DNA of 64,000 nucleotides. Source: a virus. Lineage: Duplodnaviria > Caudoviricetes. The notes under the pieces are model-generated. The model saw only the letters and a program-made list of their open reading frames with translations. It was not told where the DNA came from and did no database searches. This document shows, piece by piece, positions 1-64,000 of the stretch. Both the position numbers and the translations under genes were made by a program. The stretch covers positions 1 through 64,000 of IMG/VR virus record IMGVR_UViG_3300008448_000044. One strand, written 5' to 3'. Position 1 is the first letter of the stretch. Each line of letters opens with the position of its first letter.

Positions 1-8
1 TATAAATT

Positions 9-242
9 ATGGAAAATTACAAAGCGGATTATTACAATCCAGAAACATTTGAAAAAACAGAAATCGAAACTAAAATACCTGTTGATTTAGTTAACGAGGT
101 AAAACAAACATTAAGTAATATAGAAGGTTATATGATAACGCCTACTATAATTAACCCAGAAGATAATTCTGTTGTATTTGGTATTATGGATATGAACGAC
201 AGAACACTAAAGTACAAACTATCAATTACACCCAACAATTAA
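9..242 (+). CDS. hypothetical protein
   Basis: 77-aa ORF, ATG after AT-rich leader, co-oriented with following genes. Confidence 0.6.
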   Translation: MENYKADYYNPETFEKTEIETKIPVDLVNEVKQTLSNIEGYMITPTIINPEDNSVVFGIMDMNDRTLKYKLSITPNN

Positions 243-266
243 AGCACCTTTATCAAATTAAAAATT

Positions 267-512
267 ATGAAAAAACCATTTATCTTAGACATTTTGTTAG
301 TTGCGTCACTTGGAATCATATGTGTTGCGGCAATTACATTAACCAATCTTTCAAATCAAAATCGTATTCTCAAAGAAGAAATAAAACATCAAAAAACAAT
401 TAATGAGGATGTTGAATATGAAAATGATGCTTTACAGGACGCTTTAGAAGAAAGAGAAATGGAGGTTAGATATTGGGGGATGAAATACGATTCAATAAAA
501 CAATTACACTAA
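267..512 (+). CDS. hypothetical membrane-anchored coiled-coil protein
   Basis: N-terminal hydrophobic helix followed by charged heptad-like region. Confidence 0.6.
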   Translation: MKKPFILDILLVASLGIICVAAITLTNLSNQNRILKEEIKHQKTINEDVEYENDALQDALEEREMEVRYWGMKYDSIKQLH

Positions 513-514
513 GC

Positions 515-751
515 ATGAAAACAATTAATATAAGGTTTATTAAATACAAAAACAAATACGCCATACAAAGAAAAGGGTGGTTAAGATGGAAGGACATTTA
601 CTATACCATTGATATGGGTTATGGTAGTATAAGTTATGATTACTGTGCTAAAACGAAAGAAGAGTTACTTGAAAGAGTTTTAGAAGAATACTATGGAATA
701 GATAAACGATTTGTTCAAATAATTGAACATCCAACAATAAAAATATATTAA
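515..751 (+). CDS. hypothetical protein
   Basis: ORF; start moved to ATG just after the upstream stop. Confidence 0.55.
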   Translation: MKTINIRFIKYKNKYAIQRKGWLRWKDIYYTIDMGYGSISYDYCAKTKEELLERVLEEYYGIDKRFVQIIEHPTIKIY

Positions 752-754
752 ATT

Positions 755-1177
755 ATGAAAACAAAAGTATATTCGGCATTTCCTGGCGTAGGTAAAACAA
801 CCTATTTCAATACTACGGACAGAAACGTATTAGATAGTGATAGTTCAAAATTTGATAAGAAAAACTTTCCCTCAAATTACATTGAACACATCGAAAGAAA
901 TATTCAAGACCCAAGAGTTGATAAAATTCTGGTATCATCACATAAAGATGTTAGAGACGCTCTTGTTAAAAAAGGGATTCCGTTCGTACTAATTTATCCG
1001 AATAAAGATATTAAAGATGAGTATATCCAACGGTATAAAGACAGAGGAAATAATGACTCCTTTGTTGATTTGTTAGATAAAAATTGGGATAATTGGATAG
1101 AAGAAATGGATAATCAGGAGGGGTGTTACAAAGTGAAGTTAGGGAAAGGACAATACTTAGCTGACGTAATTGATTAA
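755..1177 (+). CDS. small P-loop NTPase / nucleotide-kinase-like protein
   Basis: N-terminal Walker A-like AFPGVGKTT followed by LDSDS. Confidence 0.65.
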   Translation: MKTKVYSAFPGVGKTTYFNTTDRNVLDSDSSKFDKKNFPSNYIEHIERNIQDPRVDKILVSSHKDVRDALVKKGIPFVLIYPNKDIKDEYIQRYKDRGNNDSFVDLLDKNWDNWIEEMDNQEGCYKVKLGKGQYLADVID

Positions 1178-1180
1178 TTT

Positions 1181-2161
1181 ATGAAAAAAAAGAGTTACAT
1201 TAAAAATATACGAGAAATGATTGAAGAGAAAATGCAAAATATCGAAATGACAGATGAATTTCCATTATTAACTTATGAAGAAAAGAAGGATTTAGATATT
1301 CCTTGTAGTTGGAGTAATTTAAAAAATGACGAGTATGCTCCTGCATACGTTACAGTACCTAAAGTACCGTCAGGAGTTTATCAAATCACTTGGAATGGAG
1401 GTCTTGGGACTCATACCTTAAAGAAACAACCATTCAAAACAGATGAGTTGTACCATCTTCCTTCACATGAAATTCAAGATATCTTAAAAGATATAGATAA
1501 CTTTTGGAACAGAGTTAATATCTATAAACAATATAATTTTATCCACAAACGAGGAATCTTGATGTATGGTGAACCAGGATGCGGTAAATCAGGAATTATT
1601 CAGTTAATATCCAAACAAATCATAGAAAAAGACGGTATTGTTATCAACATTAAAGATGAAGATGATGTTGATTACTTTACTTCATTTATCGGGACATTCA
1701 GAAAAATTGAACCTCACAGACCTTTAGTAGTTATTTTAGAAGATTTAGACTCAATTGCGGGAGAAGGAAGACATCAAACTTCAAGACTTTTAAATATTTT
1801 AGATGGTATCAACCAAATCGAGAATGTCGTTTACATCGCCACAACCAACTATCCTGAAAAACTTGAGGAAAGAATTTCAAATAGACCATCAAGATTTGAT
1901 AGACGTTACAAGGTTGAATTACCAAATGATGACATCAGAAGAGCTTATATCAATCACAAACTTAATGAAGAAGATTTAAAAAACATTAACATTGAAGAGT
2001 GGATTGATAAGACTAAAGGGATGTCTCTATCCCATTTAAAAGAAGTAGTTGTTTCTGTTATTGTTATGGGTAGAACTTTTGAAGAAACTATGGAAAATCT
2101 TGAGGGGTTAAAAAAACGGCCAACAATAAAAGGTTCAGGAAAAATGGGGTTTGGGTCATAA
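1181..2161 (+). CDS. AAA+ ATPase (classical AAA clade)
   Basis: Walker A GEPGCGKS, Walker B VILEDLD, SRH motif ATTNYPEKL..RPSRFDR. Confidence 0.85.
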   Translation: MKKKSYIKNIREMIEEKMQNIEMTDEFPLLTYEEKKDLDIPCSWSNLKNDEYAPAYVTVPKVPSGVYQITWNGGLGTHTLKKQPFKTDELYHLPSHEIQDILKDIDNFWNRVNIYKQYNFIHKRGILMYGEPGCGKSGIIQLISKQIIEKDGIVINIKDEDDVDYFTSFIGTFRKIEPHRPLVVILEDLDSIAGEGRHQTSRLLNILDGINQIENVVYIATTNYPEKLEERISNRPSRFDRRYKVELPNDDIRRAYINHKLNEEDLKNINIEEWIDKTKGMSLSHLKEVVVSVIVMGRTFEETMENLEGLKKRPTIKGSGKMGFGS

Positions 2162-2169
2162 TTATTAAT

Positions 2170-2709
2170 ATGAAATTAATGGATATTTTAAAAGAAGCCA
2201 CAGGTCAAAAATTTGAGTATGGTTGTGCCATGCTTTATTTTGACTTTCCTGAAATAAGTAAAATCCATTCAATTATAGACCCTGATGACATTTACTATGA
2301 GGAAGGGGACAGGTCTTTTGGTTTGGAGGATGAACCTCATACAACTTTATTGTTTGGATTACATCACGATGTAAACACTAAAGACGTAAAAAATGTTTTG
2401 GATAAATTTGAATACAGTGATTGTGTAATAGAAAACGCATCATTATTTGAAAACCCTCAGTATGACGTTCTAAAATTTGATGTTAGAGGAAAAAATTTAC
2501 ATGAAACTAATTCAGATTTAAAAGAATATCCTCACACAAGTAATTTCCCTAATTATCATCCACACCTGACTATTGGGTATTTAAAACCTGGTAAAGGAAA
2601 AAAATATGTTGAGAAATTAAAAGGGGTTAAATTTAAATTAAAACCTGAGTATGCGGTTTACTCAAAACCAAGTGGAGACCAAGACGTTATTAAAGTAAAC
2701 GTTAATTAA
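2170..2709 (+). CDS. 2H phosphoesterase, T4 gp57B/Acb1-like (possible anti-CBASS nuclease or RNA cyclic phosphodiesterase)
   Basis: Two HxT motifs (EPHTTLLFG, YHPHLTIGY) ~75 aa apart. Confidence 0.7.
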   Translation: MKLMDILKEATGQKFEYGCAMLYFDFPEISKIHSIIDPDDIYYEEGDRSFGLEDEPHTTLLFGLHHDVNTKDVKNVLDKFEYSDCVIENASLFENPQYDVLKFDVRGKNLHETNSDLKEYPHTSNFPNYHPHLTIGYLKPGKGKKYVEKLKGVKFKLKPEYAVYSKPSGDQDVIKVNVN

Positions 2710-2731
2710 CTCTTAGAGGATATTTATTGTT

Positions 2732-3121
2732 ATGAAAGTATCAGTAATTCATAGAGATTCAAAAATACACCCTAAAAACCATTCTTTAGTGAACAAATTC
2801 ATAGAGTTCCTACAAAGAGAATACCCATTAAAAAACGACATTAAAATTGTTTTTTTGGGTAAAAGAGTTGGTCATATGACTACTGGTAGTAGAACTGAAG
2901 ACAATGAACTCCACGTTCTAACAAAAAAAAGAATTAACAGAGATATCCTAAGAACATTGTCTCACGAATGGATTCATGAATATCAAAGAACTGTCTTGAA
3001 AAGACCTCACGGTCCTGATATCGGTGGAGAAAATGAAGATGAGGCTAACGCAATTTCAGGACAACTTATGAAAATATTTGAAAAAGAAAACCCAAATTGG
3101 GAAGATGCCATGTATGAGTAA
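2732..3121 (+). CDS. putative zincin-like metallopeptidase domain protein
   Basis: LRTLSHEWIHEYQ (HExxH) with downstream EDEAN. Confidence 0.6.
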   Translation: MKVSVIHRDSKIHPKNHSLVNKFIEFLQREYPLKNDIKIVFLGKRVGHMTTGSRTEDNELHVLTKKRINRDILRTLSHEWIHEYQRTVLKRPHGPDIGGENEDEANAISGQLMKIFEKENPNWEDAMYE

Positions 3122-3670
3122 TCATGGCATAACCCAATTGGATTGGTAGTTTTTATTTGTAGAACAAAAAATTGCGTAATTGTTTACGATAGGTTTACCT
3201 GTATTATAACAACCACATACTATTTTCCAGTCCTTGTACTTATCATACAATTTTTTAAGTAATTTAGCACTTATCTCAATATTGAGTTCCATATTTGTTT
3301 TAAGTTCATCTTGAGGAACTTTTTTTCCACAAATCATATTTGCCGTTGAAGGCATTATCTGCATCGGACCTAACGCACCGACACATGAAGTTTTTTCAGG
3401 GTTGTAATCCCAATCAAAAGGCCCTCGATATGTAGTTTCTAAAAATGCAATATTGTAGAAAACATATTTTGGAATTTCATATTGCTCAGAATACTTTTCC
3501 AAATTTTCATACATTTCAATTGGGGTCGGACTTTCAATTTCAAAACTCTTATAAAAATTTGGAGTCGGACTTTCAATACTCTTTTCAAAACCTGATGTTC
3601 TAACAGATGTTACTAAAATAAGCATTCCAACTAATAGTACGGATGTTAATATTGCATTTTTGATTTCCAT
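3122..3670 (-). CDS. lytic transglycosylase (SLT domain) with N-terminal signal/anchor
   Basis: IAFLET catalytic Glu, GALGPMQIMPSTA, CYNTG motifs. Confidence 0.85.
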   Translation of the reverse strand: MEIKNAILTSVLLVGMLILVTSVRTSGFEKSIESPTPNFYKSFEIESPTPIEMYENLEKYSEQYEIPKYVFYNIAFLETTYRGPFDWDYNPEKTSCVGALGPMQIMPSTANMICGKKVPQDELKTNMELNIEISAKLLKKLYDKYKDWKIVCGCYNTGKPIVNNYAIFCSTNKNYQSNWVMP

Positions 3671-3674
3671 AAGA

Positions 3675-4013
3675 TTAAGGATTTTGAGTTTGATTTACGT
3701 TATGTTGTCCCCAAACATTTTTTGCATATAATGAAAATATTGTCTGACCTACAGAATCTTGATAGATTGTGTAGTTTCCTGTTTTATTATCGATAATGAT
3801 TAAATTATTACCTTGGTCGATTGCTAAATTAACTTCCTCTTTTTTAATCATCTCGACTTCAAATTTAGTTGAGGGTTCTTCCCGTGTTAATTTGTCATAG
3901 TAACGTCCGATGAAGAACGAGCTTACACAAGCAACTCCTATAATTGAATAAGTTGTTACATTTTTTAGTACCTGTTTACTTTTTTCCAGTAAAGTTTTTA
4001 ATTTTTCATTCAT
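3675..4013 (-). CDS. hypothetical membrane protein
   Basis: One hydrophobic segment; in operon with SLT gene. Confidence 0.55.
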   Translation of the reverse strand: MNEKLKTLLEKSKQVLKNVTTYSIIGVACVSSFFIGRYYDKLTREEPSTKFEVEMIKKEEVNLAIDQGNNLIIIDNKTGNYTIYQDSVGQTIFSLYAKNVWGQHNVNQTQNP

Positions 4014-4113
4014 AAATTTATATTTTATTAGTTTCTACAAAGTTAAGAAAAAAAAAGTTAACATCAAAAAAAATCCCCCATAAGGAGGATTTAGATAAGA
4101 GTTATTAACAATA

Positions 4114-4542
4114 TTACTCAGCGATTTCAACAATCTCTAAATCAAAAATTAATTTTTTTCCTGCCAATGGGTGGTTCGCATCAATTTTAACAGACTCCTC
4201 CATAATCTCAACAACTTTTACCATAATAGGACCTTGTGGACCGAAACCTTGCAAAACATCTCCTTCTTTAACACCTTCAGGAAGTCTACCTTTTTCAACT
4301 TCAGTTACCATACCCTCAATATAAGGACCGTAGGCATCTTCACTTTCAATTTCAACTGTTTTTTTCTCACCTTCAGACATTCCTAAAAGTCCTGATTCGA
4401 ATCCTTTAATTAGTTGACCTTGACCTAATGTTGCAGTTAGAGGCTCTCTTCCTTCTGTTAATGAAGAATCAAATACAGAACCATCCTCTAAACGACCTGT
4501 ATAGTTAACTTTTACCGTTTTTCCAATTTCAATTTGTTTCAT
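4114..4542 (-). CDS. FKBP-type peptidyl-prolyl isomerase (SlyD/FkpB-like)
   Basis: VNYTGRLEDGSVFDSS, GQGQLIKGFE, DANHPLAGKKLIFD motifs; no His-rich tail. Confidence 0.92.
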   Translation of the reverse strand: MKQIEIGKTVKVNYTGRLEDGSVFDSSLTEGREPLTATLGQGQLIKGFESGLLGMSEGEKKTVEIESEDAYGPYIEGMVTEVEKGRLPEGVKEGDVLQGFGPQGPIMVKVVEIMEESVKIDANHPLAGKKLIFDLEIVEIAE

Positions 4543-4850
4543 ATTTTTTTGTTTTTAAAAAATATAAGTTAAATAACATAAGAATCAATTATTTTTGTGT
4601 TTTAAGAAAAAATATACTAAATTTGAATATTATTAAACTGCTAACAAATATTTACTATTATAAAATCCCATTTAGTTATGACCAACGAAGAACACTTAGA
4701 GGAAATTTTGTTTGTTGCCCATCAAAATAATTTGCATAAACAAATTATTTCTGAAGTAGACGAAATATTATTGTTAGATAAGAATTTAAAGTTTTATGAT
4801 GCGGTATTGAAGGTTTTTTATTCATATGTTAAATCAGGTAACATATCATA

Positions 4851-5126
4851 CTAATTTATTACATCAAAATTAGTATTGACCCTTAATTGAGTTCTGTCTG
4901 AACCTGTAAATTTCCAAGATTCGTTTAACAAAAACATAAGACCATCAAGTTTTACTTCCTCAAGTAAAGATGGGTCACCAATTTTCAGAGTACAATCGAT
5001 TAGATATTCTTTAGTTGTGGTACAAGGTTTTGCGGTGTTAATCTCAACTAAAGTACCTTTACCATATAATAGTTCAAGGTCTTCTTTAAAGACAATGTTA
5101 AGTAATATGGTCAAACAATTCCTCAT
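4851..5126 (-). CDS. hypothetical protein
   Basis: 91-aa ORF with TATTTAT motif upstream. Confidence 0.5.
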   Translation of the reverse strand: MRNCLTILLNIVFKEDLELLYGKGTLVEINTAKPCTTTKEYLIDCTLKIGDPSLLEEVKLDGLMFLLNESWKFTGSDRTQLRVNTNFDVIN

Positions 5127-5211
5127 TTTATATAAATATACGTCAATTTTTTCGGTATGGAATATTTGATTTAATAAATTTTGTTTGATATATTTGTTTA
5201 AAACTTATAGT

Positions 5212-5439
5212 ATGTATTTGAATATTATTTTAACCATTTTAGTTTTAGTATTAATTAGTATTATAACTATTGTAGTATTTTGGTGGAGAAAATTCGGTAA
5301 AGAGCTCTTCAATACGATGATGAATATGAATAAAATTTTACCATCTGATTCTAAAAAAATACCTTTTTCTAAAGACTTAGGAAATATGTTTTCAGAATTA
5401 GATAAGGTGATGGGGCAATTCAAAAACTTAAAAAAATAA
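5212..5439 (+). CDS. small membrane protein
   Basis: Strong hydrophobic N-terminus; TATATTTG promoter-like element upstream. Confidence 0.5.
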   Translation: MYLNIILTILVLVLISIITIVVFWWRKFGKELFNTMMNMNKILPSDSKKIPFSKDLGNMFSELDKVMGQFKNLKK

Positions 5440-5441
5440 AT

Positions 5442-5654
5442 ATGATAATTCAATACTCTTGGGTGTTAAAAGTATTAGATTCGTGTGACACCGAAAAACA
5501 AATTATTACATGTGAAAAACTATTTGAACTTTTCATGAATAAATGGGAGGATGAAATGACAATGGATAAAAATATTGAATTAACCTCTTTGTTTGAAAAA
5601 ATTAAAAAAACAAAAATCTTAACAATTCGAAAAAAACAACTCCTATCACTATAA
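5442..5654 (+). CDS. hypothetical protein
   Basis: 70-aa ORF adjacent to upstream stop. Confidence 0.5.
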   Translation: MIIQYSWVLKVLDSCDTEKQIITCEKLFELFMNKWEDEMTMDKNIELTSLFEKIKKTKILTIRKKQLLSL

Positions 5655-5782
5655 TTTTAATATTTTTTTAAAAAGTAGATATATTTATCTAACACTATCA
5701 CTCTCATCATGAGAGCCTCTATATATAAAAAAGAACCTGTCAAAAATTTGACAGGTTTTTTTATTTTTACTATCTTTGTGGT

Positions 5783-6346
5783 ATGGAAAATATTAAACTA
5801 AACATATTTGAAAAAATATATATTTGGTGGAAATTCGATGCTAAATATATGCACAAGGAATTTGCTCGTGGTGTTAAAAATCTTTGGAGATGGTTTCCCA
5901 CAATTTGGAAGGATAGAGATTGGGACCACCACTTTATTTGGGTTTTAATGATTCAAAAACTTAAATTTCAATCAAAATATATTGGAGATAGAGGTTTTCA
6001 CACTCGTGCAAAAAGAGATGCTGAGATTATGATGACTTGTGTTAGGTTAATGGAGAAGGTGAAGGAAGAGTATTATGGTAGTGAATTTATGGACTATCAC
6101 GAGTCAGACTACAACTGGATTGATTGTGAAAATCCTGAATTTAAACAACTTGATATTGTAGAGAAATGGGAAGATTATGACGCGTATTTTAAAAAGTACC
6201 CTTTAGTATATAAAGCAATTTTAAAACAATATCCTGATGAGGATAAAAAAGGTATTGCGATACGAATGAGTCACGAAAATCATAACCGAGCAAGAAGAAT
6301 ACTTTTTAAATTAATGGAAAATAATATTGAACGTTGGTGGGATTAA
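5783..6346 (+). CDS. hypothetical phage protein
   Basis: 187-aa ORF (WKDRDWD...WWD), TATCTTTG promoter immediately upstream. Confidence 0.7.
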   Translation: MENIKLNIFEKIYIWWKFDAKYMHKEFARGVKNLWRWFPTIWKDRDWDHHFIWVLMIQKLKFQSKYIGDRGFHTRAKRDAEIMMTCVRLMEKVKEEYYGSEFMDYHESDYNWIDCENPEFKQLDIVEKWEDYDAYFKKYPLVYKAILKQYPDEDKKGIAIRMSHENHNRARRILFKLMENNIERWWD

Positions 6347-6463
6347 AAAAAAACATTATATTTGTATATGAAATTTAAATTAGGTTGGGATGTAATCGTA
6401 ATTATATTATGGTTTGCCTTAGTAACAACAGTTGCGTTTATCGTGACATAAAAAAGTAAGAAA

Positions 6464-7153
6464 ATGAAAATAACATTTATTTCTGATACCCATACCAAAC
6501 ATAATCTTATCACTAGTGATTTACCTGGTGGAGATTTGTTGATACATGCTGGAGACATGTCTTCTATGGGTTATAAACACGAGATTGAAAGTTTCTGTAA
6601 GTGGTTTAACAAATTGGATAACTACGAAACAAAAATTTTTATCGCAGGGAATCACGATTGGGGATTCCAAGACCACCCTGCTCAGACAAAAGAAATTTTA
6701 AGTAATTATGGTACAGTAACTTATCTTCAGGATGAACTCCATATGATTGGTGAAAATTATGAAGATATGATTAAAGTTTGGGGTAGTCCGTGGCAACCTG
6801 AATTCTATAATTGGGCGTTTAATCTACCTCGAAATGGGGAAAGTTTGAAATACAAGTGGGATATGATTCCTATGAATACTGATATTCTTATTACTCACGG
6901 ACCTGCTTGGGGATTTGTTGACACTATAATGGGTACTACAACTCACTTGGGGTGTGAATTATTAACTGAAAGAATTAAAACCGTTAAACCAAAAATTCAT
7001 GTTTGTGGTCATATTCATTCAGGTCATGGTTATGTTTTTGATGGTACTACTCATTTCATTAATGCTTCCGTTTTAGGTGAAAGATATACCTACGATAACA
7101 AACCTTTGACTGTTGAGTGGAATCCAAAAACCAACGAGTTAGAGTTTATCTAA
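6464..7153 (+). CDS. calcineurin-like metallophosphoesterase (MPPED/239FB-like)
   Basis: DTH, GD, GNHD, THGP, GHIH motifs. Confidence 0.9.
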   Translation: MKITFISDTHTKHNLITSDLPGGDLLIHAGDMSSMGYKHEIESFCKWFNKLDNYETKIFIAGNHDWGFQDHPAQTKEILSNYGTVTYLQDELHMIGENYEDMIKVWGSPWQPEFYNWAFNLPRNGESLKYKWDMIPMNTDILITHGPAWGFVDTIMGTTTHLGCELLTERIKTVKPKIHVCGHIHSGHGYVFDGTTHFINASVLGERYTYDNKPLTVEWNPKTNELEFI

Positions 7154-7182
7154 AAAAGAAAGGGAAGATTAAACTTCCCTTT

Positions 7183-7602
7183 TTATAATTTTCTAATAGA
7201 AACTATCTCAACACCCTTACCCTTTTTCTTTAAAGTTATCTCATTTTCATTAGGGTATAAAATGTTATTAACAATAGTTTCCTTCATATCAATTAATTTT
7301 TTTGGTGCGTTAACACTAACCAAAAAGTATTTTTCACCTGAACCTGTTAAATAACTGTGTGAGGATATTAAATCTCTTCTACTTGTAGAATAGTGAGACC
7401 CAAGTTCTTCTGTGTTAATATCATCTTTACTATCTACAACTAAAATTCTATAAAGTTTAACAGGGTCTGGTAAATTTTTAACGTATTCAATTAACTCTTC
7501 TAATCTTTCCTCGGCTTCATCTTTATGGATACCCATAACTTGGAAATGTTTCAACATTTCTTTTTTGTTTACCCCTTCAGATAGTATCTCAATAAGTTTC
7601 AT
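7183..7602 (-). CDS. hypothetical protein (probable virion-internal)
   Basis: Starts MKLIEILSE after TATTTAT motif. Confidence 0.6.
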   Translation of the reverse strand: MKLIEILSEGVNKKEMLKHFQVMGIHKDEAEERLEELIEYVKNLPDPVKLYRILVVDSKDDINTEELGSHYSTSRRDLISSHSYLTGSGEKYFLVSVNAPKKLIDMKETIVNNILYPNENEITLKKKGKGVEIVSIRKL

Positions 7603-7618
7603 ACTAATAAATATTAGG

Positions 7619-7798
7619 TTATTTAGAAGTCCCCTTTTTTCTACCTTTAGAAGGTTTATCATTTTTATAAATGATTTCTACTTCATATGGATTAACCATA
7701 CTTTTTTTACTATCATATCTCCAAATAGAAATGTGGTCGTCATCCTCAAAACGTCTCTCCCATTTCTTATGTTCTACGGGTTCTTTCTTTTTCTTCAT
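7619..7798 (-). CDS. small basic hypothetical protein
   Basis: ORF downstream of TACCTTTG promoter-like element. Confidence 0.45.
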   Translation of the reverse strand: MKKKKEPVEHKKWERRFEDDDHISIWRYDSKKSMVNPYEVEIIYKNDKPSKGRKKGTSK

Positions 7799-7859
7799 AG
7801 TGCAAAGGTACAAAAAAAATCAATTTACCGAATACCGATAAAATAGATATTTATAAATA

Positions 7860-8897
7860 ATGAAAATTATTCTTAAAGAAAAACAGATAAAAAAATTAAT
7901 TAAGGAAGACATGGGGGTGTCCAGAATTTGTATTACATATAGTAATATTATTCTGAGCAAATTAACTCCTTTAATTGAAAAACTGATTGAAAAAAAAGAA
8001 AATGGCCGAACTAAACTTATAATATCACTAAAAGAACTTTCAGACGCTTGGCAAACAAATATAGATGAATATGTTGATTTCCCAATTTCAGAAATTAGAA
8101 TTGATTTTTATACACATGTTAAATCGCCAGGACAATTAAACGGTACTTACGCAACAGGAGGGGGTGCTGAACAAATAGAACCTAAGTCTTCAAAATATTC
8201 ATACCTGACTTCACCACCTAAAGAATTACCTAAATATGTTAAAGAACAAATAGACTCAACTTTGGTCGCAAAATTTGATTTTGAATTATATATGACTAAA
8301 GGTTTTGATGAGAGTGAAAAAAATGAGTTAATATTTGACCTTAGAGATACAATTTTACATGAAACTAACCACATGTTAGAGTTTTTTAAGAGGGCTGAAA
8401 CTGGTGCAGGTTATGTAAATGTCGCTTTAGGGTTGTCAGGAGGTAAAAATTATAATGTACCAAGAGACATCTTTGATATATGGCAAGAATTTACGACTAT
8501 GGTTTACTATTCTGAACCACAAGAAATGAGAGCAATGACACAAGAAATGTATAGTGTTAGAGAAAGAGTCCCATTTGAAACATTTAAACAACACAGATAT
8601 TATATAGCGTCAAAAATTATGCAAGAATTCAATGCAGACACTATGTTTGATACTATGGTGGAAAGAATTGAAACGTATAATCCTGATTATTTAGTTAGTA
8701 TATTAACAAGTTTATGGAAATGGTTCATGGAGGATTATTACGCGACCTTGAAAGTTTTAAAACTACAACCAAACCCAAAAATTCAAAATTCAGTTCATGT
8801 GTTACAATTAATGAAAATTTTACAACCAAGAATTAATAATGCTGGTAAAAAATTACAAAGAAATTTTAACAGACTTTATTCAATAGAGACTAACTAA
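7860..8897 (+). CDS. hypothetical protein with HExxH motif
   Basis: ILHETNH; N-terminus MKIILKEKQIKKLIKED. Confidence 0.65.
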   Translation: MKIILKEKQIKKLIKEDMGVSRICITYSNIILSKLTPLIEKLIEKKENGRTKLIISLKELSDAWQTNIDEYVDFPISEIRIDFYTHVKSPGQLNGTYATGGGAEQIEPKSSKYSYLTSPPKELPKYVKEQIDSTLVAKFDFELYMTKGFDESEKNELIFDLRDTILHETNHMLEFFKRAETGAGYVNVALGLSGGKNYNVPRDIFDIWQEFTTMVYYSEPQEMRAMTQEMYSVRERVPFETFKQHRYYIASKIMQEFNADTMFDTMVERIETYNPDYLVSILTSLWKWFMEDYYATLKVLKLQPNPKIQNSVHVLQLMKILQPRINNAGKKLQRNFNRLYSIETN

Positions 8898-9031
8898 AAA
8901 AAGTATTTTTGACAGATAATAAAATTAAAACATGACAATGTGTCATGTTTTTTTGTTTGGTATAGATTTTATAGATTAGGGTCGGACTTGACTCCATAAA
9001 TAAATTTTTTATAATTAAGTAAAAAAAAAAT

Positions 9032-10900
9032 ATGAGTAAAATTATTGGTATTGATTTAGGTACAACAAATTCATGTGTCGCGGTAATGGAAGGTAATGAA
9101 CCTATCGTTATCACAAACAGTGAAGGAAAAAGAACTACACCATCCATCGTTGGGTTTATGAATGGTGGAGAAAGAAAAATTGGTGACCCTGCTAAACGAC
9201 AGTCGGTTACTAACCCAACAAAAACAATTAATTCTATTAAACGTTTCATGGGAACATCATTCGATGAAACTGAAAAAGAATCAAAAAGAGTCCCGTATAA
9301 AATTATAAAAGGTGATAACAACACTCCTAAAGTATCGATTGAGGACAGAGTGTACTCTCCTCAAGAAATCTCTGCAATGGTTCTTCAGAAAATGAAACAA
9401 ACCGCGGAAGATTACTTAGGAACTACTGTTACTGAGGCAGTTATTACAGTTCCTGCATACTTTAACGACGCTCAACGTCAAGCAACCAAAGAAGCGGGTG
9501 AAATTGCGGGTTTAACAGTTAAAAGAATTATTAACGAACCAACTGCAGCTGCTTTGGCATATGGACTTGATAAAAAGTCTAAAGACATGAAAATTGTTGT
9601 ATTTGACTGTGGTGGTGGTACACACGATGTTTCTGTTTTAGACTTAGGTGGAGGGGTTTTTGAAGTACTTTCCACTGATGGTGACACCCATTTAGGTGGT
9701 GATGATTTTGACCAAGTTATTATTAATTGGTTAGTTGATGAATTTAAAGAAGAAAATGGTTTAGATTTATCAAAAGACCCTATGGCATTACAAAGATTAC
9801 GTGAAGCGGCTGAAAAGGCGAAAATTGAACTTTCGTCAACAAATTCTACCGAGATTAATCTCCCTTACATTATGCCTGTTGACGGTGTTCCAAAACACTT
9901 AATCAGAACACTAACAAAATCAAGTTTTGAAAAACTAATCGATGGATTGGTTCAAAGGACTATTGAACCGTGTAAGAGAGCGTTATCAAATTCAAACTTA
10001 ACTATTGGGGAAATTGATGAGATAATCTTAGTTGGAGGAACAACACGTATTCCCGCTATTCAAGAAGCAGTTAAAAAATTCTTTGGTAAAGAACCTTCTA
10101 AGGGTGTTAATCCTGATGAGGTTGTCGCTTTGGGTGCGGCTATTCAGGGAGGTGTGTTAGCAGGAGATGTTAAAGACGTACTTCTTTTGGACGTTACACC
10201 ACTATCACTTGGAATTGAAACTATGGGTGGAGTATTCACTAAGTTAATTGAGGCTAATACAACCATCCCTACTAAAAAATCCCAAGTGTTCTCAACCGCA
10301 GTGGATAATCAACCTTCAGTTGAGATTCATGTTCTACAGGGTGAAAGAACCATGGCAAAAGATAATAGAACGATTGGTCGATTCCATTTGGATGGTATAC
10401 CACCATCAATGAGAGGAATCCCTCAAATTGAAGTTACTTTTGATATTGACGCGAATGGTATTATTAATGTTTCGGCATTAGATAAAGGAACTAATAAGGA
10501 ACAAAAAATTAGGATTGAATCATCTTCAGGATTGTCTAAAGAAGATATTGAAAGGATGAAACAAGAAGCAGAAATGAATGCAGAATCAGACAAAAAGGCT
10601 AAAGAAGATGTAGAAATCCTTAACTCAGGAGACTCAACGGTATTCAGTGTTGAAAAGTCATTAAATGATTTAGGCGATAAGATTACTGAAGACCAAAAGA
10701 ATGAAATTAATGAAACTTTATCAAAGTTGAAAGAATCGGTATCTAAAAAGGATGTTGAATCAGTTAAAACTTTGACAGACGAAATTAATGTTAAGTTTCA
10801 AAAAATTACCCAAGACTTGTACAGTCAAGTAAACGAACAAATGGGGGATATGGAATTTGATGGTTCAGATGTTGAATTTGAAGAAGTAAATTCTAAGTAA
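9032..10900 (+). CDS. dnaK: Hsp70 chaperone DnaK
   Basis: [64 protein letters not shown]; full length 622 aa. Confidence 0.98.
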
Positions 10901-10919
10901 TACAAAGATTTGTAATTTA

Positions 10920-10952
10920 AAATCCCCTAAAATGTTTAGGGGATTTTTTTTT
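10920..10952 (+). terminator. intrinsic terminator after dnaK
   Basis: AAATCCCCTAAA-atg-TTTAGGGGATTT plus U-tract. Confidence 0.8.
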
Positions 10953-10981
10953 CATTAGGTTTTTTTTTGTATCTTTGTATT

Positions 10982-11503
10982 ATGAAGACGAAATTACCAT
11001 ATGAATCCACAGGAAAGGCTATCAAAGGATATGTTGACTCTTTGACTGCAAAAACAGAAACAAACGATTGTGTTGTAAGAGCTTTTGCGTCTTCATTTGA
11101 AGTTTCTTATGATTCTGCACATGAATTTGTTGCAAACAAATTTGGTAGAAAATCACGTAAAGGGACTTATTTTACTGCAAACAAAATGGCTCAATTGTCT
11201 GAAAAAATGAGTGAAATTAACGGTAAGAGAGTTTACCCTCTTGGTACAAAGACTACAAGTTTTGCATATCCTTTCTCATTGGCTTATGATGTTAAAGTGA
11301 AAGTTAGTGGTGTAGACAAACTTTACAAAATAGTGAAAAGACAAATGACTGTCGGGACATTTGCAAAGAAAAATCCAAAAGGAACATTCTTTGTTTTAGT
11401 AAGTAGACACGCCTTCACAATTAAAGATGGTGTTGTAATTGGTAATCCTGAAGACGCAATTAAAACTAAACGACCTATCAGAGCCGCGTTTGAAATTAAA
11501 TAA
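10982..11503 (+). CDS. hypothetical phage protein (possible Cys/His peptidase-like fold)
   Basis: NDCVVRA and VSRHAFTIKDG motifs. Confidence 0.55.
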   Translation: MKTKLPYESTGKAIKGYVDSLTAKTETNDCVVRAFASSFEVSYDSAHEFVANKFGRKSRKGTYFTANKMAQLSEKMSEINGKRVYPLGTKTTSFAYPFSLAYDVKVKVSGVDKLYKIVKRQMTVGTFAKKNPKGTFFVLVSRHAFTIKDGVVIGNPEDAIKTKRPIRAAFEIK

Positions 11504-11504
11504 A

Positions 11505-11639
11505 ATGGAGGAAAAACCAATAACATTTGAACAAAAACTTGAGGGATGGAAAAATCGTATGGCGTTTGCCAGGACTGTTGCTCGAATAATTGCGGTTATA
11601 ATACAGACAGTAATAACATATTTTTTAATAACAAAATGA
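11505..11639 (+). CDS. small membrane protein
   Basis: Short ORF coupled to both neighbours, C-terminal hydrophobic helix. Confidence 0.4.
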   Translation: MEEKPITFEQKLEGWKNRMAFARTVARIIAVIIQTVITYFLITK

Positions 11640-12229
11640 AAGTAATATTTTTAGACCACGATGGAGTAATTTGCCTTTCCAACAATTGGGGTGGACGAAC
11701 AAAAAAATGGTCAAAATACCGTAGTCAAAATCCCGACAGTAGTAAGGAAAAAAAAGAGGCTCCAGTATCTGTTCGTTTTGATGATTTTGATAAGAAAGCT
11801 ATTAAAGTACTCAATGAAATACTTGAAGAAACAGGTGCTGAAATTGTTGTGTCTTCAGATTGGAAACGTTTGTCAAATGTTGAGGAAATGGGTGAGTACT
11901 ATGAATCACAGGGAATTACTAAAAAACCTATAGCGTTTACACCAAATCTAAGTGAATGTACAAATTATGACAACGAAACTTTTCCTTGGTCTCGTCAGTG
12001 GGATTTAGAACAAACTCGTTCACTTGAGATTAAACAATATTTACAAGACCATCCTGAAATTACTCATTGGGTTGCAATTGATGACCTTAACATGGGTAAA
12101 ACAGGAAAATATTACAGTGTTAGTTTTGAACATGAATGGGGATTAGATAATTTTGTTCTAACACCTAAAGGTAATGAAGGGTTAAAACAATCAGGAATTA
12201 AAGGTAAAGTTTTGGAGTTTCTAAAATAA
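11636..12229 (+). CDS. HAD-superfamily hydrolase (Swiss-army-knife RNA-repair HAD type)
   Basis: VIFLDHDGV, IVVSSDW, WVAIDD motifs. Confidence 0.8.
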   Translation: MKVIFLDHDGVICLSNNWGGRTKKWSKYRSQNPDSSKEKKEAPVSVRFDDFDKKAIKVLNEILEETGAEIVVSSDWKRLSNVEEMGEYYESQGITKKPIAFTPNLSECTNYDNETFPWSRQWDLEQTRSLEIKQYLQDHPEITHWVAIDDLNMGKTGKYYSVSFEHEWGLDNFVLTPKGNEGLKQSGIKGKVLEFLK

Positions 12230-12257
12230 AAAACCCCTCATGAGAGGGGTTTTTAAA

Positions 12258-12527
12258 TTACTCAGTAACTTCATCACTTGGTGTGTCAGAACTACCGTGT
12301 TTTTTGTTGATGAACTTATCAACAGACCCGATTGCAAAAGAACCTAAAACTAAGATTAGAAACGAGTTGAAAATAAATTCATTAACTACTAATGGTTTAC
12401 CCATGAAACCCGTTGCAATATCTGCTGCCGCAAATAAACACATCATTAAAAACGCGATAAAACCAACAACTGATTTTTCGTTAATTGAATTGTTGTCACA
12501 GAACAACTGATTAAAAAATTTTTTCAT
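12258..12527 (-). CDS. two-TM membrane protein, holin-like
   Basis: Two hydrophobic helices in 89 aa with charged C-terminus. Confidence 0.5.
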   Translation of the reverse strand: MKKFFNQLFCDNNSINEKSVVGFIAFLMMCLFAAADIATGFMGKPLVVNEFIFNSFLILVLGSFAIGSVDKFINKKHGSSDTPSDEVTE

Positions 12528-12573
12528 AGTTTTTTTAATTATAAATATTTACTTTTTTGTGAAAAAAACTATA

Positions 12574-12705
12574 TTAACGACCTTGACCTCTATACGCTTT
12601 TGGTTTTTGTTCTTTAGGTCCGTATTTTTTTTTCAGTTTACCTACTGTTTTTTTACCAAAACTAATTTTAACTGAATTGGAATTTGATTTTGTTTTTGCT
12701 GCCAT
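12574..12705 (-). CDS. 43-aa basic protein ending YRGQGR (missed by ORF track)
   Basis: Manual translation MAAKTKSNSNSVKISFGKKTVGKLKKKYGPKEQKPKAYRGQGR*; TATTTAT motif upstream. Confidence 0.6.
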   Translation of the reverse strand: MAAKTKSNSNSVKISFGKKTVGKLKKKYGPKEQKPKAYRGQGR

Positions 12706-12766
12706 AGTTATTTATTTTTATGGATAAATATTTTGCTATTTACTTTTTTCATTGTATATTTGAAGT

Positions 12767-13333
12767 ATGAAAAATATTCTCACTCTTGCCGCCATGTTCA
12801 TTTTTGTTTTCGGGTTTTCCCAAACAAAAAACGACACTATTGATTTAAATAATGTGAATTACACATTACTTAATGATTTGATTTTTCAAAAACATAACGA
12901 GGAAAGAGCCAAAGTCGGAGCAAAAAGTCGTATTAAAGATGATATCTGTAAATTGTCATCTCAATATCAAGTAGACTACATGTCAACATACTCGGTAGTA
13001 TGTCATGATAATGACAAAAGCTTTAGAGGAGTAATTCTTTCAGGCCCTAGAGACAGATTTAATTATTTTTCCAAAGGGAATAAATTGAATCAGACATATC
13101 ATGGTGAAATTTGTTATAACTTTTTCTGCGGTAAGAGTCATAAGATTACTTATGAAGATTTAGCTCAACAAACTATTAACGCATTTCTATCATCCTTACC
13201 ACATAAAGTGGTTATGTTAAGTCATATTACAGTCCCTGGTAAACAATACGGATTCTTCTCAACTACCTCAACACAAAAAAGTGGTTATTTTAACTTCTTT
13301 GTTACAGGTTTTTTTACTTACTATTTAGAATAA
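12767..13333 (+). CDS. secreted CAP/SCP-like domain protein
   Basis: Signal peptide; HNEER, HD, GEI and SLPHK motifs. Confidence 0.6.
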   Translation: MKNILTLAAMFIFVFGFSQTKNDTIDLNNVNYTLLNDLIFQKHNEERAKVGAKSRIKDDICKLSSQYQVDYMSTYSVVCHDNDKSFRGVILSGPRDRFNYFSKGNKLNQTYHGEICYNFFCGKSHKITYEDLAQQTINAFLSSLPHKVVMLSHITVPGKQYGFFSTTSTQKSGYFNFFVTGFFTYYLE

Positions 13334-13357
13334 AAAAAGGGGTATTAACCCCTTTTT

Positions 13358-14569
13358 TTATAATTCACTAAACGCGAATTTTAATGTTCTAACAAAATCG
13401 TAATTTTCGTCTCCACCTATTATCACAGGTCTACCTACTGTTACATATCTTGTGGTTGATTCTGACCTATTATCATAATCAGTACTTATTTCACTAGGGT
13501 CTATATACACTATTTTACCAAAAGAAATATTATCAACAAATAACTCCCCATTTCTAATTTCACCTCTTACAGTACTTTTTTGGTTTAAACCCTCAACAGT
13601 CCATAACGGTAAAAAACCACCTTCTTTTATGTTTAATAGTTTGTTTTCATCGGAAACTTTTCTTGCGATTGCTGCTACTTGTCCTCCAGCTCTGTTAATC
13701 ATTTTAACAGGTATTTTTTTAGACCCAAACTGAGTTAAATCTATAAAAGAATTTGATTCTGGCGTTGCAGTTGAGTTACTCGATGAACCTGTAGTTGTTT
13801 GGCCTACTTTTTCTTTTCTACTTAATTGAGTGTAGTCAGGTTCAACAGTAACCTTTTTAAATTCAAACCCTCGTTTATCTTGTTGACCAAAATAATTTAT
13901 CCCTTTAATATATTGTATTTTTGAACTAATATCAACTCCAGTCTCTTTTTTAATTCTGTCAATTATCATATTACCAAGTACTTTCGCTCTATTATCTGCA
14001 AGGTATTGGTTTCTTTCTAAATCACTTTTCAAACCGCCATAAGGAGAGTTATCACCCACTAATGAATGGTCTAATGACGAATAACCTTTTGGTACATCTA
14101 AAGTAGGTCTGGCGGCATCTGCAGTACCTTGTATTTTAATTGATTTAATGTTGTTAATCCCTCCCGCATTTATAAAATCTCTCAAACTCATTACGAAATT
14201 TTCATAAACTTTTTGAGCTTCAGGAAAAGATTCAAATTTAGGACCTATCATATTATCAGGATAAGGGAAAGCGTTTTTGGATAAGTCTAATTTTTGAAGG
14301 GTAACATCTCCAGGTTTTTCAAATGTTTCCACCTTTTTTTCACTAGTAATTCTTGGAGCTTGTGATATTGAAGTTAGAGTATACTTTTTACCTTCATACC
14401 CGACATTAATCGCGTATTTACCATAAGGATTGGTTAAGTCCATATCTCCTTTAGATTTACCCCTCCAATTTGGAGAATCGTACTCTTGTTCGCTAATGAC
14501 AACGCCTCTTTGATACCCAAACAAGTGTTTCATTTTATATAACTCTTCATTTAATATTCTAGAATTCAT
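13358..14569 (-). CDS. protein with OmpA-C-like peptidoglycan-binding segment
   Basis: IQGTAD...RNQYLADNRA resembles the OmpA_C GhtD...NxxLsxxRA signature. Confidence 0.5.
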   Translation of the reverse strand: MNSRILNEELYKMKHLFGYQRGVVISEQEYDSPNWRGKSKGDMDLTNPYGKYAINVGYEGKKYTLTSISQAPRITSEKKVETFEKPGDVTLQKLDLSKNAFPYPDNMIGPKFESFPEAQKVYENFVMSLRDFINAGGINNIKSIKIQGTADAARPTLDVPKGYSSLDHSLVGDNSPYGGLKSDLERNQYLADNRAKVLGNMIIDRIKKETGVDISSKIQYIKGINYFGQQDKRGFEFKKVTVEPDYTQLSRKEKVGQTTTGSSSNSTATPESNSFIDLTQFGSKKIPVKMINRAGGQVAAIARKVSDENKLLNIKEGGFLPLWTVEGLNQKSTVRGEIRNGELFVDNISFGKIVYIDPSEISTDYDNRSESTTRYVTVGRPVIIGGDENYDFVRTLKFAFSEL

Positions 14570-14685
14570 ATTTTTTTTGTTTACTATAAATATATTAATA
14601 ACAATAAAAAAAGGGAATGGTAGCGAACCTTCCCTTTTATTTGTTACCATAACGATAACGGTCCTAAAAGTCCCTATTAAAGGGA

Positions 14686-15189
14686 TTATTTTTCTTTAAC
14701 TAAAGTTAAACATCTTTTTAAATATTCTTTTGCTCTTGGAGTCGGGTCAGAATGTCTTAAAACCTTCTCAATGTCCTTAACTAATTCTTCACCATGTTCG
14801 TTCTCTTTGTATAACTCAATAACTTTATCCATTGCTTTTACACAACCACCATCAGTTTCGTCAAAATAGTTTTTATTTCTATATTTGTTTAAATGATTCA
14901 TTAGGTTGTATGCCAAATGTTCTCCACCATCCTTTACATTATGTAATCTCAAAGTTCGTAACATATCTAAAGTATCAACCATACCGTTGATACCTCCTTC
15001 TCTTTTGTATAGGTTACTTGTGTAATTTTTAAAGTTATCTGAAGGACCTACAATTTCGTCCAAAGGAGTTACGTTTTCAGGAACACATCTTTGTTTTTCC
15101 TCTTTTTTTGGTTCTATACTAGTTTGTTCTAGTAAATGCTCTCTAATAATTTTTCTTAATTTAGATTCGCTTATATAAGTTTTACCCAT
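14686..15189 (-). CDS. hypothetical protein (probable virion-internal)
   Basis: N-terminus ISESKLRKIIREHLLEQ. Confidence 0.6.
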   Translation of the reverse strand: MGKTYISESKLRKIIREHLLEQTSIEPKKEEKQRCVPENVTPLDEIVGPSDNFKNYTSNLYKREGGINGMVDTLDMLRTLRLHNVKDGGEHLAYNLMNHLNKYRNKNYFDETDGGCVKAMDKVIELYKENEHGEELVKDIEKVLRHSDPTPRAKEYLKRCLTLVKEK

Positions 15190-15311
15190 TTTAATATTCT
15201 TTCTTTATAAATATATTAATAAGGAAGAATTATTTGGAAATAATAATATTTATTATTGGACACTAAAATTAACAGGTGAACCCATAAAAATTAAATAGTT
15301 GTACATGGAAG

Positions 15312-15530
15312 ATGAGTGTAGTTATTCGAACATGGAGAAAGATTTTCTTAGAAAATTTATCCGTAAAATTTCTCATGTTGGCAATGTTCTTCAATCCGTT
15401 TGGATTCGATGCCGTACAATACTATCTCTATACTCTAACAGGGAGTTTATGGTACGCAAATTTAATTTTATATTGTATCTCGGGACTATTTTTTGGACTG
15501 TATTTTTATTTTCGAAAATTATCTAAATAA
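15312..15530 (+). CDS. small membrane protein
   Basis: Two hydrophobic segments. Confidence 0.5.
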   Translation: MSVVIRTWRKIFLENLSVKFLMLAMFFNPFGFDAVQYYLYTLTGSLWYANLILYCISGLFFGLYFYFRKLSK

Positions 15531-15533
15531 GAT

Positions 15534-15719
15534 TTATTCTTCGTCTCTATTAAACATATAGTGAGCCCAAAAATCAAAAATTAAAAAATAAATCCACCAA
15601 GTTAGTTTTTCTAAAGGGTAATTTAATGGGTCGATAACATTCATGTAAAGTAGATACCCGACTTTACAGAATACAAAAATTTTTATTATTCCAAAGACTA
15701 AATTTAAAAATGTTTTCAT
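15534..15719 (-). CDS. small membrane protein
   Basis: Overlaps stop of upstream kinase gene; two hydrophobic segments. Confidence 0.45.
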   Translation of the reverse strand: MKTFLNLVFGIIKIFVFCKVGYLLYMNVIDPLNYPLEKLTWWIYFLIFDFWAHYMFNRDEE

Positions 15720-16111
15720 AGTTTAATTTCAAATCTATTTTTCATTAATTCAATTTTTTCTTCAGGAACTCCATGAACATTTTTACCCCCATGTCTATTT
15801 TCAACAATAACTGTAAACACTACGTACCCAAATTGTTTAGCTAATTCTAAATAAGGGTTCATTTCCCACTCTTGAGTAAAAGTGTTTGATACCGCAATTT
15901 TTGGTATGCTTGACGACATTGCCGATTTTACATCATCTTGACATTCAGCATGAGCATTTTTTATTTCTGAAGGTATAAAATTGTAATTACCTTCATTATC
16001 AATAAAGTATTGGTCGGCTTCAAATACATTTGAAGTTAATTGTCTTGCGAATGTGGACTTACCCGAACCAGGTACTCCTCGAACTATGTAGAGTATTTTT
16101 TCCATATTCAC
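15716..16111 (-). CDS. P-loop polynucleotide kinase-like protein (AAA_33)
   Basis: IVRGVPGSGKST, EADQYF, VSNTF, NVHGVP. Confidence 0.85.
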   Translation of the reverse strand: MNMEKILYIVRGVPGSGKSTFARQLTSNVFEADQYFIDNEGNYNFIPSEIKNAHAECQDDVKSAMSSSIPKIAVSNTFTQEWEMNPYLELAKQFGYVVFTVIVENRHGGKNVHGVPEEKIELMKNRFEIKL

Positions 16112-16147
16112 AAATATAAGAATATTTATTATAAAAACACAATTTAT

Positions 16148-16771
16148 ATGGACAAAATAGACCTTATCATACAGAAAGTTCTGAAGGAAGAAACTAATCC
16201 ACCAATGTCATTAGTTAAAAACATAAAAGTTTCTAATGAAATGAAATACCATTTAGATAATAAACTAAGTCTTAGTGAGAATGTTTTCAGGATTTATTCT
16301 GAAAGTTATTTTAGTCTAATTAATGAAGCTAGAGAATTATATAATAAAAATTTGTTAAGATTAAATGACGAGGACACATGGTTAGTTGAGTCTGATTTAG
16401 GTAAAAAAGTTCTTTTAGAGAACGGTGAAGAGGTTTATTTAGATGCTCCGATATATGAAGATGATTTGTGGGAGATAATTACTGAGGCAAAACATAGAGG
16501 TAAAAATGTCAAATTAAACAGTCCATTCAGAACACCTGGAGGACCTAAAAAATTCGCAGTATATGTTAAAACACCTAAAGGTACAATTAAAAAAGTAACT
16601 TTTGGAGACCCTAACTTAAGAATCAAAAACGCAAGTAAAGGTAGGGCGAAATCATTTAGAGCTCGTCATAAATGTGACCAAAAGAAAGATAGAACTACCG
16701 CAGGATATTGGAGTTGTAATGTGTCAAGATATAGAAAAAAATTAGGATTAAAGTCATCAAGAAGTTGGTAA
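16148..16771 (+). CDS. conserved large-phage protein with basic Cys/His C-terminal domain
   Basis: KKFAVYVK, KKVTFGDP, FRARHKC, AGYWSC motifs. Confidence 0.7.
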   Translation: MDKIDLIIQKVLKEETNPPMSLVKNIKVSNEMKYHLDNKLSLSENVFRIYSESYFSLINEARELYNKNLLRLNDEDTWLVESDLGKKVLLENGEEVYLDAPIYEDDLWEIITEAKHRGKNVKLNSPFRTPGGPKKFAVYVKTPKGTIKKVTFGDPNLRIKNASKGRAKSFRARHKCDQKKDRTTAGYWSCNVSRYRKKLGLKSSRSW

Positions 16772-16772
16772 T

Positions 16773-17042
16773 ATGGAAACCTTACCGTTTAAGGAAAAAG
16801 TAAAACAAAATTTTAAGATTAGAACGTTTTCAAAAGATGTTAATGAATCTGAATTAAAGTGGCATACTGATGACCAAGATAGAGTTGTTATACCACTTAA
16901 TGAAACTGATTGGCAATTACAAATGGATAACCAATTACCTATACAATTAATTAAAGGTAAAAAGTATTATATACCTGAAGGAGAATATCACAGAGTGATT
17001 AAAGGGAATGGTGATTTAAACGTTAAAGTTATCTTCAAATAA
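16773..17042 (+). CDS. small cupin-like protein
   Basis: WHTD...IPEGEYHRV. Confidence 0.65.
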   Translation: METLPFKEKVKQNFKIRTFSKDVNESELKWHTDDQDRVVIPLNETDWQLQMDNQLPIQLIKGKKYYIPEGEYHRVIKGNGDLNVKVIFK

Positions 17043-17148
17043 GAATCTGTAAAATTTGAGATATTCTAATACCAATATTATAGGTATTATAATAACCTTT
17101 AAGTAAATAAAACTCAAATTTTTCTTTGCTCACAAAGATAAATACAAA

Positions 17149-18183
17149 TTACTTATGAAAACGGCTCAAGGCATTTTGAGTTATGAAAACAAATTCAGAG
17201 CCTTTGAACTCATCCAAATTTTTTGAGTTGGTATATGACATTGCGGATTTTAAGTAATCTTTAAAATTATCCGTCCACCCCTTCAAAGTATATTCAACTT
17301 TATTGTACTTAACAATACCTTCTGAAGTGGTTAATTTAGATTTACCCCATTTAATCTGTACTTCTTTAGTACTCATACCTCTAAACTTTTTATAGAAAAA
17401 TTTTCTAAGAAAAGGAATTTTATTCCAAAATATTTCCGCGTCATTATCATTTAATGGGAATAGTTTAAATAGTTTAGTTTGTGAACAAGATTCTAAAGTT
17501 TTATTTAGAACTCCTCCTAACATAACATAGTCTGCACCTAAAGCGATTGCTTTAATAATGTCATCATAATTTTTAAAACCTCCATCCGCAACTATTTTGG
17601 TTTTGAAGTCATTAGATTTTTTTATTAAATAACATTCATTTATTAATGATGCCATTGGGTAATGAACTCCAGTGTTTGCAGAAGTTAAACACCCGCTACC
17701 ACCACCAATACCCACTCTAATATAATCAACACCTAATTCCGCAAATTTACGGTAAGTATTAGGGTTAGCAATATTACCAACCATTATTTTTTGGTTTTCA
17801 GAATTTCTTTTGTTAATAAATTTTTTAGTTAAATTAAATAGTTTTTCCATATGACCATTAGCAATGTCCACTAAGATTTTTACAGGTTCTTTTTGGATTT
17901 CACTGTCATCAAACCACTCAACCATTTTTTCAAAATCGTCCAAAGATATCGACATAAAAAAGTCATCATTTTCAGGGTTAATACCTCTTGGCATACAAAC
18001 ATTTAAACCCTCTTCTGAAAATACGTCACAATTATATTCGTCAATTACTGTATCCATAGGAGAAACCATAATAGGTAACTTCCCATTTTCATCAAAAATG
18101 TCAATAACACTTCTTGTTTCAATTGAACTTATTGTTTCAGGAACAATAGTTATATCTTTAAAATCAAACTTTTGATTCTTCAT
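17149..18183 (-). CDS. IMP dehydrogenase / GMP reductase family protein
   Basis: SPMDTV, DIANGH, RVGIGGGSGCLT, IVADGG, FRGMST, SAMSY; no CBS domains. Confidence 0.9.
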   Translation of the reverse strand: MKNQKFDFKDITIVPETISSIETRSVIDIFDENGKLPIMVSPMDTVIDEYNCDVFSEEGLNVCMPRGINPENDDFFMSISLDDFEKMVEWFDDSEIQKEPVKILVDIANGHMEKLFNLTKKFINKRNSENQKIMVGNIANPNTYRKFAELGVDYIRVGIGGGSGCLTSANTGVHYPMASLINECYLIKKSNDFKTKIVADGGFKNYDDIIKAIALGADYVMLGGVLNKTLESCSQTKLFKLFPLNDNDAEIFWNKIPFLRKFFYKKFRGMSTKEVQIKWGKSKLTTSEGIVKYNKVEYTLKGWTDNFKDYLKSAMSYTNSKNLDEFKGSEFVFITQNALSRFHK

Positions 18184-18586
18184 TTTCTTTGTTTTCTAAA
18201 AATTTTATAATTCTTCTTCTACCTTTTTCTCCTATTGGAATTGGATTTCCTTCTTCATCTATATGAACAAACTTAATATTTGTTTTGAGAACTAATATTT
18301 GTTTACCTGTGTAAACATTATGAGCTCTTGCTTCCATATAGATTGAAATTGATGTGTTACCAACGTCTGTCGGCTGACCATAAATCTTAAGAAGTTGACT
18401 TTCTTTTGCGGGTTTTTCAAAATTACACTTATCAATTGATACTGTAACCATTCTAGGTGTGTCACATAATTGCATGGCGTATCCCGCGGCAGACGCATCA
18501 ATCCATGCCAGTAGTTTACCTCCGAATAAATTACCGTGAAACCCTAAATCTGATTTTTTTATTGGATGAGTATTTAATAGTTCCAT
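18164..18586 (-). CDS. acyl-CoA thioesterase (hotdog fold)
   Basis: HGNLFGGKLLAWID, VTVSID, VGNTS motifs. Confidence 0.9.
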   Translation of the reverse strand: MELLNTHPIKKSDLGFHGNLFGGKLLAWIDASAAGYAMQLCDTPRMVTVSIDKCNFEKPAKESQLLKIYGQPTDVGNTSISIYMEARAHNVYTGKQILVLKTNIKFVHIDEEGNPIPIGEKGRRRIIKFLENKENEESKV

Positions 18587-18638
18587 GTTTGAAATATAAT
18601 TAAAAACAAATTTAAAGACAATAGGAGTATTTATAGAT

Positions 18639-19610
18639 ATGCTCACAGAAAAAGAAATTAATAGATTAAATGGTTTTTTAGAGAATAAAACTTTTACATA
18701 CAATCGAGGAATATATCACTACGATTTACCTGGAGAAGTTGATTTTGATTATAAGTTCAAAATTTTAGGTTACAAAAAAATGATTAGTGTTGGTGAATAT
18801 TATGACTACATAAAAATATCCGTTAAATTGATGAATTTTAGAGACGACCTGAGTAGAATAATCTTTTTAAGAAGAGGTTTAAATGGGGATTTTTTGAATA
18901 AATTCTTTAAGGAAAACATGTATTATTTTAGACATACTTTAACTGAAGAAATTATCTCAATACTAAGTATGTTTGATAATGATATTAGAGTTTCAATTGA
19001 AACAATAGAAATTGAGGGTAATAATAAAGAAAGTTTACAAGAACAAAAAATGACAAGACAACCTATAAGAGAAGTTGTTAAAGACATTGTTAATATTATC
19101 AAATCAAATGAAGAGGGTGACTTTTACTTACCTGATAACGATGAAGGGACTGGTTATTCTTTTGGAAGACTGCCATTTGAGTTTACGGTTGAGTTAGACA
19201 TATCTCATGATAATACTTTAAAAGGGTACTTAATTAATGCGGAATACTCAGCATCTGATGAAGTTATTGAAATGAAAATCATATACAATCCATCTGATTT
19301 GTTAAAAAATATGTATAATATTGTAGGAGAACTTAATGAGATTTTAGCACATGAATTAGAACATGGATTACAAAACTATAGAGGTGAAATGGAAAAAACT
19401 AAAAAAGCACCTACAGACCCATTAAAATATTACACCCAACCACACGAAATTTCCGCTCAAATTGCGGGTTTCAAAAGATTATCAAGAATAAGAAAACAAC
19501 CTATTGAAAAAGTAATACGTGATTGGTTTGAGTCTCACCAAGACATACATCAATTAAATGATAGAAACAAAAATACAGTTATTAAAAAACTGTTAAATTA
19601 TATTAGGTGA
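18639..19610 (+). CDS. hypothetical protein with HExxH motif
   Basis: LAHELEHGLQ...YYTQPHEISA. Confidence 0.65.
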   Translation: MLTEKEINRLNGFLENKTFTYNRGIYHYDLPGEVDFDYKFKILGYKKMISVGEYYDYIKISVKLMNFRDDLSRIIFLRRGLNGDFLNKFFKENMYYFRHTLTEEIISILSMFDNDIRVSIETIEIEGNNKESLQEQKMTRQPIREVVKDIVNIIKSNEEGDFYLPDNDEGTGYSFGRLPFEFTVELDISHDNTLKGYLINAEYSASDEVIEMKIIYNPSDLLKNMYNIVGELNEILAHELEHGLQNYRGEMEKTKKAPTDPLKYYTQPHEISAQIAGFKRLSRIRKQPIEKVIRDWFESHQDIHQLNDRNKNTVIKKLLNYIR

Positions 19611-19614
19611 TTTT

Positions 19615-20247
19615 TTATTTAGACCTGAATCGTCTAACAATTTTAGAAATAAGTTCTTTCATAATAACACCTGAAACCGCAACCAAACCAAACGAGCTCA
19701 ATCTTATAACAATTTCAGATATTTCTTTTTCGGTGACACTACCACTCATTGACATATTGTAAACTAATGGTAATAGAGGTATTATAAAAGTGTAACTCAT
19801 CATATTGGTCACTTTGTGTAGAGTAATACCCAAACTATCTATAAAAGTTAAAAATGAATCTCTAAGTTCGTCACATTTTTTAATAACAGTTAAAAACTGA
19901 GTAAAAATTCCTTCTTCAGTTAATTTTTTATACAGTTTATCCATTAAGGTCTTGTTATCAAAATAATAAGTGGCGATAACACCTGTTAATAGTAAACTAA
20001 GTTGAACATCATTTAATTCAGGGTATTTACCTTGGACAAAATCATTTATAGGTCCTACCATACCCCCGATACTAGCACCCCAAGTTATTAAAAATTTTAA
20101 ATCTGTATTTAATTGTTTTGAAGATGTTGATAATATTTTTTTAACTAATTGATAATTTTTTTTAATAACATTATCCATCTCGTTACCAGAGGTTTCAAGC
20201 AACAGTCTTTGTTTCTGAGATTCATTTATTAAAATTGTTATACTCAT
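19615..20247 (-). CDS. hypothetical membrane protein
   Basis: Several hydrophobic segments; N-terminus INESQKQRLLLE. Confidence 0.6.
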   Translation of the reverse strand: MSITILINESQKQRLLLETSGNEMDNVIKKNYQLVKKILSTSSKQLNTDLKFLITWGASIGGMVGPINDFVQGKYPELNDVQLSLLLTGVIATYYFDNKTLMDKLYKKLTEEGIFTQFLTVIKKCDELRDSFLTFIDSLGITLHKVTNMMSYTFIIPLLPLVYNMSMSGSVTEKEISEIVIRLSSFGLVAVSGVIMKELISKIVRRFRSK

Positions 20248-20297
20248 ACACTAATAAATACTTTATTTATATTTATTATTAAATATCAAAGAAAAAA

Positions 20298-20927
20298 ATG
20301 ATTAACCCTGAATTAGAAATAGGTCAAGAAGTTATTTTACTTCACATGGAAGATGAGACAAGTATCCCTCCAGGAACAAAAGGAAAAGTTGTTGCAAAAA
20401 GCGTTGTTTTTGGTGACGCTCAATACACAGTTAAATGGGAAAATGGAAGTCAATTGGCGATTATAAGCTCTTGCGATTTATGGGATACTCCTGAAAATAT
20501 GGCAAAAAGAAAAAAACGTGTTCAAGAAATCGAGATAAAAAAGAAATCGATTACCGAGGTTGATGAATTTGAGAGAAGTAAAAAATTAATAAAAAATATT
20601 GATGTTTTTAACCACTTCAACATGAGATTTTTAAATCAATATTTGAAAATGGTTAGGGAGAGTGGTATTGTTAATATGTTTGGAGCATCTCCATACCTTT
20701 ATTTGGGTAAAGATAGAATTGAACATGAATTTAAGTATAAAGATATTCACAATGAAGAGGCTTTTGAACAAGTATTAGAAAATGCGAACCAAGCTCAAGC
20801 AGAAATGATTGATGGGGTTATTAATGTATTAAATTCTGAAGGAAAAGAAGAATCTTTGGAAAATATAAATCGATATATTCAAAGATACGCACAAAAAGTC
20901 CTATTGAATTATATGCACTTATTTTAA
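20298..20927 (+). CDS. hypothetical protein (DUF4314-like N-terminus)
   Basis: LLHMED..IPPGTKGKV..VKWENGS; C-terminal VRESGIVNMF. Confidence 0.6.
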   Translation: MINPELEIGQEVILLHMEDETSIPPGTKGKVVAKSVVFGDAQYTVKWENGSQLAIISSCDLWDTPENMAKRKKRVQEIEIKKKSITEVDEFERSKKLIKNIDVFNHFNMRFLNQYLKMVRESGIVNMFGASPYLYLGKDRIEHEFKYKDIHNEEAFEQVLENANQAQAEMIDGVINVLNSEGKEESLENINRYIQRYAQKVLLNYMHLF

Positions 20928-21209
20928 CTCGAACTCCCAAACATCCGATTCTTTAATTGGGGAGATTTCCAAGTCAAGGAAAACAGCATTTTGTTCTGAG
21001 GCGTAAAGTCCTAAAATATTATAATCGTAAAACTCCTCAGCCTCACCCATTGTCATTAGGTCGCGTTCACAAAGAATCGAGAGTATTTTAGGTTTTGAGT
21101 ATAAAACTCTTCTACCGTTACCAAATTCCTCAACAATTCCAATGATAGCTTCTTCTAACCCGTCTAAAAGAACTGCCCCTTCGGCATATTCGTGTATATC
21201 AACTTTCAT
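20919..21209 (-). CDS. conserved phage hypothetical protein
   Basis: LDGLEEAIIG...EAEEFYDYNILG. Confidence 0.65.
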   Translation of the reverse strand: MKVDIHEYAEGAVLLDGLEEAIIGIVEEFGNGRRVLYSKPKILSILCERDLMTMGEAEEFYDYNILGLYASEQNAVFLDLEISPIKESDVWEFELK

Positions 21210-21270
21210 ATTTGAAATGTAATAAAATTATTCTTACCAATCAACATATTTATATTTAAAACAAAGTTAT

Positions 21271-21846
21271 ATGAACGCATATTTTTTCAAAATGAGTCAA
21301 GCAGAAAGAAATAATATTCTTGACCAACACAAATCAGTATATGATGGGTTTGTAACTCAATACGGCCAAAATTCTAACACACAACCTTTATATGTGCAAG
21401 ATTATGCAAATGATAAAGGAGGTATTACAGTTAATAACAAAGGAGGTGTAGGAGTTTATACAAACATGAATATTAATGAGTCTAATGGTTTTGCTGGTGC
21501 AAAATATCTTCCTGATGTATCTTTTGATTTTGGAGGACCTGATGAAGAAATGGAAGAATATGTTAGTATGGGTGAACAAAAGGATATGATTGGAGATGGT
21601 GAGAACGATTTAGAATACGGAACATTTGGTGATGAAGATATCTTACATGGAAAACAATTAATGAGAAAAGATTTCTTTGATGATGAAGATATTGAATCAG
21701 AATGGGACAACACTGACGATGAGTATGACTTTGATATTAAAGATGATGAAATGTTTGAAGAGTTTGATGAAGAAGAGGTCGAACCATTACAAGAACAATT
21801 AAATAAGACCCTTGATATGTTCAAAAGATTTAAAACATATCTTTAA
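21271..21846 (+). CDS. acidic hypothetical protein
   Basis: 191 aa, D/E-rich C-terminal half. Confidence 0.65.
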   Translation: MNAYFFKMSQAERNNILDQHKSVYDGFVTQYGQNSNTQPLYVQDYANDKGGITVNNKGGVGVYTNMNINESNGFAGAKYLPDVSFDFGGPDEEMEEYVSMGEQKDMIGDGENDLEYGTFGDEDILHGKQLMRKDFFDDEDIESEWDNTDDEYDFDIKDDEMFEEFDEEEVEPLQEQLNKTLDMFKRFKTYL

Positions 21847-21901
21847 CTTTTTAACAAAACTGTGATATTTCTAAAGTAATAAAACTACAAAAAATAGAAC
21901 A

Positions 21902-22213
21902 ATGGAAATTACAGAATTAGTTTCGTTTTATTTGAATGAGAATTCAAAAACTTTAGAAGTAACATTCAGAACAACATCGGACAGTGAAGATGAAATCAGA
22001 GAAAGTAAAATCAGCTTTGATGAAGTTGAGGAGTTTGGTTATGATTTTGTTGATTATGATAATGATTATAATTCATTTTTAGGTGAAGAGTATGATGAAG
22101 AAAACGACGATGAATATGATAGTGTTTACGTCGACGAACAAGAAATAGTATCTTTCTTAAATGAGTTTTATACTCTATACCCAAGTAAATTACCCCCTTC
22201 AGAAATTTTTTAA
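21902..22213 (+). CDS. acidic hypothetical protein
   Basis: 103-aa ORF. Confidence 0.6.
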   Translation: MEITELVSFYLNENSKTLEVTFRTTSDSEDEIRESKISFDEVEEFGYDFVDYDNDYNSFLGEEYDEENDDEYDSVYVDEQEIVSFLNEFYTLYPSKLPPSEIF

Positions 22214-22266
22214 TTTACAGTTATAGTTTAATTTCTATTTTTTAATAGGAATCCATATTTATTTAT

Positions 22267-22521
22267 ATGAGAGTTGACGTTGATTACATAATTTCCCTTT
22301 TAAAAGAATACACCCCAAAGAAAAATTCTGAGGAACTTGGAGAACAAGACGCCGCCGCTGGAGGTGGTGCCGCTTCAGGTGGAGGAAGTGGTAGTGGGGG
22401 GTATCCAACGGTAACAAAATGGGAGTCGGGAGTCACAAGAGGTCCTGCAAATCAAATCGGAGTTACCAAATGGAATGAAATTGTTAAAATTAACAGAGGT
22501 AAAGCAAATACTTTATTATAA
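22267..22521 (+). CDS. small Gly-rich protein
   Basis: Two KW..xRGxAN repeats after a Gly linker. Confidence 0.6.
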   Translation: MRVDVDYIISLLKEYTPKKNSEELGEQDAAAGGGAASGGGSGSGGYPTVTKWESGVTRGPANQIGVTKWNEIVKINRGKANTLL

Positions 22522-22571
22522 GTAAAGATATTTATATTTGATAATATTTATAAAATAAGAAAAATAGTCAT

Positions 22572-23657
22572 ATGAGCAATAATAATAGAAAAGAAGTTGA
22601 CGAACAAATTGAAAGAGCACTTCTGATGATGAAGTATAATACTTCAAAAACTCTTACCGAGAATAAAGAAACAATTAAACCTTTATTAAAAGAAGACTCC
22701 AAAGTCGCGGCAGCTACTATAGGTAGTGGAGCGGTAGGAGCGGGATTAGGGGCAGCGGCAATCCCAAGTTCTATGTCTATTGCGAGTGGAGGAGCGGGAG
22801 TTGTTGCGGGAACAACCAATTTAGCGGCAGGAGTCGCGACCGCATTAGGAACTTCATTCACAGTTGGGGCGGCGATTGTTGGTGGAGCTGCGGCAGTCGC
22901 AGTACTTCCATTGGCGTATTGGTTCATTAGAAAAGATACAGGAGCTGCTTCAAGTGTTAAAGCCATTTTTCAAATGTGTTCAACAAATCCAGGAATTGCA
23001 AAATTAGAAAGAAAAATTTCAGATTCTGAAATTAGAAATATTGCAGATGAAATATATGACGCAATCAACTACTCTACTTTAGGATTCATGGCGGGAACTG
23101 ATGAAGAAAAACTATACGCCGCATTCCAAAACATCTCTAAAGGTACTGCGGCAGACGTTTGTGCGTTATATGCAAGATATACTTCAACAAGAGGTGAGTT
23201 ATATGACGAAATTGACGGTGATATAGACAGTCCTGATGAGTGGGAACAAATATACAGACCATTAAGAAACTGTGTTGAAGATAGTTTAAGAGACTTAGAA
23301 GATAAAAATCCATGTAAACAAGGTGAGGTTTGGGACGATAAAACTAAATCATGTAAAAAATCTGACGGAGGTGGCGGAGGAGGAGGAACTAATCCTGAAG
23401 AGAAGTGTAAAGATTTCCCATTCAAGAGAGGTTGTAAAAATAGCTACATCAGAAAAGTACAAGAATGTTTAGGTGGTTTAACTGTTGATGGTGTTTTAGG
23501 CCCTAAAACTCAATCGGCTATCGAGAAAGCAGGATACTCAGTACCACTAAGTAAATCTGACTATGATAAAATTATGGCGAAATGTGGGGAAGGTAATGTA
23601 GAAACAACAACTACAACTATAAACCTACCTCCAACATACGTTGACACAGTAGGATAA
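22572..23657 (+). CDS. protein with glycine-zipper hydrophobic segment and C-terminal peptidoglycan-binding-like domain
   Basis: Long G/A-rich hydrophobic stretch, GTDEE motif, VQECLG..VDGVLGPKTQSAI. Confidence 0.65.
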   Translation: MSNNNRKEVDEQIERALLMMKYNTSKTLTENKETIKPLLKEDSKVAAATIGSGAVGAGLGAAAIPSSMSIASGGAGVVAGTTNLAAGVATALGTSFTVGAAIVGGAAAVAVLPLAYWFIRKDTGAASSVKAIFQMCSTNPGIAKLERKISDSEIRNIADEIYDAINYSTLGFMAGTDEEKLYAAFQNISKGTAADVCALYARYTSTRGELYDEIDGDIDSPDEWEQIYRPLRNCVEDSLRDLEDKNPCKQGEVWDDKTKSCKKSDGGGGGGGTNPEEKCKDFPFKRGCKNSYIRKVQECLGGLTVDGVLGPKTQSAIEKAGYSVPLSKSDYDKIMAKCGEGNVETTTTTINLPPTYVDTVG

Positions 23658-23678
23658 TAATTAAAAAAACATATACAA

Positions 23679-25418
23679 ATGAAAAAGCATTCAAGAATAA
23701 TATCAGAACAAACAAGTTTCCAAAATAAAACATGTGCGGGATTATACCCAACAGAACCTACATTAGCTCAAGCGTGTAATTACCCAACTTGTTATCCTGC
23801 AAATGCAGTACCTGCTAAAGTTGGGAACGATTTATACATATCATATCCTTCTAAAAAAATGCCAGGATACACCGCATATTTGGGTAGATTAGGTGACGGA
23901 GGAATGGGAAGCGGAACTGTTAAATTTAGTAATGATGGAGGTAAAACTTGGTTACAACAAAATAATCAAGAATATGTTGCTCAATGGCGTTGTTCACCTT
24001 TAATGAAAACTATTGGAGAAACAATGAATGCCGACCAAGCGACTTGGTTTCTATCTTTAAAAGCGTCTAATCCTAATGTGTTCAAACCATACTCAGAGTT
24101 ATTGGGTAAAGCGGAAGCAACAAGCGGGGCATATGAATTAGTTAAATTAAAAGATATTCCTGAACTACAAGGTAAACTACCTCAAGAAGCTCAAGTAGTT
24201 GATATTTTTGTTTGGAAATACAAAGGTCCTGTTCAGCAACAAGACGCTACAAGACCTCAGAAATTAATTGATGACTATTTTAAAAAACAATTAGGTTATG
24301 TTGACAAAAACGAAGTTCCTGCTGGTCAAGAGTCACTATACGTACCGTACAATTTAAAAAATCACCCTACATATGGAAAGAGTTTTACTCAAGATTATAT
24401 CATGTACTATGACCCAACAAAAATATCTGCAGAAGCCGTTAAAACAAATTTAGATGATGCGATTACTAAGGCAAAAGCGAGAAATACAAAATCTGATTGT
24501 AGAGCGGCAATTCAATTGTATTATGAGGCGTACAGATTGGCATCTACGGGAGCTTTATTTGCTACTCAAGAAGACATTGACCAAAAGAAAAATGTTGTTA
24601 GAGCTTGTAAACAACACAATTTCCCTTTCTTAAAAAAGAAATTGGATGAATTAGAAAATGCAAATCCTGCAAAATCTACAACAGGAGTTCAATTAGACTT
24701 CGCTTTAAGACAAAGTAAACAGTCTAATTTGATGAGAGAAAATAGGGATATTAGACTTAAAAGTCTTATCAGAGAAAGTCTTTTAGAAATAAAGGAAGAA
24801 AAAAAAAAGACTATTTCAGAAGAATCAAAAATAGTAAAAGGTAGAATTCAGTTTATAACTGAAGGTACTACATTTAAAACTAAGAAACAAAAAGATAATT
24901 TTTGTAATAATCTTTTGAGTGAAATGATTTATTTTAACTCACAAGGTTTTGACAAACAAGCGATTAATGAAGGATTCTTTGACATATTAAGTGGTCTTTT
25001 TGGTAATACAGGTGAATCTATTTTACAATACTTTAAAGAATACCTTGCAAAATGGTTAATTACTTCTTTAACTCCGTTAGACCCTAATGGATGGGTTGGA
25101 GGAACTATAGTTAAAGCAATTGGTAACTTACCTATTGGTGATATTCCTAAATTAACAGATTGTAATTTTACAACCAAACTTTTATCAAAATCGATTGCGG
25201 AAGAAGCCATCGACCAATTGAAACAAAAAGCAGGTCTTGAAGGAGCTTTCTATGACGTATTAAGAAACGCGGTGATTGAAAGTCTTGAAGATACGGATTT
25301 AGGTGGAAAAATTGAAAGTGCTTTAGGTAGTATATTATGTCCTATGTTATCCAAAGTGTCAGGAAAAATGTCGGACGCTGCTGATGATATGAAAAAAGGA
25401 GCGTTGGCTCTACCATGA
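23679..25418 (+). CDS. large hypothetical protein (probable virion-associated)
   Basis: 579 aa ORF; IISEQ / LIRESLLE motifs. Confidence 0.7.
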   Translation: MKKHSRIISEQTSFQNKTCAGLYPTEPTLAQACNYPTCYPANAVPAKVGNDLYISYPSKKMPGYTAYLGRLGDGGMGSGTVKFSNDGGKTWLQQNNQEYVAQWRCSPLMKTIGETMNADQATWFLSLKASNPNVFKPYSELLGKAEATSGAYELVKLKDIPELQGKLPQEAQVVDIFVWKYKGPVQQQDATRPQKLIDDYFKKQLGYVDKNEVPAGQESLYVPYNLKNHPTYGKSFTQDYIMYYDPTKISAEAVKTNLDDAITKAKARNTKSDCRAAIQLYYEAYRLASTGALFATQEDIDQKKNVVRACKQHNFPFLKKKLDELENANPAKSTTGVQLDFALRQSKQSNLMRENRDIRLKSLIRESLLEIKEEKKKTISEESKIVKGRIQFITEGTTFKTKKQKDNFCNNLLSEMIYFNSQGFDKQAINEGFFDILSGLFGNTGESILQYFKEYLAKWLITSLTPLDPNGWVGGTIVKAIGNLPIGDIPKLTDCNFTTKLLSKSIAEEAIDQLKQKAGLEGAFYDVLRNAVIESLEDTDLGGKIESALGSILCPMLSKVSGKMSDAADDMKKGALALP

Positions 25419-25512
25419 AACCAGTGAGGTAAAACTCACATGGGATAAACCAATTAATGAAAGGGGGTATTCCAAATCTAACAAAAAGGTGTCGAGAGAC
25501 ACCTTTTTGTTT

Positions 25513-26004
25513 TTAACTAAATGACTTTTTAAATTCGTTCCAAATTGGTTCGACATTTGCGTTAATGATTTCGGAAAATATTGAAGGTTCGTAAGGGTTA
25601 AAACGTAACTTCATATTTGCTTCTTCAGGTGTTCTATCACCTTTTTTTCTGTTACAAGTTCCACAACAAGTTACAAGATTTGTCCATGTATTTTGACCTC
25701 CTCTCGATTTTGGTTGTATATGGTCAACAGTTAAATTTTTTTTACTACCACAATAGACACATTCATGATTATCTCTTTTAAATAATCTATGTCTGTTTAT
25801 TTTTAGTTTATGAACTCTATGTCTTACATAGTTTAATAAACGTATAATTAGTGGTCTAATAAAAGTTTTCGCCCCTGCACAAAGTGGGGTATCCGAAGAC
25901 TTCAAAATCTCGGCTTTACCTTTAGTTACAAGATTAAAACCTCTAAAAACTGTTGTTACGTTTATAGGAGTATAATCTGCATTTAATACTAACACTTTTT
26001 CCAT
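25513..26004 (-). CDS. HNH endonuclease
   Basis: CVYCG, TVDHIQPKSRGG, WTNLVTCC..CNRKKG. Confidence 0.92.
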   Translation of the reverse strand: MEKVLVLNADYTPINVTTVFRGFNLVTKGKAEILKSSDTPLCAGAKTFIRPLIIRLLNYVRHRVHKLKINRHRLFKRDNHECVYCGSKKNLTVDHIQPKSRGGQNTWTNLVTCCGTCNRKKGDRTPEEANMKLRFNPYEPSIFSEIINANVEPIWNEFKKSFS

Positions 26005-26079
26005 TCTAAAATAAAATATCTTGTTTTAGACAAAGTATAATAAAAAATGATTAAAAAAAACAGATGAGAATGTATTTTT

Positions 26080-26754
26080 TTAAACCGTCCATTTTTTAGG
26101 ATGGGTCTTTTTTGGTTCTAAATACCTATTTGAATATATATTTGAGTCAACAGTGATGGGTTTTATAGGTACTTTTGTTTTCCAAGAAGAATAAACTTGA
26201 GATAATTGGTCTCTTGCACTGTTTTCACTTAATTCTTTCCACCAAGTTTCGTTAAATTTTTTGACTTGTGGGTTGTTTGTTCTAACTGTAAAACCACTAT
26301 CAAATAGACCAAAATTTTGAGGTAACCCTTCTAGTCGATATCTTTTCATTTGATTATCAACCAAATTTGGATAATCTAATTTTTGTCTTTTTACTTCTTC
26401 TGCCTCCGAGTAAACGCATTTTCTAACATCGTGTTTGAAACAAGAAATTAAATCGTGATTAATTTCTTTCAAAAATTGTTCTGAGTTTTTAAATTTTGGT
26501 CTATAACAATGGTCAACCCATATACTAACATCATGTTCAGGTAACACAATGTGTGGGTTCAATTTTACGTATCTGGCTTTTCTACGGTTATCTAAATTTT
26601 TAGGTAAAAAGTCTATATGACAAATTTCCCATATTTTTGATTTATAATATTTGTTATCGGTAAATAAGATATATCTGACGTTAGGGTCAACTGTTGAAGG
26701 TTCTCTAAATTCATCGTATCCCCCTGTGTTTACACTATATACTATTATTTTCAT
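26080..26754 (-). CDS. glycosyltransferase-like protein (DUF616/TOD1-MUCI70 type)
   Basis: TGGYD, FTDN, KLNPH, SIWVD, RDQLS motifs. Confidence 0.8.
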   Translation of the reverse strand: MKIIVYSVNTGGYDEFREPSTVDPNVRYILFTDNKYYKSKIWEICHIDFLPKNLDNRRKARYVKLNPHIVLPEHDVSIWVDHCYRPKFKNSEQFLKEINHDLISCFKHDVRKCVYSEAEEVKRQKLDYPNLVDNQMKRYRLEGLPQNFGLFDSGFTVRTNNPQVKKFNETWWKELSENSARDQLSQVYSSWKTKVPIKPITVDSNIYSNRYLEPKKTHPKKWTV

Positions 26755-27548
26755 TAAATTAAAGATTTACCGTATTTATTCGGACCTTTACCAACCCCTC
26801 TAGTTATTTTACCTACAAATTGGTCAAAGATACTACCAATATCAATTGAAACCCCACCACTTTTAGAAAAAGTTACCGCTAAATTCTTACCTACAAATCC
26901 ACCACCAATTAATAAAAGTTTACCTGACATGTTTTTATTCTTAAAATCACTTTCAATTTTTTTATAAATAGTTGGATAATACTCCTCTATTTTTTTTGAA
27001 TCTTCGTATTTGTACTCGCCTGGTATTTTGTAAGAGTTGAATTTTTTAATGTTAGGGTATTTTTTTTGTATACGAGATTCAACATCTCTTGATGTGACTA
27101 AATACACCTCATTAATTTCTTTTAAAATAGAATCTAATTTTTTTAATGTTACTAAGTCATAATGAACATTCATACTACAAAATTTCTTATTATTAGTTTT
27201 ATCTTTTTCATTCAAAATATTTGATAACATTTCCCTAGAAATTGACCAATATGGATTAGACCCTCTCTCAATTTTTTCTGTTGGGATTCCTAATATATCG
27301 CAATCATTAATTGCAGTTTTTAAATTTTGACTAATCTCTTTCATTTCCTGAATATTTGGAACTCTCCCTAAATGAGTGTTATAAAAATGTGCACAACCTT
27401 TATGGTTTGGGTCTGTTAGTAATACTGCAATTTCACCATCACCAATTCGTATAATAGAAAGAGGTTCTTTAGATTTTAGTTTTTTCATAACTAAATTAAA
27501 TACCTCTTCGGTGTCGGTATTAATTTTTATATTTTGTTTCGTATACAT
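26754..27548 (-). CDS. GT-D fold glycosyltransferase-like protein
   Basis: SIIRIGDGE and IDIGSIFD motifs. Confidence 0.75.
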   Translation of the reverse strand: MYTKQNIKINTDTEEVFNLVMKKLKSKEPLSIIRIGDGEIAVLLTDPNHKGCAHFYNTHLGRVPNIQEMKEISQNLKTAINDCDILGIPTEKIERGSNPYWSISREMLSNILNEKDKTNNKKFCSMNVHYDLVTLKKLDSILKEINEVYLVTSRDVESRIQKKYPNIKKFNSYKIPGEYKYEDSKKIEEYYPTIYKKIESDFKNKNMSGKLLLIGGGFVGKNLAVTFSKSGGVSIDIGSIFDQFVGKITRGVGKGPNKYGKSLI

Positions 27549-28143
27549 GTTTATCTTTAGTTAAAATATTAGTTAAATTTGTAGTATTTTTAACTGTTTT
27601 TGATAATTCAATATCAATTCGATTAAATGAGATAATTCCCTTATTCTTTATTAAATTGTGTAAAATTAAATCACCATACCAAATTTTAATCTCATTATCA
27701 ATTATTATATATTTTTCTTTTTTGATGTAAAAAAAACACCCAAACCCCTTTTCCATGGAGCCTATTTTATTTTTCACACTAACTTCAGAATTCTTATTAA
27801 GGTTTTTATAATCTAACCCAATTAAATCGTAGTCATGGTTTAGTATTTCACGTAAAACCCTATCAATATTTTCAATACATAGGTCGTCATTTGTAATAAT
27901 TATATTAGTGTTTTTACATAATTGGACTCCTAAATTCCAAGACGGGTTAACAAAAATATTGTTTTTATTTTTTACGTGGTTAACTTTTTTAAACTTTGAA
28001 ATGTTGCATGTTATTTTTTCAGGGTTATTATCAATTAAAATAATTTCATTAATTAATGATGAATTATCCAATTCTGTTAATAAACATGGTGTCTTGTTGC
28101 TTAACCACATTGTTGGTATAACTACTGAGAAGTTACTTGTCAT
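27520..28143 (-). CDS. glycosyltransferase family 2
   Basis: SVVIPT, IILIDN, VNPSWNLG, NDD, WYGD. Confidence 0.8.
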   Translation of the reverse strand: MTSNFSVVIPTMWLSNKTPCLLTELDNSSLINEIILIDNNPEKITCNISKFKKVNHVKNKNNIFVNPSWNLGVQLCKNTNIIITNDDLCIENIDRVLREILNHDYDLIGLDYKNLNKNSEVSVKNKIGSMEKGFGCFFYIKKEKYIIIDNEIKIWYGDLILHNLIKNKGIISFNRIDIELSKTVKNTTNLTNILTKDKHVYETKYKN

Positions 28144-28709
28144 ACTAAATGTTTTTTATTTGACATATCACCACCTCTGTACCAATGTTGGACATAAATA
28201 CCTTTCATTAAACCTACTTTACCACCAGCATTTCTTACCCTTCTGTGCATATCATTATCAATGGTCAGCATTTTTTCTTCTTTGAACCCACCAACTTTTT
28301 CCCAGATAGATTTTTTCATTAAAATTAAAACACCACTCAATTCACCATTTTTAGTAATATCCATTACTGAAGTTTTGTTAGTATTCCACAAATTTTCACC
28401 AATAGTTCTATGATATGATTGGTCATTATTATTCCAATTAACGTTAGGAGCAATTTGATATTTACACCCAACCCTATTTGTATAACAGGTAAACATAGAA
28501 TATGACGGGTTGTTTTGGATAACTTCTTCAATTCTTGACCCAAAAAAATGTGTCGTATGAACGGCATCCCCATCTAAAAAACACACCCAATCATTAGAAC
28601 CAATGATGGACATGATTTCATTATAAGATTTACCAATATTCTTATCCGAATTCCAAGGGATAAAATGGTAAATTTTAAATTTGGGTACTATGAATGTATT
28701 TTTAGACAT
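28140..28709 (-). CDS. glycosyltransferase family 2-like
   Basis: FLDGD (DxD), WEKVGGF, ID. Confidence 0.75.
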   Translation of the reverse strand: MSKNTFIVPKFKIYHFIPWNSDKNIGKSYNEIMSIIGSNDWVCFLDGDAVHTTHFFGSRIEEVIQNNPSYSMFTCYTNRVGCKYQIAPNVNWNNNDQSYHRTIGENLWNTNKTSVMDITKNGELSGVLILMKKSIWEKVGGFKEEKMLTIDNDMHRRVRNAGGKVGLMKGIYVQHWYRGGDMSNKKHLV

Positions 28710-28771
28710 TTTGTTTTATATTATCAAAAATAGTAGACATGTTCTATTTATAAATACATATAGTATAGTTT

Positions 28772-29860
28772 ATGAAATTAATAATAGTATCGACATTTTG
28801 GAACGCGGAAAAATACGTAAATAAATGTATTGAATCTTTGAAAAATCAGTATTATACAAACTTTACTGCGTATTTTGTTGATGATATGTCTACCGATAAT
28901 TCATATAATGTTGCAAAAAACGCGGTAGGTGATGACGATAGATTTGTTTTAATTAAAAATTCTGAAAAAAAATATAAGACAAAAAATTTCATAGACATTA
29001 TTAGAGAAAATCCCAAGATTGATTGGGATGATGTTATTATTGAAATAGATGGTGATGATAAATTAAAGGATAATCATGTATTAAGTCGAATAAATAAAGT
29101 TTTTTCTGATTATAACATTTGGTTATGTGGGACAAAATGGATTGATACAAATGGTAGACTTGGAAATTATGGAAAACCCACACCTGAAAAAGCAAGGGTA
29201 ACTTCATGGAATTTCTCACACATGAGGTCTTACAGAGCTTTTTTGTTTAGAGCAATAAAAGATGAACATTTAAAATTTGAAGGTGGTTATTTTAAAGCCG
29301 CTTGTGACTTAGGATTTGGTATCCCTATGTTAGAAATGGCGGGAAGTGAACATTTTCATTATATTGAAGAACCTCTTTATGTATACACATGGCACGACAG
29401 ACAATCTTATTCGGATAAAAATTCATTTGGTGATAAAACAGTTCAAGGAAGAACCGCAAAACACATTTATTCGTTACCAAAATATCAAAAATTAAATTTA
29501 GAATTCGAATTTAAAATAAATGAAGAACCTGAAGTAATTCCTGAAATTAAACCTAGTAATATTGAGGTTTTAAATAAACTTTTACATAAAAAAGACAGTA
29601 ATAAATTCAAAACTACTCCTGCTAAAGGAGTTGATTATGACAGATTAAATAAAATTTTGTACGCCCAAGGGGTGTATAATCCTAAAAACAATACACCTTC
29701 ACCAAGAGTCAATCAGAATAAACCCGAAGATAGAAACAAATTAATTGAAATTAAAAGAGACTCTAATCTCGACGCTCTGAGAAAAAACTTACCAGGAAAA
29801 CCTAATCGAAAAAAAGATATTCCAAACATCTTTAGTAAAAAAAATCAAAGAAGAGGATAA
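28772..29860 (+). CDS. glycosyltransferase family 2 with basic C-terminal extension
   Basis: WNAEKYVNKCIES, VDDMSTD, IDGDD. Confidence 0.85.
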   Translation: MKLIIVSTFWNAEKYVNKCIESLKNQYYTNFTAYFVDDMSTDNSYNVAKNAVGDDDRFVLIKNSEKKYKTKNFIDIIRENPKIDWDDVIIEIDGDDKLKDNHVLSRINKVFSDYNIWLCGTKWIDTNGRLGNYGKPTPEKARVTSWNFSHMRSYRAFLFRAIKDEHLKFEGGYFKAACDLGFGIPMLEMAGSEHFHYIEEPLYVYTWHDRQSYSDKNSFGDKTVQGRTAKHIYSLPKYQKLNLEFEFKINEEPEVIPEIKPSNIEVLNKLLHKKDSNKFKTTPAKGVDYDRLNKILYAQGVYNPKNNTPSPRVNQNKPEDRNKLIEIKRDSNLDALRKNLPGKPNRKKDIPNIFSKKNQRRG

Positions 29861-29912
29861 AAGTCTTTTGATTTATAAGACAAAAGTTTCTATATTTGTA
29901 AAAACGAATACT

Positions 29913-30092
29913 ATGTACGTGATTTTAAAATACATTCTTAATGAAAAATCAGGGAAAAAATTACCCGTTATATTACTCAATGGTAGTAGTGAAATTTGGG
30001 AATTTGAAACTCTTGAATCTGCCGAAAATATGAGGGATATTTTCCAAAAAAATTCTGACTCGGGATACAAGTACGAGGTCAAAAAAATATAA
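29913..30092 (+). CDS. hypothetical protein
   Basis: ORF downstream of TATATTTG promoter element. Confidence 0.5.
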   Translation: MYVILKYILNEKSGKKLPVILLNGSSEIWEFETLESAENMRDIFQKNSDSGYKYEVKKI

Positions 30093-30099
30093 TTAACTT

Positions 30100-30173
30100 G
30101 GTTCCGTAGCTCAGCTGGATAGAGCAACTGCCTTCTAAGCAGTAGGTCACAGGTTCGAATCCTGTCGGGACTA
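30100..30173 (+). tRNA. tRNA-Arg(TCT)
   Basis: Cloverleaf; anticodon arm ACTGC-CTTCTAA-GCAGT; GGTTCGAATCC T-loop. Confidence 0.95.
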
Positions 30174-30189
30174 CTTTTTAAAAAATATT

Positions 30190-30441
30190 ATGGGAAGTCA
30201 AGATAATATGTTAGAACAAGAACACAATGAATTTGTTAACAGTGACCTTTTTTGTCAAATGATAAAGGATAAAATTGAACATTCCCATTATCATAAGTAC
30301 GATGGTATTGCACCTGAAGGTTTTTTGTTAATACCTGAAATTACTCTTGAACGTCTTAAAGATTTTGATTTTTGGAAGGAATGGAAAAATAATCCTTCAG
30401 TTCTTATTGACTTTGCAAAAAAAGATTCTTATTTAATATAA
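30190..30441 (+). CDS. hypothetical protein
   Basis: 83-aa ORF. Confidence 0.5.
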   Translation: MGSQDNMLEQEHNEFVNSDLFCQMIKDKIEHSHYHKYDGIAPEGFLLIPEITLERLKDFDFWKEWKNNPSVLIDFAKKDSYLI

Positions 30442-30498
30442 CTTTTTTTTGTGAGATACAGATTTTTTTATATCTTTGTAATCTAAATCAATAACATT

Positions 30499-31164
30499 AT
30501 GAAAAAGTTAATCAACGTCGCAATTGTTCTCGGTCTTATAGTATACGCAGGCGAATACCTGAAAAAAAACAATACTGACCTTTACGAAGTTTTTGATGTA
30601 GAAAAGCCTGTGGCTATCTATCTACCTGAAACTCCTGTAACTGTTGAGGAAGATACTCATTCTCATGACACTTCTGAATCTCATGTTGAAGAAGATTACT
30701 CTACTAACCCTAGTGTAGGTCAAACAATCTACATCAGAGCTTTGGGTGATGTTGACAATAACGACCTACAGTCGGCTGCTGACATCGTAAGAGATTTCTA
30801 CGGATACAATGTAAAATTCTTACCTAAAGTTGAGGTTAATTCTTATATGTTAACTTCTAATGGTGACTTAAATTCTGTTAACACTTGTGCTTCTTTGTCT
30901 GATGATGATAAAACAATCTATATCACTGACAGAAAACTATATACTCCTACTGGTGATTTACTTCGAGGTGTTGCGTCAGGTAACGATAGAACCGTTATTG
31001 TTAGAGGTGAATCAAGTTTCTTGAGAGAAACTGTTATCCACGAACTTGGTCACACACTTGGTTTGGGTCACTGTGACGACCTGTCTTGTATCATGGCAAT
31101 CAACAATGACGCATATGATAGTGGTGATTTCTGTAATAGTTGTAAACGTAAAATTGGTTTTTAA
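30499..31164 (+). CDS. archaemetzincin-like (M54) zinc metalloprotease with N-terminal anchor
   Basis: HELGHTLGLGHC...CIM...FCNSC. Confidence 0.85.
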   Translation: MKKLINVAIVLGLIVYAGEYLKKNNTDLYEVFDVEKPVAIYLPETPVTVEEDTHSHDTSESHVEEDYSTNPSVGQTIYIRALGDVDNNDLQSAADIVRDFYGYNVKFLPKVEVNSYMLTSNGDLNSVNTCASLSDDDKTIYITDRKLYTPTGDLLRGVASGNDRTVIVRGESSFLRETVIHELGHTLGLGHCDDLSCIMAINNDAYDSGDFCNSCKRKIGF

Positions 31165-31167
31165 TAT

Positions 31168-31446
31168 ATGAAAACATTTAAAGAATTAAAATTTAAAACT
31201 CACCCTATGGGTCTTGGGGTACAGGCAGTTGAGACATTTGATAACCAATATGGGGTTTCTGTGGTCAGAACCCCATATTCATACGGGGGTCAAAAAGGAA
31301 GATACGAATTGGCGGTACTTGATTCTTCAGGAGCAATTACCTATGATACACCAATCACTAATGATGTGTTGGGTTACCTTACCGAAGATGAGGTTTCTCA
31401 CTATATGATTGAAGTTCAAAAATTATTAACTTATACATTATTTTAA
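31168..31446 (+). CDS. conserved phage hypothetical protein
   Basis: FDNQYGVSVV..SYGG..YELAV..DVLGYLT. Confidence 0.7.
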   Translation: MKTFKELKFKTHPMGLGVQAVETFDNQYGVSVVRTPYSYGGQKGRYELAVLDSSGAITYDTPITNDVLGYLTEDEVSHYMIEVQKLLTYTLF

Positions 31447-31450
31447 AACT

Positions 31451-31708
31451 ATGCCAGAATTTGAAAGTTATGTTGACGTGGATGTTGATGAATTCTTATC
31501 CGCATGTTCACCAAGAGAAATTGAAAATTTGATTGAATACCTTATTGAGGACGGACATCTTGATTCAAAAGGACTACCAAAGAAAAATGAACCAAAGAGT
31601 TTAATGGAAGAAGAGTGGGTCGAAATTACCGATAATCTAAGGGAAAAACGACTTAACATCTCTAACGAAGACGAAGAAACAATTAGAAAAATTTCAAAAA
31701 AATATTAA
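31451..31708 (+). CDS. hypothetical protein
   Basis: 85-aa ORF in operon. Confidence 0.6.
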   Translation: MPEFESYVDVDVDEFLSACSPREIENLIEYLIEDGHLDSKGLPKKNEPKSLMEEEWVEITDNLREKRLNISNEDEETIRKISKKY

Positions 31709-31712
31709 TAAC

Positions 31713-31919
31713 ATGAATAGTATATTTAAAGACCTAATGGAAGAAAATTTAATTTCTGAACCTGAAATTGTGGATTTGATTCAGGTTACACACAAGTTAA
31801 CAAAACTCAATATAATGAGTCAAGAAGATTTGGATAATCTTTGTTTAAAACTAGGAGTAACGCAAATAGGTGAAAATGTATTCCAAATAGATGAAAATAG
31901 TGAGTATACGTTTAACTAA
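31713..31919 (+). CDS. hypothetical protein
   Basis: 68-aa ORF in operon. Confidence 0.5.
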   Translation: MNSIFKDLMEENLISEPEIVDLIQVTHKLTKLNIMSQEDLDNLCLKLGVTQIGENVFQIDENSEYTFN

Positions 31920-31927
31920 CTCCTAAC

Positions 31928-32002
31928 GGTCCTATAGCTCAGTTGGTTAGTAGCACCTGACTCATAATCAGGGGGTCACAGGTTCGAGCCCTGTTGGGAC
32001 CA
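31928..32002 (+). tRNA. tRNA with CAT anticodon, probably Ile2 (lysidine type)
   Basis: CCTGA-CTCATAA-TCAGG arm; body resembles bacterial tRNA-Ile2. Confidence 0.85.
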
Positions 32003-32023
32003 CAAAAAAAATTAGTAAAAAGC

Positions 32024-32053
32024 TTGTCAATCAAGAAACTTTTACTAAGTTTG
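32024..32053 (+). promoter_or_regulatory. Bacteroidota sigmaA-type promoter of tRNA array 1
   Basis: TTG...TAAGTTTG (-33/-7 consensus TTTG / TAnnTTTG). Confidence 0.65.
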
Positions 32054-32088
32054 TAATAGTTATTAGAAAACAAATTAAAATAGAAACA

Positions 32089-32193
32089 ATGAGAACAATT
32101 AATAAACATATGGTCATTATTAGCAAGTCGCAGTTTAGAAATTGCTGGTATCCGCGTGTTCAGATTAATGGTTCGGATTTGTGTATAGGTTAA
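32089..32193 (+). CDS. putative attenuator leader peptide 1 (MRTINKHMVIISKSQFRNCWYPRVQINGSDLCIG)
   Basis: 34-codon ORF between promoter and terminator; codons match tRNAs of downstream array; contains strand complementary to the terminator. Confidence 0.8.
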   Translation: MRTINKHMVIISKSQFRNCWYPRVQINGSDLCIG

Positions 32194-32218
32194 AATTGAG
32201 TTAAACGTAACAAGATAT

Positions 32219-32256
32219 AACCCCGAACCAACACAAGGTTCGGGGTTTTTTGTTTT
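32219..32256 (+). terminator. attenuator terminator 1
   Basis: AACCCCGAACC-aacacaa-GGTTCGGGGTT plus U-tract; 5' arm can alternatively pair with TGGTTCGG at 32169-32176. Confidence 0.9.
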
Positions 32257-32258
32257 AA

Positions 32259-32282
32259 GTTCTTTGACATATTGGTTTGAAA
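32259..32282 (+). promoter_or_regulatory. boxA-like antitermination element
   Basis: GTTCTTTGACATATTGGTTTGAAA, identical at 36699-36722; resembles rrn boxA. Confidence 0.7.
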
Positions 32283-32290
32283 GTTTAAAT

Positions 32291-32374
32291 TGTCCTGTAG
32301 TGTAATTGGCAACACACCTGATTTTGGCTCAGGAATCCGCAAGGTGTATCCAGGTTCGAGTCCTGGCGGGACAA
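32291..32374 (+). tRNA. tRNA-Gln(TTG) with long variable arm
   Basis: CCTGA-TTTTGGC-TCAGG arm; variable region AATCCGCAAGGTGTAT. Confidence 0.85.
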
Positions 32375-32376
32375 CA

Positions 32377-32452
32377 GATGGCGTGGCTTAGAGGAAAAGA
32401 GTTTTCTCTCATAAGGAAGACCAAGTGGGTTCGAAACCCATACACGTCACCG
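32377..32452 (+). tRNA. degenerate tRNA-Met(CAT)-like
   Basis: CTCATAA loop, GTGGG-TTCGAAA-CCCAT T-arm; irregular acceptor junction. Confidence 0.55.
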
Positions 32453-32458
32453 AATAAT

Positions 32459-32530
32459 AGCCCTTTAGCTTAAAGGAGAAGCACTTGTTTTACATACAAG
32501 ATAGTGTAGGTTCGAGTCCTACAGGGGCTA
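32459..32530 (+). tRNA. tRNA-Val(TAC)
   Basis: CTTGT-TTTACAT-ACAAG arm. Confidence 0.9.
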
Positions 32531-32539
32531 CAATAAATT

Positions 32540-32612
32540 GGAGAGGTTGCCAAGTTGGTCAAGGCACTGGACTGAAAATCCAGCTATGTGGGTTCGATTC
32601 CCACCCTCTCCA
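32540..32612 (+). tRNA. tRNA-Phe(GAA)
   Basis: CTGGA-CTGAAAA-TCCAG arm. Confidence 0.9.
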
Positions 32613-32689
32613 CGGAGTCCTGAATTAACAGGAGACCCCCACTCCCATATGGCAGTCAGTCCGTTAACCTGATGAAGTGGGGTTTTTAT

Positions 32690-32767
32690 GGAGTATATAG
32701 TGTCAGTGGTTGAGCACGTTAGTTTGTGGTACTAATAGGGTGAGTTCGAATCTCACTATACTCCCCA
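32690..32767 (+). tRNA. tRNA-His(GTG)
   Basis: TTAGT-TTGTGGT-ACTAA arm; G-1:C73; encoded CCA. Confidence 0.92.
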
Positions 32768-32830
32768 CCCCCCGAGTTTTGGAGCTGGTACCTCCTTTTA
32801 CCCGAATTGAAATGAAAAACTACCAAATTT

Positions 32831-32917
32831 GGAAGTGGTCTGAATGGACGAAGAGCTTGTCTTGAAAACAAGTAGTACCTTAACTGTGTATTGGGGGTTC
32901 GATTCCCTCCGCTTCCG
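32831..32917 (+). tRNA. tRNA-Ser(TGA)
   Basis: CTTGT-CTTGAAA-ACAAG arm; long variable arm; G73. Confidence 0.9.
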
Positions 32918-32923
32918 CAACTT

Positions 32924-32996
32924 AGTCTCTTGGTGTAACGGATAAGCACCTATCGCTACGGACGATAAAGTTTGGGTTCGAATCCCAAGGAGACTA
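32924..32996 (+). tRNA. tRNA-Arg(ACG)
   Basis: TATCG-CTACGGA-CGATA arm. Confidence 0.9.
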
Positions 32997-33037
32997 CAAC
33001 ATCCGATGTGTGTTCCCGAGCTAGGTCGGGATAAAAT

Positions 33038-33125
33038 GGAAGATTACTCAAATTGGTAAAGAGGCTTGTTTGCTAAACAAGTAGGTCTGAAATATGATAC
33101 GTAGGTTCGAACCCTACATCTTCCG
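33038..33125 (+). tRNA. tRNA-Ser(GCT)
   Basis: CTTGT-TTGCTAA-ACAAG arm; long variable arm. Confidence 0.9.
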
Positions 33126-33132
33126 CAACAAT

Positions 33133-33205
33133 GGTTCTGTAGTTCAATTGGAAGAACAAGGCTCTTCTAAGGCTTCGGTTGGGGGTTCGAATCCCTCCAG
33201 AATCA
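33133..33205 (+). tRNA. tRNA-Arg(TCT), second copy
   Basis: AGGCT-CTTCTAA-GGCTT arm. Confidence 0.85.
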
Positions 33206-33218
33206 CTAAAATAAATAA

Positions 33219-33290
33219 CGGGGTGTAGTCTCGGGGAGAGACGCGTGTTTTGGGAACACGAGGCGGCTGGTTCGACTCCAGTCACCCCGA
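33219..33290 (+). tRNA. tRNA-Pro(TGG)
   Basis: CGTGT-TTTGGGA-ACACG arm; C1:G72, A73. Confidence 0.9.
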
Positions 33291-33305
33291 CTAATAATTA
33301 AAATT

Positions 33306-33515
33306 ATGTTTGGATTTAGAAAAACATTAACTAACGAGGAATGTGAAATAGTCATGTTAAAAGGAAAGTTAGAAGGACTGACCAATTATCATGAGGGTTT
33401 AACTAAAGTTAGTGAAAGACCTGATAATAGAAGTGATTTATCAGAAGAAATTAAAAGAGTTAAAAATGAAATCATTATGATTGAAGGAACTCTAAAAAAA
33501 ATGAAAAAAAATTAG
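33306..33515 (+). CDS. small coiled-coil hypothetical protein within tRNA array
   Basis: 69-aa ORF filling inter-tRNA gap. Confidence 0.55.
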   Translation: MFGFRKTLTNEECEIVMLKGKLEGLTNYHEGLTKVSERPDNRSDLSEEIKRVKNEIIMIEGTLKKMKKN

Positions 33516-33572
33516 TAAAACAGAACGATATATACCAAAAAATGGTTACTTTTGTTCTATAAAACTAAATAT

Positions 33573-33645
33573 TGTGATGTGTCCGAGTGGTTTAGGAACT
33601 ATCCTGATACGATAGTCTACGTGGGTTCGAGTCCCACCGTCACAA
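33573..33645 (+). tRNA. tRNA-Ile(GAT)
   Basis: CTATC-CTGATAC-GATAG arm. Confidence 0.85.
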
Positions 33646-33647
33646 CG

Positions 33648-33791
33648 AAAACTGTAGTAAAATAAGAGTTACTTCGTCTGTTAAACGAGTGGTCGTAGGT
33701 TCGAATCCTACCTTTGAACACAGTCTTAAGTGACACGTTCAGAGTAGCTCAGGGGTAGAGTACTAAATCTCTCTTATGATTTTCTCAGTTT
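33648..33791 (+). ncRNA. circularly permuted tRNA-Asn(GTT)-like RNA / YrlA-like Y RNA
   Basis: Order is anticodon arm, T arm, acceptor 3' strand, linker, acceptor 5' strand, D arm, all enclosed by an outer stem (AAAACTG/CAGTTTT, ATAAGAG/CTCTTAT). Confidence 0.75.
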
Positions 33792-33796
33792 TAATT

Positions 33797-33872
33797 GTCT
33801 TCGTAGCTCAGCTGGTTTTAGAGCATTCCACTTTTAATGGAAGGGTCACAGATTCGAATTCTGTCGGGGACA
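33797..33872 (+). tRNA. tRNA-Lys(TTT)
   Basis: TTCCA-CTTTTAA-TGGAA arm. Confidence 0.9.
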
Positions 33873-33887
33873 CAAATTAACAACACA

Positions 33888-34289
33888 ATGCACAGTACTG
33901 CAAACAAAGAAAAATGTCTTAATGGTAAATCCTTAGAAGACGACTTTCAAAACCTAACAGGGTTAAAGAAAATGTTAAAAAAAGAAAAACCATTCTTTAT
34001 TAATTCTTTAGGTAAAAAACAAATTATTGATTTTGATTTTAAAACTGAAATTAATGGTGTTGATGTCTTTATTGACTTAACAACAACATTCAGAAGTGAC
34101 AGATTAAAACAAAAGGCATATAATGCGATTATGTATAAAACTAAACTTAACCCAAATTGTAAGTTTTATATGGGAGTTGGAAAATTAATTGAAAACGGGA
34201 AAAAGAAAAATCCGATTTTAATCGAAGGGATTGATGGTGTAATCTTGGTAGATGATTTAATCGGAATGATAAAACGGACAGATGCCTGA
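33888..34289 (+). CDS. putative PD-(D/E)xK nuclease inserted in tRNA array
   Basis: GKSLE...IIDFD...FIDLTTTFRSDRLKQ resembles restriction-endonuclease-type active-site motifs; stop lies inside tRNA-Cys. Confidence 0.55.
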   Translation: MHSTANKEKCLNGKSLEDDFQNLTGLKKMLKKEKPFFINSLGKKQIIDFDFKTEINGVDVFIDLTTTFRSDRLKQKAYNAIMYKTKLNPNCKFYMGVGKLIENGKKKNPILIEGIDGVILVDDLIGMIKRTDA

Positions 34290-34349
34290 GTGGTTTAAAG
34301 GGGTGGACTGCAAATCCATTATTCGGGGGTTCAAATCCCTCTCTGTCCT
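34276..34349 (+). tRNA. tRNA-Cys(GCA)
   Basis: GTGGA-CTGCAAA-TCCAT arm; U73. Confidence 0.92.
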
Positions 34350-34350
34350 C

Positions 34351-34506
34351 AATGAAGTAGTCAAAAGCGTAGGTAATCAAGCGTGGAGAGACGTGTCGCA
34401 AGGGTACACACTAAGGATAAGTAGAAATACTCAACTCTCTAATGGTGTGTGAAGTAGAAACATAAGAACCTACAGGATTCCTGATAAAGATTATCACTAT
34501 TTCATT
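34351..34506 (+). ncRNA. unassigned structured RNA
   Basis: Terminal helix AATGAAGTAG/CTATTTCATT, inner GTAGGT/ACCTAC; no ORF; sits between tRNAs. Confidence 0.5.
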
Positions 34507-34510
34507 AATT

Positions 34511-34583
34511 GCATCTTTGGTGTAACGGATTAGCATAAGTGACTCCAAATCTCTTGGTCAGGGTTCGAATCCCTGGGGATGCG
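34511..34583 (+). tRNA. tRNA-Trp(CCA)
   Basis: CTCCAAA loop; G73. Confidence 0.88.
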
Positions 34584-34589
34584 CAAAAT

Positions 34590-34662
34590 GACTCAGTAGC
34601 TCAATTGGTGGAGCCCCATACTGTTAATATGGTCGTTACAGGTTCAAGTCCTGTCTGAGTCG
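34590..34662 (+). tRNA. tRNA-Asn(GTT)
   Basis: CCATA-CTGTTAA-TATGG arm; G73. Confidence 0.9.
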
Positions 34663-34742
34663 CAAATATTTTTCATTGTTAATGTTGTGAGAATGGAAAA
34701 AAGTTGTATCTTTGTCAAACAAACAACTTAAAACTATACACC

Positions 34743-35189
34743 ATGACATCTACAATAATCAACGTAAACACAGGAACATTAGCAGGAGAGGTATTTTACG
34801 GAAACTTCAACACTACCGTAAAAGGTAAAAGAATTTCAGTTTCAGTTTCAAACCACCTTAAAGACGCAGATAAAGAATACGAATTCCGTATCGCAAATAA
34901 ATGTCAAGCAGGATTCATCAATATCCACGACACTAAAGGAACTGCGGCGGGTGTTATCCGTGGATACCAAAAAAACTCATTGGTTAATATCCAAGCAAAA
35001 AATGAGTATGGTCAATGGATGAACGTTTACACTGTCAAAGGAGGTAAATGGTATTCAATCGACAAAGGGTTTTTGGATGTGTTGACTGTTGGGACAATGA
35101 GAGAGTCTTTCCCTGACATGTGTGACATGGAACTTTGGGGTAGAATGGGAGCAAAAACTTGGGCGGACAAGGCGTTTGTACAGAATTAA
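34743..35189 (+). CDS. hypothetical protein
   Basis: 148 aa; own TATCTTTG promoter at ~34708. Confidence 0.7.
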   Translation: MTSTIINVNTGTLAGEVFYGNFNTTVKGKRISVSVSNHLKDADKEYEFRIANKCQAGFINIHDTKGTAAGVIRGYQKNSLVNIQAKNEYGQWMNVYTVKGGKWYSIDKGFLDVLTVGTMRESFPDMCDMELWGRMGAKTWADKAFVQN

Positions 35190-35210
35190 AAATTAATAAA
35201 ACAATAGAAT

Positions 35211-35510
35211 ATGTCTTTTAAGAGCGAATTATTGTACAAGTCATCCAATATTGGAAAATATGAACTACACCTTGATGGTTCAACAGGATGGGGAATTTTA
35301 TTTCCAAACGGGTATATTGAAGTTGAGGAAGGTCCGCATGATTGTGTTGGATTTATGAGAGGAGAAGTAAATGGGATTTCTGTATATTCAGAAGGTTACA
35401 ACGTCCCAAGAATTCCTGGGTCATATTGGATGGGTGATATGTCTGATGGGGAGTTGTTAAAATTTTTTGATGAGGTTGTTTTAAAATATAGTCAGGTGTC
35501 GAAATGGTAG
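35211..35510 (+). CDS. hypothetical protein
   Basis: 99 aa; stop inside the downstream tRNA-like element. Confidence 0.55.
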   Translation: MSFKSELLYKSSNIGKYELHLDGSTGWGILFPNGYIEVEEGPHDCVGFMRGEVNGISVYSEGYNVPRIPGSYWMGDMSDGELLKFFDEVVLKYSQVSKW

Positions 35511-35592
35511 ACGAGCCTCAACACCCTGGGGTTGAGACATTAAATGAGGGATAACAATGGGTCTCTTACAGGTTCGAGTCCTGTCCTGACTA
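35490..35592 (+). ncRNA. tRNA-like RNA (AGTCAGG/CCTGACT acceptor) with aberrant anticodon arm
   Basis: Intact acceptor, D-loop (AAATGGTAGAC) and T-arm; expanded anticodon region. Confidence 0.7.
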
Positions 35593-35595
35593 CAT

Positions 35596-35730
35596 AGGTT
35601 GATTGGGGAATGGTGATACCTATGACACGAGAGTGTGTATCGGTCGGCATCATCGGAGTTTGCAGGTACACACCGAAGTAATGCCAATCGTAAAAGAGGA
35701 TGTCCACTGAACCATCTTCCTCTTTCCTAA
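35596..35730 (+). ncRNA. unassigned structured RNA
   Basis: Outer helix GGGAATGGT/ACCATCTTCC; inner GATAC/GTATC and GGCAT/ATGCC helices. Confidence 0.5.
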
Positions 35731-35733
35731 ATT

Positions 35734-35814
35734 GGGAGTGTTAAGCAACGGTTGCTTAGCTGACTGTAAATCAGTGGTCTTACGACATTGGGGGTTCGAA
35801 TCCCTCCACTCCCA
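35734..35814 (+). tRNA. tRNA-Tyr(GTA)
   Basis: GCTGA-CTGTAAA-TCAGT arm; variable arm. Confidence 0.9.
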
Positions 35815-35829
35815 CAAAAATTTTTCAAA

Positions 35830-36444
35830 TCATTTGTCTTTCTTTTTGTAGATTTTTGGAGGTAAAGGTGGGTCTAAAAGAAATTTGTCATTTATCCAAT
35901 TTCTAAGTTCATTTTCGACAAAAAATTCAGGAACTTCGTCATCATCTGATTTTGATGATGCCAAATCTGAAATATAGTCGGCGAACTTAAGTTTGTATTT
36001 GTCATCCATCATTGTCATCAAACCATCAGTCATAAAAAAAACTCTGGATAATGGGTCTTCAATATTTAATTCACCTTCTGCTAAATTAAATGATTTCATA
36101 ATTACTTTACCCCACCAAGTTTTATAGTTTTGAGTTTCAACAATAGTTGGTCGGATTATTTTATTGAATGCTCTTAAAGACGACCCAATAAACCCCGCAA
36201 TTGCAATTTGTGGTAAAAACCAAGGTAATAATCTAATTAACGCTTTAAATCCTCCCTCACCAACACCTTTCCATAAACGCTCATTTTTTGCAGAATCAAC
36301 TAACGCCTTTAGTTGACCGAATGTTATTTTACCCTGAGCACTACAGAATTGTTTGGATTTACAAATATTGTTTACCGCGCTTTTAGAGGGTTCAATCTCC
36401 TCCATTAACATTAATATTTGTGATTCTGTTAATATCAACCTCAT
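35830..36444 (-). CDS. hypothetical protein (probable virion-internal)
   Basis: N-terminus MRLILTESQILMLMEE; separates the two tRNA arrays. Confidence 0.7.
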   Translation of the reverse strand: MRLILTESQILMLMEEIEPSKSAVNNICKSKQFCSAQGKITFGQLKALVDSAKNERLWKGVGEGGFKALIRLLPWFLPQIAIAGFIGSSLRAFNKIIRPTIVETQNYKTWWGKVIMKSFNLAEGELNIEDPLSRVFFMTDGLMTMMDDKYKLKFADYISDLASSKSDDDEVPEFFVENELRNWINDKFLLDPPLPPKIYKKKDK

Positions 36445-36527
36445 ATTAATAAATATGATATTTTACCTAAAACTTGACACTTTTAAAAAGTTGTATATAT
36501 TTAATTAAAAAACAAACAACGCAAAAA

Positions 36528-36599
36528 ATGAAAAATTTAAATATCATACTTTTAGGCGGGACTGAAGCGGATACACGTTTTAGAACGGAGATGGTATGA
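36528..36599 (+). CDS. putative attenuator leader peptide 2 (MKNLNIILLGGTEADTRFRTEMV)
   Basis: 23-codon ORF upstream of terminator; codons match tRNAs of array 2; GGAGATGG complementary to the terminator 5' arm. Confidence 0.78.
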   Translation: MKNLNIILLGGTEADTRFRTEMV

Positions 36600-36622
36600 T
36601 ATGACGTGAAATAAACTGACTG

Positions 36623-36658
36623 AAACCCATCTCCAAAAAAGATGGGTTTTTTCTTTTT
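36623..36658 (+). terminator. attenuator terminator 2
   Basis: AAACCCATCT-ccaaaaa-AGATGGGTTT plus U-tract. Confidence 0.9.
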
Positions 36659-36698
36659 ATACGTTTTGTGAATTGAAATTTTTTTGTAACTTTGTAAT

Positions 36699-36722
36699 GT
36701 TCTTTGACATATTGGTTTGAAA
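36699..36722 (+). promoter_or_regulatory. boxA-like element (preceded by TAACTTTG promoter at 36687-36694)
   Basis: Exact 24-nt repeat of 32259-32282. Confidence 0.7.
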
Positions 36723-36727
36723 AGTAA

Positions 36728-36799
36728 GGTCTATTGGTGTAGTGGCTAACATACATCCCTGTCACGGATGTGCCGCGAGTTCGATTCTCGCATAGACCG
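36728..36799 (+). tRNA. tRNA-Asp(GTC)
   Basis: CATCC-CTGTCAC-GGATG arm; G73. Confidence 0.92.
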
Positions 36800-36805
36800 C
36801 AATAT

Positions 36806-36882
36806 CGCGGGTTATGGAAGTGGTCTATCCGCCAGGTCTCATAAGCCAGGAATCGGGGGTTCGAATCCCTCACCCGCTACCA
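36806..36882 (+). tRNA. tRNA-Met(CAT), initiator-like
   Basis: C1:U72 mismatch, CTCATAA loop, encoded CCA. Confidence 0.8.
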
Positions 36883-36885
36883 AAT

Positions 36886-36964
36886 GGGGGTACATGTACC
36901 AAGGCTTTGGCGATGTCGATTTGCAATCAACGTGAGGTGGGTTCGATTCCCACTATCTCCACCA
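36886..36964 (+). tRNA. tRNA-Ala(TGC)
   Basis: TTTGCAA loop; G3:U70; encoded CCA; atypical D arm. Confidence 0.85.
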
Positions 36965-37199
36965 AATAAACGAGTAAAACAAAGAATGATGAGAGAAGTT
37001 TTGTCAGGAACTCTCAAATCAGGTAAAAGAAATTTTGTAAAGGTAAATCAAGATAATAATCTGATTGAGAGTTTGAAAAAAACGCTTAAAAGAACGAAGT
37101 ACAAGTTCAGAGTGAGGAGCGGGTCTCACAAAAGTAATTAAATAAAGAGGAACAACTTGTGTAGAAGCCTCAGGGAACTGCAGTCCCACTACACTCTAA

Positions 37200-37272
37200 G
37201 CGGGTGTCGTATAACGGCATATTATATTAGACTTCCACTCTAAGGATGAGGGTTCGACTCCCTCCACCCGCT
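37200..37272 (+). tRNA. tRNA-Gly(TCC)
   Basis: TTAGA-CTTCCAC-TCTAA arm; U73. Confidence 0.92.
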
Positions 37273-37293
37273 CTAATTTAAATTTAAAAGAAA

Positions 37294-37563
37294 ATGAAAA
37301 AAGTGTTTTTTATCTTGGGAATTGTTTCCCTATTTGGAATGTCGTCTTGTACTGAGAATTCGCGAGTAAAGAATTGGGGAGGGGAAGGTACATTAACCTT
37401 ACCTAAAGGTCAAAAATTGGTAAATGTAACTTGGAAAGAAAGTCAGATTTGGTATCTTACAAGGTCTATGAAAGAAACTGACTCTGCCGAAGTTTATATA
37501 TTTCATGAAGAGTCTTCTTACGGTATGATGGAAGGAACTTACAAAATCGTGGAGGTGAAATAA
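37294..37563 (+). CDS. small lipoprotein
   Basis: Signal peptide with lipobox-like MSSC. Confidence 0.75.
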   Translation: MKKVFFILGIVSLFGMSSCTENSRVKNWGGEGTLTLPKGQKLVNVTWKESQIWYLTRSMKETDSAEVYIFHEESSYGMMEGTYKIVEVK

Positions 37564-37778
37564 GAATCCTTATGAGATTAGGTTTTAAAACAAAAAGATT
37601 TTTGATTAAAAACAGAGAAAATATCGTATACCTATACATGGGAATAATTTTTTTAATTTTTTTACTTACGGTTTTTTTGTAGTTTAAAAAAAAGTTGTAT
37701 CTTTGTAATGTTGTTAAGGGGGACGGAAGTATTAAAGTGATGGTGTTCCGTCCCCCGAATAAGAGAAAAAGTTCTTTG

Positions 37779-38070
37779 AAAGGTTGTGATTTATTACACT
37801 AAAGCGAGGGGGAAAACTTTAGGTAGTATGTGTTGAACTAGATTGCTCCGACTAGCGTGGGTATACTCACGAAGCATTTAACAATGGAGTAATGATGCTT
37901 ACACATATAAATCCCAACCATTTTTAAAATATTGATAGTGGTCACTCTTACAATGAAAGTCGACAGAGTAGTTGTAAGGTAACATAGTGTCAGCACCCTC
38001 GGCCAGTGCACTGATAAAACTCAGAAGATGCCGTTAAGATTGGAGCGAGATGGGTACTCCAACACTATCA
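37779..38070 (+). ncRNA. two unassigned structured RNAs
   Basis: Helices GGTTG.GATTT/AAATC.CAACC (37782-37919) and TGATAGTG/CACTATCA (37933-38070); follow promoter, hairpin and boxA. Confidence 0.5.
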
Positions 38071-38138
38071 TCTTACTGAATGAACAACGCGACCGCAGGA
38101 GTTGTACCTTTATGGTTTTGTAATGTGGTTTTTTAAAT

Positions 38139-38212
38139 GTCGCGTTAGACGAGCGGTTTAAGTCGTCACCCTTTCAAGGTGAAAATCACGGGTTCGAATC
38201 CCGTACGCGATA
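38139..38212 (+). tRNA. tRNA-Glu(TTC)
   Basis: TCACC-CTTTCAA-GGTGA arm. Confidence 0.92.
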
Positions 38213-38269
38213 CAAACTTCAATAGGAGTACCTGTTCAAGGGATGTTGTAATTCCCCTATTGATTAAAA

Positions 38270-38356
38270 ACCACTGTTGAAAGTTACTATTGGATAGGAC
38301 GAACAGGAGGGTGACCGATACGTAAGGTCTTTGGGGTTCAAATCCCACCAGTGGTC
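38270..38356 (+). ncRNA. degenerate tRNA-like element
   Basis: ACCACTG/CAGTGGT acceptor-like helix and GGG-TTCAAAT-CCC T-arm; no clear anticodon arm. Confidence 0.45.
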
Positions 38357-38724
38357 AATGAGTAAGAGATACTCACCGAGTTTTTAAGTTCTCTCAAGAC
38401 TTAACGAATTTGGTACTACCACGTTACGGGGTACTCGTTGGGAATAAGGCTGGAAAATCCTCCTCGCCCCCAAGTAAGGATTGACGTTTAAGTGGTAAGA
38501 CACGTTGGGTTTTGAAATAGGAAAACTGTGAATATCCACTCACCTGTAATCTCAAGGTGGGGTTTTGTGAGAGTAATCGGTCGAGCCACATTTAGCCGTT
38601 AATCACACAAATGGTTTGGGAACAGAGGTGGCCGTGACTTTTCCAAATCTAGCCAACCAAGCTATACTACGATACGGGCTCATACCTGTGGGTTAGGGGT
38701 GACGTTCAGGAGAGACTGAAACGG

Positions 38725-38802
38725 AGTCAGGAGCGTAATGAGGTATGGCACCGAGTCCTGTGAAAAGGTTGCTCATTGTGGGTTCGAATCCCTCCCTGAC
38801 TA
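38725..38802 (+). ncRNA. tRNA-like RNA, AGTCAGG family
   Basis: AGTCAGG/CCTGACT-A acceptor, GGTTCGAATCC T-arm, non-canonical middle. Confidence 0.6.
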
Positions 38803-39017
38803 CGAGTCGCTTTTTCGTGGTCTGTTGTTAGACGGTGGTTTTAGGCGTGATGTAAAACCGATAACTTTAAGTAGTTTGTATAATATAACAACTCCGTTTA
38901 ATAGTTTCGGGTATAGAAAAAGTAGGTCTTTTTTACATGGAAAGAGTTTTTGACGTTCAAAAAAACTAATAAAATTAGTAGGGAATAAAAGGGAGTTACT
39001 CGCTCCCTTCCCGAAAT

Positions 39018-39120
39018 AGTCAGGTGGCGGAATTGGTAGACGCTTAAAGAAAGCCGAAAGGTGGGTGTAAGTCCCTTAATGGTGTAAACTTCGTACAGGT
39101 TCGATTCCTGTCCTCGGTTA
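39018..39120 (+). ncRNA. tRNA-like RNA, AGTCAGG family
   Basis: Leu-like D arm GGCGGAATTGGTAGACGC, T-arm, no canonical anticodon loop. Confidence 0.6.
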
Positions 39121-39266
39121 CAAAAAATTAAAAGTTATGAATTATACAATAGAAAAGAAATGCCATGCTTGGATAGGAATATGGTGGCAAGTTAAAGAAG
39201 ATAAAGATATAGTCTTTAAGAGTAAACGAAAAAAAGATTGTGTGCTCTACGTGAACAATAAAATAT

Positions 39267-39365
39267 AGTTAGGTGGCGGAGAGGAAACGCTAACTATGAA
39301 TAGTCTGAGGAGTGGAACATAGTCCTATACTCCAATGACCGCAGGTTCGAATCCTGTCCTGACTA
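39267..39365 (+). ncRNA. tRNA-like RNA, AGTCAGG family
   Basis: AGTTAGG/CCTGACT-A acceptor, T-arm GCAGG-TTCGAAT-CCTGT, aberrant middle. Confidence 0.6.
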
Positions 39366-39379
39366 CAAAAAGTAAAAAT

Positions 39380-39571
39380 ATGGAATTGATATTGTATGGG
39401 ATTATCGGAAGTTTGATTGGTAGTTTAATTGTGTTAATTACAATAAATCTATTTAAGTCAAAACCATCAATTGACTATCAGGAGTTGATTAAACAATCTG
39501 AAGAACGATTAGAGAAGTCAAAAAAATATGGTGAAGAGTTAGATAGAATGTTGGAGGAAATGAAAAAATAA
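39380..39571 (+). CDS. small membrane-anchored protein
   Basis: N-terminal TM helix plus coiled coil. Confidence 0.55.
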   Translation: MELILYGIIGSLIGSLIVLITINLFKSKPSIDYQELIKQSEERLEKSKKYGEELDRMLEEMKK

Positions 39572-39733
39572 ATAAAATGGAAAATAAAGAATGGAATCCA
39601 AATGATTGGCAAGGTAAACGCAAAGACCAAGTTGACTACGCAAGCGCGATAACTTTTATTTCAATTGTTTTTGGAATTGTAGTTGGAATTGTGGTTTGTT
39701 TTTTATATCTTTGTAATGTTATTTGATTGAAAC

Positions 39734-39820
39734 GCTTGGGTGGTGGAATGGTAGACACGAGGGACTTAAAATCCCTTGGCCAATGCGGCCGTGAGGGTTC
39801 GAGTCCCTCCCCGAGTACCA
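39734..39820 (+). tRNA. tRNA-Leu(TAA)
   Basis: AGGGA-CTTAAAA-TCCCT arm; variable arm; CCA. Confidence 0.95.
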
Positions 39821-39824
39821 AAAT

Positions 39825-39897
39825 TGGTACGTAGCTCAATGGTGAGAGCACGACGCTTATATCGTCACGGTTATGGGTTCGAATCCCATCGTACCAA
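39825..39897 (+). tRNA. tRNA-Ile(TAT)
   Basis: GACG-CTTATAT-CGTC arm; A73. Confidence 0.85.
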
Positions 39898-39903
39898 CAA
39901 CTT

Positions 39904-39984
39904 GCCCGAGTGGTGGAATGGTAGACACGTAAGTCTTAGGAACTTATGTCGAATGACGTGTCGGTTCGAGTCCGACCTTGGGTA
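39904..39984 (+). tRNA. tRNA-Leu(TAG)
   Basis: TAAGT-CTTAGGA-ACTTA arm; variable arm. Confidence 0.93.
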
Positions 39985-39989
39985 CGAAA

Positions 39990-40545
39990 CCGTGGTAATG
40001 TTAGTAGGATGAGGCTGCAATCGGATTCCTTTAAACAACGCGTGAGGGGCAGCTTTCACGATGTGGCTGATAACCCACGGCGACTAAAGACCCCACGATT
40101 AACAGAGATATCCGACTGTTATGGTGTGTGAACCTGACTTGAAGGCTTCAAGGCTATGGGGGAGGCTACACAGGTTAGGTAAGGATTCCTCATTATGGAT
40201 TGAGAGGGTAAGGGGCTTTAATTAGTCGTGTTGTAATCCACAAGTTGTAGAAATACTGAACAATTCTACAATATACACTCTGGCTTCCGAGTGAGACCCG
40301 CCAAGTAACTATGGGGGTAGGGTGAAGATGTTCTGAGGGCAGCACTGAACGCTATACACGAAAGACTATGACTCACTTGATTAGGTTAGTAGGTATGGAC
40401 GGAGTGTGAAAGTAGAAACCCACCGTGGATGGTTACTATGGGCTAACGAATCTTAGTCATATCGGTGAGGGATATAACGTACATCAAATATAAGAAAAAC
40501 AAAAAGGTTCACCTGGACTGATGCAGGGACGATTCAGAACCTTTT
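39990..40545 (+). ncRNA. ~550-nt GC-rich structured non-coding region between tRNAs
   Basis: No credible ORF; helices CCGTGG/CCACGG, CGACTAA/TTAGTCG, TTGTAGAA/TTCTACAA, AAAAGGTTC/GAACCTTTT. Confidence 0.55.
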
Positions 40546-40551
40546 ATTTAT

Positions 40552-40629
40552 GGTGTCGGTAGCTCAGTAGGTAGAGCAAAGGATTGAAACTCCTTGTGCC
40601 GAGCGGTTCGATTCCCTCCCACACCACCA
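40552..40629 (+). tRNA. tRNA-Phe(GAA), second copy
   Basis: AAGGA-TTGAAAC-TCCTT arm; CCA; imperfect acceptor/T stems. Confidence 0.8.
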
Positions 40630-40632
40630 AAT

Positions 40633-40705
40633 GCCCCTGTAGCTCAATTGGTAGAGCTCTTGATTTGTAATCAAGTGGTTGCAGGTTCGATTCCTGTCGG
40701 AGGCT
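40633..40705 (+). tRNA. tRNA-Thr(TGT)
   Basis: CTTGA-TTTGTAA-TCAAG arm. Confidence 0.9.
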
Positions 40706-40728
40706 CTAACAAACCAATATGTTTGATT

Positions 40729-40754
40729 CCCCATCTTTATAGGTGGGGTTTTTT
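40729..40754 (+). terminator. terminator ending tRNA array 2
   Basis: CCCCATCT-ttat-AGGTGGGG plus U-tract. Confidence 0.8.
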
Positions 40755-41229
40755 ATTTTCTTTGATTTAAAAGAAATTCTTTATAAACTAGAATGTGTAA
40801 ATGATACACAGTTAATACAAGTATTGCAAAAATCTCAAGCCAAAGTAAACCAAATAATAAACCGATAATCAATGAAATACAATAAATTATTGTATAGATT
40901 CTAAATCGTTTAGTTGTGTATAGGGAGTACAGACAGGATATAAAAAAAAGAACTGCGAACAGATTATGAACTGCAGGATATAAAGTAACCGAAAATGCGG
41001 TAAGTAACATCAGAAAAAGGGACGGGATTTTCCAATCCTTCAAATCAAAAAAGAAATAACTTGTTGTTGCGTTTATAAAAATGAATAATGGTTGTAATGG
41101 GGTTTCCCAATATTGGGATAAAGAAGTTAATTCACCACAAAAATAAATTAGAATAAATGGTTGAAGTAAAGAAATGAGAATTACAAATAGTCTTACGAAA
41201 AAATCTATATTCCCAAACAACCACCTCAT
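40753..41229 (-). CDS. multi-pass membrane protein
   Basis: About five hydrophobic helices. Confidence 0.65.
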   Translation of the reverse strand: MRWLFGNIDFFVRLFVILISLLQPFILIYFCGELTSLSQYWETPLQPLFIFINATTSYFFFDLKDWKIPSLFLMLLTAFSVTLYPAVHNLFAVLFFISCLYSLYTTKRFRIYTIIYCISLIIGLLFGLLWLEIFAILVLTVYHLHILVYKEFLLNQRK

Positions 41230-41313
41230 ATTAATAAATAGTTTACAAAAACATTAACCCTATTTTAATTAATGGGGTTTTTTTATATAAAAAAAGTTTT
41301 GTATATTTGCTTT

Positions 41314-41658
41314 ATGGAAGATAAATCAAAAGAGAAAATTTACGTTGACACTATTATATATCAACGACATAAGGGTTTCCCATTTCAATGGTTGGATATT
41401 AAACATATTGAATTTGAAGATGAGGATGTTATTCGTTTAGATTATATTGAGCCGTACTATTCTGATAATGATTCCTACGATGGTCATTTTTCAGGTATGG
41501 TTATTAGAAAAGTTGAAGAAACTGATGAACAGTATAATAATAGACAAGAAAGAATCGCTCAAGATGAAAAATGGGCGAAAGAACGTAGATACCAGAGTTA
41601 TCTAAAATTAAAGAAAGAATTTGAAAATGAAATCGATAAATCAAATATTCAGGGGTAA
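41314..41658 (+). CDS. hypothetical protein
   Basis: ORF after TATATTTG promoter. Confidence 0.6.
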   Translation: MEDKSKEKIYVDTIIYQRHKGFPFQWLDIKHIEFEDEDVIRLDYIEPYYSDNDSYDGHFSGMVIRKVEETDEQYNNRQERIAQDEKWAKERRYQSYLKLKKEFENEIDKSNIQG

Positions 41659-41935
41659 TGAACATTTAATGGATTTAAGTCCTGTTGAAGAATTAATTGA
41701 TTATACTCAGGAACTTGAAGACCAAGTTGTTGAGAACAGTCAGGTGATTGACCAAACTGTGGTATTAAAACAGTTAATCTCAGAGATTAAACAAAGTTGT
41801 TCTTCAATGATTGAGGAAGATGAAAAACACAGACGATGGCCAAACGACTTTGAAGAAGTGGATTTTAAAAACGCAATAAAAAATTTGAAAGAATATATCA
41901 TCACATATTGTTTAGACAATAAAATTAGATTATAA
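41627..41935 (+). CDS. hypothetical protein
   Basis: ORF in operon. Confidence 0.55.
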   Translation: MKSINQIFRGNEHLMDLSPVEELIDYTQELEDQVVENSQVIDQTVVLKQLISEIKQSCSSMIEEDEKHRRWPNDFEEVDFKNAIKNLKEYIITYCLDNKIRL

Positions 41936-41942
41936 TAAAGAT

Positions 41943-42365
41943 ATGGAAAAGAAAAAAATATATTTAGATGACGTAAGAACTCCAATTGTGAGAGATTGGG
42001 TTGTTGTTCGTTCTTACGATGATTTCGTGAATAAAGTTAATGAGATTGGATTGGAAAACATTAGTCTAATATCTTTAGACCACGATTTGGGTGACACTGC
42101 AATGATGGAATGGCATCGTAATGTTTATCATAATTACGAATTAAATTATGATAATATTACCGAAAAAACTGGTATGGATTGTACTAAATGGTTGGTTGAA
42201 CAATGGATGGATGGTAAACCCGTTGTTGATGTTGTTATTCACTCAGCAAATGCGATTGGTAGTGCGAATATGATGGGTTATATTAATAACTACCGACATA
42301 TCCACAGATTACCACAAAACTGTGTGAGAGTTCAATGGGAACATACAATAGAAAATGTTTTTTAA
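41943..42365 (+). CDS. cyclic-phosphate-processing receiver-domain protein
   Basis: IYLDDVR.P, ISLDHDLG, TGMDC, IHSAN..G motifs. Confidence 0.8.
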   Translation: MEKKKIYLDDVRTPIVRDWVVVRSYDDFVNKVNEIGLENISLISLDHDLGDTAMMEWHRNVYHNYELNYDNITEKTGMDCTKWLVEQWMDGKPVVDVVIHSANAIGSANMMGYINNYRHIHRLPQNCVRVQWEHTIENVF

Positions 42366-42367
42366 TT

Positions 42368-42715
42368 ATGAAAGTAAACATTAATGATATCGGTGGAAAA
42401 GTTATTAGAGATAATGACACCTACATTGTAGAAGATAATGTTTTTTTGAGTAATTTAGTATTATCAAAAACAACGTTACACCCTGGTAAAGAAACTACAG
42501 GACATTCCCACGAAGGATTAGAGGAAGTTTATTTCTTCATCAAAGGTTCGGGTATTATGTTACTTAAAACTGAAACTGAGGAAACTCGTTTATCTGTAAG
42601 AAGTGGGGATGTTGTATTAATTCCTGATGGGGCATTCCATAAAGTGTTTAATACTGAAGAAGGTGTTACTGAAGATTTGGAATTTGTTTGTGTGTTTCAA
42701 AAATACGAAAGATAA
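42368..42715 (+). CDS. cupin domain protein
   Basis: GHSHEGLEEVYFF...GDVVLIPDGAFHKV. Confidence 0.85.
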   Translation: MKVNINDIGGKVIRDNDTYIVEDNVFLSNLVLSKTTLHPGKETTGHSHEGLEEVYFFIKGSGIMLLKTETEETRLSVRSGDVVLIPDGAFHKVFNTEEGVTEDLEFVCVFQKYER

Positions 42716-43203
42716 TGAATATTTTCATTTTAGATTGGGATGTAAAAAAATGCGCTCAGTATCATGTTGACAAACACGTAGTCAAGATGATACTTGAGAC
42801 CGCACAACTATTGTGTGGTGTTCATCATATGACCGACCAAGTAACCGACCAAGTACCGTACAAGTTATCACATAAAAATCATCCATGCGCGATTTGGGCT
42901 CGTGAAAGTTTGTCAAATTATCTGTATTTGTGTGAACTTGGTTTAGAGTTGTGTAATGAGTACACTTATCGTTATGGTAAACGTCACAAATCTTTAGAAG
43001 TTATTATGTGGTGTATTTCAAATAGACCTAATATCCCCGATAAAGGATTTACAGAACCCGCAAAAGCAATGCCTGATGAGTTTAAAGTTAAAGACGTTGT
43101 TCAGTCGTATAGGAATTATTATTTGGGAGCTAAATCAGGTTTTGCAAATTGGAAAAACCGACAAACTCCTAATTGGTTTAACAAAGAATTAGTTTATGAA
43201 TAA
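42715..43203 (+). CDS. pyrimidine-dimer DNA glycosylase-like (DenV family)
   Basis: MNIFILD...DKHVVKMILETAQLL...HKNHPCAIW...YRYGKRH. Confidence 0.8.
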   Translation: MNIFILDWDVKKCAQYHVDKHVVKMILETAQLLCGVHHMTDQVTDQVPYKLSHKNHPCAIWARESLSNYLYLCELGLELCNEYTYRYGKRHKSLEVIMWCISNRPNIPDKGFTEPAKAMPDEFKVKDVVQSYRNYYLGAKSGFANWKNRQTPNWFNKELVYE

Positions 43204-43576
43204 ATTCAATATTGCAGTAATTGCTCATGACAATAAAAAGGCCGATATGGTGGCATTTATTATGAAACGATTACAATTTTTTAAAGAAAAAGTTAGTATA
43301 TTTGCAACAGGAACTACAGGTAAACATATTGAGTTTGCTGGTTTAGATGTTACAAGATTTGTGTCAGGACCTTTGGGTGGAGACGCTCAAATTGCCTCAA
43401 TGATTGTTGATAAAAAAATAGATTGTGTGATTTTCTTTATTGACCCTTTATCGGCACATCCACATGAAGTAGATGTTCAGATGTTAGTTAGGATTTGTAA
43501 CGTTACTGATACACCAATAGCCTGTAACTATTCCACCGCAAATATGTTAATTAGTTACTTACAAAATAAAAATTAA
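43196..43576 (+). CDS. mgsA: methylglyoxal synthase
   Basis: IAHDNKK, ATGTTG, SGPLGGDAQI, DPLSAHPHEVD. Confidence 0.93.
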   Translation: MNKFNIAVIAHDNKKADMVAFIMKRLQFFKEKVSIFATGTTGKHIEFAGLDVTRFVSGPLGGDAQIASMIVDKKIDCVIFFIDPLSAHPHEVDVQMLVRICNVTDTPIACNYSTANMLISYLQNKN

Positions 43577-43579
43577 AAA

Positions 43580-44248
43580 ATGATTAAAATAACTGAAATA
43601 TCAAAAGGTAAATTTCCTGATGTATGGATATTTTCAGACCCTCACTACAACCACAAAAATATTTGTCGTGGTGTGACGAATTGGCGTTTACCTGATGGGA
43701 CAGTTCCTATTAACCAAACTAGGGATTTTCCTGATTTGGATAGAATGAACGCAACTATTGTAAACAACATTAACGAGGTTGTAATGCAAGATGACATTTT
43801 GATTTGTCTTGGTGACTGGTCTTTTGGCGGGTTTGAGTCTATCAAAGAATTTTGGGATAGAATTGTTTGTAAAAACATTCACCTTGTTCTTGGAAACCAC
43901 GACCACCACATCGAAAGAAACCGAGATGGTATTAGAGGGTTGTTTAAAAGTGTAGAGTATTATGACACACTTGTTATTGGGAATTACTCTTTCAAATTAA
44001 TGCACTACCCAATTAGTTCTTGGGATGGTCTTAACAAAGGTGTTATGCACTTACACGGTCACTGTCACTTACCAACAAATAAAAGATTTGGTCTCGGTCA
44101 ACGTATGGATGTAGGAATGGATGGTCACCCTGAATTCCGACCATACCACGTAATCCGTGAGTGTGTTCCATTATTGAAAAACCGACCAATCAAATCTGAA
44201 ATTGGTGATGACCACCATACTGAAGAAATGAAAGGAGTCGTTGGTTAA
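43580..44248 (+). CDS. calcineurin-like metallophosphoesterase
   Basis: SDPH, LGD, GNHD, HYP, HGHCH. Confidence 0.9.
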   Translation: MIKITEISKGKFPDVWIFSDPHYNHKNICRGVTNWRLPDGTVPINQTRDFPDLDRMNATIVNNINEVVMQDDILICLGDWSFGGFESIKEFWDRIVCKNIHLVLGNHDHHIERNRDGIRGLFKSVEYYDTLVIGNYSFKLMHYPISSWDGLNKGVMHLHGHCHLPTNKRFGLGQRMDVGMDGHPEFRPYHVIRECVPLLKNRPIKSEIGDDHHTEEMKGVVG

Positions 44249-44250
44249 GC

Positions 44251-45075
44251 ATGAGTAAAATTATTGAGATATTTAAAAAGTTCAAATATGAATTGATATG
44301 GATTTATTTATTCATGTTGTTTACTGAACTATCTATTCTGGCAACCCCATTTTTACTTGGTAAAAGTATTGATGGGTTGCTAGGTGGTACTTATTATTGG
44401 TTGGTATTATTGGGATTGTCGTATTTCTTATCGACTTTCTTTCATTATAAAAGGATGGTTTATGACACCAAAGTTTATACTAAAATTTACAACAACATTG
44501 TATTCGATTTTTTAAAAACTAATGATACTGACACATCAACAAAAGTTGCTAGAACTGAAATGGCGAATGAAATAGTTCATGTACTTGAGGGTTATGTTCA
44601 TTATTATATTGCAACAATAGTGACAATTATAGGGTCAATTGGTTTCATATATTATGAAAATTGGAAAGTTGGGATTTTGGTGACTTTTGCAATGATTTCA
44701 ATTATTTTGGTTGGTATGGTTTACTATAAAAAAATCCAACAATCAATACGAGTTAGAAATAACCATAACGAAAAGAAAGCTAAGTCATTAGAGGAGGGGT
44801 ATGAACAGTCAATATTGTTTTTCAAACGGATGAGGAGATTGAATATATATGATTCAACAATTCAAGGAAAAAATTGGTTTTTGATTGGTTTGATTAAAAA
44901 TATATTTTTGTTTATCTCCATTATATTATTGGGGATTACAACAATAGACATTACAATTGGCAATATTATTACTGTATATTCATATGTTAATAACTTCTTA
45001 ATATCATTATTATCTGTGCCTGTTGCAATTGAGATGTATACAAGATTAACTGATGTTTTTAAAAGAATTGGGTAA
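44251..45075 (+). CDS. stand-alone ABC transporter transmembrane domain protein
   Basis: Six TM pattern, PFLLGKSIDGL, YDTKVYT; no NBD adjacent. Confidence 0.7.
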   Translation: MSKIIEIFKKFKYELIWIYLFMLFTELSILATPFLLGKSIDGLLGGTYYWLVLLGLSYFLSTFFHYKRMVYDTKVYTKIYNNIVFDFLKTNDTDTSTKVARTEMANEIVHVLEGYVHYYIATIVTIIGSIGFIYYENWKVGILVTFAMISIILVGMVYYKKIQQSIRVRNNHNEKKAKSLEEGYEQSILFFKRMRRLNIYDSTIQGKNWFLIGLIKNIFLFISIILLGITTIDITIGNIITVYSYVNNFLISLLSVPVAIEMYTRLTDVFKRIG

Positions 45076-45273
45076 ATTATGAAAAAAAATTTTAAGACAA
45101 TAACAATTAGTGTTGAGTTATCAAGTGAGGATAATTTGGAAAAAATCACATCAAAGATGATTAAGAAATTATCTAAATGTGCAACTAAGGTTGTAAACTC
45201 AAAAAATATTAACTTGGATTCAATAAATGTACATCAATTTCCTTTAAACATTAATTAATTTATATATTTTTGT

Positions 45274-45459
45274 GTGATGAAAAAACCCTGTAAAGAATGT
45301 CCTCATTTTATCAAGAATCGTCATAACGATATGATTGTGGGGTTCGGTAAAAGAATGGGCAAGAAACACAATTGTCATATGACGGAGGGTAAAAAAGATT
45401 TGTGGAATGTAACGGATAATAAACTTGAATGTTACGGTAGTAAAACTGAAAACAAGTAA
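45274..45459 (+). CDS. small Cys/His protein
   Basis: KPCKECP...CHM...C. Confidence 0.5.
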   Translation: MMKKPCKECPHFIKNRHNDMIVGFGKRMGKKHNCHMTEGKKDLWNVTDNKLECYGSKTENK

Positions 45460-45460
45460 T

Positions 45461-45985
45461 ATGGATTTAACTAAACTAACAATGAACGAACTTATTTCTT
45501 TGAGAAATAAAATTGAGAACCTTATTCATTCTTATGATGATGGGTATCTTTACATTTGTTCTGTTCGTCAGTTTGGTAGTGTTTGGGAAGAAAGACCTAA
45601 AAGTTTACATTCTTTAAGGGAGCTTTGTGATTCGTATTACGGAGATAATGGTATTGTTGACGTATATACCAATAACCCAAACTTGGAATATCCTGAAATG
45701 GAATTCGAAAATTATGGTGATGTTATGTACATCCGTTCAGAAGGTGATTACAGACAATGGATTGAACACACCAAAAGGAAAAACCTTATTGAGGATGTAA
45801 CACAACGACTTGATGAGTGGGAAGAAAGTAAAAATTTACCATTTAAGTACCGTCCTTCCTTTGCTCCACATTGGACAAGAGAAGATGTTAATGAATGGAT
45901 TACAGAATTTGAAAATGCGGTTTGGGAATTTGAACCCCCAAGAGATATGAAACCGAAGTATTTTGATGATGAAATAGAAGATTAA
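45461..45985 (+). CDS. hypothetical protein
   Basis: ORF in operon. Confidence 0.6.
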   Translation: MDLTKLTMNELISLRNKIENLIHSYDDGYLYICSVRQFGSVWEERPKSLHSLRELCDSYYGDNGIVDVYTNNPNLEYPEMEFENYGDVMYIRSEGDYRQWIEHTKRKNLIEDVTQRLDEWEESKNLPFKYRPSFAPHWTREDVNEWITEFENAVWEFEPPRDMKPKYFDDEIED

Positions 45986-45986
45986 T

Positions 45987-46997
45987 ATGGACAGAAAATT
46001 AACGAGCATACGAAAAATTAGTGATTTATCCCCAATTGAAGGTGCGGATAAAATTGAGTTAGCAACAATTGATGGATGGAAAGTTGTCGTTGCAAAAGAT
46101 GTTAACCATAAGGTTGGTGACTTGGTTGTTTACTGTGAGGTAGATTCTTTTTTACCAATCAGGGAAGAATTTGAATTCTTGAGAAAGAGTTCATATAAAA
46201 AAATGGGAGACCAAGAAGGATTCCGTTTAAAGACAATTAGATTAAGAGGTCAATTATCTCAGGGTTTGATTTTACCAATCCACATTTTACCTTTTGGTGC
46301 GTTCCATGAAGGACAAGATGTTACTGAAGTATTGGGTATTGTTAAATACGAACCACCAGTTCCCGCAGAATTAGCTGGTAAGGTAAAAGGTTTGTTCCCG
46401 TCTTTCATCCGTAAAACTGATGAAGAAAGAGTTCAAAACTTGGCAAAAGAATATCAAGAATACCAAGTGACTTCAAAACATAAGTTTTATGTAACTGAAA
46501 AATTGGATGGTTCTTCATCAACATTTTTCTTAAAAGATGGTGTGTTTGGAGTTTGTTCTCGTAATTTGGAGTTATTGGAAACTGAAGGAAATACTTTCTG
46601 GAAAGTTGCTCGTGAATTGAATTTAGAGAAATTGATGAGCAATGTTGAATTTAATATTTGTTTACAAGGAGAGTTAATTGGTGAAGGAATCCAAGGAAAC
46701 CCTTACAAAATCAAAGGACAAACAGTTAGATTTTTCAACGGATTTAACATCGATACCCAAGAAAACATTTCGTTCTTAGAGTTTGTTGAGTTGGTACAAA
46801 AAATGGGATTAAAAACAGTTCCTATTTTGGATTACGATTTCTTGTTACCTAAAACTATTGATGGTATGTTAGAATATGCGGATAATAAATCCGAGTTGAA
46901 CTCTAACTTTGATAGAGAAGGTGTAGTTGTTAGGTCTTACGATAGAACTGTTAGTTTCAAGGCAATCAGTAATAAATTTTTATTGAACGAAAAATAG
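45987..46997 (+). CDS. RNA ligase, Rnl2/DRB0094-type
   Basis: N-terminal PIEGADKIE..RLRGQLSQG module; motif I EKLDGS, GELIG, EGVV, KAISNKFL. Confidence 0.9.
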   Translation: MDRKLTSIRKISDLSPIEGADKIELATIDGWKVVVAKDVNHKVGDLVVYCEVDSFLPIREEFEFLRKSSYKKMGDQEGFRLKTIRLRGQLSQGLILPIHILPFGAFHEGQDVTEVLGIVKYEPPVPAELAGKVKGLFPSFIRKTDEERVQNLAKEYQEYQVTSKHKFYVTEKLDGSSSTFFLKDGVFGVCSRNLELLETEGNTFWKVARELNLEKLMSNVEFNICLQGELIGEGIQGNPYKIKGQTVRFFNGFNIDTQENISFLEFVELVQKMGLKTVPILDYDFLLPKTIDGMLEYADNKSELNSNFDREGVVVRSYDRTVSFKAISNKFLLNEK

Positions 46998-47012
46998 TTG
47001 TATATTTGCAAC

Positions 47013-48071
47013 ATGTTAGAAGTTTTAGAAAAATATCATAATGAAGGGTTGGTGTACAAACAAGTACACCCAACTCTTCCTTTGACTATATGGAATTATT
47101 CTGAAAAAGTTCAATACGAAGGATTGTGGGATGAAATAACATTACAAGCTAGAGGTTTAGTAACTGATGACAAAGGTAATGTGGTTGCTCGACCATTTAA
47201 AAAATTCTTTAATTTAGAAGAAAAAAAACATACTTCTACTGATGAATTTGAAGTTTTTGAAAAAATGGATGGTTCTTTGGGGATACTTTTTTATTATGGT
47301 GGTGAGTGGGTATTTGCAACAAGAGGGTCATTTACTTCAGACCAATCAATAAAAGGTTCTGATATGTTAAAAAGTTATAAGTATGATAGTTTACATAAAA
47401 ACTACACTTATCTGTTTGAGATAATATATCAAGAAAACAGAATAGTTTGTCAATACGATTTTGAGGATTTGGTTCTATTGGGTATGATAGAAACTAAAAC
47501 AGGTTATGAAGTAAACTTATACGACGAGGGTGAGGATATAAGGTTTAAAAATTTAATATCCAACTTAGGATTTAAAGTTGTACAACGGTTTGATAAATTC
47601 AAAGACTATCAATATTTGAAACAAGCAATACCTGATAATAAAGAAGGTTATGTCGTCAAATTTTCTAATGGAGACCGAATGAAAATAAAAGGTGAAGAAT
47701 ATCTACGTCTCCATAAAATAATGACTAATCTATCTACAACTTCAGTTTGGGAGGTTTTGAGTACTGGCGGAAAAATGGAAAATTTATTAAAAGATGTTCC
47801 TGACGAGTTCTATAAAAAAATAAAAGAGTATGAGAAGAGTTTAAGATATGCTTTTTATCAAGTTTCAGAATATTGTGGTAAATCTCATGATTATTTCCGA
47901 TATGGGAAATATAATGACATAGAAGTTGAGCCTACAAAAAAACAGTTTGCTGAACATGTGATGAAAAATTGTCATCCGCCTTATAGACCTGTAATGTTTG
48001 CAATGTGGGATAGAAAACCATATGACCAAATAATATGGAAAATGTTAAAACCTGAATTTAGAAAACTTTAA
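47013..48071 (+). CDS. RNA ligase, T4 Rnl1-type
   Basis: ARGLV, PFKKFFN, EKMDGS, ATRGSF, FEII, EGYVV, KIK.EEY. Confidence 0.9.
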   Translation: MLEVLEKYHNEGLVYKQVHPTLPLTIWNYSEKVQYEGLWDEITLQARGLVTDDKGNVVARPFKKFFNLEEKKHTSTDEFEVFEKMDGSLGILFYYGGEWVFATRGSFTSDQSIKGSDMLKSYKYDSLHKNYTYLFEIIYQENRIVCQYDFEDLVLLGMIETKTGYEVNLYDEGEDIRFKNLISNLGFKVVQRFDKFKDYQYLKQAIPDNKEGYVVKFSNGDRMKIKGEEYLRLHKIMTNLSTTSVWEVLSTGGKMENLLKDVPDEFYKKIKEYEKSLRYAFYQVSEYCGKSHDYFRYGKYNDIEVEPTKKQFAEHVMKNCHPPYRPVMFAMWDRKPYDQIIWKMLKPEFRKL

Positions 48072-48139
48072 AAGTGTGACCATTTGTCACACTTTTTTTG
48101 TTTTTAATCTATTTATTATTAAAATAAATTTGATTTAAA

Positions 48140-48757
48140 ATGGATTTGATGTCGACGGAAGTTATAGTGGCGTTTATTACAGGTATTTTAGGTCCTGTTA
48201 TTCTATTGTATGTTAAAAACAGATTAGAAAAAAATAAGAAAAAACCTGACATGGTTAAAGAAACTCTTAGAGTTAGTGAATTGGTAACATCTAAGATTGA
48301 ACACATTAGAGAAGAATTTAATGCTGATAGAGTTTGGGTAACTCAATTCCATAATGGAGGTCATTTTTATCCAACGGGAAGGTCAATGGCGAAATTCAGT
48401 GTTATATATGAAACAGTAGGTGCTAATACCAATTCAATACAAACAAATTTTCAAAACATTCCTGTTAATTTATTTAGTAAATCAATTAATCAATTGTTAG
48501 ATAATGATGTTATTGAGATACCTGACTATAAGGATGAAACTATTGCGACTTATGGTTTAAAATATGTTGCTGAAGACACAGGATGTAAGTCAGGTTATTT
48601 ATTTGCAATCAAAACAATTGATGAAAAGTATATTGGTACTTTAGGTTTAGACTTCACCAAAAGAAAAACAAAATTAGATATGGAATCAATAAATCATTTA
48701 ATGGTTCACGCATCTTCTTTAGGTGGAGTACTAATGACACATTTATCAGGAGAATAA
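48140..48757 (+). CDS. N-terminal TM plus GAF-like domain protein (possible holin)
   Basis: Single TM then ADRVWVTQFHNG...IGTLGLDF; upstream of peptidase gene. Confidence 0.55.
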   Translation: MDLMSTEVIVAFITGILGPVILLYVKNRLEKNKKKPDMVKETLRVSELVTSKIEHIREEFNADRVWVTQFHNGGHFYPTGRSMAKFSVIYETVGANTNSIQTNFQNIPVNLFSKSINQLLDNDVIEIPDYKDETIATYGLKYVAEDTGCKSGYLFAIKTIDEKYIGTLGLDFTKRKTKLDMESINHLMVHASSLGGVLMTHLSGE

Positions 48758-48763
48758 AAAAAA

Positions 48764-49465
48764 ATGAAAAAATATATCCATGAAATAACTGCAGACCAAT
48801 TTAGAGACAGTTTCAAATCTCTTGGTCATAGTGAAAAAGGTTCTGAATTAACATCGGGAGGAGATATTCAGCCTGATTTTTTAAATATAATGGATTCTTT
48901 TGTAAAAGAATGGACCCAAATAGACCAAAATAAAGTTTGTAAATTAACTTTCACATCAGGTAATGACGCTTTCCATAAAGGTATTACAAAATACACAAGT
49001 AGACACACTAAAGGAGAGGCGGTTGACGTGGTGTTACCTCAAAATTGTCATTCATCATTTAAACAACTTTTGAATCAATATAAATCTAGATACAATGGGT
49101 TTAATTATATTGATGAATATACAAACCCAACTTCGATGGCAACAGGAGGACATTTTCACATTTCATATAGAGAAGGTGACCCTGAAGGAAGTTCTAAAAA
49201 TACTCAAAGTACAACTCAAACAACAACAACCGCAAGTACTGTTGCAATAACAGGTTCAACAACCCCATCAAATTCTGCCGTTCCATCTTCTGATGAAGAT
49301 GTTAAAAGAGCTTATGGGTTTATGTCACCATTTTTATCTGGATTAGAACCATTAAAACAACAAATGCAAGATAAAATCAATAAATTAACTCAAAAAGAAT
49401 CGGTAGAAACTAATAAAAAAGTAATAACTGAAATTGAGAGAATTAAAGGTATTATGAAACTATGA
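48764..49465 (+). CDS. peptidase M15-like cell-wall hydrolase
   Basis: TSG.D...SRHTKGEAVD...GHFHIS. Confidence 0.7.
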   Translation: MKKYIHEITADQFRDSFKSLGHSEKGSELTSGGDIQPDFLNIMDSFVKEWTQIDQNKVCKLTFTSGNDAFHKGITKYTSRHTKGEAVDVVLPQNCHSSFKQLLNQYKSRYNGFNYIDEYTNPTSMATGGHFHISYREGDPEGSSKNTQSTTQTTTTASTVAITGSTTPSNSAVPSSDEDVKRAYGFMSPFLSGLEPLKQQMQDKINKLTQKESVETNKKVITEIERIKGIMKL

Positions 49466-50118
49466 AATTTATAAATCCAGCCCCATTGGGTAACATAGAT
49501 AATTTTTTATCGTCTTCTAAAGTAATGGTTATTAATTCTTACCCAAATCAAAGAGTTGTATCACCATTTGCAGGGGTGGTTAGTAATATCAATCCTTTAG
49601 ACCAAACTATAGAAATTGAACACAATGTAAACGGAACAAAATATTACTCCAAAATAAAAGGAGTTGTAAATTTTTATGTTAGTTTAGGGTATAGAGTATT
49701 ACAAGGAGATATTTTAGGGTTTTTTGGAGACAAACCTATTGAGTTTTCTATTACAGATAAATTAGGTTTTAAACAAAATTTAGATTTTTTCTTTCAAGAT
49801 TTTAAAAGTAAGGAACAACCTGATAAAGAAACTAAAGAAAAATCTGAAAAAGAAAAAAAGGAAAAATCTGAAAAAGAAAAAAAGGAAAAATCTGAAAAAG
49901 AAAAAAAGGAAAAGAGTGAGTTAAGTGTTGATTTAGGGCTTTCAACTGACGAAGATATCCCCGCATTATATAGAGGAATGATGAATTTATTTGCAGCGCC
50001 ATTTTCAGTTGTCGGCTCAGCTTTTAAAGGTAATTTGGTTAAAAAAACTAAAAAAGAAGAAAAGGAAGAAAAAATTAATGAGAATGTAAAAAGAATTAAA
50101 AACCTCATTAAATTTTAA
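49462..50118 (+). CDS. degenerate M23-like domain protein with EKSEKEKK repeats
   Basis: SPFAGVV..IEH..VSLGYRVLQGDILG without catalytic His residues. Confidence 0.55.
   Translation: MKFINPAPLGNIDNFLSSSKVMVINSYPNQRVVSPFAGVVSNINPLDQTIEIEHNVNGTKYYSKIKGVVNFYVSLGYRVLQGDILGFFGDKPIEFSITDKLGFKQNLDFFFQDFKSKEQPDKETKEKSEKEKKEKSEKEKKEKSEKEKKEKSELSVDLGLSTDEDIPALYRGMMNLFAAPFSVVGSAFKGNLVKKTKKEEKEEKINENVKRIKNLIKF
49837..49908 (+). repeat. 24-bp tandem repeat x3
   Basis: GAAAAATCTGAAAAAGAAAAAAAG three times, in frame. Confidence 0.9.
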
Positions 50119-50147
50119 AAAAAAACCCTCATTTCTGAGGGTACAAA

Positions 50148-50309
50148 TTATTTTGTTTTTACAGTGTCAACTTTAACAGTATCTACCACAACTATTGTGT
50201 CGGTTAATGTACTGTCAGTTGGTTGAGTTTCAGTTTTAGTCTCGTTAGACCCACATGAACTAATCAAAGCTACTGTTGCAATCAAAAATGCTAATGTTAC
50301 TTTTTTCAT
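50148..50309 (-). CDS. 53-aa lipoprotein (missed by ORF track)
   Basis: Manual translation MKKVTLAFLIATVALISSCGSNETKTETQPTDSTLTDTIVVVDTVKVDTVKTK*. Confidence 0.65.
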   Translation of the reverse strand: MKKVTLAFLIATVALISSCGSNETKTETQPTDSTLTDTIVVVDTVKVDTVKTK

Positions 50310-50492
50310 ATTTATATTGTTTTATTTGACCAATAAATAGGTGAAACTTACCGATAAGTCAAGAAAATACCCCTTTATCATAAAATTTTTTTTAAGTTCT
50401 TGACAGACAAAAAAAAGTTAGTATATTTGTAAAACACTTTTGAAAAAAAGTTCTTTGAATTAACCGAGTATTAACTGTTTAAAAACTCAAAC

Positions 50493-50636
50493 ATGAGTAA
50501 CGAAACACAAGTAATTGACGAACCTTTGTTCTACTACTATGGGAATGATGGTGTGAAGTATTACACTTGTAGTGCCGTTCTTGCAATGGCAAGAGCTAAA
50601 TTTCACGGTACTGACGATGTATACGTAGTATCTTAA
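50493..50636 (+). CDS. 47-aa hypothetical protein (missed by ORF track)
   Basis: MSNETQVIDEPLFYYYGNDGVKYYTCSAVLAMARAKFHGTDDVYVVS*; follows promoter and boxA. Confidence 0.5.
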   Translation: MSNETQVIDEPLFYYYGNDGVKYYTCSAVLAMARAKFHGTDDVYVVS

Positions 50637-50934
50637 AAAAAGTTGAAGAAAAATTTGGAAAATTAAAAAGTTCTTCTTAACTTTGTAAAACAAATCGGAA
50701 ATGTCCGATGAGTTCTTTAAAAAAATTGGTTATAGAAACAGTCTAGGTCCGTAGGGCTACTGTTGTATGTGAGGAAAGTGACTACGGGAATCCTTCGCAT
50801 TTAAAGTGTAAATGAGACATGTTACCGCAACAGTTATAATAACCGAAAAAAAAGTTTGAGAAAAATTTGGAAATTAAAAAAATTGTTCTTAACTTTGTAA
50901 AACAAATCGGAAACGTCCGATAGAGTTCTTTGAA
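50635..50934 (+). repeat. duplicated ~88-bp promoter/boxB/boxA module (50635-50722, 50845-50934)
   Basis: Both copies TTTG...TAACTTTGTAAAACAA-ATCGGAAAYGTCCGAT-..GTTCTTT. Confidence 0.85.
50727..50846 (+). ncRNA. small structured RNA between the duplicated promoters
   Basis: Outer helix TTGGTTAT/ATAACCGA; two hairpins with complementary loop segments CCGTAG/CTACGG. Confidence 0.5.
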
Positions 50935-50935
50935 A

Positions 50936-51800
50936 GATTGAATTATCCATCAGGTGAAAGTACCCCTTCGGGGAGATGATAACCTGTAAAAGATAATCGG
51001 CCGTATATGGTCGTTAAATAAACTACGAAAGTAGGATAAAGTGGAATCACCCGTGTTGATGATTCTGCGGTTTGGGAAACCGAACTCGAGTATACAAGTG
51101 GGATATCACCCGACCTTCAGTACTGAGGGCGACGCTTTAGGGAAAGTGGTTGGGTGACCAAGCAATGTGGATTGTTTGGTTGAGGTGGGAACACCAATAA
51201 GAATAACCCATAGGAATCAAGTGAGAGGTGTAGTTATCCAATTACATAATTGCGGGTTCCAATATGAAAGTGGACTTAAAACCGAAAGGTAAGATAGAGA
51301 ACGAGTGGTGTCGCTACTATCCTTATCAAAGACCCACCAAGGTCTTGGTACGAAGTAAACTTGAAATATGGAGGTGGGGACATCTCACGGAGTAGTTTAG
51401 TATTCAGTTGTTCAAAAGATGACTGAGCTTAGGGTAGACCACTACTTCGATACATCCACGACACAAAACTTATGACTAAAAATTAAGTCCTATTAATTAT
51501 GAAATCTAAGGAAAAGTGTCTACCAGGTTTTGGTGAAAGGTGACTACATAGTAATGAGCCGTTCATTGCACACAAAGACCCCAAGTCCGAGTGTAGTTTT
51601 ACCAAAGACCTCTAATCCCGCAAGGATTAATTGGGGAGGCATCCTCGAAGAGAGTTGAGTAATAAGAGAGTAACCAAGACCTCAAGGAGTGGTAAACCTA
51701 AAAGACCGTCACTGAGAAATACTTCTCAAAAGGAAGTGGATAAGAGTAGAAGCAATAATGACTCGAAAGGTTCTCAAATAAAAGGTATAATCTCAGCCTT
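50936..51800 (+). ncRNA. giant structured ncRNA, GOLLD-like
   Basis: ~870 nt, GC-rich, ORF-free, many GNRA/UUCG hairpins; abuts a tRNA; family call from size, context and recollection only. Confidence 0.6.
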
Positions 51801-51808
51801 AGCCATAT

Positions 51809-51880
51809 AGTGGGATAGAGCAGTGGAAGCTCGCAAGGCTCATAACCTTGAGGTCGAAGGTTCGAATCCTTCTCCCGCAA
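51809..51880 (+). tRNA. tRNA-Met(CAT), initiator-like
   Basis: 1:72 mismatch, A11:U24, CAAGG-CTCATAA-CCTTG arm. Confidence 0.88.
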
Positions 51881-52362
51881 CAAGTGACTCCGATAGGTGT
51901 TCTTTAGAATTGTATCACACCTAACATGAGTTTAAACTGAGAACAAAACAGAACAATCAGGGTTTTATTCGTGATGGTTCAGACTCTTTGTCACACATTT
52001 TTACCCTTAAGGAAAAAAGTAAAGGAAATAAGAGCGCCGCTTGAGTCCTCGACATGACTTTGTCTGGCAATAGACAGAAAACTGTACGACACCTTTTTTT
52101 AAGATGTGGATTTCTGTGATAACCACAAAAATTTTAGTAGGTGTTTAAATATGAAAAAATGATAAAAAACATAGACGTTTAAATTGTACAAACTCGACCA
52201 TACGACAATGGTTACTTTTGTCTCACTAACAAAAGTATCGGGTTGGACTTACCGACAGAGAAAGTTCCACGGTTAAAAGGGAGAAATTGACTAACCACCA
52301 ATATTCTCCCTTTTTTTGTTTATAACAGACAACTTTATAGTGAAATATTCGTATTTATAGTA

Positions 52363-52950
52363 ATGAAGGTAACGATTTTCACTATATTATTTTTTCTTTT
52401 ATCATTACCTGTTTTTAGTCAGTGTAATGGGGCTCAAACTTTTACACTAACCCCAACACCACCTGTTGGTGGATATACTCCTGGTACTGTAGTTAACGTA
52501 TGTTATACCATGAATGGGTATACTCAAACGGGGTCCAATTGGATTGAGGGTTTTGATTTAACTTTAGGTCCTGGATGGACAGGATTAACACCCGTATCTC
52601 CACCCGCAAATTGTGGAGGAGCGGTTTCAGGAGGACAATGGATTTGGATGACATCATGTCCTACACCTGTGGGTCCTATAGGTCCTGGATATTTCTTTGA
52701 TTTAACTATTGATGGTAATCCTGCGAATGACTTTGGGGACAATGGTTCATGTGTATGGACTTTTTGTTTTCAAGTAACAGTATCCACTTTATGTACACCA
52801 CAAAATTTATTAATACAAGTTACACCTGGTTCAGATGGGTTATGGGGAAGTTGGAATAGTACTTCGTGTGATTTGGCGACACCATTTAATATTTACAACG
52901 GAACAAGCAACCCTACACCACCAATTGTTGGACCTATAAGTCATAACTAA
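52363..52950 (+). CDS. secreted Cys/Gly/Pro-rich protein
   Basis: Signal peptide ending FSQ; C-terminus PPIVGPISHN. Confidence 0.75.
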   Translation: MKVTIFTILFFLLSLPVFSQCNGAQTFTLTPTPPVGGYTPGTVVNVCYTMNGYTQTGSNWIEGFDLTLGPGWTGLTPVSPPANCGGAVSGGQWIWMTSCPTPVGPIGPGYFFDLTIDGNPANDFGDNGSCVWTFCFQVTVSTLCTPQNLLIQVTPGSDGLWGSWNSTSCDLATPFNIYNGTSNPTPPIVGPISHN

Positions 52951-52968
52951 AATATAAAAAAGAAAAAA

Positions 52969-53535
52969 ATGAAAAAATTTCTCACAATACTACTAATGTT
53001 AATTTCCATGATAAGTTATGGTCAATTAACAACAACTAATCCCGACACTGTATGTATCAATACTTCAGGGTCAATTTACCAAGTCCCTTCTTTGGGAGTG
53101 GGATACACTTATACTTGGACTGTTTTAGCACCAGGTGTTATTACGAGTGGAGCGGGTACAAATAGTATAAATGTCAATTGGTCTGCCGCAGGTCCTGGGT
53201 TGATTACAAATGCAGTTACTGTAACCGCTACAGGTCCTGGAGGTTGTGTAAGTACTCCTGTAAATTTAAATGTTTTTATTTTACAGATTAACCCAACAAT
53301 AACATCAATAGGTCCGTTTTGCTCTAACGACCCTTGTGTTAATTTAGTTGGAACACCTGCTGGAGGTACATGGTCAGGAACAGGTGTTGTTGGTAATCAA
53401 TTTTGTCCAACTACAAGTGGTGTCGGTACATTTAACATAACTTACACGGTAACACAAAACGGTTGTACATTTACAACTACCACTTCAGTAACGGTTAATC
53501 CAATTCCTGTTTTATCCCCAATACAACACAATTAA
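52969..53535 (+). CDS. secreted PKD/Ig-like (SprB-type) repeat protein
   Basis: Signal peptide; YTWTV..G.ITSGAGTNSI.V.W and GGTWSGTGV repeats; C-terminus PVLSPIQHN. Confidence 0.75.
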   Translation: MKKFLTILLMLISMISYGQLTTTNPDTVCINTSGSIYQVPSLGVGYTYTWTVLAPGVITSGAGTNSINVNWSAAGPGLITNAVTVTATGPGGCVSTPVNLNVFILQINPTITSIGPFCSNDPCVNLVGTPAGGTWSGTGVVGNQFCPTTSGVGTFNITYTVTQNGCTFTTTTSVTVNPIPVLSPIQHN

Positions 53536-53537
53536 GT

Positions 53538-54101
53538 ATGAAGAAACTATTTCTTATATTATCATTGGTATGTTCATCAAGTCTGTTCTCTCAACAAACT
53601 ATTGAGAAATGTGAGGATAATGATTTAACTTTTACTTATAGTACTCAATCTACAGTATCAGGTTTAATATCTTGGTCTTTAGACAGTCAAATTTTTACAA
53701 CAACTAGTTTGACAGTAAATTGGAGTAATTACTCTATCGGGTCATACCAACTAAGTGCGATACAAGGAGAGGATTTATGTCCCTCAAATATGGTATACTA
53801 TACTGTAAATTTAGTTGAATGTCCTAACACCACAATGTGGGCTCCAAATACTTTTACACCTGATGGTGATGAAATTAATAATGTATGGAAACCACAAGGT
53901 TACAATTACTTTGATGAGCATTTTTTTATAGTAAACCGATGGGGTCAGATTATTTTTGAGTCCTACAATTTGGATTACGGATGGGATGGAACTTACAATG
54001 GTAAAATGTGTCAAGATGGTGTTTATGTTTATTGTTTACAATGGAAAGATGTAGATAATAGATTCCATCAAACCTACGGACATATAACACTATTAAAATA
54101 A
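53538..54101 (+). CDS. protein with T9SS type-B C-terminal sorting domain (gliding-motility-associated CTD)
   Basis: PNTFTPDGDEINNVW, IVNRWGQIIFES, WDGTYNG, DGVYVY, GHITLLK. Confidence 0.88.
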   Translation: MKKLFLILSLVCSSSLFSQQTIEKCEDNDLTFTYSTQSTVSGLISWSLDSQIFTTTSLTVNWSNYSIGSYQLSAIQGEDLCPSNMVYYTVNLVECPNTTMWAPNTFTPDGDEINNVWKPQGYNYFDEHFFIVNRWGQIIFESYNLDYGWDGTYNGKMCQDGVYVYCLQWKDVDNRFHQTYGHITLLK

Positions 54102-54131
54102 AAAAACCCACCGATTGGTGGGTTTTTAATT

Positions 54132-54522
54132 TGGTGGAGGTATTGGGACTCGAACCCAAGTCCTGTTCACATTACCCATTAAGGACTACACGCTTAGGTT
54201 AACATTTTCTAATGTTCCAAAAATAGTTGATTTGTTCTTCACCATCGTAAATCAACAAACAATGGTTACCATTCGATTTAGGGTTCAATAGTAATCCACC
54301 ACAACTACGACTTCTGTTGCAAGGTTATATGTCTGCCGACCCCTTTAGTAACCTAATTCAATTAGGCTACTGCTACGCTTTCCTCAGTACGGATAAGACC
54401 TACCGCAGAAAGTTTGTTGATAACGTTGCCGTTTATCGTTTTTGAACCATTTTGACAGGGTTAGTTCGTCCCTGACGTGCCCCGAATGACTATCTATGCC
54501 AGTCAATTCCAGAGTTACCCCC
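54132..54522 (-). ncRNA. ssrA: tmRNA
   Basis: 5' GGGGGTA..GGAATTGAC, 3' GGTTCGAGTCCC..TACCTCCACCA, G3:U70; tag ORF (A)GNVINKLSAVGLIRTEESVAVA* at 54430-54362. Confidence 0.93.
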
Positions 54523-54603
54523 ATATGTTAAAGAACTTTTGTTTTACAAATATACGAATAAAAAGATTAATACCAAATCTTTCGTGTATTTATTTGTATA
54601 AAT

Positions 54604-55992
54604 ATGTCCGAAAAAGAAGAATTAAAAAACGAAGCCTACGAAGGTAGTAAAATCTTGTATGAAGATGATGAGGTTATTTTCCTAAAATGTCTTTCATATG
54701 AATCTGCGAAATACTTCGGCCCTCCATTTCTATGGAAAAAATGGGGTACTCACAAATACGGTGATACTTTTATAGTAGTTGATAAAAAAGGTAATCAATG
54801 GTTACCAACAAAATCATATGTAATCAGTGTTGGAGAATATGGGGTACATTATTTAGATGACGAGGACCAAGAAATAAAATCTTCAGAGTTGTTTAATCAA
54901 TTCCCTCAGATTGAGAATATTGTTTACAAAACAATACCCGTTCAAAATATATACCAATTACTAAAAAAAATACAAAGCGGTGAAAAATATCCTGAACACA
55001 CATTAGGTAGATATGATGATTTAATAGGGGGATTTAAATTTAATGAAAAATCACCTGGTAAAAGTATGGTTAAATTAACTTTTGATGATAATGAAGATTA
55101 TTTTAAACTTTTTGATTTAGGTGAACATGATATATGGTTTTTAAGAAATTTATATTCTTATTATGGGAGCTATGAAATGGGATTTTATCATTCTGACTAT
55201 GCGTATCAAGATTGGAATGAGGGGTATCTAATTTACGACATAAATGGTGAAGCAAGAGAAAAATTGTTTGAGTTAGTTTCTTATTTTATACCTAATGTAA
55301 AAGACCTTAATGATGAAACCGCTCAAAAAATTTCTAAATTATTAATGGATACATTTCCAAGATTAACGGAAAATATAGTTGACGACTTTCAATCTGAAAA
55401 GGAACAGTGTATGTCAAGAACTGCAGAAAAAGAAATAACAAATGAGTTATCAAATCCATTTGTTAATTACGGTATATTTGAAAAAAATACTTTCCACAGT
55501 TATGTTACTACCGTTAATGTTTTATTATCACTTTATAAACTTTATAAAGATACTGATTTAACTTTACAAGAATTGTTATCCAAGTTAGGACACGAATTAA
55601 ATGTTGGACCTTATGAAGAATATATGTATGAGTATGGATGTGACGATTTTGATACTGAATCCTTTAATAATTACGCACTATCTCAGATTGAAAAAATGAT
55701 AGAAGAGGTAGAAAGTAGTGACAGATTCTCAAACCTAGATGAATTTAAATATGTTAATCTTGAAGTTAGGAAACGTTATGATTTTGATAAATGGTATCCT
55801 ACACCAAAAGACAAAGACCTTAAATTTAACATTCGTTCAATTGACCCTAAAACAAATAAGATAAATATTGTAACTCAAAGACAATTTGAATCTACAAAAA
55901 ATAGAAGTTTAACTCTTGATGAATTTAATTCTTTTTTATATAATTTTGAATTATTTGAAAGAAAAGTTTTGAAATCTCGGAAAAAGTTGTAA
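54604..55992 (+). CDS. large hypothetical protein
   Basis: 462-aa ORF. Confidence 0.7.
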   Translation: MSEKEELKNEAYEGSKILYEDDEVIFLKCLSYESAKYFGPPFLWKKWGTHKYGDTFIVVDKKGNQWLPTKSYVISVGEYGVHYLDDEDQEIKSSELFNQFPQIENIVYKTIPVQNIYQLLKKIQSGEKYPEHTLGRYDDLIGGFKFNEKSPGKSMVKLTFDDNEDYFKLFDLGEHDIWFLRNLYSYYGSYEMGFYHSDYAYQDWNEGYLIYDINGEAREKLFELVSYFIPNVKDLNDETAQKISKLLMDTFPRLTENIVDDFQSEKEQCMSRTAEKEITNELSNPFVNYGIFEKNTFHSYVTTVNVLLSLYKLYKDTDLTLQELLSKLGHELNVGPYEEYMYEYGCDDFDTESFNNYALSQIEKMIEEVESSDRFSNLDEFKYVNLEVRKRYDFDKWYPTPKDKDLKFNIRSIDPKTNKINIVTQRQFESTKNRSLTLDEFNSFLYNFELFERKVLKSRKKL

Positions 55993-56001
55993 CTTTGTAT
56001 C

Positions 56002-56829
56002 ATGCAAAGAGATTACACACTTTTAAAAAATGTCCTATCAATCCCTAGTAAAACTTACAAAGAGGATATGATGGTTGAATTTATAACAAATTGGTTGACT
56101 GAAAACAATATACCGTTTGAAGTTGATGATATGTTCAACATCTATGCAACAAAACAAACTGACCCAAATATCGAATATTTCCCTTGTGTTGTGTCCCATA
56201 CAGATACTGTACACGAATTAGACTCAATAAACATTAGAGAAGAAAATTTACCCAACGAACAAAAAGTCCTAAAACCTTCATTGAAGGCGTATAATGATAA
56301 AGGGTTACCTACAGGAATTGGTGGTGACGACAAATGTGGGATTTACGCCTGTCTTGAATTACTAAAGGAATTACCAAATCTGAAAGCCGCGTTTTTTGTA
56401 TCAGAAGAAACAGGTTGTCATGGTTCAAGAAACGCGGATTCAAATTTCTTTATTAATGTTGGTTATGCAATTCAGTTTGACGCTCCTGGAAATTCTATGG
56501 TTTCGGAATACTGCATGGGGACAAAATTATTTGATAGAAATAGTGAATTTTTTAAATCTTGTGATGAGGTTTTAACCGAAAATTTTGATAATAGAAACAA
56601 ATATCAATCTCACCCATATACTGATGTTTATGCACTAAAACAAAAATTTGATTTTTCTTGTATTAATTTTGCAATTGGTTATTACAATTATCACACAAGA
56701 GAAGAGTATGTTGTTGTTGAGGATGTTTATAATGGTATTTTAACAGGAAAAAAAATGATTGAAAAATTGGGTTATAGTAAACACGGATATATTGAACCCA
56801 AAGGAAATCAATATCGAATGTTCATGTAA
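56002..56829 (+). CDS. M20/M28-family zinc peptidase
   Basis: SHTDTVH, GGDDKCG, SEETG, FD, HT motifs. Confidence 0.85.
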   Translation: MQRDYTLLKNVLSIPSKTYKEDMMVEFITNWLTENNIPFEVDDMFNIYATKQTDPNIEYFPCVVSHTDTVHELDSINIREENLPNEQKVLKPSLKAYNDKGLPTGIGGDDKCGIYACLELLKELPNLKAAFFVSEETGCHGSRNADSNFFINVGYAIQFDAPGNSMVSEYCMGTKLFDRNSEFFKSCDEVLTENFDNRNKYQSHPYTDVYALKQKFDFSCINFAIGYYNYHTREEYVVVEDVYNGILTGKKMIEKLGYSKHGYIEPKGNQYRMFM

Positions 56830-56843
56830 TAAAAAAGGGGAAA

Positions 56844-58874
56844 TTATTCCCCTTTTTTTGTTCTTACCTTTTTTTCCTTAAGTTTTACTTCATTGTCTTT
56901 AACATAAAGACTATAAGAATTACCCTCGATTATTGACCCCTTAAGAACTTCTTCAGAAATAAAGTCCTCAACTTTATCTTGTATTGCTCTTTTTAATGGT
57001 CTTGCACCATAAGTCTCATCAAAACCAACCTCAGAAATTAAATCCAAAACATCATCAGAATATGAAATTTTGTATTTCAAATTAGTTAATCTTGAAATTA
57101 ATTTATCCATCTCCAATTTAACAATTTGTTTAACTTCTTCTTTTTTAAGAGTGTTGAAAATTATTACTTCGTCAATTCTGTTCAAAAATTCAGGAGCGAA
57201 AAATTTTTGTAACTCCTTCTTTAAAACTGCTCTTTTATGCTCTTCCTCAACGTATGAACTTGAGGACGTTTTGAATCCGACACCTGTACCAAAATCCTGT
57301 AATTTTTTAACTCCAATATTAGATGTCATAATTATAACACAATTTTTGAAATTAATTTTTCTACCTAAACCGTCAGTTATGTGTCCATCATCTAAAACTT
57401 GTAATAATGAAGAAAATATGTCTTTGTTGGCCTTTTCTATCTCATCAAATAAAATAACTGAATACGGTTTGTTCTTAACTTGTTCAGTTAATTGACCTCC
57501 TTCATCGTAACCGACATATCCTGGAGGAGCACCAATTAAACGAGATATTGTATGTTTTTCTTGGAATTCTGACATATCGATTCTTATCATATTGTCTTCA
57601 CTACCGAATATCTCTTTCGCTAATTGTTTTGCTAAATATGTTTTACCAACACCTGTTGACCCTAAGAAAATAAATGAGCCGATAGGTTTGTTAGGGTCTT
57701 TAATACCTAAACGATTTCTTCTAATTGATTTAGCAATTCTTGTAACCGCTTCAGACTGACCTATTACTTTTTTATTTAGACTTTCATCTAATTTTGATAA
57801 CAACTGAGTCTCATTTGAATTTAGTTTAGATACAGGAATTTTAGTCATATTAGAAACCACATCATAAACTAAGTCCTCCGTAACTTCTTTTTTAGAATTA
57901 GTTAGCTCGGACTCAAATTTCTTTTTCTCCAAATCTAATTTATCTAATATTCGTCTTTCTTTATCTCTTAGATTTGCGGCTTCTTCATAGTTTTGTTTTT
58001 TAACAACTTCAATTTTTTCTTGTTTTATATCAGAAGCTTGTTGTTTAAGTTTCTCAATTATTTCAGGAATTTTAACCTCAACCTGACTTCTAGCTCCAAC
58101 CTCATCTAAAATGTCAAACGCTTTATCAGGAAATTCTCTATCTGTAATATATCTTTCAGCCAAATCAACACATAGATTTAAAATTTCATCAGAATAGATT
58201 ACTTTATGATAATTTTCATATCTTTCTTTTGAATTTTTTAAAATCTGAATTGTTTCTTCTTTAGACGCGGAATCAACTATAACTTTCTGAAATCTTCTTT
58301 CTAATGCTCCGTCTTTCTCAAAGTTTTTTCTGTACTCGTCTAATGTTGTCGCTCCAATACATTGTATCTCACCTCTTGCCAATGCGGGTTTAAAAATATT
58401 CGAAGCGTCTAATGACCCTGATGAATTACCTGCGCCAACTATGGTATGAATTTCATCAATAAATACAATTATGTTTGGTGCGTTTTGAAGTTCTTCGATA
58501 ATAACTTTCATTCTTTCCTCAAACTGACCTCTATATTTTGTACCCGCGACAATAGATGTCATATCTAATGAGACAATTTTTTTATCCATCAAATTACGTG
58601 GACACTCTCCATTGAATATTTTTATTGCTAATCCTTCTGCGATTGCAGTTTTACCACATCCTGGCTCACCTATAATAATTGGGTTATTTTTCTTTCTTCT
58701 TGAAAGAATTTGTGCGATTCTATTAATCTCTTGTTCACGACCTATAACAGGGTCTAATTTTCCTTCTTCAGCTAATTTTATCAAATCACGACTGAAATTA
58801 TCTAAAACTGGCGTAGAGGTACTCTCGTTACCTCTGTTTTTATTTTGCCCATCATTATCTTTCGATTCTATCAT
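56844..58874 (-). CDS. clpC: ClpC-type AAA+ unfoldase lacking the N-terminal Clp repeat domain
   Basis: Two NBDs (GEPGCGKT, GSTGVGKT), UVR motif YEEAANLRD, VGF loop, YGARPL. Confidence 0.88.
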   Translation of the reverse strand: MIESKDNDGQNKNRGNESTSTPVLDNFSRDLIKLAEEGKLDPVIGREQEINRIAQILSRRKKNNPIIIGEPGCGKTAIAEGLAIKIFNGECPRNLMDKKIVSLDMTSIVAGTKYRGQFEERMKVIIEELQNAPNIIVFIDEIHTIVGAGNSSGSLDASNIFKPALARGEIQCIGATTLDEYRKNFEKDGALERRFQKVIVDSASKEETIQILKNSKERYENYHKVIYSDEILNLCVDLAERYITDREFPDKAFDILDEVGARSQVEVKIPEIIEKLKQQASDIKQEKIEVVKKQNYEEAANLRDKERRILDKLDLEKKKFESELTNSKKEVTEDLVYDVVSNMTKIPVSKLNSNETQLLSKLDESLNKKVIGQSEAVTRIAKSIRRNRLGIKDPNKPIGSFIFLGSTGVGKTYLAKQLAKEIFGSEDNMIRIDMSEFQEKHTISRLIGAPPGYVGYDEGGQLTEQVKNKPYSVILFDEIEKANKDIFSSLLQVLDDGHITDGLGRKINFKNCVIIMTSNIGVKKLQDFGTGVGFKTSSSSYVEEEHKRAVLKKELQKFFAPEFLNRIDEVIIFNTLKKEEVKQIVKLEMDKLISRLTNLKYKISYSDDVLDLISEVGFDETYGARPLKRAIQDKVEDFISEEVLKGSIIEGNSYSLYVKDNEVKLKEKKVRTKKGE

Positions 58875-58943
58875 ATTAGTCTTTTTTTAAAGTATAATCT
58901 TTAATTTGGTAATTTCAACTCAAATAATCTTATATTTATAAGT

Positions 58944-59288
58944 ATGGGTATGATGAAACATTATAAAAAATATATTGAGACCTTAAAATCCGATGAAGAT
59001 ATTTTAGAAACATATCGAGAGTTAAGAAGAGCGTTTCAAAGAGAAGGATGGACAGAAAAAGATTTAGAAAAACCCCCATATTATCCAAATGATATTATGA
59101 GAAACTTTCAAAAGTTCAGCTCCTTACACAGTAAATTGTTTTCTGAGTTAAAAGGTTTTTTCCCTGATATTGACCATAATGAGTTTGTTGATTATCTTCA
59201 AGATAAATTAAAAGAAATAAATTTAGAAATACCATTAGAAGATGGCGATAGTAAAAGAAGAGATAGTTGGGACGAAGATTTTGAATGA
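58944..59288 (+). CDS. hypothetical protein
   Basis: 114-aa ORF after TATTTATA. Confidence 0.6.
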   Translation: MGMMKHYKKYIETLKSDEDILETYRELRRAFQREGWTEKDLEKPPYYPNDIMRNFQKFSSLHSKLFSELKGFFPDIDHNEFVDYLQDKLKEINLEIPLEDGDSKRRDSWDEDFE

Positions 59289-59484
59289 AATCAAGTCAAG
59301 TAATTTGGCTAAAACCGAATATGATACTGAAACCAAAAAATTAATTGTTGAATTTAATAACGGGGCTCGTTATGAATATGATGAAATCCCACACCAACTT
59401 TATACACAGTTTAGAGTTTCAGAATCCCAAGGTAAGTTTTTCAGTACAAAAATCTCAAAAATATTTAAATACAAGAAACTGTAA
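59242..59484 (+). CDS. KTSC domain protein
   Basis: SSNL...YD...LIVEFNNG.RYEY..IP......SQGKFF. Confidence 0.85.
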   Translation: MAIVKEEIVGTKILNEIKSSNLAKTEYDTETKKLIVEFNNGARYEYDEIPHQLYTQFRVSESQGKFFSTKISKIFKYKKL

Positions 59485-59514
59485 CAAATAAAATTACTCT
59501 AATATTTATGTTTA

Positions 59515-61821
59515 ATGAGTAATTTAAAATCAATATTGAAAAGTTTTCATCTTAGGGATGAATTAAACCCTAAAATTTGGAAAGAAAAGGGTGGAGATAT
59601 TATTATTAACCCTAAAGTTAGAAATAGATTATTGGAAATATCCAATGAATTTATCGAATTCTTAAAAGTTGATGTCATTGTTTCAGATATCATAATGACA
59701 GGTTCATTAGCTAATTACAATTGGTCTAATTTTTCGGACATTGATTTACATATATTGGTAGATTACGAACAATTTAATGCAGCTCAGTTACCCCTATATG
59801 AAGAGTTATTCAAATTAAAAAAAACTTTATTTAACGATAAACACGACATAACAATTTTTGGTTATGATGTAGAATTGTATGTACAAGACGAATCTGAAAC
59901 TCATTTTAGTAGTGGAGTTTTTTCGGTATTAAAAAATGAATGGATTACAAAACCAAAAAAAGAAAATCCTAAAATTGACACCGAATTAATTAAGAATAAA
60001 TCTGAACAATGGATGAAAATAATTGATGGTGTTATTGAATCTGCAAAAGGTGAACCGTTGGATGATGCAAGAAAATTAATTGATAAGTATAAAGATAAAA
60101 TTAAAAAATATAGAACTTGCGGATTAGAAAAAGGTGGAGAGTATTCAGATGAGAATTTAGTGTTCAAAGTTTTAAGAAGAAACAATTATATTCAAAAACT
60201 TTTCGATTTTGAGACAAAACACACCGATAAAGAATTATCCCTTAAAGAAGCAACAACAAACATCGGAGGAACATTTAAAACCGATTTAGAAAACGGACCT
60301 AGAAACCACGGTGGTAGAGCTCTTGGTAATTGGGAGTCAGACAACGCTTGGGACATTTTTTCTCCACCAGGTACTGTTGTAAATTCATATACTGACGGAG
60401 TTGTTTCAAGAATTAGGGATACGGGCAAAAATTCAGGAAAAATCTTTGGAACACAAGTTTCAATATCTGGTGATAATAATTTTCCTGATATTTTTTATAC
60501 TCATTTAAAAAATGTTAATTTAAAAAAAGGTGATAGTGTAAAAGTTGGAGATTATATAGGGGTAATTTCTGAATGGGTTGGACATGAAGGTATGGAACAC
60601 GTTCACATCGGTTTACCAAGAGGAAGGCATTTAAGAGAACTTTTAGTAAACTCAGATAAAATTTTTACAGGTAAAGGGGAAACTTCAGAACCCTCAACAA
60701 CTGAAAAAACAGACCCCGTTGATAATACAACTGTTAATACGTCTATAGTATCATCATTACAAGATTTACTAAATAAATCTGAATTCACATCAGTTAATAA
60801 AGATGAGGTTAACAAAAATTTATCTGAGATTGAAAGTGGTGAAAACAAAATCATGAAAGAGTTTTATGATTTACTTTCAAGTGGTAAAGAATATAAAAAT
60901 TTAAAAGGTGTAGAGTCTTCAATACCAGTAGAACGAGGTGTTGAATTGATACAAACAGGTTTACAGTTTTTAGGTTTCTTATTACCTAAATGGGGTGTTG
61001 ACGGAAAATTTGGTCCTGAAACAGAACAAGCGGTTAAAGAATTCCAACAAAAATATGGTTTAACTGAAACAGGAGTTTTAAATAAAGAAGATTTAACGAA
61101 ATTATTTTCGATTTTAACAATTAAAAACTTTAAAGACTCTAACATGTCAGGGATTGAAATTGAAGGTAACCCTGACACATCAAACATTTCTACAGGAGAT
61201 GTTCAATTGGTAGGTAATTTTGATGCAGTTCAAAAAAATAACATCAAACTTATGATTGACTACATGAACAAAACAGGAATTACTGACCCATTAGCTCAAA
61301 TAGGTATATTATCCGTAATTTCAAAAGAATCTGGGTTCAAACCTAAATCAGAGGTATCATACGCAGGGACTTCCAACTCTAGAATTAGAAGTATTTTCGG
61401 CTCAAGGGTTGCAAAATACTCTGATAGTGAATTAAACGACTTGAAGAGCGACCCTGAGAAATTCTTTAACGTAGTGTATGCAAAAACTGTTGGTAACCAA
61501 GGAGGAGGTGACGGATGGAGATATAGAGGTAGAGGATTCAACCAACTTACAGGTAAAAAGAATTATGAAAAATATGGTAACATGATTGGTAAAGACTTGG
61601 TTGGTAACCCTGATTTAGTTAATGAACCTGACATCGCCGCTCAAGTCGCGGTGGCTTTCTTCACTAAAGGTAAACCCGCAAGTACCTTCCCTAAATTTAA
61701 AGATAAAGTTGATGCCGCAACATATTTTGCGGATATAAATGCGGGTGGAGGTGTAAGTAGTCATAGGTCTAATGCGATTGCCGCGTCAGAAAAGTTTGAC
61801 GTTGCAACTAATATAGCCTAA
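59515..61821 (+). CDS. multidomain protein: nucleotidyltransferase-like + M23 peptidase + PG-binding + GH19-like lysozyme
   Basis: TGSLANYNWS.FSDIDLH; AWDIF...YTHL...HVHIG; GVDGKFGPETEQAVKEFQ; KESG...GDGWRYRGRGFNQLTGKKNY. Confidence 0.8.
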   Translation: MSNLKSILKSFHLRDELNPKIWKEKGGDIIINPKVRNRLLEISNEFIEFLKVDVIVSDIIMTGSLANYNWSNFSDIDLHILVDYEQFNAAQLPLYEELFKLKKTLFNDKHDITIFGYDVELYVQDESETHFSSGVFSVLKNEWITKPKKENPKIDTELIKNKSEQWMKIIDGVIESAKGEPLDDARKLIDKYKDKIKKYRTCGLEKGGEYSDENLVFKVLRRNNYIQKLFDFETKHTDKELSLKEATTNIGGTFKTDLENGPRNHGGRALGNWESDNAWDIFSPPGTVVNSYTDGVVSRIRDTGKNSGKIFGTQVSISGDNNFPDIFYTHLKNVNLKKGDSVKVGDYIGVISEWVGHEGMEHVHIGLPRGRHLRELLVNSDKIFTGKGETSEPSTTEKTDPVDNTTVNTSIVSSLQDLLNKSEFTSVNKDEVNKNLSEIESGENKIMKEFYDLLSSGKEYKNLKGVESSIPVERGVELIQTGLQFLGFLLPKWGVDGKFGPETEQAVKEFQQKYGLTETGVLNKEDLTKLFSILTIKNFKDSNMSGIEIEGNPDTSNISTGDVQLVGNFDAVQKNNIKLMIDYMNKTGITDPLAQIGILSVISKESGFKPKSEVSYAGTSNSRIRSIFGSRVAKYSDSELNDLKSDPEKFFNVVYAKTVGNQGGGDGWRYRGRGFNQLTGKKNYEKYGNMIGKDLVGNPDLVNEPDIAAQVAVAFFTKGKPASTFPKFKDKVDAATYFADINAGGGVSSHRSNAIAASEKFDVATNIA

Positions 61822-61888
61822 TTCTAAATGATAAATGAAGTTTATGATATATTTATTAATAAAATAATTTTTTAAAAAAAATCAAAAA

Positions 61889-63208
61889 ATGGGAGATTTA
61901 AAACCAATTGGTAGTGAAAAACTACAAGGAATGGAAAAAATCAATCGTATGATTGAAATTGCCAGATACAACGAATATATACCAAAACCTATTAATGAGG
62001 ATTCTTCTTCAGAATATAAGAAAATTTTATCAGACGGTAACACATATCAAATTGTAAAAGAAAAAAATGGGTATGTTATTAAAAAAGGGTTGAATGAGTC
62101 TACATCTGACTATATTGAACCTATGAAACATAGAAGATATTTTTCTTCATATTCTCAAGCTTTGAAAAGATTGAACTTAATTGCAAAGGAAGTTAATGTT
62201 AATGAGGGTTTTGACAAAAATCTATCTTTATTCACTGAAAGTGAAGGTGAAGAAAAATACTTTTTAAAACACGAAACTAACGAACAGATGCCAGCCCCAG
62301 CTGCACCTACTCCCGCACCCGCTCCTGCTCCCGCACCTGCACCTGCTCCTGCACCCGCTCCTACTGATGATATGGGAATGGAAGATGACATGGGAATGGA
62401 AGATGAAGTCGATACTCAAGACATGGAAGACGATGAAGAAGAGGTTACGTTTAAAACTATCCAAAAACTAACAGGTAAATTAGGTCAAAAAATTAGAACA
62501 TTTTTATCTAACGAAGAAAATGAAATGACATCTAAGGATATAAAGTACGTTATTAATTCAGTATTATCGGCTTTAGATTTGAACTCGTTAGATGAAGAAG
62601 ATAGAGATGAAATTATGTCTAAATTCGAAGGTGGAGAAGAAGAAATGGGAATTGAAGGTGGAGAAGAAGAAATGGGTATGGAAGCTCCTGAACCTCCACA
62701 ACCTGAAGGTGAAATGGCGGAAGAAGATGATTTCATGAGTGAAAAAGAAAAGGAAAATTTAGTTGCAAGTTTTTTCACTGAAGAAGACGATATGGAGGAC
62801 GACTACCCAAGACATAGAAAACCAGGTGGAAGTAGAGCAACTTCTAAACTTAAACACCGCGGTATTAAAGACGAAGAAGCTAGTAGAATGGAAGAGATGA
62901 TTGAAGGTTTATTCGGTGAGTCTAAGGTAGAAAAAGTATTAACTAAGTATTTCAAAATTGATGAAAAAGAAAGATTGATGTTGGAAGAAAAGAAAAAAGA
63001 AAAAAATATTGAAACTGAAAAAACTAATAAGACAAGGCAAAGAATTAAAAGTTTGTCAGAAAGTATTTCCCAAGAAGTTGCTTCAGCAAAGTTGGTAAAA
63101 AAATACCCTAACGCAAAACTTGTTGGAAAAAATAAAAATAACAAATGTTTAGTTTTTGAAGTACAGAATAAAACTCTTAAAGTAACACCAAAAGGTAGTA
63201 TTATATGA
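61889..63208 (+). CDS. acidic, low-complexity protein with (PA)n linker; scaffold/core-like
   Basis: PAPAPAP repeat, DDMGME repeats, many xxE motifs. Confidence 0.7.
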   Translation: MGDLKPIGSEKLQGMEKINRMIEIARYNEYIPKPINEDSSSEYKKILSDGNTYQIVKEKNGYVIKKGLNESTSDYIEPMKHRRYFSSYSQALKRLNLIAKEVNVNEGFDKNLSLFTESEGEEKYFLKHETNEQMPAPAAPTPAPAPAPAPAPAPAPAPTDDMGMEDDMGMEDEVDTQDMEDDEEEVTFKTIQKLTGKLGQKIRTFLSNEENEMTSKDIKYVINSVLSALDLNSLDEEDRDEIMSKFEGGEEEMGIEGGEEEMGMEAPEPPQPEGEMAEEDDFMSEKEKENLVASFFTEEDDMEDDYPRHRKPGGSRATSKLKHRGIKDEEASRMEEMIEGLFGESKVEKVLTKYFKIDEKERLMLEEKKKEKNIETEKTNKTRQRIKSLSESISQEVASAKLVKKYPNAKLVGKNKNNKCLVFEVQNKTLKVTPKGSII

Positions 63209-63615
63209 GTTTTTTAATTTATGTGAATGAATTAGGACCGAACTATAAAGGAGATAATATTTACGAATTTATTTTCTCAGATAGTATAGAGGACATATGG
63301 GGGGAATCTTGGGAATCAAAACCCGCAAATGGTTATCCTTTACCACCTGATTTAGAACACATAAAAAAAGTCGGAGTATTGAAACACGATATAATTAATT
63401 TTTCAGTGATTCAAAAATCCGATTGGTTATCAATGGTCGATGCGGTTGACGGAGTTATTGCATTGGCTTGGGAAAATGAATCTGATGAGGTTAATTTTGA
63501 ATTAAATAAAAGATTGGTATTCAGATTTGGGGAAACCGAATCTTCCGTAAAAGATAAATTATATGAACGAGACATCGTTTTAGAATTTGAAAAGAAAGTT
63601 GTTTATGAAAACTAA
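63205..63615 (+). CDS. hypothetical protein
   Basis: 136-aa ORF coupled to upstream gene. Confidence 0.65.
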   Translation: MSFLIYVNELGPNYKGDNIYEFIFSDSIEDIWGESWESKPANGYPLPPDLEHIKKVGVLKHDIINFSVIQKSDWLSMVDAVDGVIALAWENESDEVNFELNKRLVFRFGETESSVKDKLYERDIVLEFEKKVVYEN

Positions 63616-64000
63616 CGATAAATTGTTACATTTGTTAAACCATGGTTTTAGTGGTAATCTTCTTGGTGAATTAAACGAATCACAAGTGAATGTTTTATAC
63701 AGAAAACTTGTTGAGTCTAAAAAAGAACTTAAAGAAGCCACCACCAAAACTGAGACCAAAACTTATACTGATTATACATCAGGAGAGGTTAGCACAATGA
63801 AGAGTAAAGGACAATCAATAAATATTCCACAAGGGGGTCAATTACAACCTTTACCTGATGGTGGAATGAGGGTCGTTCAAGAAACTGACGATTTGGAAAA
63901 TGATGATATTGCACTATCATTAGGTGCTAAAGGTGATGACGAAATGGCGTTAGCGTTATCTAATATGGAATTAACCGAAAAATTTGCGTCTAAAGCTCAA
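63605..64000 (+). CDS. hypothetical protein, truncated by window end
   Basis: Open frame MKTNDKLLHLLNHGFSG... to the edge. Confidence 0.6.
   Translation, partial: MKTNDKLLHLLNHGFSGNLLGELNESQVNVLYRKLVESKKELKEATTKTETKTYTDYTSGEVSTMKSKGQSINIPQGGQLQPLPDGGMRVVQETDDLENDDIALSLGAKGDDEMALALSNMELTEKFASKAQ

Follow-up and report, generated by a model that had tools for sequence, protein, structure and literature searches.

A tailed-phage genome carries, directly ahead of a tRNA array, a short leader ORF whose codons list every tRNA class of that array and whose 3' end can pair with the stem of an intrinsic terminator. We think it likely that this is a ribosome-mediated attenuator that senses the supply of the tRNAs encoded downstream and is followed by antitermination of the rrn type. 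With such a list coupled to a terminator switch, slow decoding of any listed codon probably leads the phage to transcribe its own tRNAs. The evidence comes from the anatomy of two such units in the window (the 64,000-nt stretch analysed, from IMG/VR record IMGVR_UViG_3300008448_000044; all features below are on its plus strand), from their conservation, from helix covariation, from codon/tRNA matching, and from the identity of a boxA-like motif with that of ribosomal spacers.

Anatomy of the leaders and arrays

The first unit starts with a promoter-like element (32024..32053), where a TTG (32024-32026) is followed after 19 nt by TAAGTTTG (32046-32053). Both boxes are kept upstream of the leader in relatives and fit the Bacteroidetes -33/-7 consensus, TTTG/TANNTTTG in an excerpt of PMC6847099; the element is a candidate promoter of leader 1. 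Leader ORF 1 (32089..32193; MRTINKHMVIISKSQFRNCWYPRVQINGSDLCIG), which is presumably translated, has 34 sense codons between its ATG (32089) and the end of its TAA (32191-32193). Since a stalled ribosome covers about 13 nt 3' of its A-site codon, we estimate that the sensing zone spans codons 2-23 (32092..32157), in which every one of the 16 classes of array 1 has one or more codons and a single codon belongs to another class, Thr at codon 3. Region 1 (GAACAATTAAT, 32093..32103) has its partner at 32163-32173 in the full-length minimum-energy fold. Region 2, the antiterminator strand (32169..32184), lies inside codons 27-32 and comprises TGGTTCGG (32169-32176), the exact complement of CCGAACCA (32223-32230), and TTGTGT (32179-32184). 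The intrinsic terminator (32219..32256) is made of region 3 (32219-32229), a loop (32230-32236), region 4 (32237-32247), and TTTTTTGTTTT, with a T-run reaching 32256; its predicted fold alone has -19.7 kcal/mol. A 186-nt metatranscriptome contig (run X16), which may be DNA carry-over, covers 32112-32296 with leader 1, the terminator, boxA, and the start of tRNA-Gln, and is a weak indication of RNA from this region.

Array 1 (32291..35815) contains Gln, Met-like, Val, Phe, His, Ser-TGA, Arg-ACG, and Ser-GCT genes, then Arg-TCT, Pro, Ile-GAT, Lys, Cys, Trp, Asn, and Tyr, with four small ORFs and additional tRNA-like elements interspersed. A first-pass annotation of this DNA had placed the promoter, the 34-codon ORF, the terminator, the 8-nt antiterminator, and the boxA-like site exactly where we find them, and its list of codons 4-27 is identical to the sequence. 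It had also counted 16 tRNA genes: ARAGORN recovers 15 of them, with the anticodons named, and the remaining Met-like gene (32380-32449), which it had rightly called degenerate, scores 22.6 bits against the Rfam tRNA model, below the threshold of 29. Its caveat that the Val codons of leader 1 (GTC and GTT) demand extended wobble from a UAC anticodon stands.

The second unit has the same plan. Behind another candidate promoter (36474..36503; TTGACA ... TATATTTA), kept in relatives and with its last base off consensus, lies leader ORF 2 (36528..36599; MKNLNIILLGGTEADTRFRTEMV), in which each of the 10 classes of array 2 has a codon. Its GGAGATGG (36587-36594) is complementary to CCATCTCC (36627-36634), within terminator 2 (36623..36658; AAACCCATCT / AGATGGGTTT and a T-run). 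A -7-like box, TAACTTTG (36687..36694), lies between terminator 2 and the second boxA, and similar boxes occur in the related loci L003, L004, L009, and L149; it may be a second, unattenuated promoter, in which case array 2 may bypass its attenuator. Array 2 (36728..40706) encodes Asp, Met, an Ala-TGC homologue, Gly, Glu, Leu-TAA, Ile-TAT, Leu-TAG, Phe, and Thr; the Ala-TGC homologue (36885-36964) is missed by ARAGORN and aligns nearly base for base with the tRNA-Ala(TGC) of L004. The Thr codon of leader 1 and its tail codons for Gly, Asp, Leu, and Ile-ATA correspond to array 2 classes. An RNA-repair gene cluster is found 6-12 kb downstream of array 2.

The boxA-like motif is a 17-mer, GTTCTTTGACATATTGG, which sequence matching places at 32259..32275 and 36699..36715. 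An overlapping 23-nt sequence, TTCTTTGACATATTGGTTTGAAA, has two copies in the window (32260 and 36700), each directly before the first tRNA of an array, and none in 100 shuffles. The exact 17-mer occurs at at least 120 loci, mostly in Bacteroidota genomes, and lies between the spacer tRNAs and the 23S rRNA in five of the six loci scanned. It is the same sequence as the boxA of the 16S-23S spacer of Bacteroidota rrn operons, and Nus factors may bind it in the phage. Among phage contigs, 38 of 117 sites with the inner 16-mer, TTCTTTGACATATTGG, lie at most 80 nt upstream of a tRNA.

The codon list and the array content

Random draws of 22 codons from the phage's own codon usage covered all 16 classes once in 2,000,000, and in the 48 long ORFs of the window all 12,290 actual stretches of 22 codons stayed below 15. 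Of the 39,702 stop-free stretches in the six frames, 6 covered 16 classes, and these may be the leader's own overlapping windows. For leader 2, chance would place all 10 classes of array 2 within 22 codons with a probability of 0.0024. Codon choice also differs from that of ordinary genes: in U34-only family boxes, NNG codons, which are rare, readable by a U34 tRNA, and unreadable by a G34 tRNA, make up 40 of 111 leader codons versus 410 of 4346 in the long ORFs of the window. A positional difference is borderline, with 84 of 115 codons served by the array in the sensing zone versus 30 of 53 in the tail (P = 0.05; 6 of 22 representatives usable).

Homologues of leader 1 are present at 56 other metagenomic loci (10 of 12 viral matches and 46 of 47 metagenome matches), and the family has 22 distinct peptides, that of the window included. 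Codon composition is retained in it while codon positions shift: in L082, NCWYPR has become NCSYPR and the Trp codon now stands eight codons earlier; in L004, ATT AAT has become AAT ATT with the pairing of regions 1 and 2 retained; and the AGY Ser codon is either codon 12 or codon 17. There are also mismatches. The leader of L005 has AGT, yet its array contains no Ser-GCT called by ARAGORN; in leader 2 of this locus, TCG replaces the GCG of the others, though the array includes tRNA-Ala; and codon 2 of L011 is AGA, with no Arg-TCT in that array.

The association extends to 22 diverged leader families, mostly recovered by the boxA motif alone. The 16-mer by itself yields 42 boxA+tRNA units, 35 of which have a terminator at most 420 nt upstream, and in all 35 an ATG ORF ends 15-45 nt before the terminator stem. 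Among representatives with less than 70% identity, the leaders contain codons for 244 of the 266 classes in the arrays they precede (22 are missing) versus 197.3±7.9 when pairings are permuted, and below 50% identity the values are 161 of 181 versus 142.2±4.2; neither was reached in 100,000 permutations, counts that overstate the independent events because the families are homologous to each other, and permuted pairings alone give 74-78% coverage. When the same DNA is read in its other frames, 173 and 169 of the 266 classes are covered. In the 12 diverged families with complete arrays, the leader contains 142 of 154 classes present in the array versus 61 of 134 (46%) absent from it (Mantel-Haenszel odds ratio 14.2), a comparison affected in both directions because ARAGORN misses unusual tRNAs.

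In the 735-kb phage record LR756501.1, tRNAs are grouped into arrays by amino acid, and the leaders match their arrays. One leader (MNNILHINLLNSLCLLGIKLIG) has 7 Leu in 21 codons, using all six Leu codons, and precedes an array of five Leu tRNAs and nothing else. Another, rich in Gln, Met, Ile-ATA, and Glu, precedes Met, three Gln, three Met, Ile-TAT, and Glu, and a third, rich in Ser, Lys, His, Phe, and Trp, precedes Trp, His, His, Phe, Lys, Ser, and Lys; the three biases have binomial P of 0.0005 to 0.001 each. In unit 1 of this record, the Ser tRNA has anticodon CGA with no TCG in the leader, and an Arg-TCT-like gene lacks a leader codon. One array has boxA and no leader, so the arrangement is not universal.

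A predicted RNA switch

The full-length fold of leader 1 combines the 1:2 helix with the terminator (z = -4.4). As long as region 4 has not been transcribed, the 2:3 antiterminator is the fold of lowest predicted energy, whether the 5' part of the leader is included or left off (-18.9 kcal/mol predicted for 32150-32236). Because the fold predicts antitermination even without translation, the off state of leader 1 would require active translation. Leader 2 is predicted to pass from 1:2 to 2:3 once its 5' part is masked. Across 23 aligned leader versions all 164 cells of the 2:3 helix are paired, and at three of its pairs both bases have changed, in two lineages; the 3:4 terminator helix pairs in 93% of cells, with three compensated pairs; and the 1:2 helix, the weakest of the three, pairs in 82%, with modest covariation. 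In leader 2 of L149, GGAGATGG/CCATCTCC is replaced by GGTGGGT/ACCCACC. Several expectations of the first-pass annotation are borne out by these data: a codon/tRNA match beyond chance in the random draws, orthologous leaders with compensatory changes in the antiterminator, leader codons that co-vary with array content (in the second unit, the complete arrays, and LR756501.1), both predicted conformers, and the extension of the antiterminator by TTGTGT/ATATAA, which is present in the fold that predates the terminator's 3' arm.

Alternative explanations

The attenuator could be real and react whenever translation slows, be it through ribosome shortage, host shut-off, starvation, or toxins, with the varied codons acting as a representative sample and the array tRNAs having no specific role. 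This would fit the unusual diversity of the leaders, which cover 13-21 of 24 classes with 20-38 codons and include nearly half of the classes absent from the array, the weak specificity expected of a single codon per tRNA, and the predicted read-through of leader 1 whenever it is untranslated. We regard it as unlikely, however, because the two leaders of the same genome are complementary in composition, each fitting its own array, because no permutation reached the observed match, and because in LR756501.1 the few amino acids of each such array dominate its leader, as in the Leu-only example.

It is very improbable that promoter, ORF, and terminator form an independent gene for a functional 34-residue peptide, with the tRNAs transcribed from elsewhere and the codon match a by-product. 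The peptide is conserved, and the 16 closest versions differ within codons 2-14 chiefly at third positions (6 of 13 variable, versus 1 first and 3 second positions); the promoter-like box past terminator 2 also agrees with separate transcription. Yet only 13 nt separate terminator 1 from its boxA, where no promoter fits, and the 3' end of the ORF duplicates the 3' arm of the terminator. This copy covaries with the terminator across several families, which counts against this reading because an independent gene would need no such copy. Peptides moreover diverge freely between families while their composition follows the arrays, the Trp position is shifted in L082, and the leader 1 peptide matched no family in Pfam or PHROGs. 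We give hardly any credence to a nascent-peptide arrest switch of the TnaC/SecM kind, in which a small molecule or factor would make the ribosome stall on NCWYPR, whichever codons encode it. Arrest peptides typically contain Trp and Pro, and KSQFxNCWYPR is invariant across the leader 1 family, largely because the search pattern demanded it; but other leader families share the architecture without this motif, L082 has NCSYPR with its Trp codon kept elsewhere, and leader 2 and the leaders of LR756501.1 would be left unexplained.

Proposed mechanism and comparison with known attenuators

Under attenuation of the trp/his/leu type governed by tRNA supply, host RNA polymerase would start at the -33/-7 promoter and make the leader RNA, which a ribosome would translate. 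If all listed codons were read promptly, the ribosome would occupy or pass region 2, the 3:4 terminator would form, and transcription would stop at 32256. A stall at any listed codon (2-23) would instead leave region 2 free to pair with region 3 ahead of the synthesis of region 4, no terminator would form, and polymerase would continue into the array. The transcribed copy of the rrn boxA would presumably load NusB/NusE-type factors, and polymerase would thus be carried through the 3.5-kb, largely untranslated array. These steps would therefore make a many-input OR gate and a feedback loop, where lack of any tRNA supplied by the array turns it on and sufficient supply turns it off. A tie to host defences that cleave tRNAs (anticodon nucleases, PARIS) is circumstantial, by way of the nearby RNA-repair cluster.

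In the proposed use of attenuation a phage tRNA block would be regulated by its own codon list, and we found no description of this in the literature searched. The trp, his, and leu attenuators control a biosynthetic operon, whereas the phage unit would control an array of tRNA genes. Classical attenuators use runs of codons, whereas the phage leader is a list, with one to three codons per downstream tRNA species, and a single codon per tRNA should give a much weaker sensitivity than such runs.

Organisation of the two tRNA array units

The source record is 77 kb long, with the window as its first 64 kb, and was judged about 26% complete; the phage should therefore measure roughly 300 kb. Its sequence is present at freshwater sites. 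The first-pass annotation had described the region 32024-35815 as a leader-peptide attenuator whose codons list the tRNAs of the array downstream, and the sequence reads exactly as described. A promoter-like element, read from the sequence, consists of TTG (32024-32026), 19 nt, and TAAGTTTG (32046-32053). It matches the Bacteroidota consensus (-33 TTTG / -7 TANNTTTG) in the accessible part of PMC6847099, which makes it a candidate promoter for the primary sigma factor of these bacteria, and both boxes are kept upstream of the leader in relatives. The leader ORF extends from the ATG at 32089 to the TAA ending at 32193 and encodes MRTINKHMVIISKSQFRNCWYPRVQINGSDLCIG. It is followed by a terminator hairpin (32219-32229 with 32237-32247, then TTTTTTGTTTT; total span 32219-32256) and by a boxA-like motif (GTTCTTTGACATATTGG, 32259-32275), after which array 1 begins. 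In the 3' part of the ORF, the antiterminator strand TGGTTCGG (32169-32176) is complementary at every position to CCGAACCA (32223-32230). Sixteen tRNA genes had been counted in the array. Fifteen are indeed called, with the anticodons named at the time (Ile-GAT, Asn, Lys, His, Val, Ser-GCT, Ser-TGA, Gln, Phe, Arg-TCT, Cys, Trp, Tyr, Pro and Arg-ACG), whereas the sixteenth, a Met-like gene at 32380-32449, scores 22.6 bits against an Rfam tRNA threshold of 29 and is degenerate, as had been said of it.

Searches of Pfam and PHROGs with the peptides of leader 1 and of the second leader described below returned no family at E up to 1, and in Rfam the trpB motif RF04312 weakly matches the segment 32157-32257, at 31.5 bits (E = 0.38) where the threshold is 59. 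A metatranscriptome library holds a contig of 186 nt that spans 32112-32296, i.e., the read-through form is present in this library, which does not speak for regulation, and it may not be RNA. Besides this bridging contig, the contigs of four metatranscriptome runs compared with 31700-33300 match mainly parts of tRNAs, at 90-99% likeness, and such contigs cannot show transcript ends or levels. As a single observation, one contig of RNA run X15 begins at 32275, inside the boxA-like motif, right after sequencing-adapter letters.

Several other elements lie in or beside this unit. A tRNA-Met(CAT) gene (31928-32003) is directly upstream of the leader 1 promoter and outside the attenuated unit, as it is in L003 and L007 (L-numbers denote related or motif-matching loci from viral or metagenomic contigs or genome records). 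Within array 1, a tRNA-like element at 33648-33795 has no ARAGORN call; its Rfam tRNA match (33648-33716, 31.3 bits) is just over threshold and overlaps a weak match to YrlA, a Y-RNA-like family (33.7 bits against a threshold of 69). Between an ORF ending at 35510 and tRNA-Tyr, the stretch at about 35494-35592 has a tRNA-like acceptor stem and T-arm (CAGGTTCGAGTCCTG) around an odd middle and is called by neither ARAGORN nor Rfam; it could be an unusual or interrupted tRNA adding one class to the array. Four ORFs of 69 to about 160 amino acids (33306-33515, 33837-34289, 34704-35189, 35211-35510) are interspersed with the tRNA genes on the same strand and would be co-transcribed with them.

A second unit has the same layout. 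A 23-nt motif occurs twice in the window, at 32260 and 36700, each time immediately before the first tRNA of an array (0 of 100 shuffles). Ahead of its second copy lie a leader ORF (36528-36599, MKNLNIILLGGTEADTRFRTEMV) and a terminator (36623-36658), and GGAGATGG near the end of the ORF is complementary to CCATCTCC in the terminator 5' arm. Array 2 comprises Asp, Met, Gly, Glu, Leu-TAA, Ile-TAT, Leu-TAG, Phe, Thr and an Ala-like gene (36885-36964), which lacks an ARAGORN call and is nearly identical to the tRNA-Ala(TGC) of L004. Leader 2 holds codons for all ten of these classes (P = 0.0024). Since the lists of leaders 1 and 2 match arrays 1 and 2, the leaders split the amino acids as the arrays split the tRNAs. 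Between terminator 2 and its boxA-like motif, a -7-like box (TAACTTTG, 36687-36694) could allow some unattenuated transcription of array 2. ARAGORN also reports a tmRNA at 36587-36964; this is almost certainly a false call, as it overlaps tRNA-Asp, tRNA-Met and the Ala-like gene, and the Rfam tmRNA model gives 25.7 bits on 36909-36964 against a threshold of 47. ARAGORN calls another tmRNA in the window at 54132-54522.

Codon content of the leaders

Codons were assigned to 24 decoding classes, one per amino acid except that Ser, Arg, Leu and Ile are each divided by codon box, and we tested codons 2-23 of leader 1, the zone where a stalled ribosome would leave the antiterminator strand free. This zone contains 16 of the 16 classes of array 1, its single outsider being the Thr at codon 3. 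The match between codons and tRNAs that the first-pass annotation had proposed is beyond chance when set against the phage's codon usage: 16 of 16 was reached in 1 of 2,000,000 draws of 22 codons at the usage of the window's 48 long ORFs, and no real 22-codon stretch of these ORFs (n = 12,290) reached even 15. The choice among synonymous codons is also skewed. In boxes served only by a U34 array tRNA, NNG accounts for 40 of 111 leader codons against 410 of 4346 in the long ORFs of the window, a background that represents one phage only and a difference to which RNA-structure constraints may contribute; such leader codons, e.g., CCG, TCG, ACG and GTG, are rare in the phage's genes. Under the wobble rules, NNG codons are decoded by U34 (or C34) tRNAs and not by G34 ones, and a preference for NNG is what a sensor of these U34 tRNAs would require.

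Orthologous leaders exist in viral and metagenomic loci. Exact-pattern scans yielded members of the leader 1 family in 10 of 12 viral-contig matches (L008 and L010 are chance hits) and in 46 of 47 metagenome matches (L159 is another), giving, with that of the window, 22 distinct peptides and 37 distinct DNA versions; the pattern fixed QFxNCWYP, whose conservation is thus partly built in. Third-position bias in codons 15-22 is not usable, because the pattern allowed only synonymous change there; outside that stretch, numbers are small. Where the sequence suffices, the arrays behind these leaders draw on one set, namely Gln, Met, Val, Phe, His, two Ser, Arg, Pro, Ile, Lys, Cys, Trp, Asn and Tyr, with or without Arg-TCT, and calls for individual genes are missing at some loci. 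This applies even though the array halves are swapped in L009, L011 and L012. In INPHARED, blastn of 31700-33300 matched tRNAs only and tblastn with the 34-residue leader matched nothing, so we have no cultured phage with leader 1 in hand.

A wider sample came from loci retrieved with the inner 16-mer of the boxA-like motif alone, which are unbiased as to leader sequence. Among their 42 units with motif and tRNA, 35 have a hairpin with a T-run within 420 nt upstream, and an ATG-initiated ORF ends 15-45 nt before the stem in all 35. Taking all loci together, 98 of 109 such units have an equivalent leader ORF, whose end is always 21-35 nt upstream of the stem. These leaders fall into many diverged families, each of which we represented by its largest array with at least 6 classes. 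Their codons vary together with the content of the arrays, as the first-pass annotation had expected of such sensors. Representatives with less than 70% identity (n = 22) have 244 of the 266 classes of their own arrays in the leader, against 197.3±7.9 when shuffled, and those with less than 50% (n = 14) have 161 of 181 against 142.2±4.2; none of 100,000 shuffles reached the observed value in either case, figures that overstate the number of independent events because the families share ancestry. The other two frames of the same DNA hold 173 and 169 of the 266 classes. In the 12 representatives where the array ends inside the locus, the leader contains 142 of 154 classes present in the array and 61 of 134 absent ones; the Mantel-Haenszel odds ratio stratified by class is 14.2, and the observed agreement was reached in 0 of 100,000 permutations. 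The leaders are diverse peptides anyhow, with 46% of the non-array classes still represented. A test for concentration of non-array codons in the ORF tail was borderline (P = 0.05, with 6 of the 22 representatives usable).

Individual loci illustrate both the fit and its exceptions. Four of them (L084, L090, L098 and L128) have Thr and Leu tRNAs in the array and Thr and Leu codons in the leader core; in L091, MKTQFTYNCNQMPEQGNKGDYMDTDLG precedes an array of Cys, Asn, Glu, Lys, Tyr, Gln, Asp and Gly; and L082 has lost the Trp of NCWYPR and has a Trp codon eight codons earlier. Among the misfits, the L005 leader has AGT and Ser-GCT is uncalled in its array, its leader 2 lacks an Ala codon, and L011 has AGA and an array without Arg-TCT. 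In the counting, array 1 of L005 was run on into array 2 (its leader 2 starts with GTG); this was kept and counts against the hypothesis. Many units (L020, L051, L069, L084, L090, L098 and others) have one tRNA, often Thr-TGT, between terminator and boxA-like motif, and the gap between these two is then about 90-105 nt, otherwise 9-20 nt.

The INPHARED blastn of 32200-32300 produced two weak matches (E = 0.02) leading to the record LR756501.1 (735,411 bp), from an uncultured phage, with a tRNA region whose arrays are sorted by amino acid. Three of these arrays stand behind a leader ORF and a terminator, and the 3' end of each ORF repeats the terminator 3' arm. The leader MNNILHINLLNSLCLLGIKLIG, with 7 Leu codons in 21 and all six Leu codons used, precedes Leu-TAG, Leu-GAG, Leu-CAA, Leu-TAA and Leu-TAG; MNFRIINMIQEQMQQIQNLIGGTISY precedes Met, Gln-TTG, Gln-CTG, Gln-TTG, three Met, Ile-TAT and Glu; and MLQTSKHSKHFSSSSKWFTTFGVETDLLCVS precedes Trp, an Arg-TCT-like gene with an insert, His, His, Phe, Lys, Ser and Lys. 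With the class frequencies of the window phage, the binomial P values of these units are 0.001, 0.0005 and 0.0005, respectively. A misfit here is a Ser-CGA tRNA and a leader without TCG. A fourth array, of Ile, Cys, Asp, Asn and Tyr tRNAs (L313, about 187,950-188,300 of LR756501.1, minus strand), has no leader ORF: its boxA-like motif comes a few bases after an ORF with an L7/L12-like C-terminal end. Leaders are therefore common and not universal. In LR756501.1, a cold-shock-protein-like ORF with its own terminator lies before another boxA. An insertion-bearing tRNA is seen in L297, a locus of this record, where a 118-nt Rfam tRNA match (6161-6278, 52.6 bits) with an insertion of roughly 45 nt is apparently Arg-TCT-like and is missed by ARAGORN.

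Alternative RNA structures

The complete leader 1 folds into a hairpin between region 1 (32093-32103) and region 2, the antiterminator strand, followed by the terminator, formed by regions 3 and 4 (z = -4.4); the terminator alone has -19.7 kcal/mol. With region 4 still to be transcribed, the 2:3 antiterminator is the fold of lowest energy, complete with the TTGTGT/ATATAA extension that the earlier reading of the sequence had pointed out, and it is kept even with region 1 free. In an alignment of 23 versions, the antiterminator is paired in all cells (164 of 164) and three of its pairs have changed on both sides; the terminator is paired in 93% of cells, also with three compensated pairs, and the 1:2 helix in 82%, with only modest covariation. 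The compensatory changes proposed as a test of the antiterminator were thus found: GGTTCGG becomes AGTTCAG in L009 and L153, where the terminator arms are altered to match, compensated pairs also occur in L132, and in L149 and L154 leader 2 has GGTGGGT/ACCCACC where the window has GGAGATGG/CCATCTCC. If leader 1 were left untranslated, the folds predict read-through.

The boxA-like motif and the host

The exact 17-mer GTTCTTTGACATATTGG is present at at least 120 loci, mostly in Bacteroidota genomes, e.g., Pedobacter, Mucilaginibacter and Chitinophaga. In five of the six loci scanned with Rfam, its place is after the spacer tRNAs and ahead of the 23S rRNA gene; the sixth, L192, has a tRNA upstream and no 23S call. 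Among the matches listed, 75 of 122 sites have tRNA-Ala or tRNA-Ile at most 400 nt upstream, and one has a tRNA at most 100 nt downstream. A variant with three or four mismatches is found about 150 nt before 16S. In rrn operons of E. coli, the spacer boxA occupies the same place as the 17-mer does here. In the portion of PMC3177189 available to us, NusB/NusE are described as recognising BoxA, and the rrn BoxA 12-mers discussed there resemble the 17-mer. Phage contigs have the reverse arrangement: 38 of 117 inner 16-mer sites are at most 80 nt upstream of a tRNA, and the boxA-like motif stands 23-30 nt before the first tRNA, with distances of 16 and 13 nt given for the window. An element of the rrn spacer that is found upstream of phage tRNAs suggests that phages placed a host antitermination signal before their arrays, and by its match we regard the 17-mer as a copy of a host-type rrn boxA, a putative antitermination site at the head of phage tRNA arrays. 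The identity of this boxA, the promoter and a CHU_C type IX secretion sorting domain (ORF 53538-54101), which like the PKD-like domain of the neighbouring ORF 52969-53535 is Bacteroidota-specific, point to a Bacteroidota host.

The place of the 17-mer just ahead of the tRNA genes could also be that of a promoter. As a sigma-70-type or Bacteroidota-type promoter it would have a mere 13-20 nt between TTGACA and the tRNA, less than a -35 element requires; across the units there is no conserved -10 or -7 partner, and the motif is an element of the host rrn spacer. We rejected both readings. A phage-specific promoter, recognised by a phage polymerase, is less likely than the boxA-like site for the same two reasons, the identity of the motif to the host rrn spacer element and the lack of a conserved partner box.

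Proposed mechanism, trigger and significance

Unit 1 combines a leader ORF, an intrinsic terminator, an antiterminator sharing a strand with it, and cognate codons arranged as a list and not as a run. We think it quite likely that it is a ribosome-mediated transcription attenuator, an interpretation already given by the first-pass annotation and supported by the comparative tests it proposed. Transcription would start at the host-type promoter and a ribosome would translate the leader. If decoding is smooth, the ribosome would move onto or past region 2, leaving regions 3 and 4 to terminate transcription; a stall on any of the listed codons would free region 2 for region 3, and the polymerase would read through, transcribe the boxA and go on through the array. 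The resulting tRNAs would relieve slow decoding, i.e., the unit would act as a negative feedback with many inputs, in which single codons should give weak sensitivity.

On balance, we favour the broader view that large Bacteroidota phages carry a so far undescribed class of units, tRNA-supply attenuators, by which arrays regulate themselves as on-demand OR gates. Such a unit would be made of a codon list mirroring the array, a terminator/antiterminator switch and a hijacked rrn boxA, and the array would be switched on whenever a single one of its tRNA species became scarce. The shortage might come from host tRNA decay during infection or from cutting by anticodon nucleases and similar defences. 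In T4, Rnl1 and polynucleotide kinase repair tRNA cut by the PrrC anticodon nuclease. Downstream of array 2, an RNA-repair-like cluster (41943-48071) encodes a cyclic-phosphate-processing receiver domain (cREC_REC, 41943-42365), a calcineurin-like phosphoesterase (43580-44248), an RNA ligase with PF09414 and a PHA02142 OB domain (45987-46997) and a T4 Rnl1-type RNA ligase (PF09511, 46998-48071), together with cupin and MGS-like domains. Host defences that cleave tRNAs, as put forward in the first-pass annotation, may plausibly be the trigger; host tRNA decay in infection, or a mismatch in codon usage, would serve equally well.

The role of phage tRNA genes has been debated for decades and, to our knowledge, almost nothing is known of their regulation. 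If the proposed control is right, the tRNA sets of phages act as replacement parts made on induction and not as constitutive supplements to codon usage: the phage gauges decoding capacity tRNA by tRNA and makes exactly the matching set. Leader-peptide attenuation would thereby be extended from amino acids to the supply of tRNAs, from at most a few inputs to sixteen, and to the Bacteroidota, whose translation initiation and promoters differ from those of model organisms; the part of PMC6847099 at hand describes this phylum, that of the presumed host, as lacking Shine-Dalgarno-led initiation. Being modular and compact, at about 250 nt, the units could be used as natural biosensors for individual tRNA pools. 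A reporter downstream of such a leader should also make visible which tRNAs become scarce when a cell is infected or a defence targets tRNAs.

Comparison with known systems

The closest parallels are the leader attenuators of amino-acid operons (trpL, hisL, leuL, pheL, thrL, ilvL), of which thrL and ilvL respond to several amino acids. With these the phage units share a short ORF with regulatory codons, 1:2, 2:3 and 3:4 helices predicted to be mutually exclusive, an intrinsic terminator and the predicted effect of a stall on the regulatory codons, namely a shift towards the antiterminator; in LR756501.1, the Leu-rich leader ahead of the Leu tRNAs even resembles that of the leu operon. Unlike in those operons, the genes controlled here are tRNAs, the sensed molecules themselves, and not biosynthetic enzymes; leader 1 of the window takes 16 inputs, each represented by one to three codons, where those operons have runs for one or a few amino acids; and the system is phage-borne, with a boxA after its terminator. 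T-box riboswitches do without a ribosome: each contacts a single uncharged tRNA directly by means of its specifier codon and T-box sequence, and the genes they control are synthetase and amino-acid genes. They too are leader RNAs that choose between terminator and antiterminator according to tRNA status, whereas here sensing would go through translation and have many inputs. We ruled them out, as Rfam T-box models had no match at E up to 1 across 29500-41500.

The 17-mer is identical to the boxA of the Bacteroidota 16S-23S spacer, the type of site bound by NusB/NusE, and the use of host boxA by a phage is known from lambda, as the available part of PMC2800207 relates. Unlike rrn boxA and lambda nut sites, the motif is here before tRNA arrays and downstream of an attenuator, with no boxB or N protein in view. 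Phage tRNAs that make up for host tRNA losses caused by anticodon nucleases, retron effectors or PARIS are described in the accessible portions of PMC10264068, PMC11555353 and PMC11464382; the near-complete set of the window, with its RNA ligases and cyclic-phosphate-processing genes, resembles those systems. These articles, in the same portions, deal with what phage tRNAs do and not with control of their transcription. The words 'attenuat', 'leader' and 'terminator' are absent from PMC10264068, PMC11025619 and PMC7162821, and 'promoter' from the first two, and in the literature outside subscription journals and supplementary files we found no leader-peptide attenuator before tRNA genes. Leader-peptide attenuation itself is thus a known mechanism; the genes placed under its control, the list-like leader with many inputs and the coupling to a borrowed rrn boxA appear to be new.

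Follow-up and report, generated by a model that had tools for sequence, protein, structure and literature searches.

Leader-peptide attenuators control amino acid biosynthesis operons, with trpL, hisL, leuL, thrL, ilvL, and pheL as examples. The phage locus analyzed in this study resembles the trpL-type attenuators in having a short leader open reading frame (ORF) that is predicted to be translated, an intrinsic terminator, and an antiterminator that a ribosome reaching the last codons would mask; furthermore, a 1:2 hairpin encloses the regulatory codons, and a stall at these codons is predicted here to result in read-through. Unlike the trpL-type attenuators, the phage leaders would control tRNAs, not enzymes. 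Upstream ORFs (uORFs) that act as sensors of translation stress have also been described, namely, the topAI uORF, the whiB7 uORF, and the mycobacterial polycysteine leaderless ORFs (PMC12121999, PMC10274678, 10.1101/834739). No earlier description of a codon-matched leader preceding a phage tRNA array was found in the literature.

The DNA studied, referred to here as the window, comprises positions 1 to 64,000 of the Caudoviricetes record IMGVR_UViG_3300008448_000044. We consider it likely that its second leader, leader 2, acts as a transcription attenuator of the ribosome-mediated (leader-peptide) kind, gating the passage of transcription from its own promoter into tRNA array 2, and that its input is the efficiency with which the infected cell decodes codons read by the downstream phage tRNAs; this reading was derived from sequence comparison and folding models. 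The first-pass annotation had already interpreted the locus as an attenuator of array 2, an interpretation now supported by homologues, by anatomy shared across leader families, and by compensatory changes in a hairpin.

All of the leader 2 elements lie on the plus strand. Leader ORF 2 (36528..36599) has an ATG start and 23 codons followed by TGA and reads MKNLNIILLGGTEADTRFRTEMV up to its stop; it is unbroken in all 14 distinct homologous sequences, and, like 74 of the 79 long ORFs of the contig, it is not preceded by a Shine-Dalgarno motif. The predicted promoter (36474..36503) consists of TTG(ACA) at 36474, a 19-nt spacer, and TATATTTA at 36496-36503, and it scored 11/12 in the consensus scan. 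The same TTG-N19-TAnnTTT[GA] layout precedes leader 1 at 32024-32053, and 26 of 35 families have it 5' of their leader ATG. Segment 1 (36541..36550; AUAUCAUACU) is the 5' strand of an anti-antiterminator hairpin found both in the minimum free energy fold and in the consensus structure of the 14 sequences. Segment 2 (36587..36602) contains the antiterminator strand GGAGAUGG at 36587-36594 and overlaps both the 3' strand of hairpin 1:2 (36593-36602) and the stop codon. Segments 3 and 4 form the intrinsic terminator (36622..36658), which starts 22 nt past the stop codon and has an 11-pair stem (36622-36650), a 7-nt loop, and a T-run extending to about 36658; its 5' arm is identical in 14/14 homologous sequences. 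The ORF, the terminator, and the exact complementarity of GGAGATGG (36587-36594) to CCATCTCC (36627-36634) were all found where the first-pass annotation had placed them.

Computation showed that the alternative pairings of leader 2 are mutually exclusive. The RNA fold had a z score of -6.35, with none of 200 shuffles as good, and the best partner of the terminator arm within the whole leader ORF was GGAGATGG (-13.9 kcal/mol), a value matched by 2/500 shuffles. In ribosome-mask folds, for which the transcript was taken up to the terminator loop, the terminator 5' arm was paired upstream with a P of about 0.66 when the A-site lay anywhere up to 36573-36576, a boundary that falls at the end of the matched codon block; with the ribosome on the last codons of the ORF, upstream pairing dropped to a P of 0.11 to 0.28. 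Most leader 2 variants responded alike. The anti-antiterminator hairpin, in which 36541-36550 pairs with 36593-36602, has three pairs changed on both sides in the 14-sequence consensus (e.g., UA to CG and CG to AU). Seven of 10 variants have a strong antiterminator, and a leader 2-like sequence (L070) has an ORF with GAAGAGGG and a terminator arm with CCCTCTTC; in the other 3/10 variants the antiterminator is weakened, these lineages having a single uncompensated mismatch in the 8-bp antiterminator (GGCGATGG, GGAGAAGG, and GGAAATGG) and pairing no better than shuffles (p = 0.15-0.41). Because the terminator was always favored at equilibrium in the fold computation, the attenuator model rests on kinetics.

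We infer translation of the leader ORF, ribosome stalling, and regulated read-through as follows. The transcript would begin about 20 nt 5' of the ATG, and the 23-codon ORF would be translated during transcription. A ribosome at the last codons or the stop codon would cover GGAGAUGG, the terminator hairpin would form, and transcription would halt at the T-run. When the matching charged tRNA is scarce, the ribosome would instead stall at a codon of the sensing window (Leu TTA/CTT, Ile ATA, Gly, Thr, Glu, Ala, or Asp) and hold segment 1, leaving GGAGAUGG to pair with CCAUCUCC of the terminator 5' arm, so that RNA polymerase would continue. A boxA-like signal would be encountered next, probably recruiting host Nus factors and thereby conferring termination resistance over the roughly 4-kb untranslated array. 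Newly made phage tRNAs would ease the stall, amounting to negative feedback on tRNA supply, and the presence of one or two codons per tRNA would make the ORF a sensor of any one missing species. The physiological trigger could be a codon-usage gap, starvation, or a tRNA-cleaving host defense.

Array 2, also on the plus strand, was resolved by ARAGORN into nine tRNAs (Asp, Met, Gly, Glu, Leu-TAA, Ile-TAT, Leu-TAG, Phe, and Thr). A further gene, missed by that program, is Ala-TGC-like (36886-36964), as judged by its near identity to genes that ARAGORN names tRNA-Ala in relatives. It lies between the Asp-GTC (36728-36800) and Met-CAT (36806-36882) genes on one side and Gly-TCC (37200-37273) on the other; tRNA-Glu (TTC) (38139..38213) and the genes for Leu-TAA, Ile-TAT, Leu-TAG, Phe-GAA, and Thr-TGT (39734..40706) follow, and the array closes with a terminator at 40729..40748. 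Codons for 10/10 of these species occur in the whole leader ORF, as they do in 992 of 400,000 random ORFs drawn with phage codon usage. The earlier claim that all 10 tRNAs are represented thus holds for the entire ORF; however, TTT (Phe) and the internal ATG (Met) sit in the ORF tail, outside the structurally defined sensing window (codons 2 to 16; 36531-36575), and in the ribosome-mask model only 8/10 species would be sensed, because a ribosome at TTT or ATG would cover the antiterminator. These eight coincide exactly with the set of species exclusive to array 2. The 15 codons of the sensing window cover all eight (P = 1.1e-3), as do 12 of the 64,671 stop-free windows of 15 codons in the rest of the contig, and a 10-codon run within it has a P of 2.3e-5. 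Taken alone, the coverage statistic of leader 2 is modest. With one codon per tRNA, leader 2 would be a weak sensor beside the codon runs of classical leaders.

The sister module, leader 1 (32024..32282, plus strand), precedes array 1 (32291-35815) and comprises a promoter, an ORF (32089-32193) containing GGTTCGG at 32170-32176, a terminator (32219-32247), and a boxA-like 23-mer (32260-32282). Its codon match is stronger than that of leader 2: all 15 tRNA species are covered in 23 codons (P = 8e-7), which none of 46,631 windows in the rest of the contig achieves. Among its relatives, GGTTCGG with terminator arms CCGAACC/GGTTCGG is replaced by AGTTCAG with arms CTGAACT/AGTTCAG, so that antiterminator and terminator change in step. 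A contig from an RNA library, possibly representing library DNA, covers 32112-32296, spanning the leader 1 ORF, the terminator, the boxA-like motif, and the start of tRNA-Gln; such a terminator-bridging contig was found for leader 1 only. Array-1 tRNAs read codons 2, 3, 5, and 6 of leader 2 (AAA, AAT, AAT, and ATC) and its CGT, AGA, and GTA, which are tail codons. The table of own-array versus other-array codons for the two leaders (rows 21, 1 and 4, 11) gave a Fisher p of 1.6e-5. The proposed division of the 20 amino acids between the modules holds approximately, the departures being a Thr codon in leader 1 (position 3), Phe tRNAs in both arrays, the split of Ile by codon, and a Met tRNA (31928) that precedes leader 1 and is outside array 1.

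The same arrangement recurs in 35 leader families, obtained by sorting phage contigs that have a short ORF, a terminator, a boxA-like motif, and a tRNA array; 32 of these families are unrelated to leaders 1 and 2. Leaders covered 93.0% of the species of their own arrays, versus 67.5% when leaders and arrays were re-paired (92.4% versus 67.0% for the 32 unrelated families), and neither difference was reached in 20,000 permutations. Conversely, 47.6% of leader codons were read by the own array, versus 30.7% after re-pairing (0/20,000), a result that also holds among the 32 unrelated families. The tails of the ORFs are variable in both length and sequence, but each one carries a copy of the 3' arm of its own terminator: although arm sequences differ among families, the tail pairs with its own 5' arm at a mean of -12.18 kcal/mol, compared with -7.91 for the arms of other families (0/20,000). 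Matched codons were concentrated in the sensing window (322/524; 61%) relative to the tail (103/311; 33%; p = 2e-15), and codons 2 to 4 contained 30/94. Where two modules share a contig, the codon partition was correct in 4/4 pairs. A chance or compositional origin of the codon match, with the terminator merely insulating the array from upstream transcription, would agree with the common amino acids of the leader 2 block and with its modest probability, which 12 other windows of the contig equal. This reading is very unlikely given the leader 1 probability, the permutation tests, and the within-contig controls, which removed genome composition as a cause; the first-pass annotation had likewise judged chance to be improbable.

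Alternatively, the attenuator could report general translation capacity (stress that targets ribosomes, (p)ppGpp, or shut-off of host translation by the phage), or its nascent peptide could act as an arrest peptide. In the logic of the structure, a stall anywhere in the sensing window would give read-through, and uORF sensors of general translation stress are reported (PMC12121999, PMC10274678). Such a sensor, however, would have no need to mirror single tRNA species, including those that differ in anticodon while serving the same amino acid (TTA and CTT; ATA versus ATC; AGC and TCG; AGA and CGT), or to vary with the array across families and within one contig, and no peptide sequence or arrest motif common to the 35 families was found; what they share is a composition fitted to their own array. 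We therefore regard a signal other than tRNA supply for the matched codons as quite improbable.

Homologous leaders lacking the codon match had been named as evidence against the attenuator; the match is instead kept in homologues and in the 32 unrelated families. Phe codons in leader 2 are confined to sequences whose array 2 includes a Phe tRNA, namely, the window and L001/L006, and are absent from L029 and L007/L008/L030; L066 has AGA in its leader and Arg-TCT in its array. Counting against the attenuator reading, in some variants the sensed codon has been lost but the tRNA kept (Glu in L018, Ala in L003, and one Gly in L026). The peptide core LLGGTEAD is conserved, with synonymous changes (CTT/CTA, GGC/GGT, GGG/GGA, GAA/GAG, and ACA/ACG).

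Leader 2 cannot be the sole control of array 2, because the array has predicted internal promoters. TAnnTTTG motifs, previously proposed as such, are located at 36687, 37698, and 39706, each with a TTG 17 to 21 nt upstream. The first belongs to a predicted promoter between the terminator and the array (36666..36694, plus strand; TTG-N18-TAACTTTG), which is retained in most leader 2 relatives and could bypass the attenuator. The second forms part of an internal module (37677..37781, plus strand) made up of a promoter (37677-37705), a hairpin, and a boxA-like motif (37771-37781), and the third (39683..39713, plus strand) is directly 5' of tRNA-Leu; the distal Leu, Ile, and Thr tRNAs could therefore arise without read-through. 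These promoters would also suit a different view, in which leader 2 is a free-standing small gene whose conserved micropeptide, or sRNA of about 150 nt, acts in trans, while the array is expressed from promoters past the terminator and the codon match reflects phage-tRNA need or another tRNA-related cause. Promoter, ORF, and terminator do make a whole unit with a predicted promoter after it, the LLGGTEAD core is conserved through synonymous changes, and the antiterminator is imperfect in 3/10 variants. We nevertheless consider a free-standing gene unlikely, since the 35 families have array-matched composition in place of a common peptide, and since tails that always copy their own terminator 3' arm, and matched codons enriched only upstream of that copy, are unexpected for a trans-acting peptide. 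Moreover, the promoter motif scan found no recognizable promoter between the leader 1 terminator and its boxA-like motif.

The boxA-like element of leader 2 (36699..36722, plus strand) contains GTTCTTTGACA within a 23-mer identical to that at 32260-32282. This motif fits 10/11 positions of GYTCTTTAANA, the gammaproteobacterial boxA consensus (PMC5725501), which may not be that of the host. The same motif is found at 37771, downstream of promoters ahead of GOLLD (50712 and 50925), and on the minus strand at 54536, where a promoter precedes it and the tmRNA gene follows. For the conserved 23-mer that follows each terminator, a transcribed boxA-like antitermination signal is a more probable identity than a promoter.

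Compared with known systems, the element has several partial counterparts. As with the topAI, whiB7, and polycysteine uORFs, slowed translation of a short ORF would turn on downstream genes; those uORFs are triggered by antibiotics or by a single amino acid, their targets are protein genes, and none is described, in the portions of the reports available, as mirroring a downstream tRNA repertoire. T-box riboswitches likewise couple the state of the tRNA pool to a terminator/antiterminator choice before translation-related genes. They recognize a single uncharged tRNA by direct binding, independently of translation, whereas the phage element is an ORF, predicted to be translated, that would read many species; no Rfam T-box match was obtained at 29800-41000, either at the gathering score or at E values up to 1. 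The boxA-like motif recalls NusB/NusE-dependent antitermination at rRNA operons and lambda nut sites, in being located within transcribed leader sequences ahead of long untranslated RNAs (tRNA arrays, tmRNA, and GOLLD), often after a hairpin. It would accompany the attenuator on its downstream side and would not itself be the sensor, and Nus binding is putative. From the trpL-type attenuators, the phage leaders differ in being phage-borne, in having apparently Bacteroidota-style promoters without Shine-Dalgarno motifs, and in having a boxA-like element downstream. This design is general, recurring in dozens of unrelated phages. Where trpL-type leaders have a run of codons for one amino acid, the phage ORF represents each of 8 to 17 tRNA species by one or two codons, which would make it a many-input sensor.

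Re-examination of the sequence in front of tRNA array 2 confirmed every coordinate in the first-pass annotation. The leader 2 ORF at 36528-36599, whose product is MKNLNIILLGGTEADTRFRTEMV, is followed by a terminator with a stem at 36622-36650 and then a T-run, and the antiterminator strand GGAGATGG (36587-36594), near the end of the ORF, is complementary to CCATCTCC (36627-36634) in the terminator 5′ arm. A promoter-like site at 36474-36501 scores 11/12, and the leader 2 RNA fold is far more stable than those of shuffled sequences (z = -6.35). ARAGORN called Asp, Met, Gly, Glu, Leu-TAA, Ile-TAT, Leu-TAG, Phe, and Thr tRNAs in the array; the Ala(TGC) gene at 36886-36964 was not called but is near-identical to genes in relatives that ARAGORN does call tRNA-Ala. 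The same program also placed a "tmRNA" at 36587-36964; this call is spurious and takes in the end of leader 2, tRNA-Asp, tRNA-Met, and the Ala tRNA-like gene. As had been claimed, the ORF contains codons for all of the array 2 tRNAs (10 of 10 species), a coverage that was reached by 992 of 400,000 random ORFs with phage codon usage.

The codons that matter for an attenuator are those at which a stalled ribosome leaves the antiterminator free, and these were defined by folding the transcript as far as the terminator loop (cut before the 3′ arm) with the 28-nt footprint of a ribosome masked at each codon. For every A-site position up to 36573-36576, the terminator 5′ arm paired with GGAGAUGG (P ~0.66); once the ribosome reached the last seven codons or the stop codon, this pairing was lost (P = 0.11-0.28). 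Ribosome-masked equilibrium folding of the full leader 2 kept the terminator in every case. The sensing window defined in this way comprises codons 2-16, and its end coincides exactly with that of the codon block singled out in the first-pass annotation. It matches all eight species exclusive to array 2 (for 15 random codons, P = 1.1e-3; for the 10-codon run, P = 2.3e-5). In the rest of the contig, 12 of 64,671 windows free of stop codons also attained 8/8. The codons for Phe and Met that had been included in the match are present in the ORF, but both lie in its tail, outside the sensing window. The proposal that the two modules divide the amino acids between them is supported by the split of leader 1 and leader 2 codons by array ([[21,1],[4,11]]; Fisher p = 1.6e-5), but leader 2 codons 2, 3, 5, and 6 are read by array 1 tRNAs. 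The caveat about internal promoters was justified: the TAnnTTTG motifs at 36687, 37698, and 39706 were all found, with one promoter-like site (36666-36694) in the gap between the terminator and the boxA-like motif and two more farther downstream in array 2. Because of these sites, leader 2 is predicted to be able only to add to a basal level of array 2 expression. The RNA-library contigs from four runs leave 36098-36690, including leader 2, uncovered and are therefore uninformative either way.

Leader 1, the sister module before array 1 (ORF 32089-32193; terminator 32219-32247), follows the same pattern: its sensing window of 23 codons matches 15/15 array 1 species, the two Ser and two Arg species among them (P = 8e-7), and a coverage of 15 was reached by none of 46,631 windows elsewhere. 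No promoter-like site was found between the leader 1 terminator and the boxA-like motif; transcripts of array 1 that bear the motif must therefore have crossed that terminator. One RNA-library contig, for which library DNA is a possible source, covers 32112-32296, from the leader 1 ORF to the first bases of tRNA-Gln. Separately, the conserved SQFxNC core of leader 1 (32131-32146; columns 65-80 of alignment A2) encodes a small hairpin, GCAGUU...AAUUGC, in which two pairs are changed on both sides in relatives. It could be a polymerase pause hairpin, and a hairpin there would account for the conserved order of these residues.

Relatives of the two leaders were retrieved from viral and metagenome contigs by means of a 23-mer common to the 3′ flanks of both terminators; the distinct sequences obtained numbered 9 for leader 1 and 14 for leader 2, and the ORF was intact in every one. 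The early part of the leader 1 peptide differs in residue order from lineage to lineage but keeps its composition. The codon match, on whose presence in homologous leaders the first-pass annotation had made its reading depend, was kept, with counterexamples. The leader 1 sensing window covers the whole array in the contig under study and in the related loci L001, L007/L008/L030, and L009, every species except Met in L003 and L004, and 12 of 13 species in L002, where the uncovered gene has an aberrant anticodon loop. At the Arg-TCT position in L002 (6407-6480) and L027 (6410-6483), ARAGORN assigned a two-base "anticodon," which indicates an unusual anticodon loop. A Phe codon occurs in leader 2 only alongside a Phe tRNA in array 2: both are present in the 64-kb window and L001/L006, and both are absent from L029 and L007/L008/L030. 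Likewise, in L066 an AGA codon in the leader accompanies an Arg-TCT tRNA in the array. The counterexamples, in which the sensing-window codon is lost but the tRNA is kept, are Glu in L018 and Ala in L003.

Per-sequence duplexes showed that the copy of the terminator arm within the leader 1 ORF covaries with the terminator (GGTTCGG/CCGAACC to AGTTCAG/CTGAACT, two pairs changed on both sides). The leader 2 terminator arm is invariant among relatives. Seven of 10 variants have its 8-bp antiterminator partner intact (-13.9 kcal/mol; shuffle p = 0.002-0.016), and the L007-type, L024, and L003/L004 sequences carry one uncompensated mismatch there, with a pairing no better than in shuffles. These mismatches argue against a strict need for the 8-bp helix. 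The leader 2 anti-antiterminator hairpin (36541-36550 with 36593-36602) is retained, with pairs changed on both sides.

The same architecture recurs well beyond these relatives. When viral contigs were scanned for GTTCTTTGA at a distance of 5-35 nt after a terminator end, at least 120 stretches were obtained; among the matches listed, 76 had a tRNA within 120 nt downstream. To call leaders without reference to tRNA content, we took the longest ATG ORF whose end lay at most 70 nt upstream of the terminator; this gave at least 108 modules with at least 84 distinct ORFs from viral and metagenome loci (L001-L150) and the contig under study. Among the matches listed, 16 were left out because the array held under 3 tRNAs or the ORF length was not within 18-50 codons, and the other 68 fell into 35 families at 45% identity. 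Examples include a leader with NPQQHPQ before Pro, His, and Gln tRNAs, one with VVLSVAVLLWDDAAEE before Asp, Glu, Val, Leu, Ala, and Trp tRNAs, and one with YYFKKSYKKY before Lys and Tyr tRNAs. For the 35 families from the matches listed, the fraction of array species covered was 0.930 with the arrays' own leaders and 0.675 with re-paired leaders, and the fraction of leader codons read by the array was 0.476 and 0.307, respectively; in neither case were any of 20,000 permutations as extreme. The 32 families from these matches that are unrelated to the 64-kb window gave the same outcome (0.924 versus 0.670 and 0.447 versus 0.287; 0/20,000). A chance match between leader and array is excluded by these permutation tests. 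Genome composition is also ruled out as the cause, since pairs of modules within one contig had the correct codon partition in 4/4 cases (p 0.046 to 6e-5).

Codons read by the leader's own array made up 30/94 at positions 2-4, 322/524 in the sensing window, and 103/311 in the tail (window versus tail, p = 2e-15), and 224 of 252 non-Met species had a codon upstream of the tail. The ORF tail paired more stably with its own terminator arm (-12.18 kcal/mol) than with the arms of other families (-7.91 kcal/mol; 0/20,000, two bad terminator calls included). A trans-acting micropeptide or small RNA fits these data less well, since it would leave unexplained why the ORF tail of each family copies that family's terminator arm and why the matched codons lie where they do. 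A general sensor of translation stress also fits less well; it accounts neither for a match at the level of individual tRNA species nor for the change of that match along with the array. The idea that phages borrowed a host tRNA-operon mechanism was dropped: in cellular genomes, a tRNA follows the same pattern in only 2 of 120 stretches among the matches listed, one of them on a phage-like 5.9-kb contig. Because this linkage is so rare in the listed cellular stretches, the module looks phage-borne.

The first 11 bases of the 23-mer, counting the G that precedes it (GTTCTTTGACA), agree at 10 of 11 positions with the gamma-proteobacterial boxA consensus of PMC5725501 (GYTCTTTAANA). Other boxA-like sites lie before the tmRNA, within array 2 (37771), and ahead of the GOLLD RNA (50712 and 50925), and a hairpin precedes three of them. 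Within 54132-54600 (minus strand), the phage has a tmRNA gene of its own (54132-54522; 105 bits), preceded by TTG-N19-TATATTTG, of the TAnnTTTG type, and by GTTCTTTAACATAT, which directly adjoins the mature 5′ end; this is the motif that stands before the tRNA arrays. Two near-identical promoter-hairpin-boxA-like modules (50655-50730 and 50867-50940) lie upstream of GOLLD; the structured stretch that follows them merges into the GOLLD match (51388-51799), and a tRNA-Met is next at 51809. The Rfam GOLLD model represents only the 3′ half of the RNA, and 50940-51387 may be the 5′ half. The 23-mer is probably not a promoter: the -10 box that it would have as a sigma-70-type element is unconserved and would put the start site inside the tRNA, and an RNA-library contig crosses it. 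We read the boxA-like motif as a putative site of Nus-factor antitermination on long untranslated transcripts. In families in which the terminator and the boxA-like motif are ~50 nt apart (L037, L044, L045, L067, and L141), the final TTG of the T-run lies 19 nt upstream of TAnnTTTG, and the terminator tail may double there as the -33 element of a second promoter.

Several further features were observed within the arrays. Contigs from four RNA libraries of three studies pile up between the tRNA genes of array 2, at 40089-40395 (summed depth, ~280-530) and 38554-39474 (35-127). These intervals match no Rfam family at E values up to 1 and are candidates for abundant noncoding RNAs; the fold z-score of 39990-40545 is just -1.29. 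RNA-library contigs of all four runs contain a joint from 39043/39044 to 39342 that skips ~298 nt, which could be due to a spliced element or, alternatively, to relatives that carry a deletion. In array 1, a weak match to YrlA, a Y RNA-like family (33648-33795; 33.7 bits, under the gathering score), overlaps a weak tRNA-like match at 33648-33716.

The 64-kb window is the first part of a 77-kb contig with 33% G+C and contains 27 tRNA genes by ARAGORN. It also has genes, at 9032-10900 and 56844-58874 (minus strand), for an Hsp70/DnaK-like protein of full length (852 bits) and for a ClpB-like double AAA protein. The closest cultured relatives, judged from one protein, are Maribacter and Prevotella phages, at <42% identity over about one-third of the protein; a distant DNA search of phage records with the leader 2 region and 39990-40545 gave no match. 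Only 5 of 79 long ORFs in the contig have a Shine-Dalgarno-like motif, and many transcription units are preceded by TTG-N17-21-TAnnTTTG sites. Both traits are typical of Bacteroidota, and for this reason the contig appears to be part of a large phage of a Bacteroidota host.

Taken together, the data fit a classical four-segment attenuator in which the regulatory codons are a list of the downstream tRNAs. A stall at any listed codon would free the antiterminator, completed translation would mask it, the boxA-like element would then carry read-through transcription over the array, and the fresh phage tRNAs would feed back on the stall. Translation of the ORF, ribosome stalling, the regulation of read-through, the action of Nus factors, and the natural trigger are inferred. 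With rather more doubt than conviction, we propose that many phages whose hosts appear to be Bacteroidota have an inducible tRNA supply circuit, in which a "codon checklist" ORF before each array probes the decoding of each codon class in real time and any failure turns on exactly the matching phage tRNA genes. On this tentative proposal, the circuit would be an on-demand counter to host tRNA-cleaving defenses and gaps in codon usage, as well as the first case of leader-peptide attenuation of tRNA genes and the first natural many-input attenuator.

Why phages carry tRNA genes, and how these genes are controlled, is an old open question, for which the sequence suggests a testable answer: the phage may gauge decoding capacity codon by codon and tune its own tRNA output. 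If this is true, leader-peptide attenuation reaches beyond amino acid metabolism to tRNA genes, one short ORF is a natural sensor of 8 to 17 different inputs, and phage tRNA arrays are tied to host defenses that cut tRNAs. It would also provide an annotation rule for hundreds of unannotated short phage ORFs, namely, that the leader codons list the tRNAs that follow. Compact modules of differing specificity might serve as reporter parts for tRNA or codon availability in cells.

In the full-text literature, to which subscription journals and supplements would add and in which an earlier report is possible, we found neither leader-peptide control of tRNA genes nor codon-matched leaders before phage tRNA arrays, and a genome-wide attenuator survey (PMC2965389) contains no occurrence of "tRNA gene," "tRNA operon," "Bacteroid," or "phage." The class of mechanism is already known; what appear to be new are its target, its many-input design, and its spread among phages.

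Follow-up and report, generated by a model that had tools for sequence, protein, structure and literature searches.

GOLLD RNA was reportedly first described in 2009 and, to our knowledge, has been without a known function since then. Its cage structure has been solved, and no protein partner is named in excerpts of the cage-structure literature. For the GOLLD whose structure was determined by cryo-EM, a location downstream of a Met-tRNA is given (10.1101/2024.12.08.627333). Nothing was found in print on how GOLLD is transcribed: the literature searched yielded no link of GOLLD RNA to boxA or antitermination, and the word "upstream" is absent from the Nature paper on GOLLD.

Two transcription systems and one further RNA are pertinent here. 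The leader of ribosomal RNA (rrn) operons contains boxB, boxA and boxC, and is associated with NusB, NusE, NusG, NusA, SuhB and S4. In the lambda nut system, which operates with protein N, boxA precedes boxB. ROOL, like GOLLD, is a large phage RNA that is found near tRNA islands and forms cages; in one strain, its abundance is reported to equal that of 16S rRNA (PMC12286853).

Organization of the locus

The DNA analyzed (64,000 nucleotides, positions 1 to 64,000 of IMG/VR record IMGVR_UViG_3300008448_000044; "the window") belongs to a freshwater jumbo phage known from a 77-kb fragment, which CheckV estimates to be 26% of the genome. The window contains 28 tRNAs. The phage host is probably a Flavobacteriales bacterium, a placement made at the clade level only. 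It was deduced from a CHU_C domain encoded in the window (Pfam scan), which we take to be a type IX secretion signal of Bacteroidota, and from the phage DnaK, which is 66-76% identical to its counterparts in Flavobacteriales and other Bacteroidota genomes.

The GOLLD locus is, in our judgement, probably a co-oriented array of stable-RNA genes of ca. 1.9 kb. A first unit (P1, boxA, 47-aa ORF) is followed by a second (P2, hairpin, boxA, 125-nt RNA) and a third (P3, hairpin, boxA, the 873-nt GOLLD, tRNA-Met); a conserved tail of ca. 400 nt and an intrinsic terminator complete the 3' part. The features are as follows.

50400-50429, plus strand: promoter P1, TTGACA, 16 nt, TATATT, ending TATATTTG; Bacteroidota -7 type
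50450-50460, plus strand: boxA-like GTTCTTTGAAT, 20 nt after P1, without a hairpin
50493-50636, plus strand: conserved 47-aa ORF, no known family, acidic, predicted beta-beta-alpha-beta fold
50635-50728, plus strand: repeat copy 1, with P2 (50655-50685), hairpin (50694-50709) and boxA-like GTTCTTTAAAA (50712-50722)
50722-50846, plus strand: conserved 125-nt RNA-like element, containing GAAAGTGACTA
50847-50940, plus strand: repeat copy 2, with P3 (50867-50897), hairpin (50906-50921) and boxA-like GTTCTTTGAAA (50925-50935)
50936-51387, plus strand: GOLLD 5' domain, blastn matches in 107 other fetched loci
51388-51799, plus strand: GOLLD 3' domain, Rfam RF02032, model positions 1-416 of 416, 312.9 bits, E 1e-88
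51809-51881, plus strand: tRNA-Met (CAU), 9 nt after the GOLLD match
51882-52278, plus strand: ORF-poor conserved tail, two conserved blocks in 11 loci
52279-52317, plus strand: intrinsic terminator, GGGAGAA ... TTCTCCC followed by 7 T

Besides the leader hairpins themselves, no terminator was flagged between the three promoter units in a terminator scan. The promoters are not purely redundant, as P1 heads the 47-aa ORF and P2 heads the 125-nt RNA element.

GOLLD and the adjacent tRNA

The long RNA had been called "GOLLD-like" in the initial annotation. The label was an understatement: the full-length Rfam match, which exceeded the cut-off of 150 bits by a wide margin over the complete model, identifies a bona fide GOLLD. 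In the Rfam search of positions 50300-52400 (E up to 1), GOLLD and the tRNA were matched; ROOL, which is unrelated in sequence, and group I and group II introns were not. As in described GOLLDs, a large, less conserved 5' domain is joined to the conserved 3' domain, and the RNA is phage-borne and located near a tRNA-Met. The 5' half is homologous to the 107 loci found by blastn. The leader, small ORF, 125-nt element and tail are additions described here, and none of them bears on membership in the family. The ORF-free, hairpin-rich stretch of ca. 870 nt that had been described corresponds to 50936-51808, i.e. 873 nt (compared to 833 nt for GOLLD env-38). It is ORF-poor, with longest plus-strand ORFs of 38-59 aa, and its predicted fold has z = -4.4; an equally good fold was obtained in none of 20 shuffles.

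In 19 of 63 loci, GOLLD is immediately followed by a tRNA-Met(CAU). The tRNA of the present locus was initially described as initiator-like. Its identity as tRNA-Met(CAU) held; the designation "initiator" is not settled, because a second CAU tRNA (36806-36882) is presumably closer to the classical initiator. This second tRNA starts CGCGGG and has C1/T72 unpaired; in the ARAGORN drawing of the tRNA next to GOLLD, 1:72 (A/A) is unpaired. When 50380-52330 was sampled as words, 36-60% of them were present in six RNA-seq runs from six studies; such runs may contain the sequence as DNA, and they lend weak support to expression of the array.

Leader elements

The two direct repeats, originally given as ca. 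88 bp, are spaced by 212 nt and are 83% identical without gaps. The promoter motif TANNTTTGTAAAAC occurs exactly at 50422 and, as had been noted, at 50678 and 50890 on the plus strand, and also at 54541 on the minus strand. With one mismatch or fewer allowed, there were 9 matches in the window vs. 3.1 expected, a number reached by 0 of 100 shuffles. The third promoter and its boxA, also noted earlier, were recovered as P1 and the element 20 nt after it; P1 matches 11 of 12 sigma-70 positions and includes the TAnnTTTG motif. All three promoters are of the Bacteroidota type (TTG / TAnnTTTG) and stand ahead of GTTCTTT(G/A)A. Two are also accompanied by a 6-bp hairpin, which reads ATCGGA-AATG-TCCGAT in copy 1 and ATCGGA-AACG-TCCGAT in copy 2. 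The motif GTTCTTTRAA is located at 50450, 50712, 50925 and 37771. This count is not significant (4 vs. 1.33 expected in the window; 4 reached by 9 of 100 shuffles), and the significance of the boxA-like motif thus derives from its position and conservation.

Conservation of the leader

Conservation was assessed in two sets of loci. The first comprised 64 fetched loci from other phage contigs, of which 61 had at least 600 nt upstream and were counted; GTTCTTT[AG]A was present 568-664 nt upstream of the GOLLD 3' motif in 60 of these 61 IMG/VR GOLLD loci. The second was chosen independently by another GOLLD motif, and 38 of its 41 loci were confirmed as GOLLD. The other three (L263, L266 and L272; GC 0.57-0.58) were chance pattern matches that were not GOLLD by nhmmer, and they were dropped. 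Upstream sequence of 1000 nt or more was available for 31 loci, and 25 of these had the exact boxA-like motif; four divergent GOLLD loci of this set were devoid of it.

The boxA-like motif is invariant while both of its flanks vary. The promoter-hairpin-boxA module of repeat copy 2 recurs in other GOLLD loci, where, as in the window, the hairpin is located 5' of boxA in a promoter-proximal position. In L030 (a row standing for 2 loci), the 74-nt stretch from promoter to boxA is almost identical to that of the window. In LR745206.1, a 634-kb uncultured phage, the hairpin GTTACTC-AACG-GAGTAAC and GTTCTTTGAAA precede GOLLD, and a promoter, hairpin and the same boxA-like motif are also found ahead of a tRNA. 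Pairing in the leader hairpin is preserved by compensatory substitutions. Over 31 distinct leaders, 93% of cells were paired and 5 of 6 pairs changed on both sides; the covariation score was reached by 0 of 500 shuffles.

A hairpin followed by a T-rich motif could also constitute a leader attenuator or a pause site limiting transcription, and the two hairpins, each together with its GTTCTTT tail, were flagged in the terminator scan. The stems measure just 5-6 bp, though, and a gap of 1-4 nt separates them from the T run, which is interrupted; 3 GC pairs in a 6-bp stem followed by GAGTTCTTTA or AGAGTTCTTT do not make an intrinsic terminator or attenuator. Further, many loci lack the hairpin or have long, different structures in its place, and there the motif, including its G and GAAA, is invariant; host rrn leaders have the same layout. 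Attenuation is therefore highly improbable.

Correspondence with host rrn leaders

A boxA-like regular expression was matched upstream of 16S in 8 of 9 rrn loci from five Flavobacteriales/Bacteroidota genomes, and GTTCTTTGAT was found by eye in the L148 rrn locus. In several host rrn loci, TAnnTTTG promoters are arranged in tandem, and a short hairpin and then the motif come after each of them. A larger sample consisted of 30 Flavobacteriales 16S loci, 5 of which were left out of the leader count owing to a short flank. Of the remaining 25, 11 had the exact motif no more than 400 nt upstream of 16S; the other 14 leaders contained close variants such as GTTCATTGA or GATCATTGA (by eye). In the 16S-23S spacer, 11 of 30 loci had the motif on the sense strand, and none had it on the antisense strand. 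The motif of the window is thus that of Flavobacteriales rrn leaders and spacers, on the sense strand. Its presence in both leader and spacer is the classical boxA arrangement (PMC10250234). Across whole host-clade genomes, the 11-mer shows no excess (25, 16 and 23 copies vs. 18, 17 and 22 for the reversed control), and its specificity there accordingly rests on position.

The closeness of GTTCTTTGAAA to promoters would also suit a DNA operator through which a phage or host transcription factor controls stable-RNA promoters. Against this, GTTCTTTGAAA is confined to the sense strand, including in 16S-23S spacers that are far from promoters; its spacing to the -7 box ranges from 4 to 66 nt; and the adjacent hairpin covaries at the RNA level. 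We give the operator very little credence.

Other stable-RNA genes with the same leader

Related leaders were located elsewhere in the window.

54527-54576, minus strand: promoter and GTTCTTTAAC leader, ending 4 nt before the phage tmRNA (54522..54132)
36666-36708, plus strand: promoter and GTTCTTTGAC leader before tRNA-Asp, the motif ending 19 nt before the tRNA
37677-37781, plus strand: promoter, hairpin GGGGACGGAA / TTCCGTCCCC, and GTTCTTTGAAA
39683-39727, plus strand: promoter and variant GTTATTTGAT leader, before tRNA-Leu

The motif, or a variant of it with one base changed, follows 7 of the 29 promoter-like sites in the window. Six of the 7 head tmRNA, tRNA, GOLLD or ORF-poor stretches; the only motif-bearing site that heads a protein gene is P1, with the 47-aa ORF. 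By sequence, then, use of the leader is restricted to stable-RNA genes with this one exception, and the phage appears to treat tmRNA and at least three tRNA-region promoters like those of GOLLD. In leaders of tRNA and tmRNA, the distance from the -7 box to the start of the motif is 4-10 nt, and 4-19 nt separate the end of the motif from the mature RNA.

Such spacing invites the idea that the hairpin and GUUCUUUGAAA are Nus-independent signals for the maturation or stability of stable RNAs, i.e. an RNase site or a 5'-protective stem-loop. The closeness of the motif to the 5' ends of tmRNA and tRNA-Asp fits this idea, as does the start of the hairpin ca. 9 nt after the -7 box, near the expected 5' end. 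It also fits that no boxC was found. When the sequence just after boxA was compared with the 3' terminal GOLLD loop, no leader-trailer pairing was detected, but the loop is invariant and the post-boxA leader variable, which leaves little to judge pairing by. A maturation signal is at odds with the sense-only occurrence of the motif in rrn leader and spacer, and with its invariance at distances to the mature RNA that range from 4 nt to >60 nt. We regard such a signal as improbable.

Proposed mechanism

The reading of the locus as an rrn-like succession of tandem promoter, hairpin and boxA, put forward in the initial annotation, is well supported by four independent comparisons: motif position, hairpin covariation, the host rrn match and use at stable-RNA genes. 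Each leader thus likely copies the host rrn leader, with a strong Bacteroidota promoter, a 5' hairpin and boxA GUUCUUU(G/A)AA, for putative antitermination. The phage leaders have the tandem promoters and the hairpin-then-boxA order of rrn leaders, their boxA is identical to that of Flavobacteriales 16S leaders and spacers, and they serve a long, untranslated, structured RNA. They differ from rrn leaders in driving GOLLD, tRNA, tmRNA and one small ORF instead of rRNA; no boxC or leader-trailer helix was found in them, though the sequences give little basis for judging such pairing. As the present leaders would, the lambda nut system uses a phage boxA and a hairpin in nascent RNA to modify host polymerase. 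A lambda N/nut system was rejected: the order of the elements is reversed, no N-like arginine-rich protein was found among 84 ORFs (Pfam), and the small ORF is acidic. The hairpin here also keeps its structure and not its sequence.

We propose that host NusB-S10 would bind the nascent boxA RNA and, with NusG, NusA and possibly SuhB, would turn RNA polymerase into an rrn-type antitermination complex. NusB and NusG are encoded in 4 of 4 host-clade genomes tested, and no Nus gene was found in the 77-kb fragment, i.e. in 26% of the estimated genome. The untranslated 0.9-kb GOLLD and the tRNA could then be made fast and at high output without Rho-dependent termination; the complex may also aid folding of the emerging RNA, and the 5' hairpin may add 5'-end protection. 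Several observations weigh against the boxA reading: one boxA copy (that of P1) heads a protein gene, the exact motif is found in fewer than half of the sampled Flavobacteriales 16S leaders and is lacking from four divergent GOLLD loci, the 11-mer has no genome-wide excess in the host clade, no boxC was found at the locus and no Nus gene in the 77-kb fragment, and motif spacing at tRNA and tmRNA genes also fits a processing or 5'-end role.

Small protein, 125-nt element and tail

A gene for a 46-58-aa protein, previously undescribed, lies just upstream of GOLLD in most loci. Members of the family were present, on the same strand as GOLLD, in 47 of 66 loci (alignment A2, on which its acidic character was counted). 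In a large database, the family accounted for 187 protein clusters; the cluster names shown were "hypothetical protein", except for one "histidyl-tRNA synthetase". The AlphaFold2 model had a mean pLDDT of 79.7. There was no match in Pfam, none to a PHROG family (one member stood at E 0.0087), none by Foldseek against the PDB (best E 1.2) and none in the ESM Atlas (best score 0.80, below lead level).

The conserved 125-nt RNA element between the repeats is also new. It had blastn matches in 9 other GOLLD loci and no Rfam match (E up to 1); 9 of the 35 pairs in its consensus fold are compensatory, and within the window its GAAAGTGACTA is common only to GOLLD. The third new element is the conserved non-coding tail after the tRNA (alignment A4), where the longest plus-strand ORFs that start there encode 33 aa (51823-51924) and 30 aa (52184-52276). 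The terminator stem is kept through compensatory changes in 6 loci.

Implications

A further proposal is tentative, and we hold it to be rather doubtful. GOLLD may be made within a dedicated module and may need, for its biogenesis, the machinery for antitermination and chaperoning of host rRNA; boxA would tether the nascent 5' end to RNA polymerase during folding and cage assembly. The 46-58-aa protein would then be the first GOLLD-specific partner or regulator, and the 125-nt RNA, which has GAAAG(G)UGACUA in common with GOLLD, would be a further component.

The presence of host rrn boxA leaders on the GOLLD genes of freshwater Bacteroidota phages offers a testable route by which the cell may synthesize, and perhaps fold, this RNA. 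The product of the small protein gene, which is tightly linked, is a candidate GOLLD partner, and the boxA variant could help to predict the hosts of uncultured phages.

Identity of the RNA and its genomic context

The initial annotation had proposed a GOLLD-like RNA in an ORF-free, hairpin-rich stretch beside a tRNA, and both parts of this proposal were borne out. The Rfam GOLLD model RF02032, which covers the conserved 3' domain, matched 51388-51799 over 416 of its 416 positions (312.9 bits; cut-off, 150; E 1e-88). The 452 nt 5' of this match (50936-51387) gave blastn hits in 107 further retrieved loci and were taken as the putative GOLLD 5' domain. An Rfam search of 50300-52400 at E up to 1 returned no family beyond GOLLD and tRNA. 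The full stretch, 50936-51808 (873 nt), contains plus-strand ORFs of at most 59 aa, and its fold was more stable than 20 of 20 shuffles (z = -4.4); tRNA-Met(CAU) at 51809-51881 directly abuts its end. GOLLD is an already known RNA. Near-identical sequence was present in six RNA-seq runs from six studies (36-60% of sampled words).

The source is a 77-kb IMG/VR virus record. It was considered a jumbo phage fragment because of its CheckV completeness estimate (26%) and its 28 tRNA genes, tmRNA, DnaK, ClpB and RNA ligases. An Acb1-like/2'-5' RNA ligase-like ORF (below the Pfam cut-off), HAD_SAK_2, cREC_REC and two RNA ligases (2170-2709, 11546-12229, 41943-42365 and 45987-48071) look like an RNA-repair gene set next to the tRNA array. 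The phage very probably infects a bacterium of the Bacteroidota, given the TTG/TAnnTTTG promoters, one ORF with a CHU_C domain (the type IX secretion signal), and the identity of the phage DnaK (66-76%) to genomes whose labels are for the most part Flavobacteriales, Cryomorphaceae, Parapedobacter and Hymenobacter. NusB and NusG were encoded in four of four host-clade genomes; neither was encoded in the 77-kb phage fragment (an estimated 26% of the genome).

Promoters and leaders in the window

All elements listed in the initial annotation were found where it had placed them, including the two direct repeats with a promoter motif, the hairpin and GTTCTTT(G/A)AAA in each, and a third promoter with a boxA-like motif upstream.

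Features of the GOLLD locus
50400-50429 (+), promoter P1, with boxA at 50450-50460, upstream of a 47-aa ORF (50493-50636)
50635-50728 and 50847-50940, direct repeat, 212 nt apart, 83% identity, gap-free
50422, 50678, 50890 (+) and 54541 (-), exact matches to TANNTTTGTAAAAC
50694-50709 and 50906-50921, 6-bp hairpins
50450, 50712 and 50925, GTTCTTTRAA; further copy at 37771
50722-50846, 125-nt element between the repeats, preceded by promoter P2, hairpin and boxA; conserved in nine other GOLLD loci
50936-51881, GOLLD and tRNA-Met, preceded by promoter P3, hairpin and boxA
51882 to terminator (+), tail of ca. 400 nt, no plus-strand ORF above 33 aa, two blocks conserved in 11 loci
52279-52317, conserved terminator closing the tail

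With up to one mismatch, TANNTTTGTAAAAC occurred nine times in the window against 3.1 expected, a count reached by 0 of 100 shuffles. The raw count of GTTCTTTRAA was not significant (4 vs. 1.33 expected; 9 of 100 shuffles reached 4), and the case for boxA rests on position and comparison rather than on this count. A terminator scan from P1 to the terminator at 52279-52317 flagged only the leader hairpins and, within the 125-nt element, a single weak site. The upstream promoters can thus read through, and the three would serve as tandem promoters for GOLLD.

The promoter pattern TTG-N18-21-TAnnTTTG matched 29 times in the window. The motif or a one-base variant followed seven sites, namely P1, P2, P3 and four others.

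Motif-bearing promoters elsewhere in the window
54576..54547 (-), tmRNA promoter; GTTCTTTAAC, ending 4 nt before the tmRNA
36666-36694 (+), promoter before tRNA-Asp; GTTCTTTGAC
37677-37705 (+), promoter with a 10-bp hairpin and GTTCTTTGAAA
39683-39713 (+), promoter before tRNA-Leu; GTTATTTGAT

The 50 nt after the other 22 sites had no motif, and several of these sites lead straight to an ATG-led ORF. On this division the boxA element marks the stable RNA genes of the phage, with P1 as the sole exception. The stretch at 37782-38138, which follows the promoter with the 10-bp hairpin and lies upstream of tRNA-Glu, has plus-strand ORFs of at most 35 aa and may be another non-coding RNA. The tmRNA at 54522..54132 was supported by both ARAGORN and Rfam. 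A second ARAGORN tmRNA call (36587-36964) overlapped tRNA-Asp and tRNA-Met, had no Rfam match and is probably false.

Conservation of the leader

A first set of 64 IMG/VR loci was selected by a GOLLD 3' motif; three were too short upstream to be counted. Of the 61 loci whose upstream flank reached 600 nt or more, 60 carried GTTCTTT[AG]A 568-664 nt 5' of the 3' motif, and L038, the exception, had it only at -965. Two to four copies, as in the window, were found in 17 loci. The leader order was fixed: TTG(ACA/GNA) at -33, TAACTTTGTAAAAC, the hairpin, the invariant GTTCTTTGAAA and the variable beginning of the GOLLD 5' domain. A different GOLLD motif yielded a second set of 41 new loci, 38 of which were confirmed by an nhmmer model. 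In 31 of these the upstream flank was 1000 nt or longer, and 25 of the 31 had the exact motif; L250 and L255 had near variants. Four divergent GOLLDs (L236, L242, L244 and L252; 59-73 bits) had neither the motif in their upstream flanks nor the small ORF, and L236 and L252 had a tRNA-like T-arm upstream. The generalisation holds only for the freshwater Bacteroidota-phage GOLLD subfamily. In LR745206.1, a 634-kb uncultured phage (GOLLD at 287 bits), an unlike hairpin (GTTACTC-AACG-GAGTAAC) is followed by the same GTTCTTTGAAA, and one tRNA is also headed by a promoter, hairpin and GTTCTTTGAA.

Thirty-one distinct leaders with a short hairpin were aligned. Its six pairs were formed in 93% of cells, with both-side changes in five of the six; the covariation score was matched by 0 of 500 shuffles, and slid controls were only 18-46% paired. 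The remaining loci had longer, unrelated stem-loops or the 125-nt element in its place. The hairpin's structure and place, and not its sequence, are kept.

The 125-nt element had no Rfam family; compensatory changes were found in nine of 35 predicted pairs among six sequences. Its GAAAGTGACTA repeats GOLLD's GAAAGGTGACTA, which has no further copy in the window; the common motif is GAAAG(G)TGACTA. The tail (51882-52317) may be a further non-coding RNA. Among L003-L066, the tRNA beside GOLLD was tRNA-Met(CAU) in every case found; it immediately follows GOLLD in 19 of 63 loci and precedes it in L025 and L036. At the LR745206.1 locus (L002), the tRNA immediately 5' has a CAT anticodon by eye, and a near-identical tRNA-like pair with an extra insert (1152-1250, 2349-2447) flanks GOLLD; the pair had no Rfam call at the gathering score. 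Where no 3' tRNA is present (e.g. L020, L010, L050), the final hairpin of GOLLD (loop GTAATCTCA) runs directly into a T run and may be GOLLD's own terminator.

Comparison with host rRNA operons

Nine rrn loci from five Bacteroidota genomes were reached via DnaK loci. BoxA-like matches lay 5' of 16S in eight; in the ninth, L148, inspection by eye gave GTTCTTTGAT. Tandem TAnnTTTG promoters occur in several of the nine leaders, and behind each promoter come a short hairpin and GTTCTTT(A/G)A. Sampling was then extended to 81 Flavobacteriales genomes (16S match in 42; 30 loci kept). An upstream flank of 250 nt or more was available for 25 loci; 11 of them had the exact motif no more than 400 nt from where 16S starts, and the other 14 had variants at the same place by eye (GTTCATTGA, GATCATTGA, GCACATTGA, GTTCTTTGC or GTTCGTTTGA). 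Among the 30 loci, 11 also had the exact motif in the 16S-23S spacer on the sense strand, and none had it there on the antisense strand. PMC10250234 describes the same leader-plus-spacer placement for E. coli boxA. The 11-mer was not over-represented on three host-clade chromosomes (25, 16 and 23 copies vs. 18, 17 and 22 for a reversed control); each of their five 16S genes had it 83-210 nt upstream. Position, not genome-wide count, is its special feature.

The boxA-type leader might instead be a processing or stability signal, or an attenuator, and the motif might be a DNA operator. Each fits less well, being harder to reconcile with the strand specificity and spacer copies, and with a hairpin that covaries and an 11-mer that is invariant over its full length.

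A small protein gene linked to GOLLD

The 47-aa ORF belongs to a family of 46-58 aa. Linkage counts, which are rough owing to the many near-duplicate loci and to truncated flanks in some, gave the ORF in 47 of 66 GOLLD loci by a profile built from homologues (47 of the 60 with at least 900 nt upstream) and in 26 of 31 loci of an independently chosen second set. The commonest other flanking protein family within 3 kb was present in only 23 of 65 GOLLD-selected loci. In its 47 loci the small ORF was always on the GOLLD strand, just 5' of the GOLLD promoter. A reverse search with a degenerate pattern of its C-terminus gave 59 IMG/VR loci; in 37 of the 38 new loci with at least 770 nt downstream, a co-oriented GOLLD lay 541-1272 nt beyond the stop codon (exception, L188). 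The ORF is judged to be coding, since 26 distinct proteins share 26-72% identity with that of the window, keep M1, Y15, G20, T25 and A31 invariant, and have no frame breaks.

No Pfam or PHROG family was matched. A large protein database held 187 clusters, and the names shown were "hypothetical protein" save one "histidyl-tRNA synthetase". The predicted fold is beta-beta-alpha-beta (pLDDT 79.7), with no significant match in the PDB. The protein is acidic, as counted on the alignment, which argues against both direct RNA binding and a lambda-N-like role. L217 holds two copies of the ORF-GOLLD module in opposite orientation, each equally far from its end of the contig, which may reflect either an inverted repeat or an error of assembly.

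Proposed mechanism

Phage use of boxA is known from lambda. The papers searched contained no rrn-type leader before GOLLD, phage tmRNA or tRNA genes, and no mention of a GOLLD-linked small protein gene. The favoured interpretation is that the phage copied the host rrn leader before its stable RNA genes and recruits host NusB-S10, NusG and NusA at boxA. These factors would modify RNA polymerase there, preventing Rho-dependent termination on the 0.9-kb untranslated RNA and speeding elongation. The rrn complex has also been suggested to act as a chaperone (PMC10250234), and GOLLD assembles as a 14-mer cage (10.1101/2024.12.08.627333). Chaperone action could be important here, since the RNA has to fold and then build this cage.
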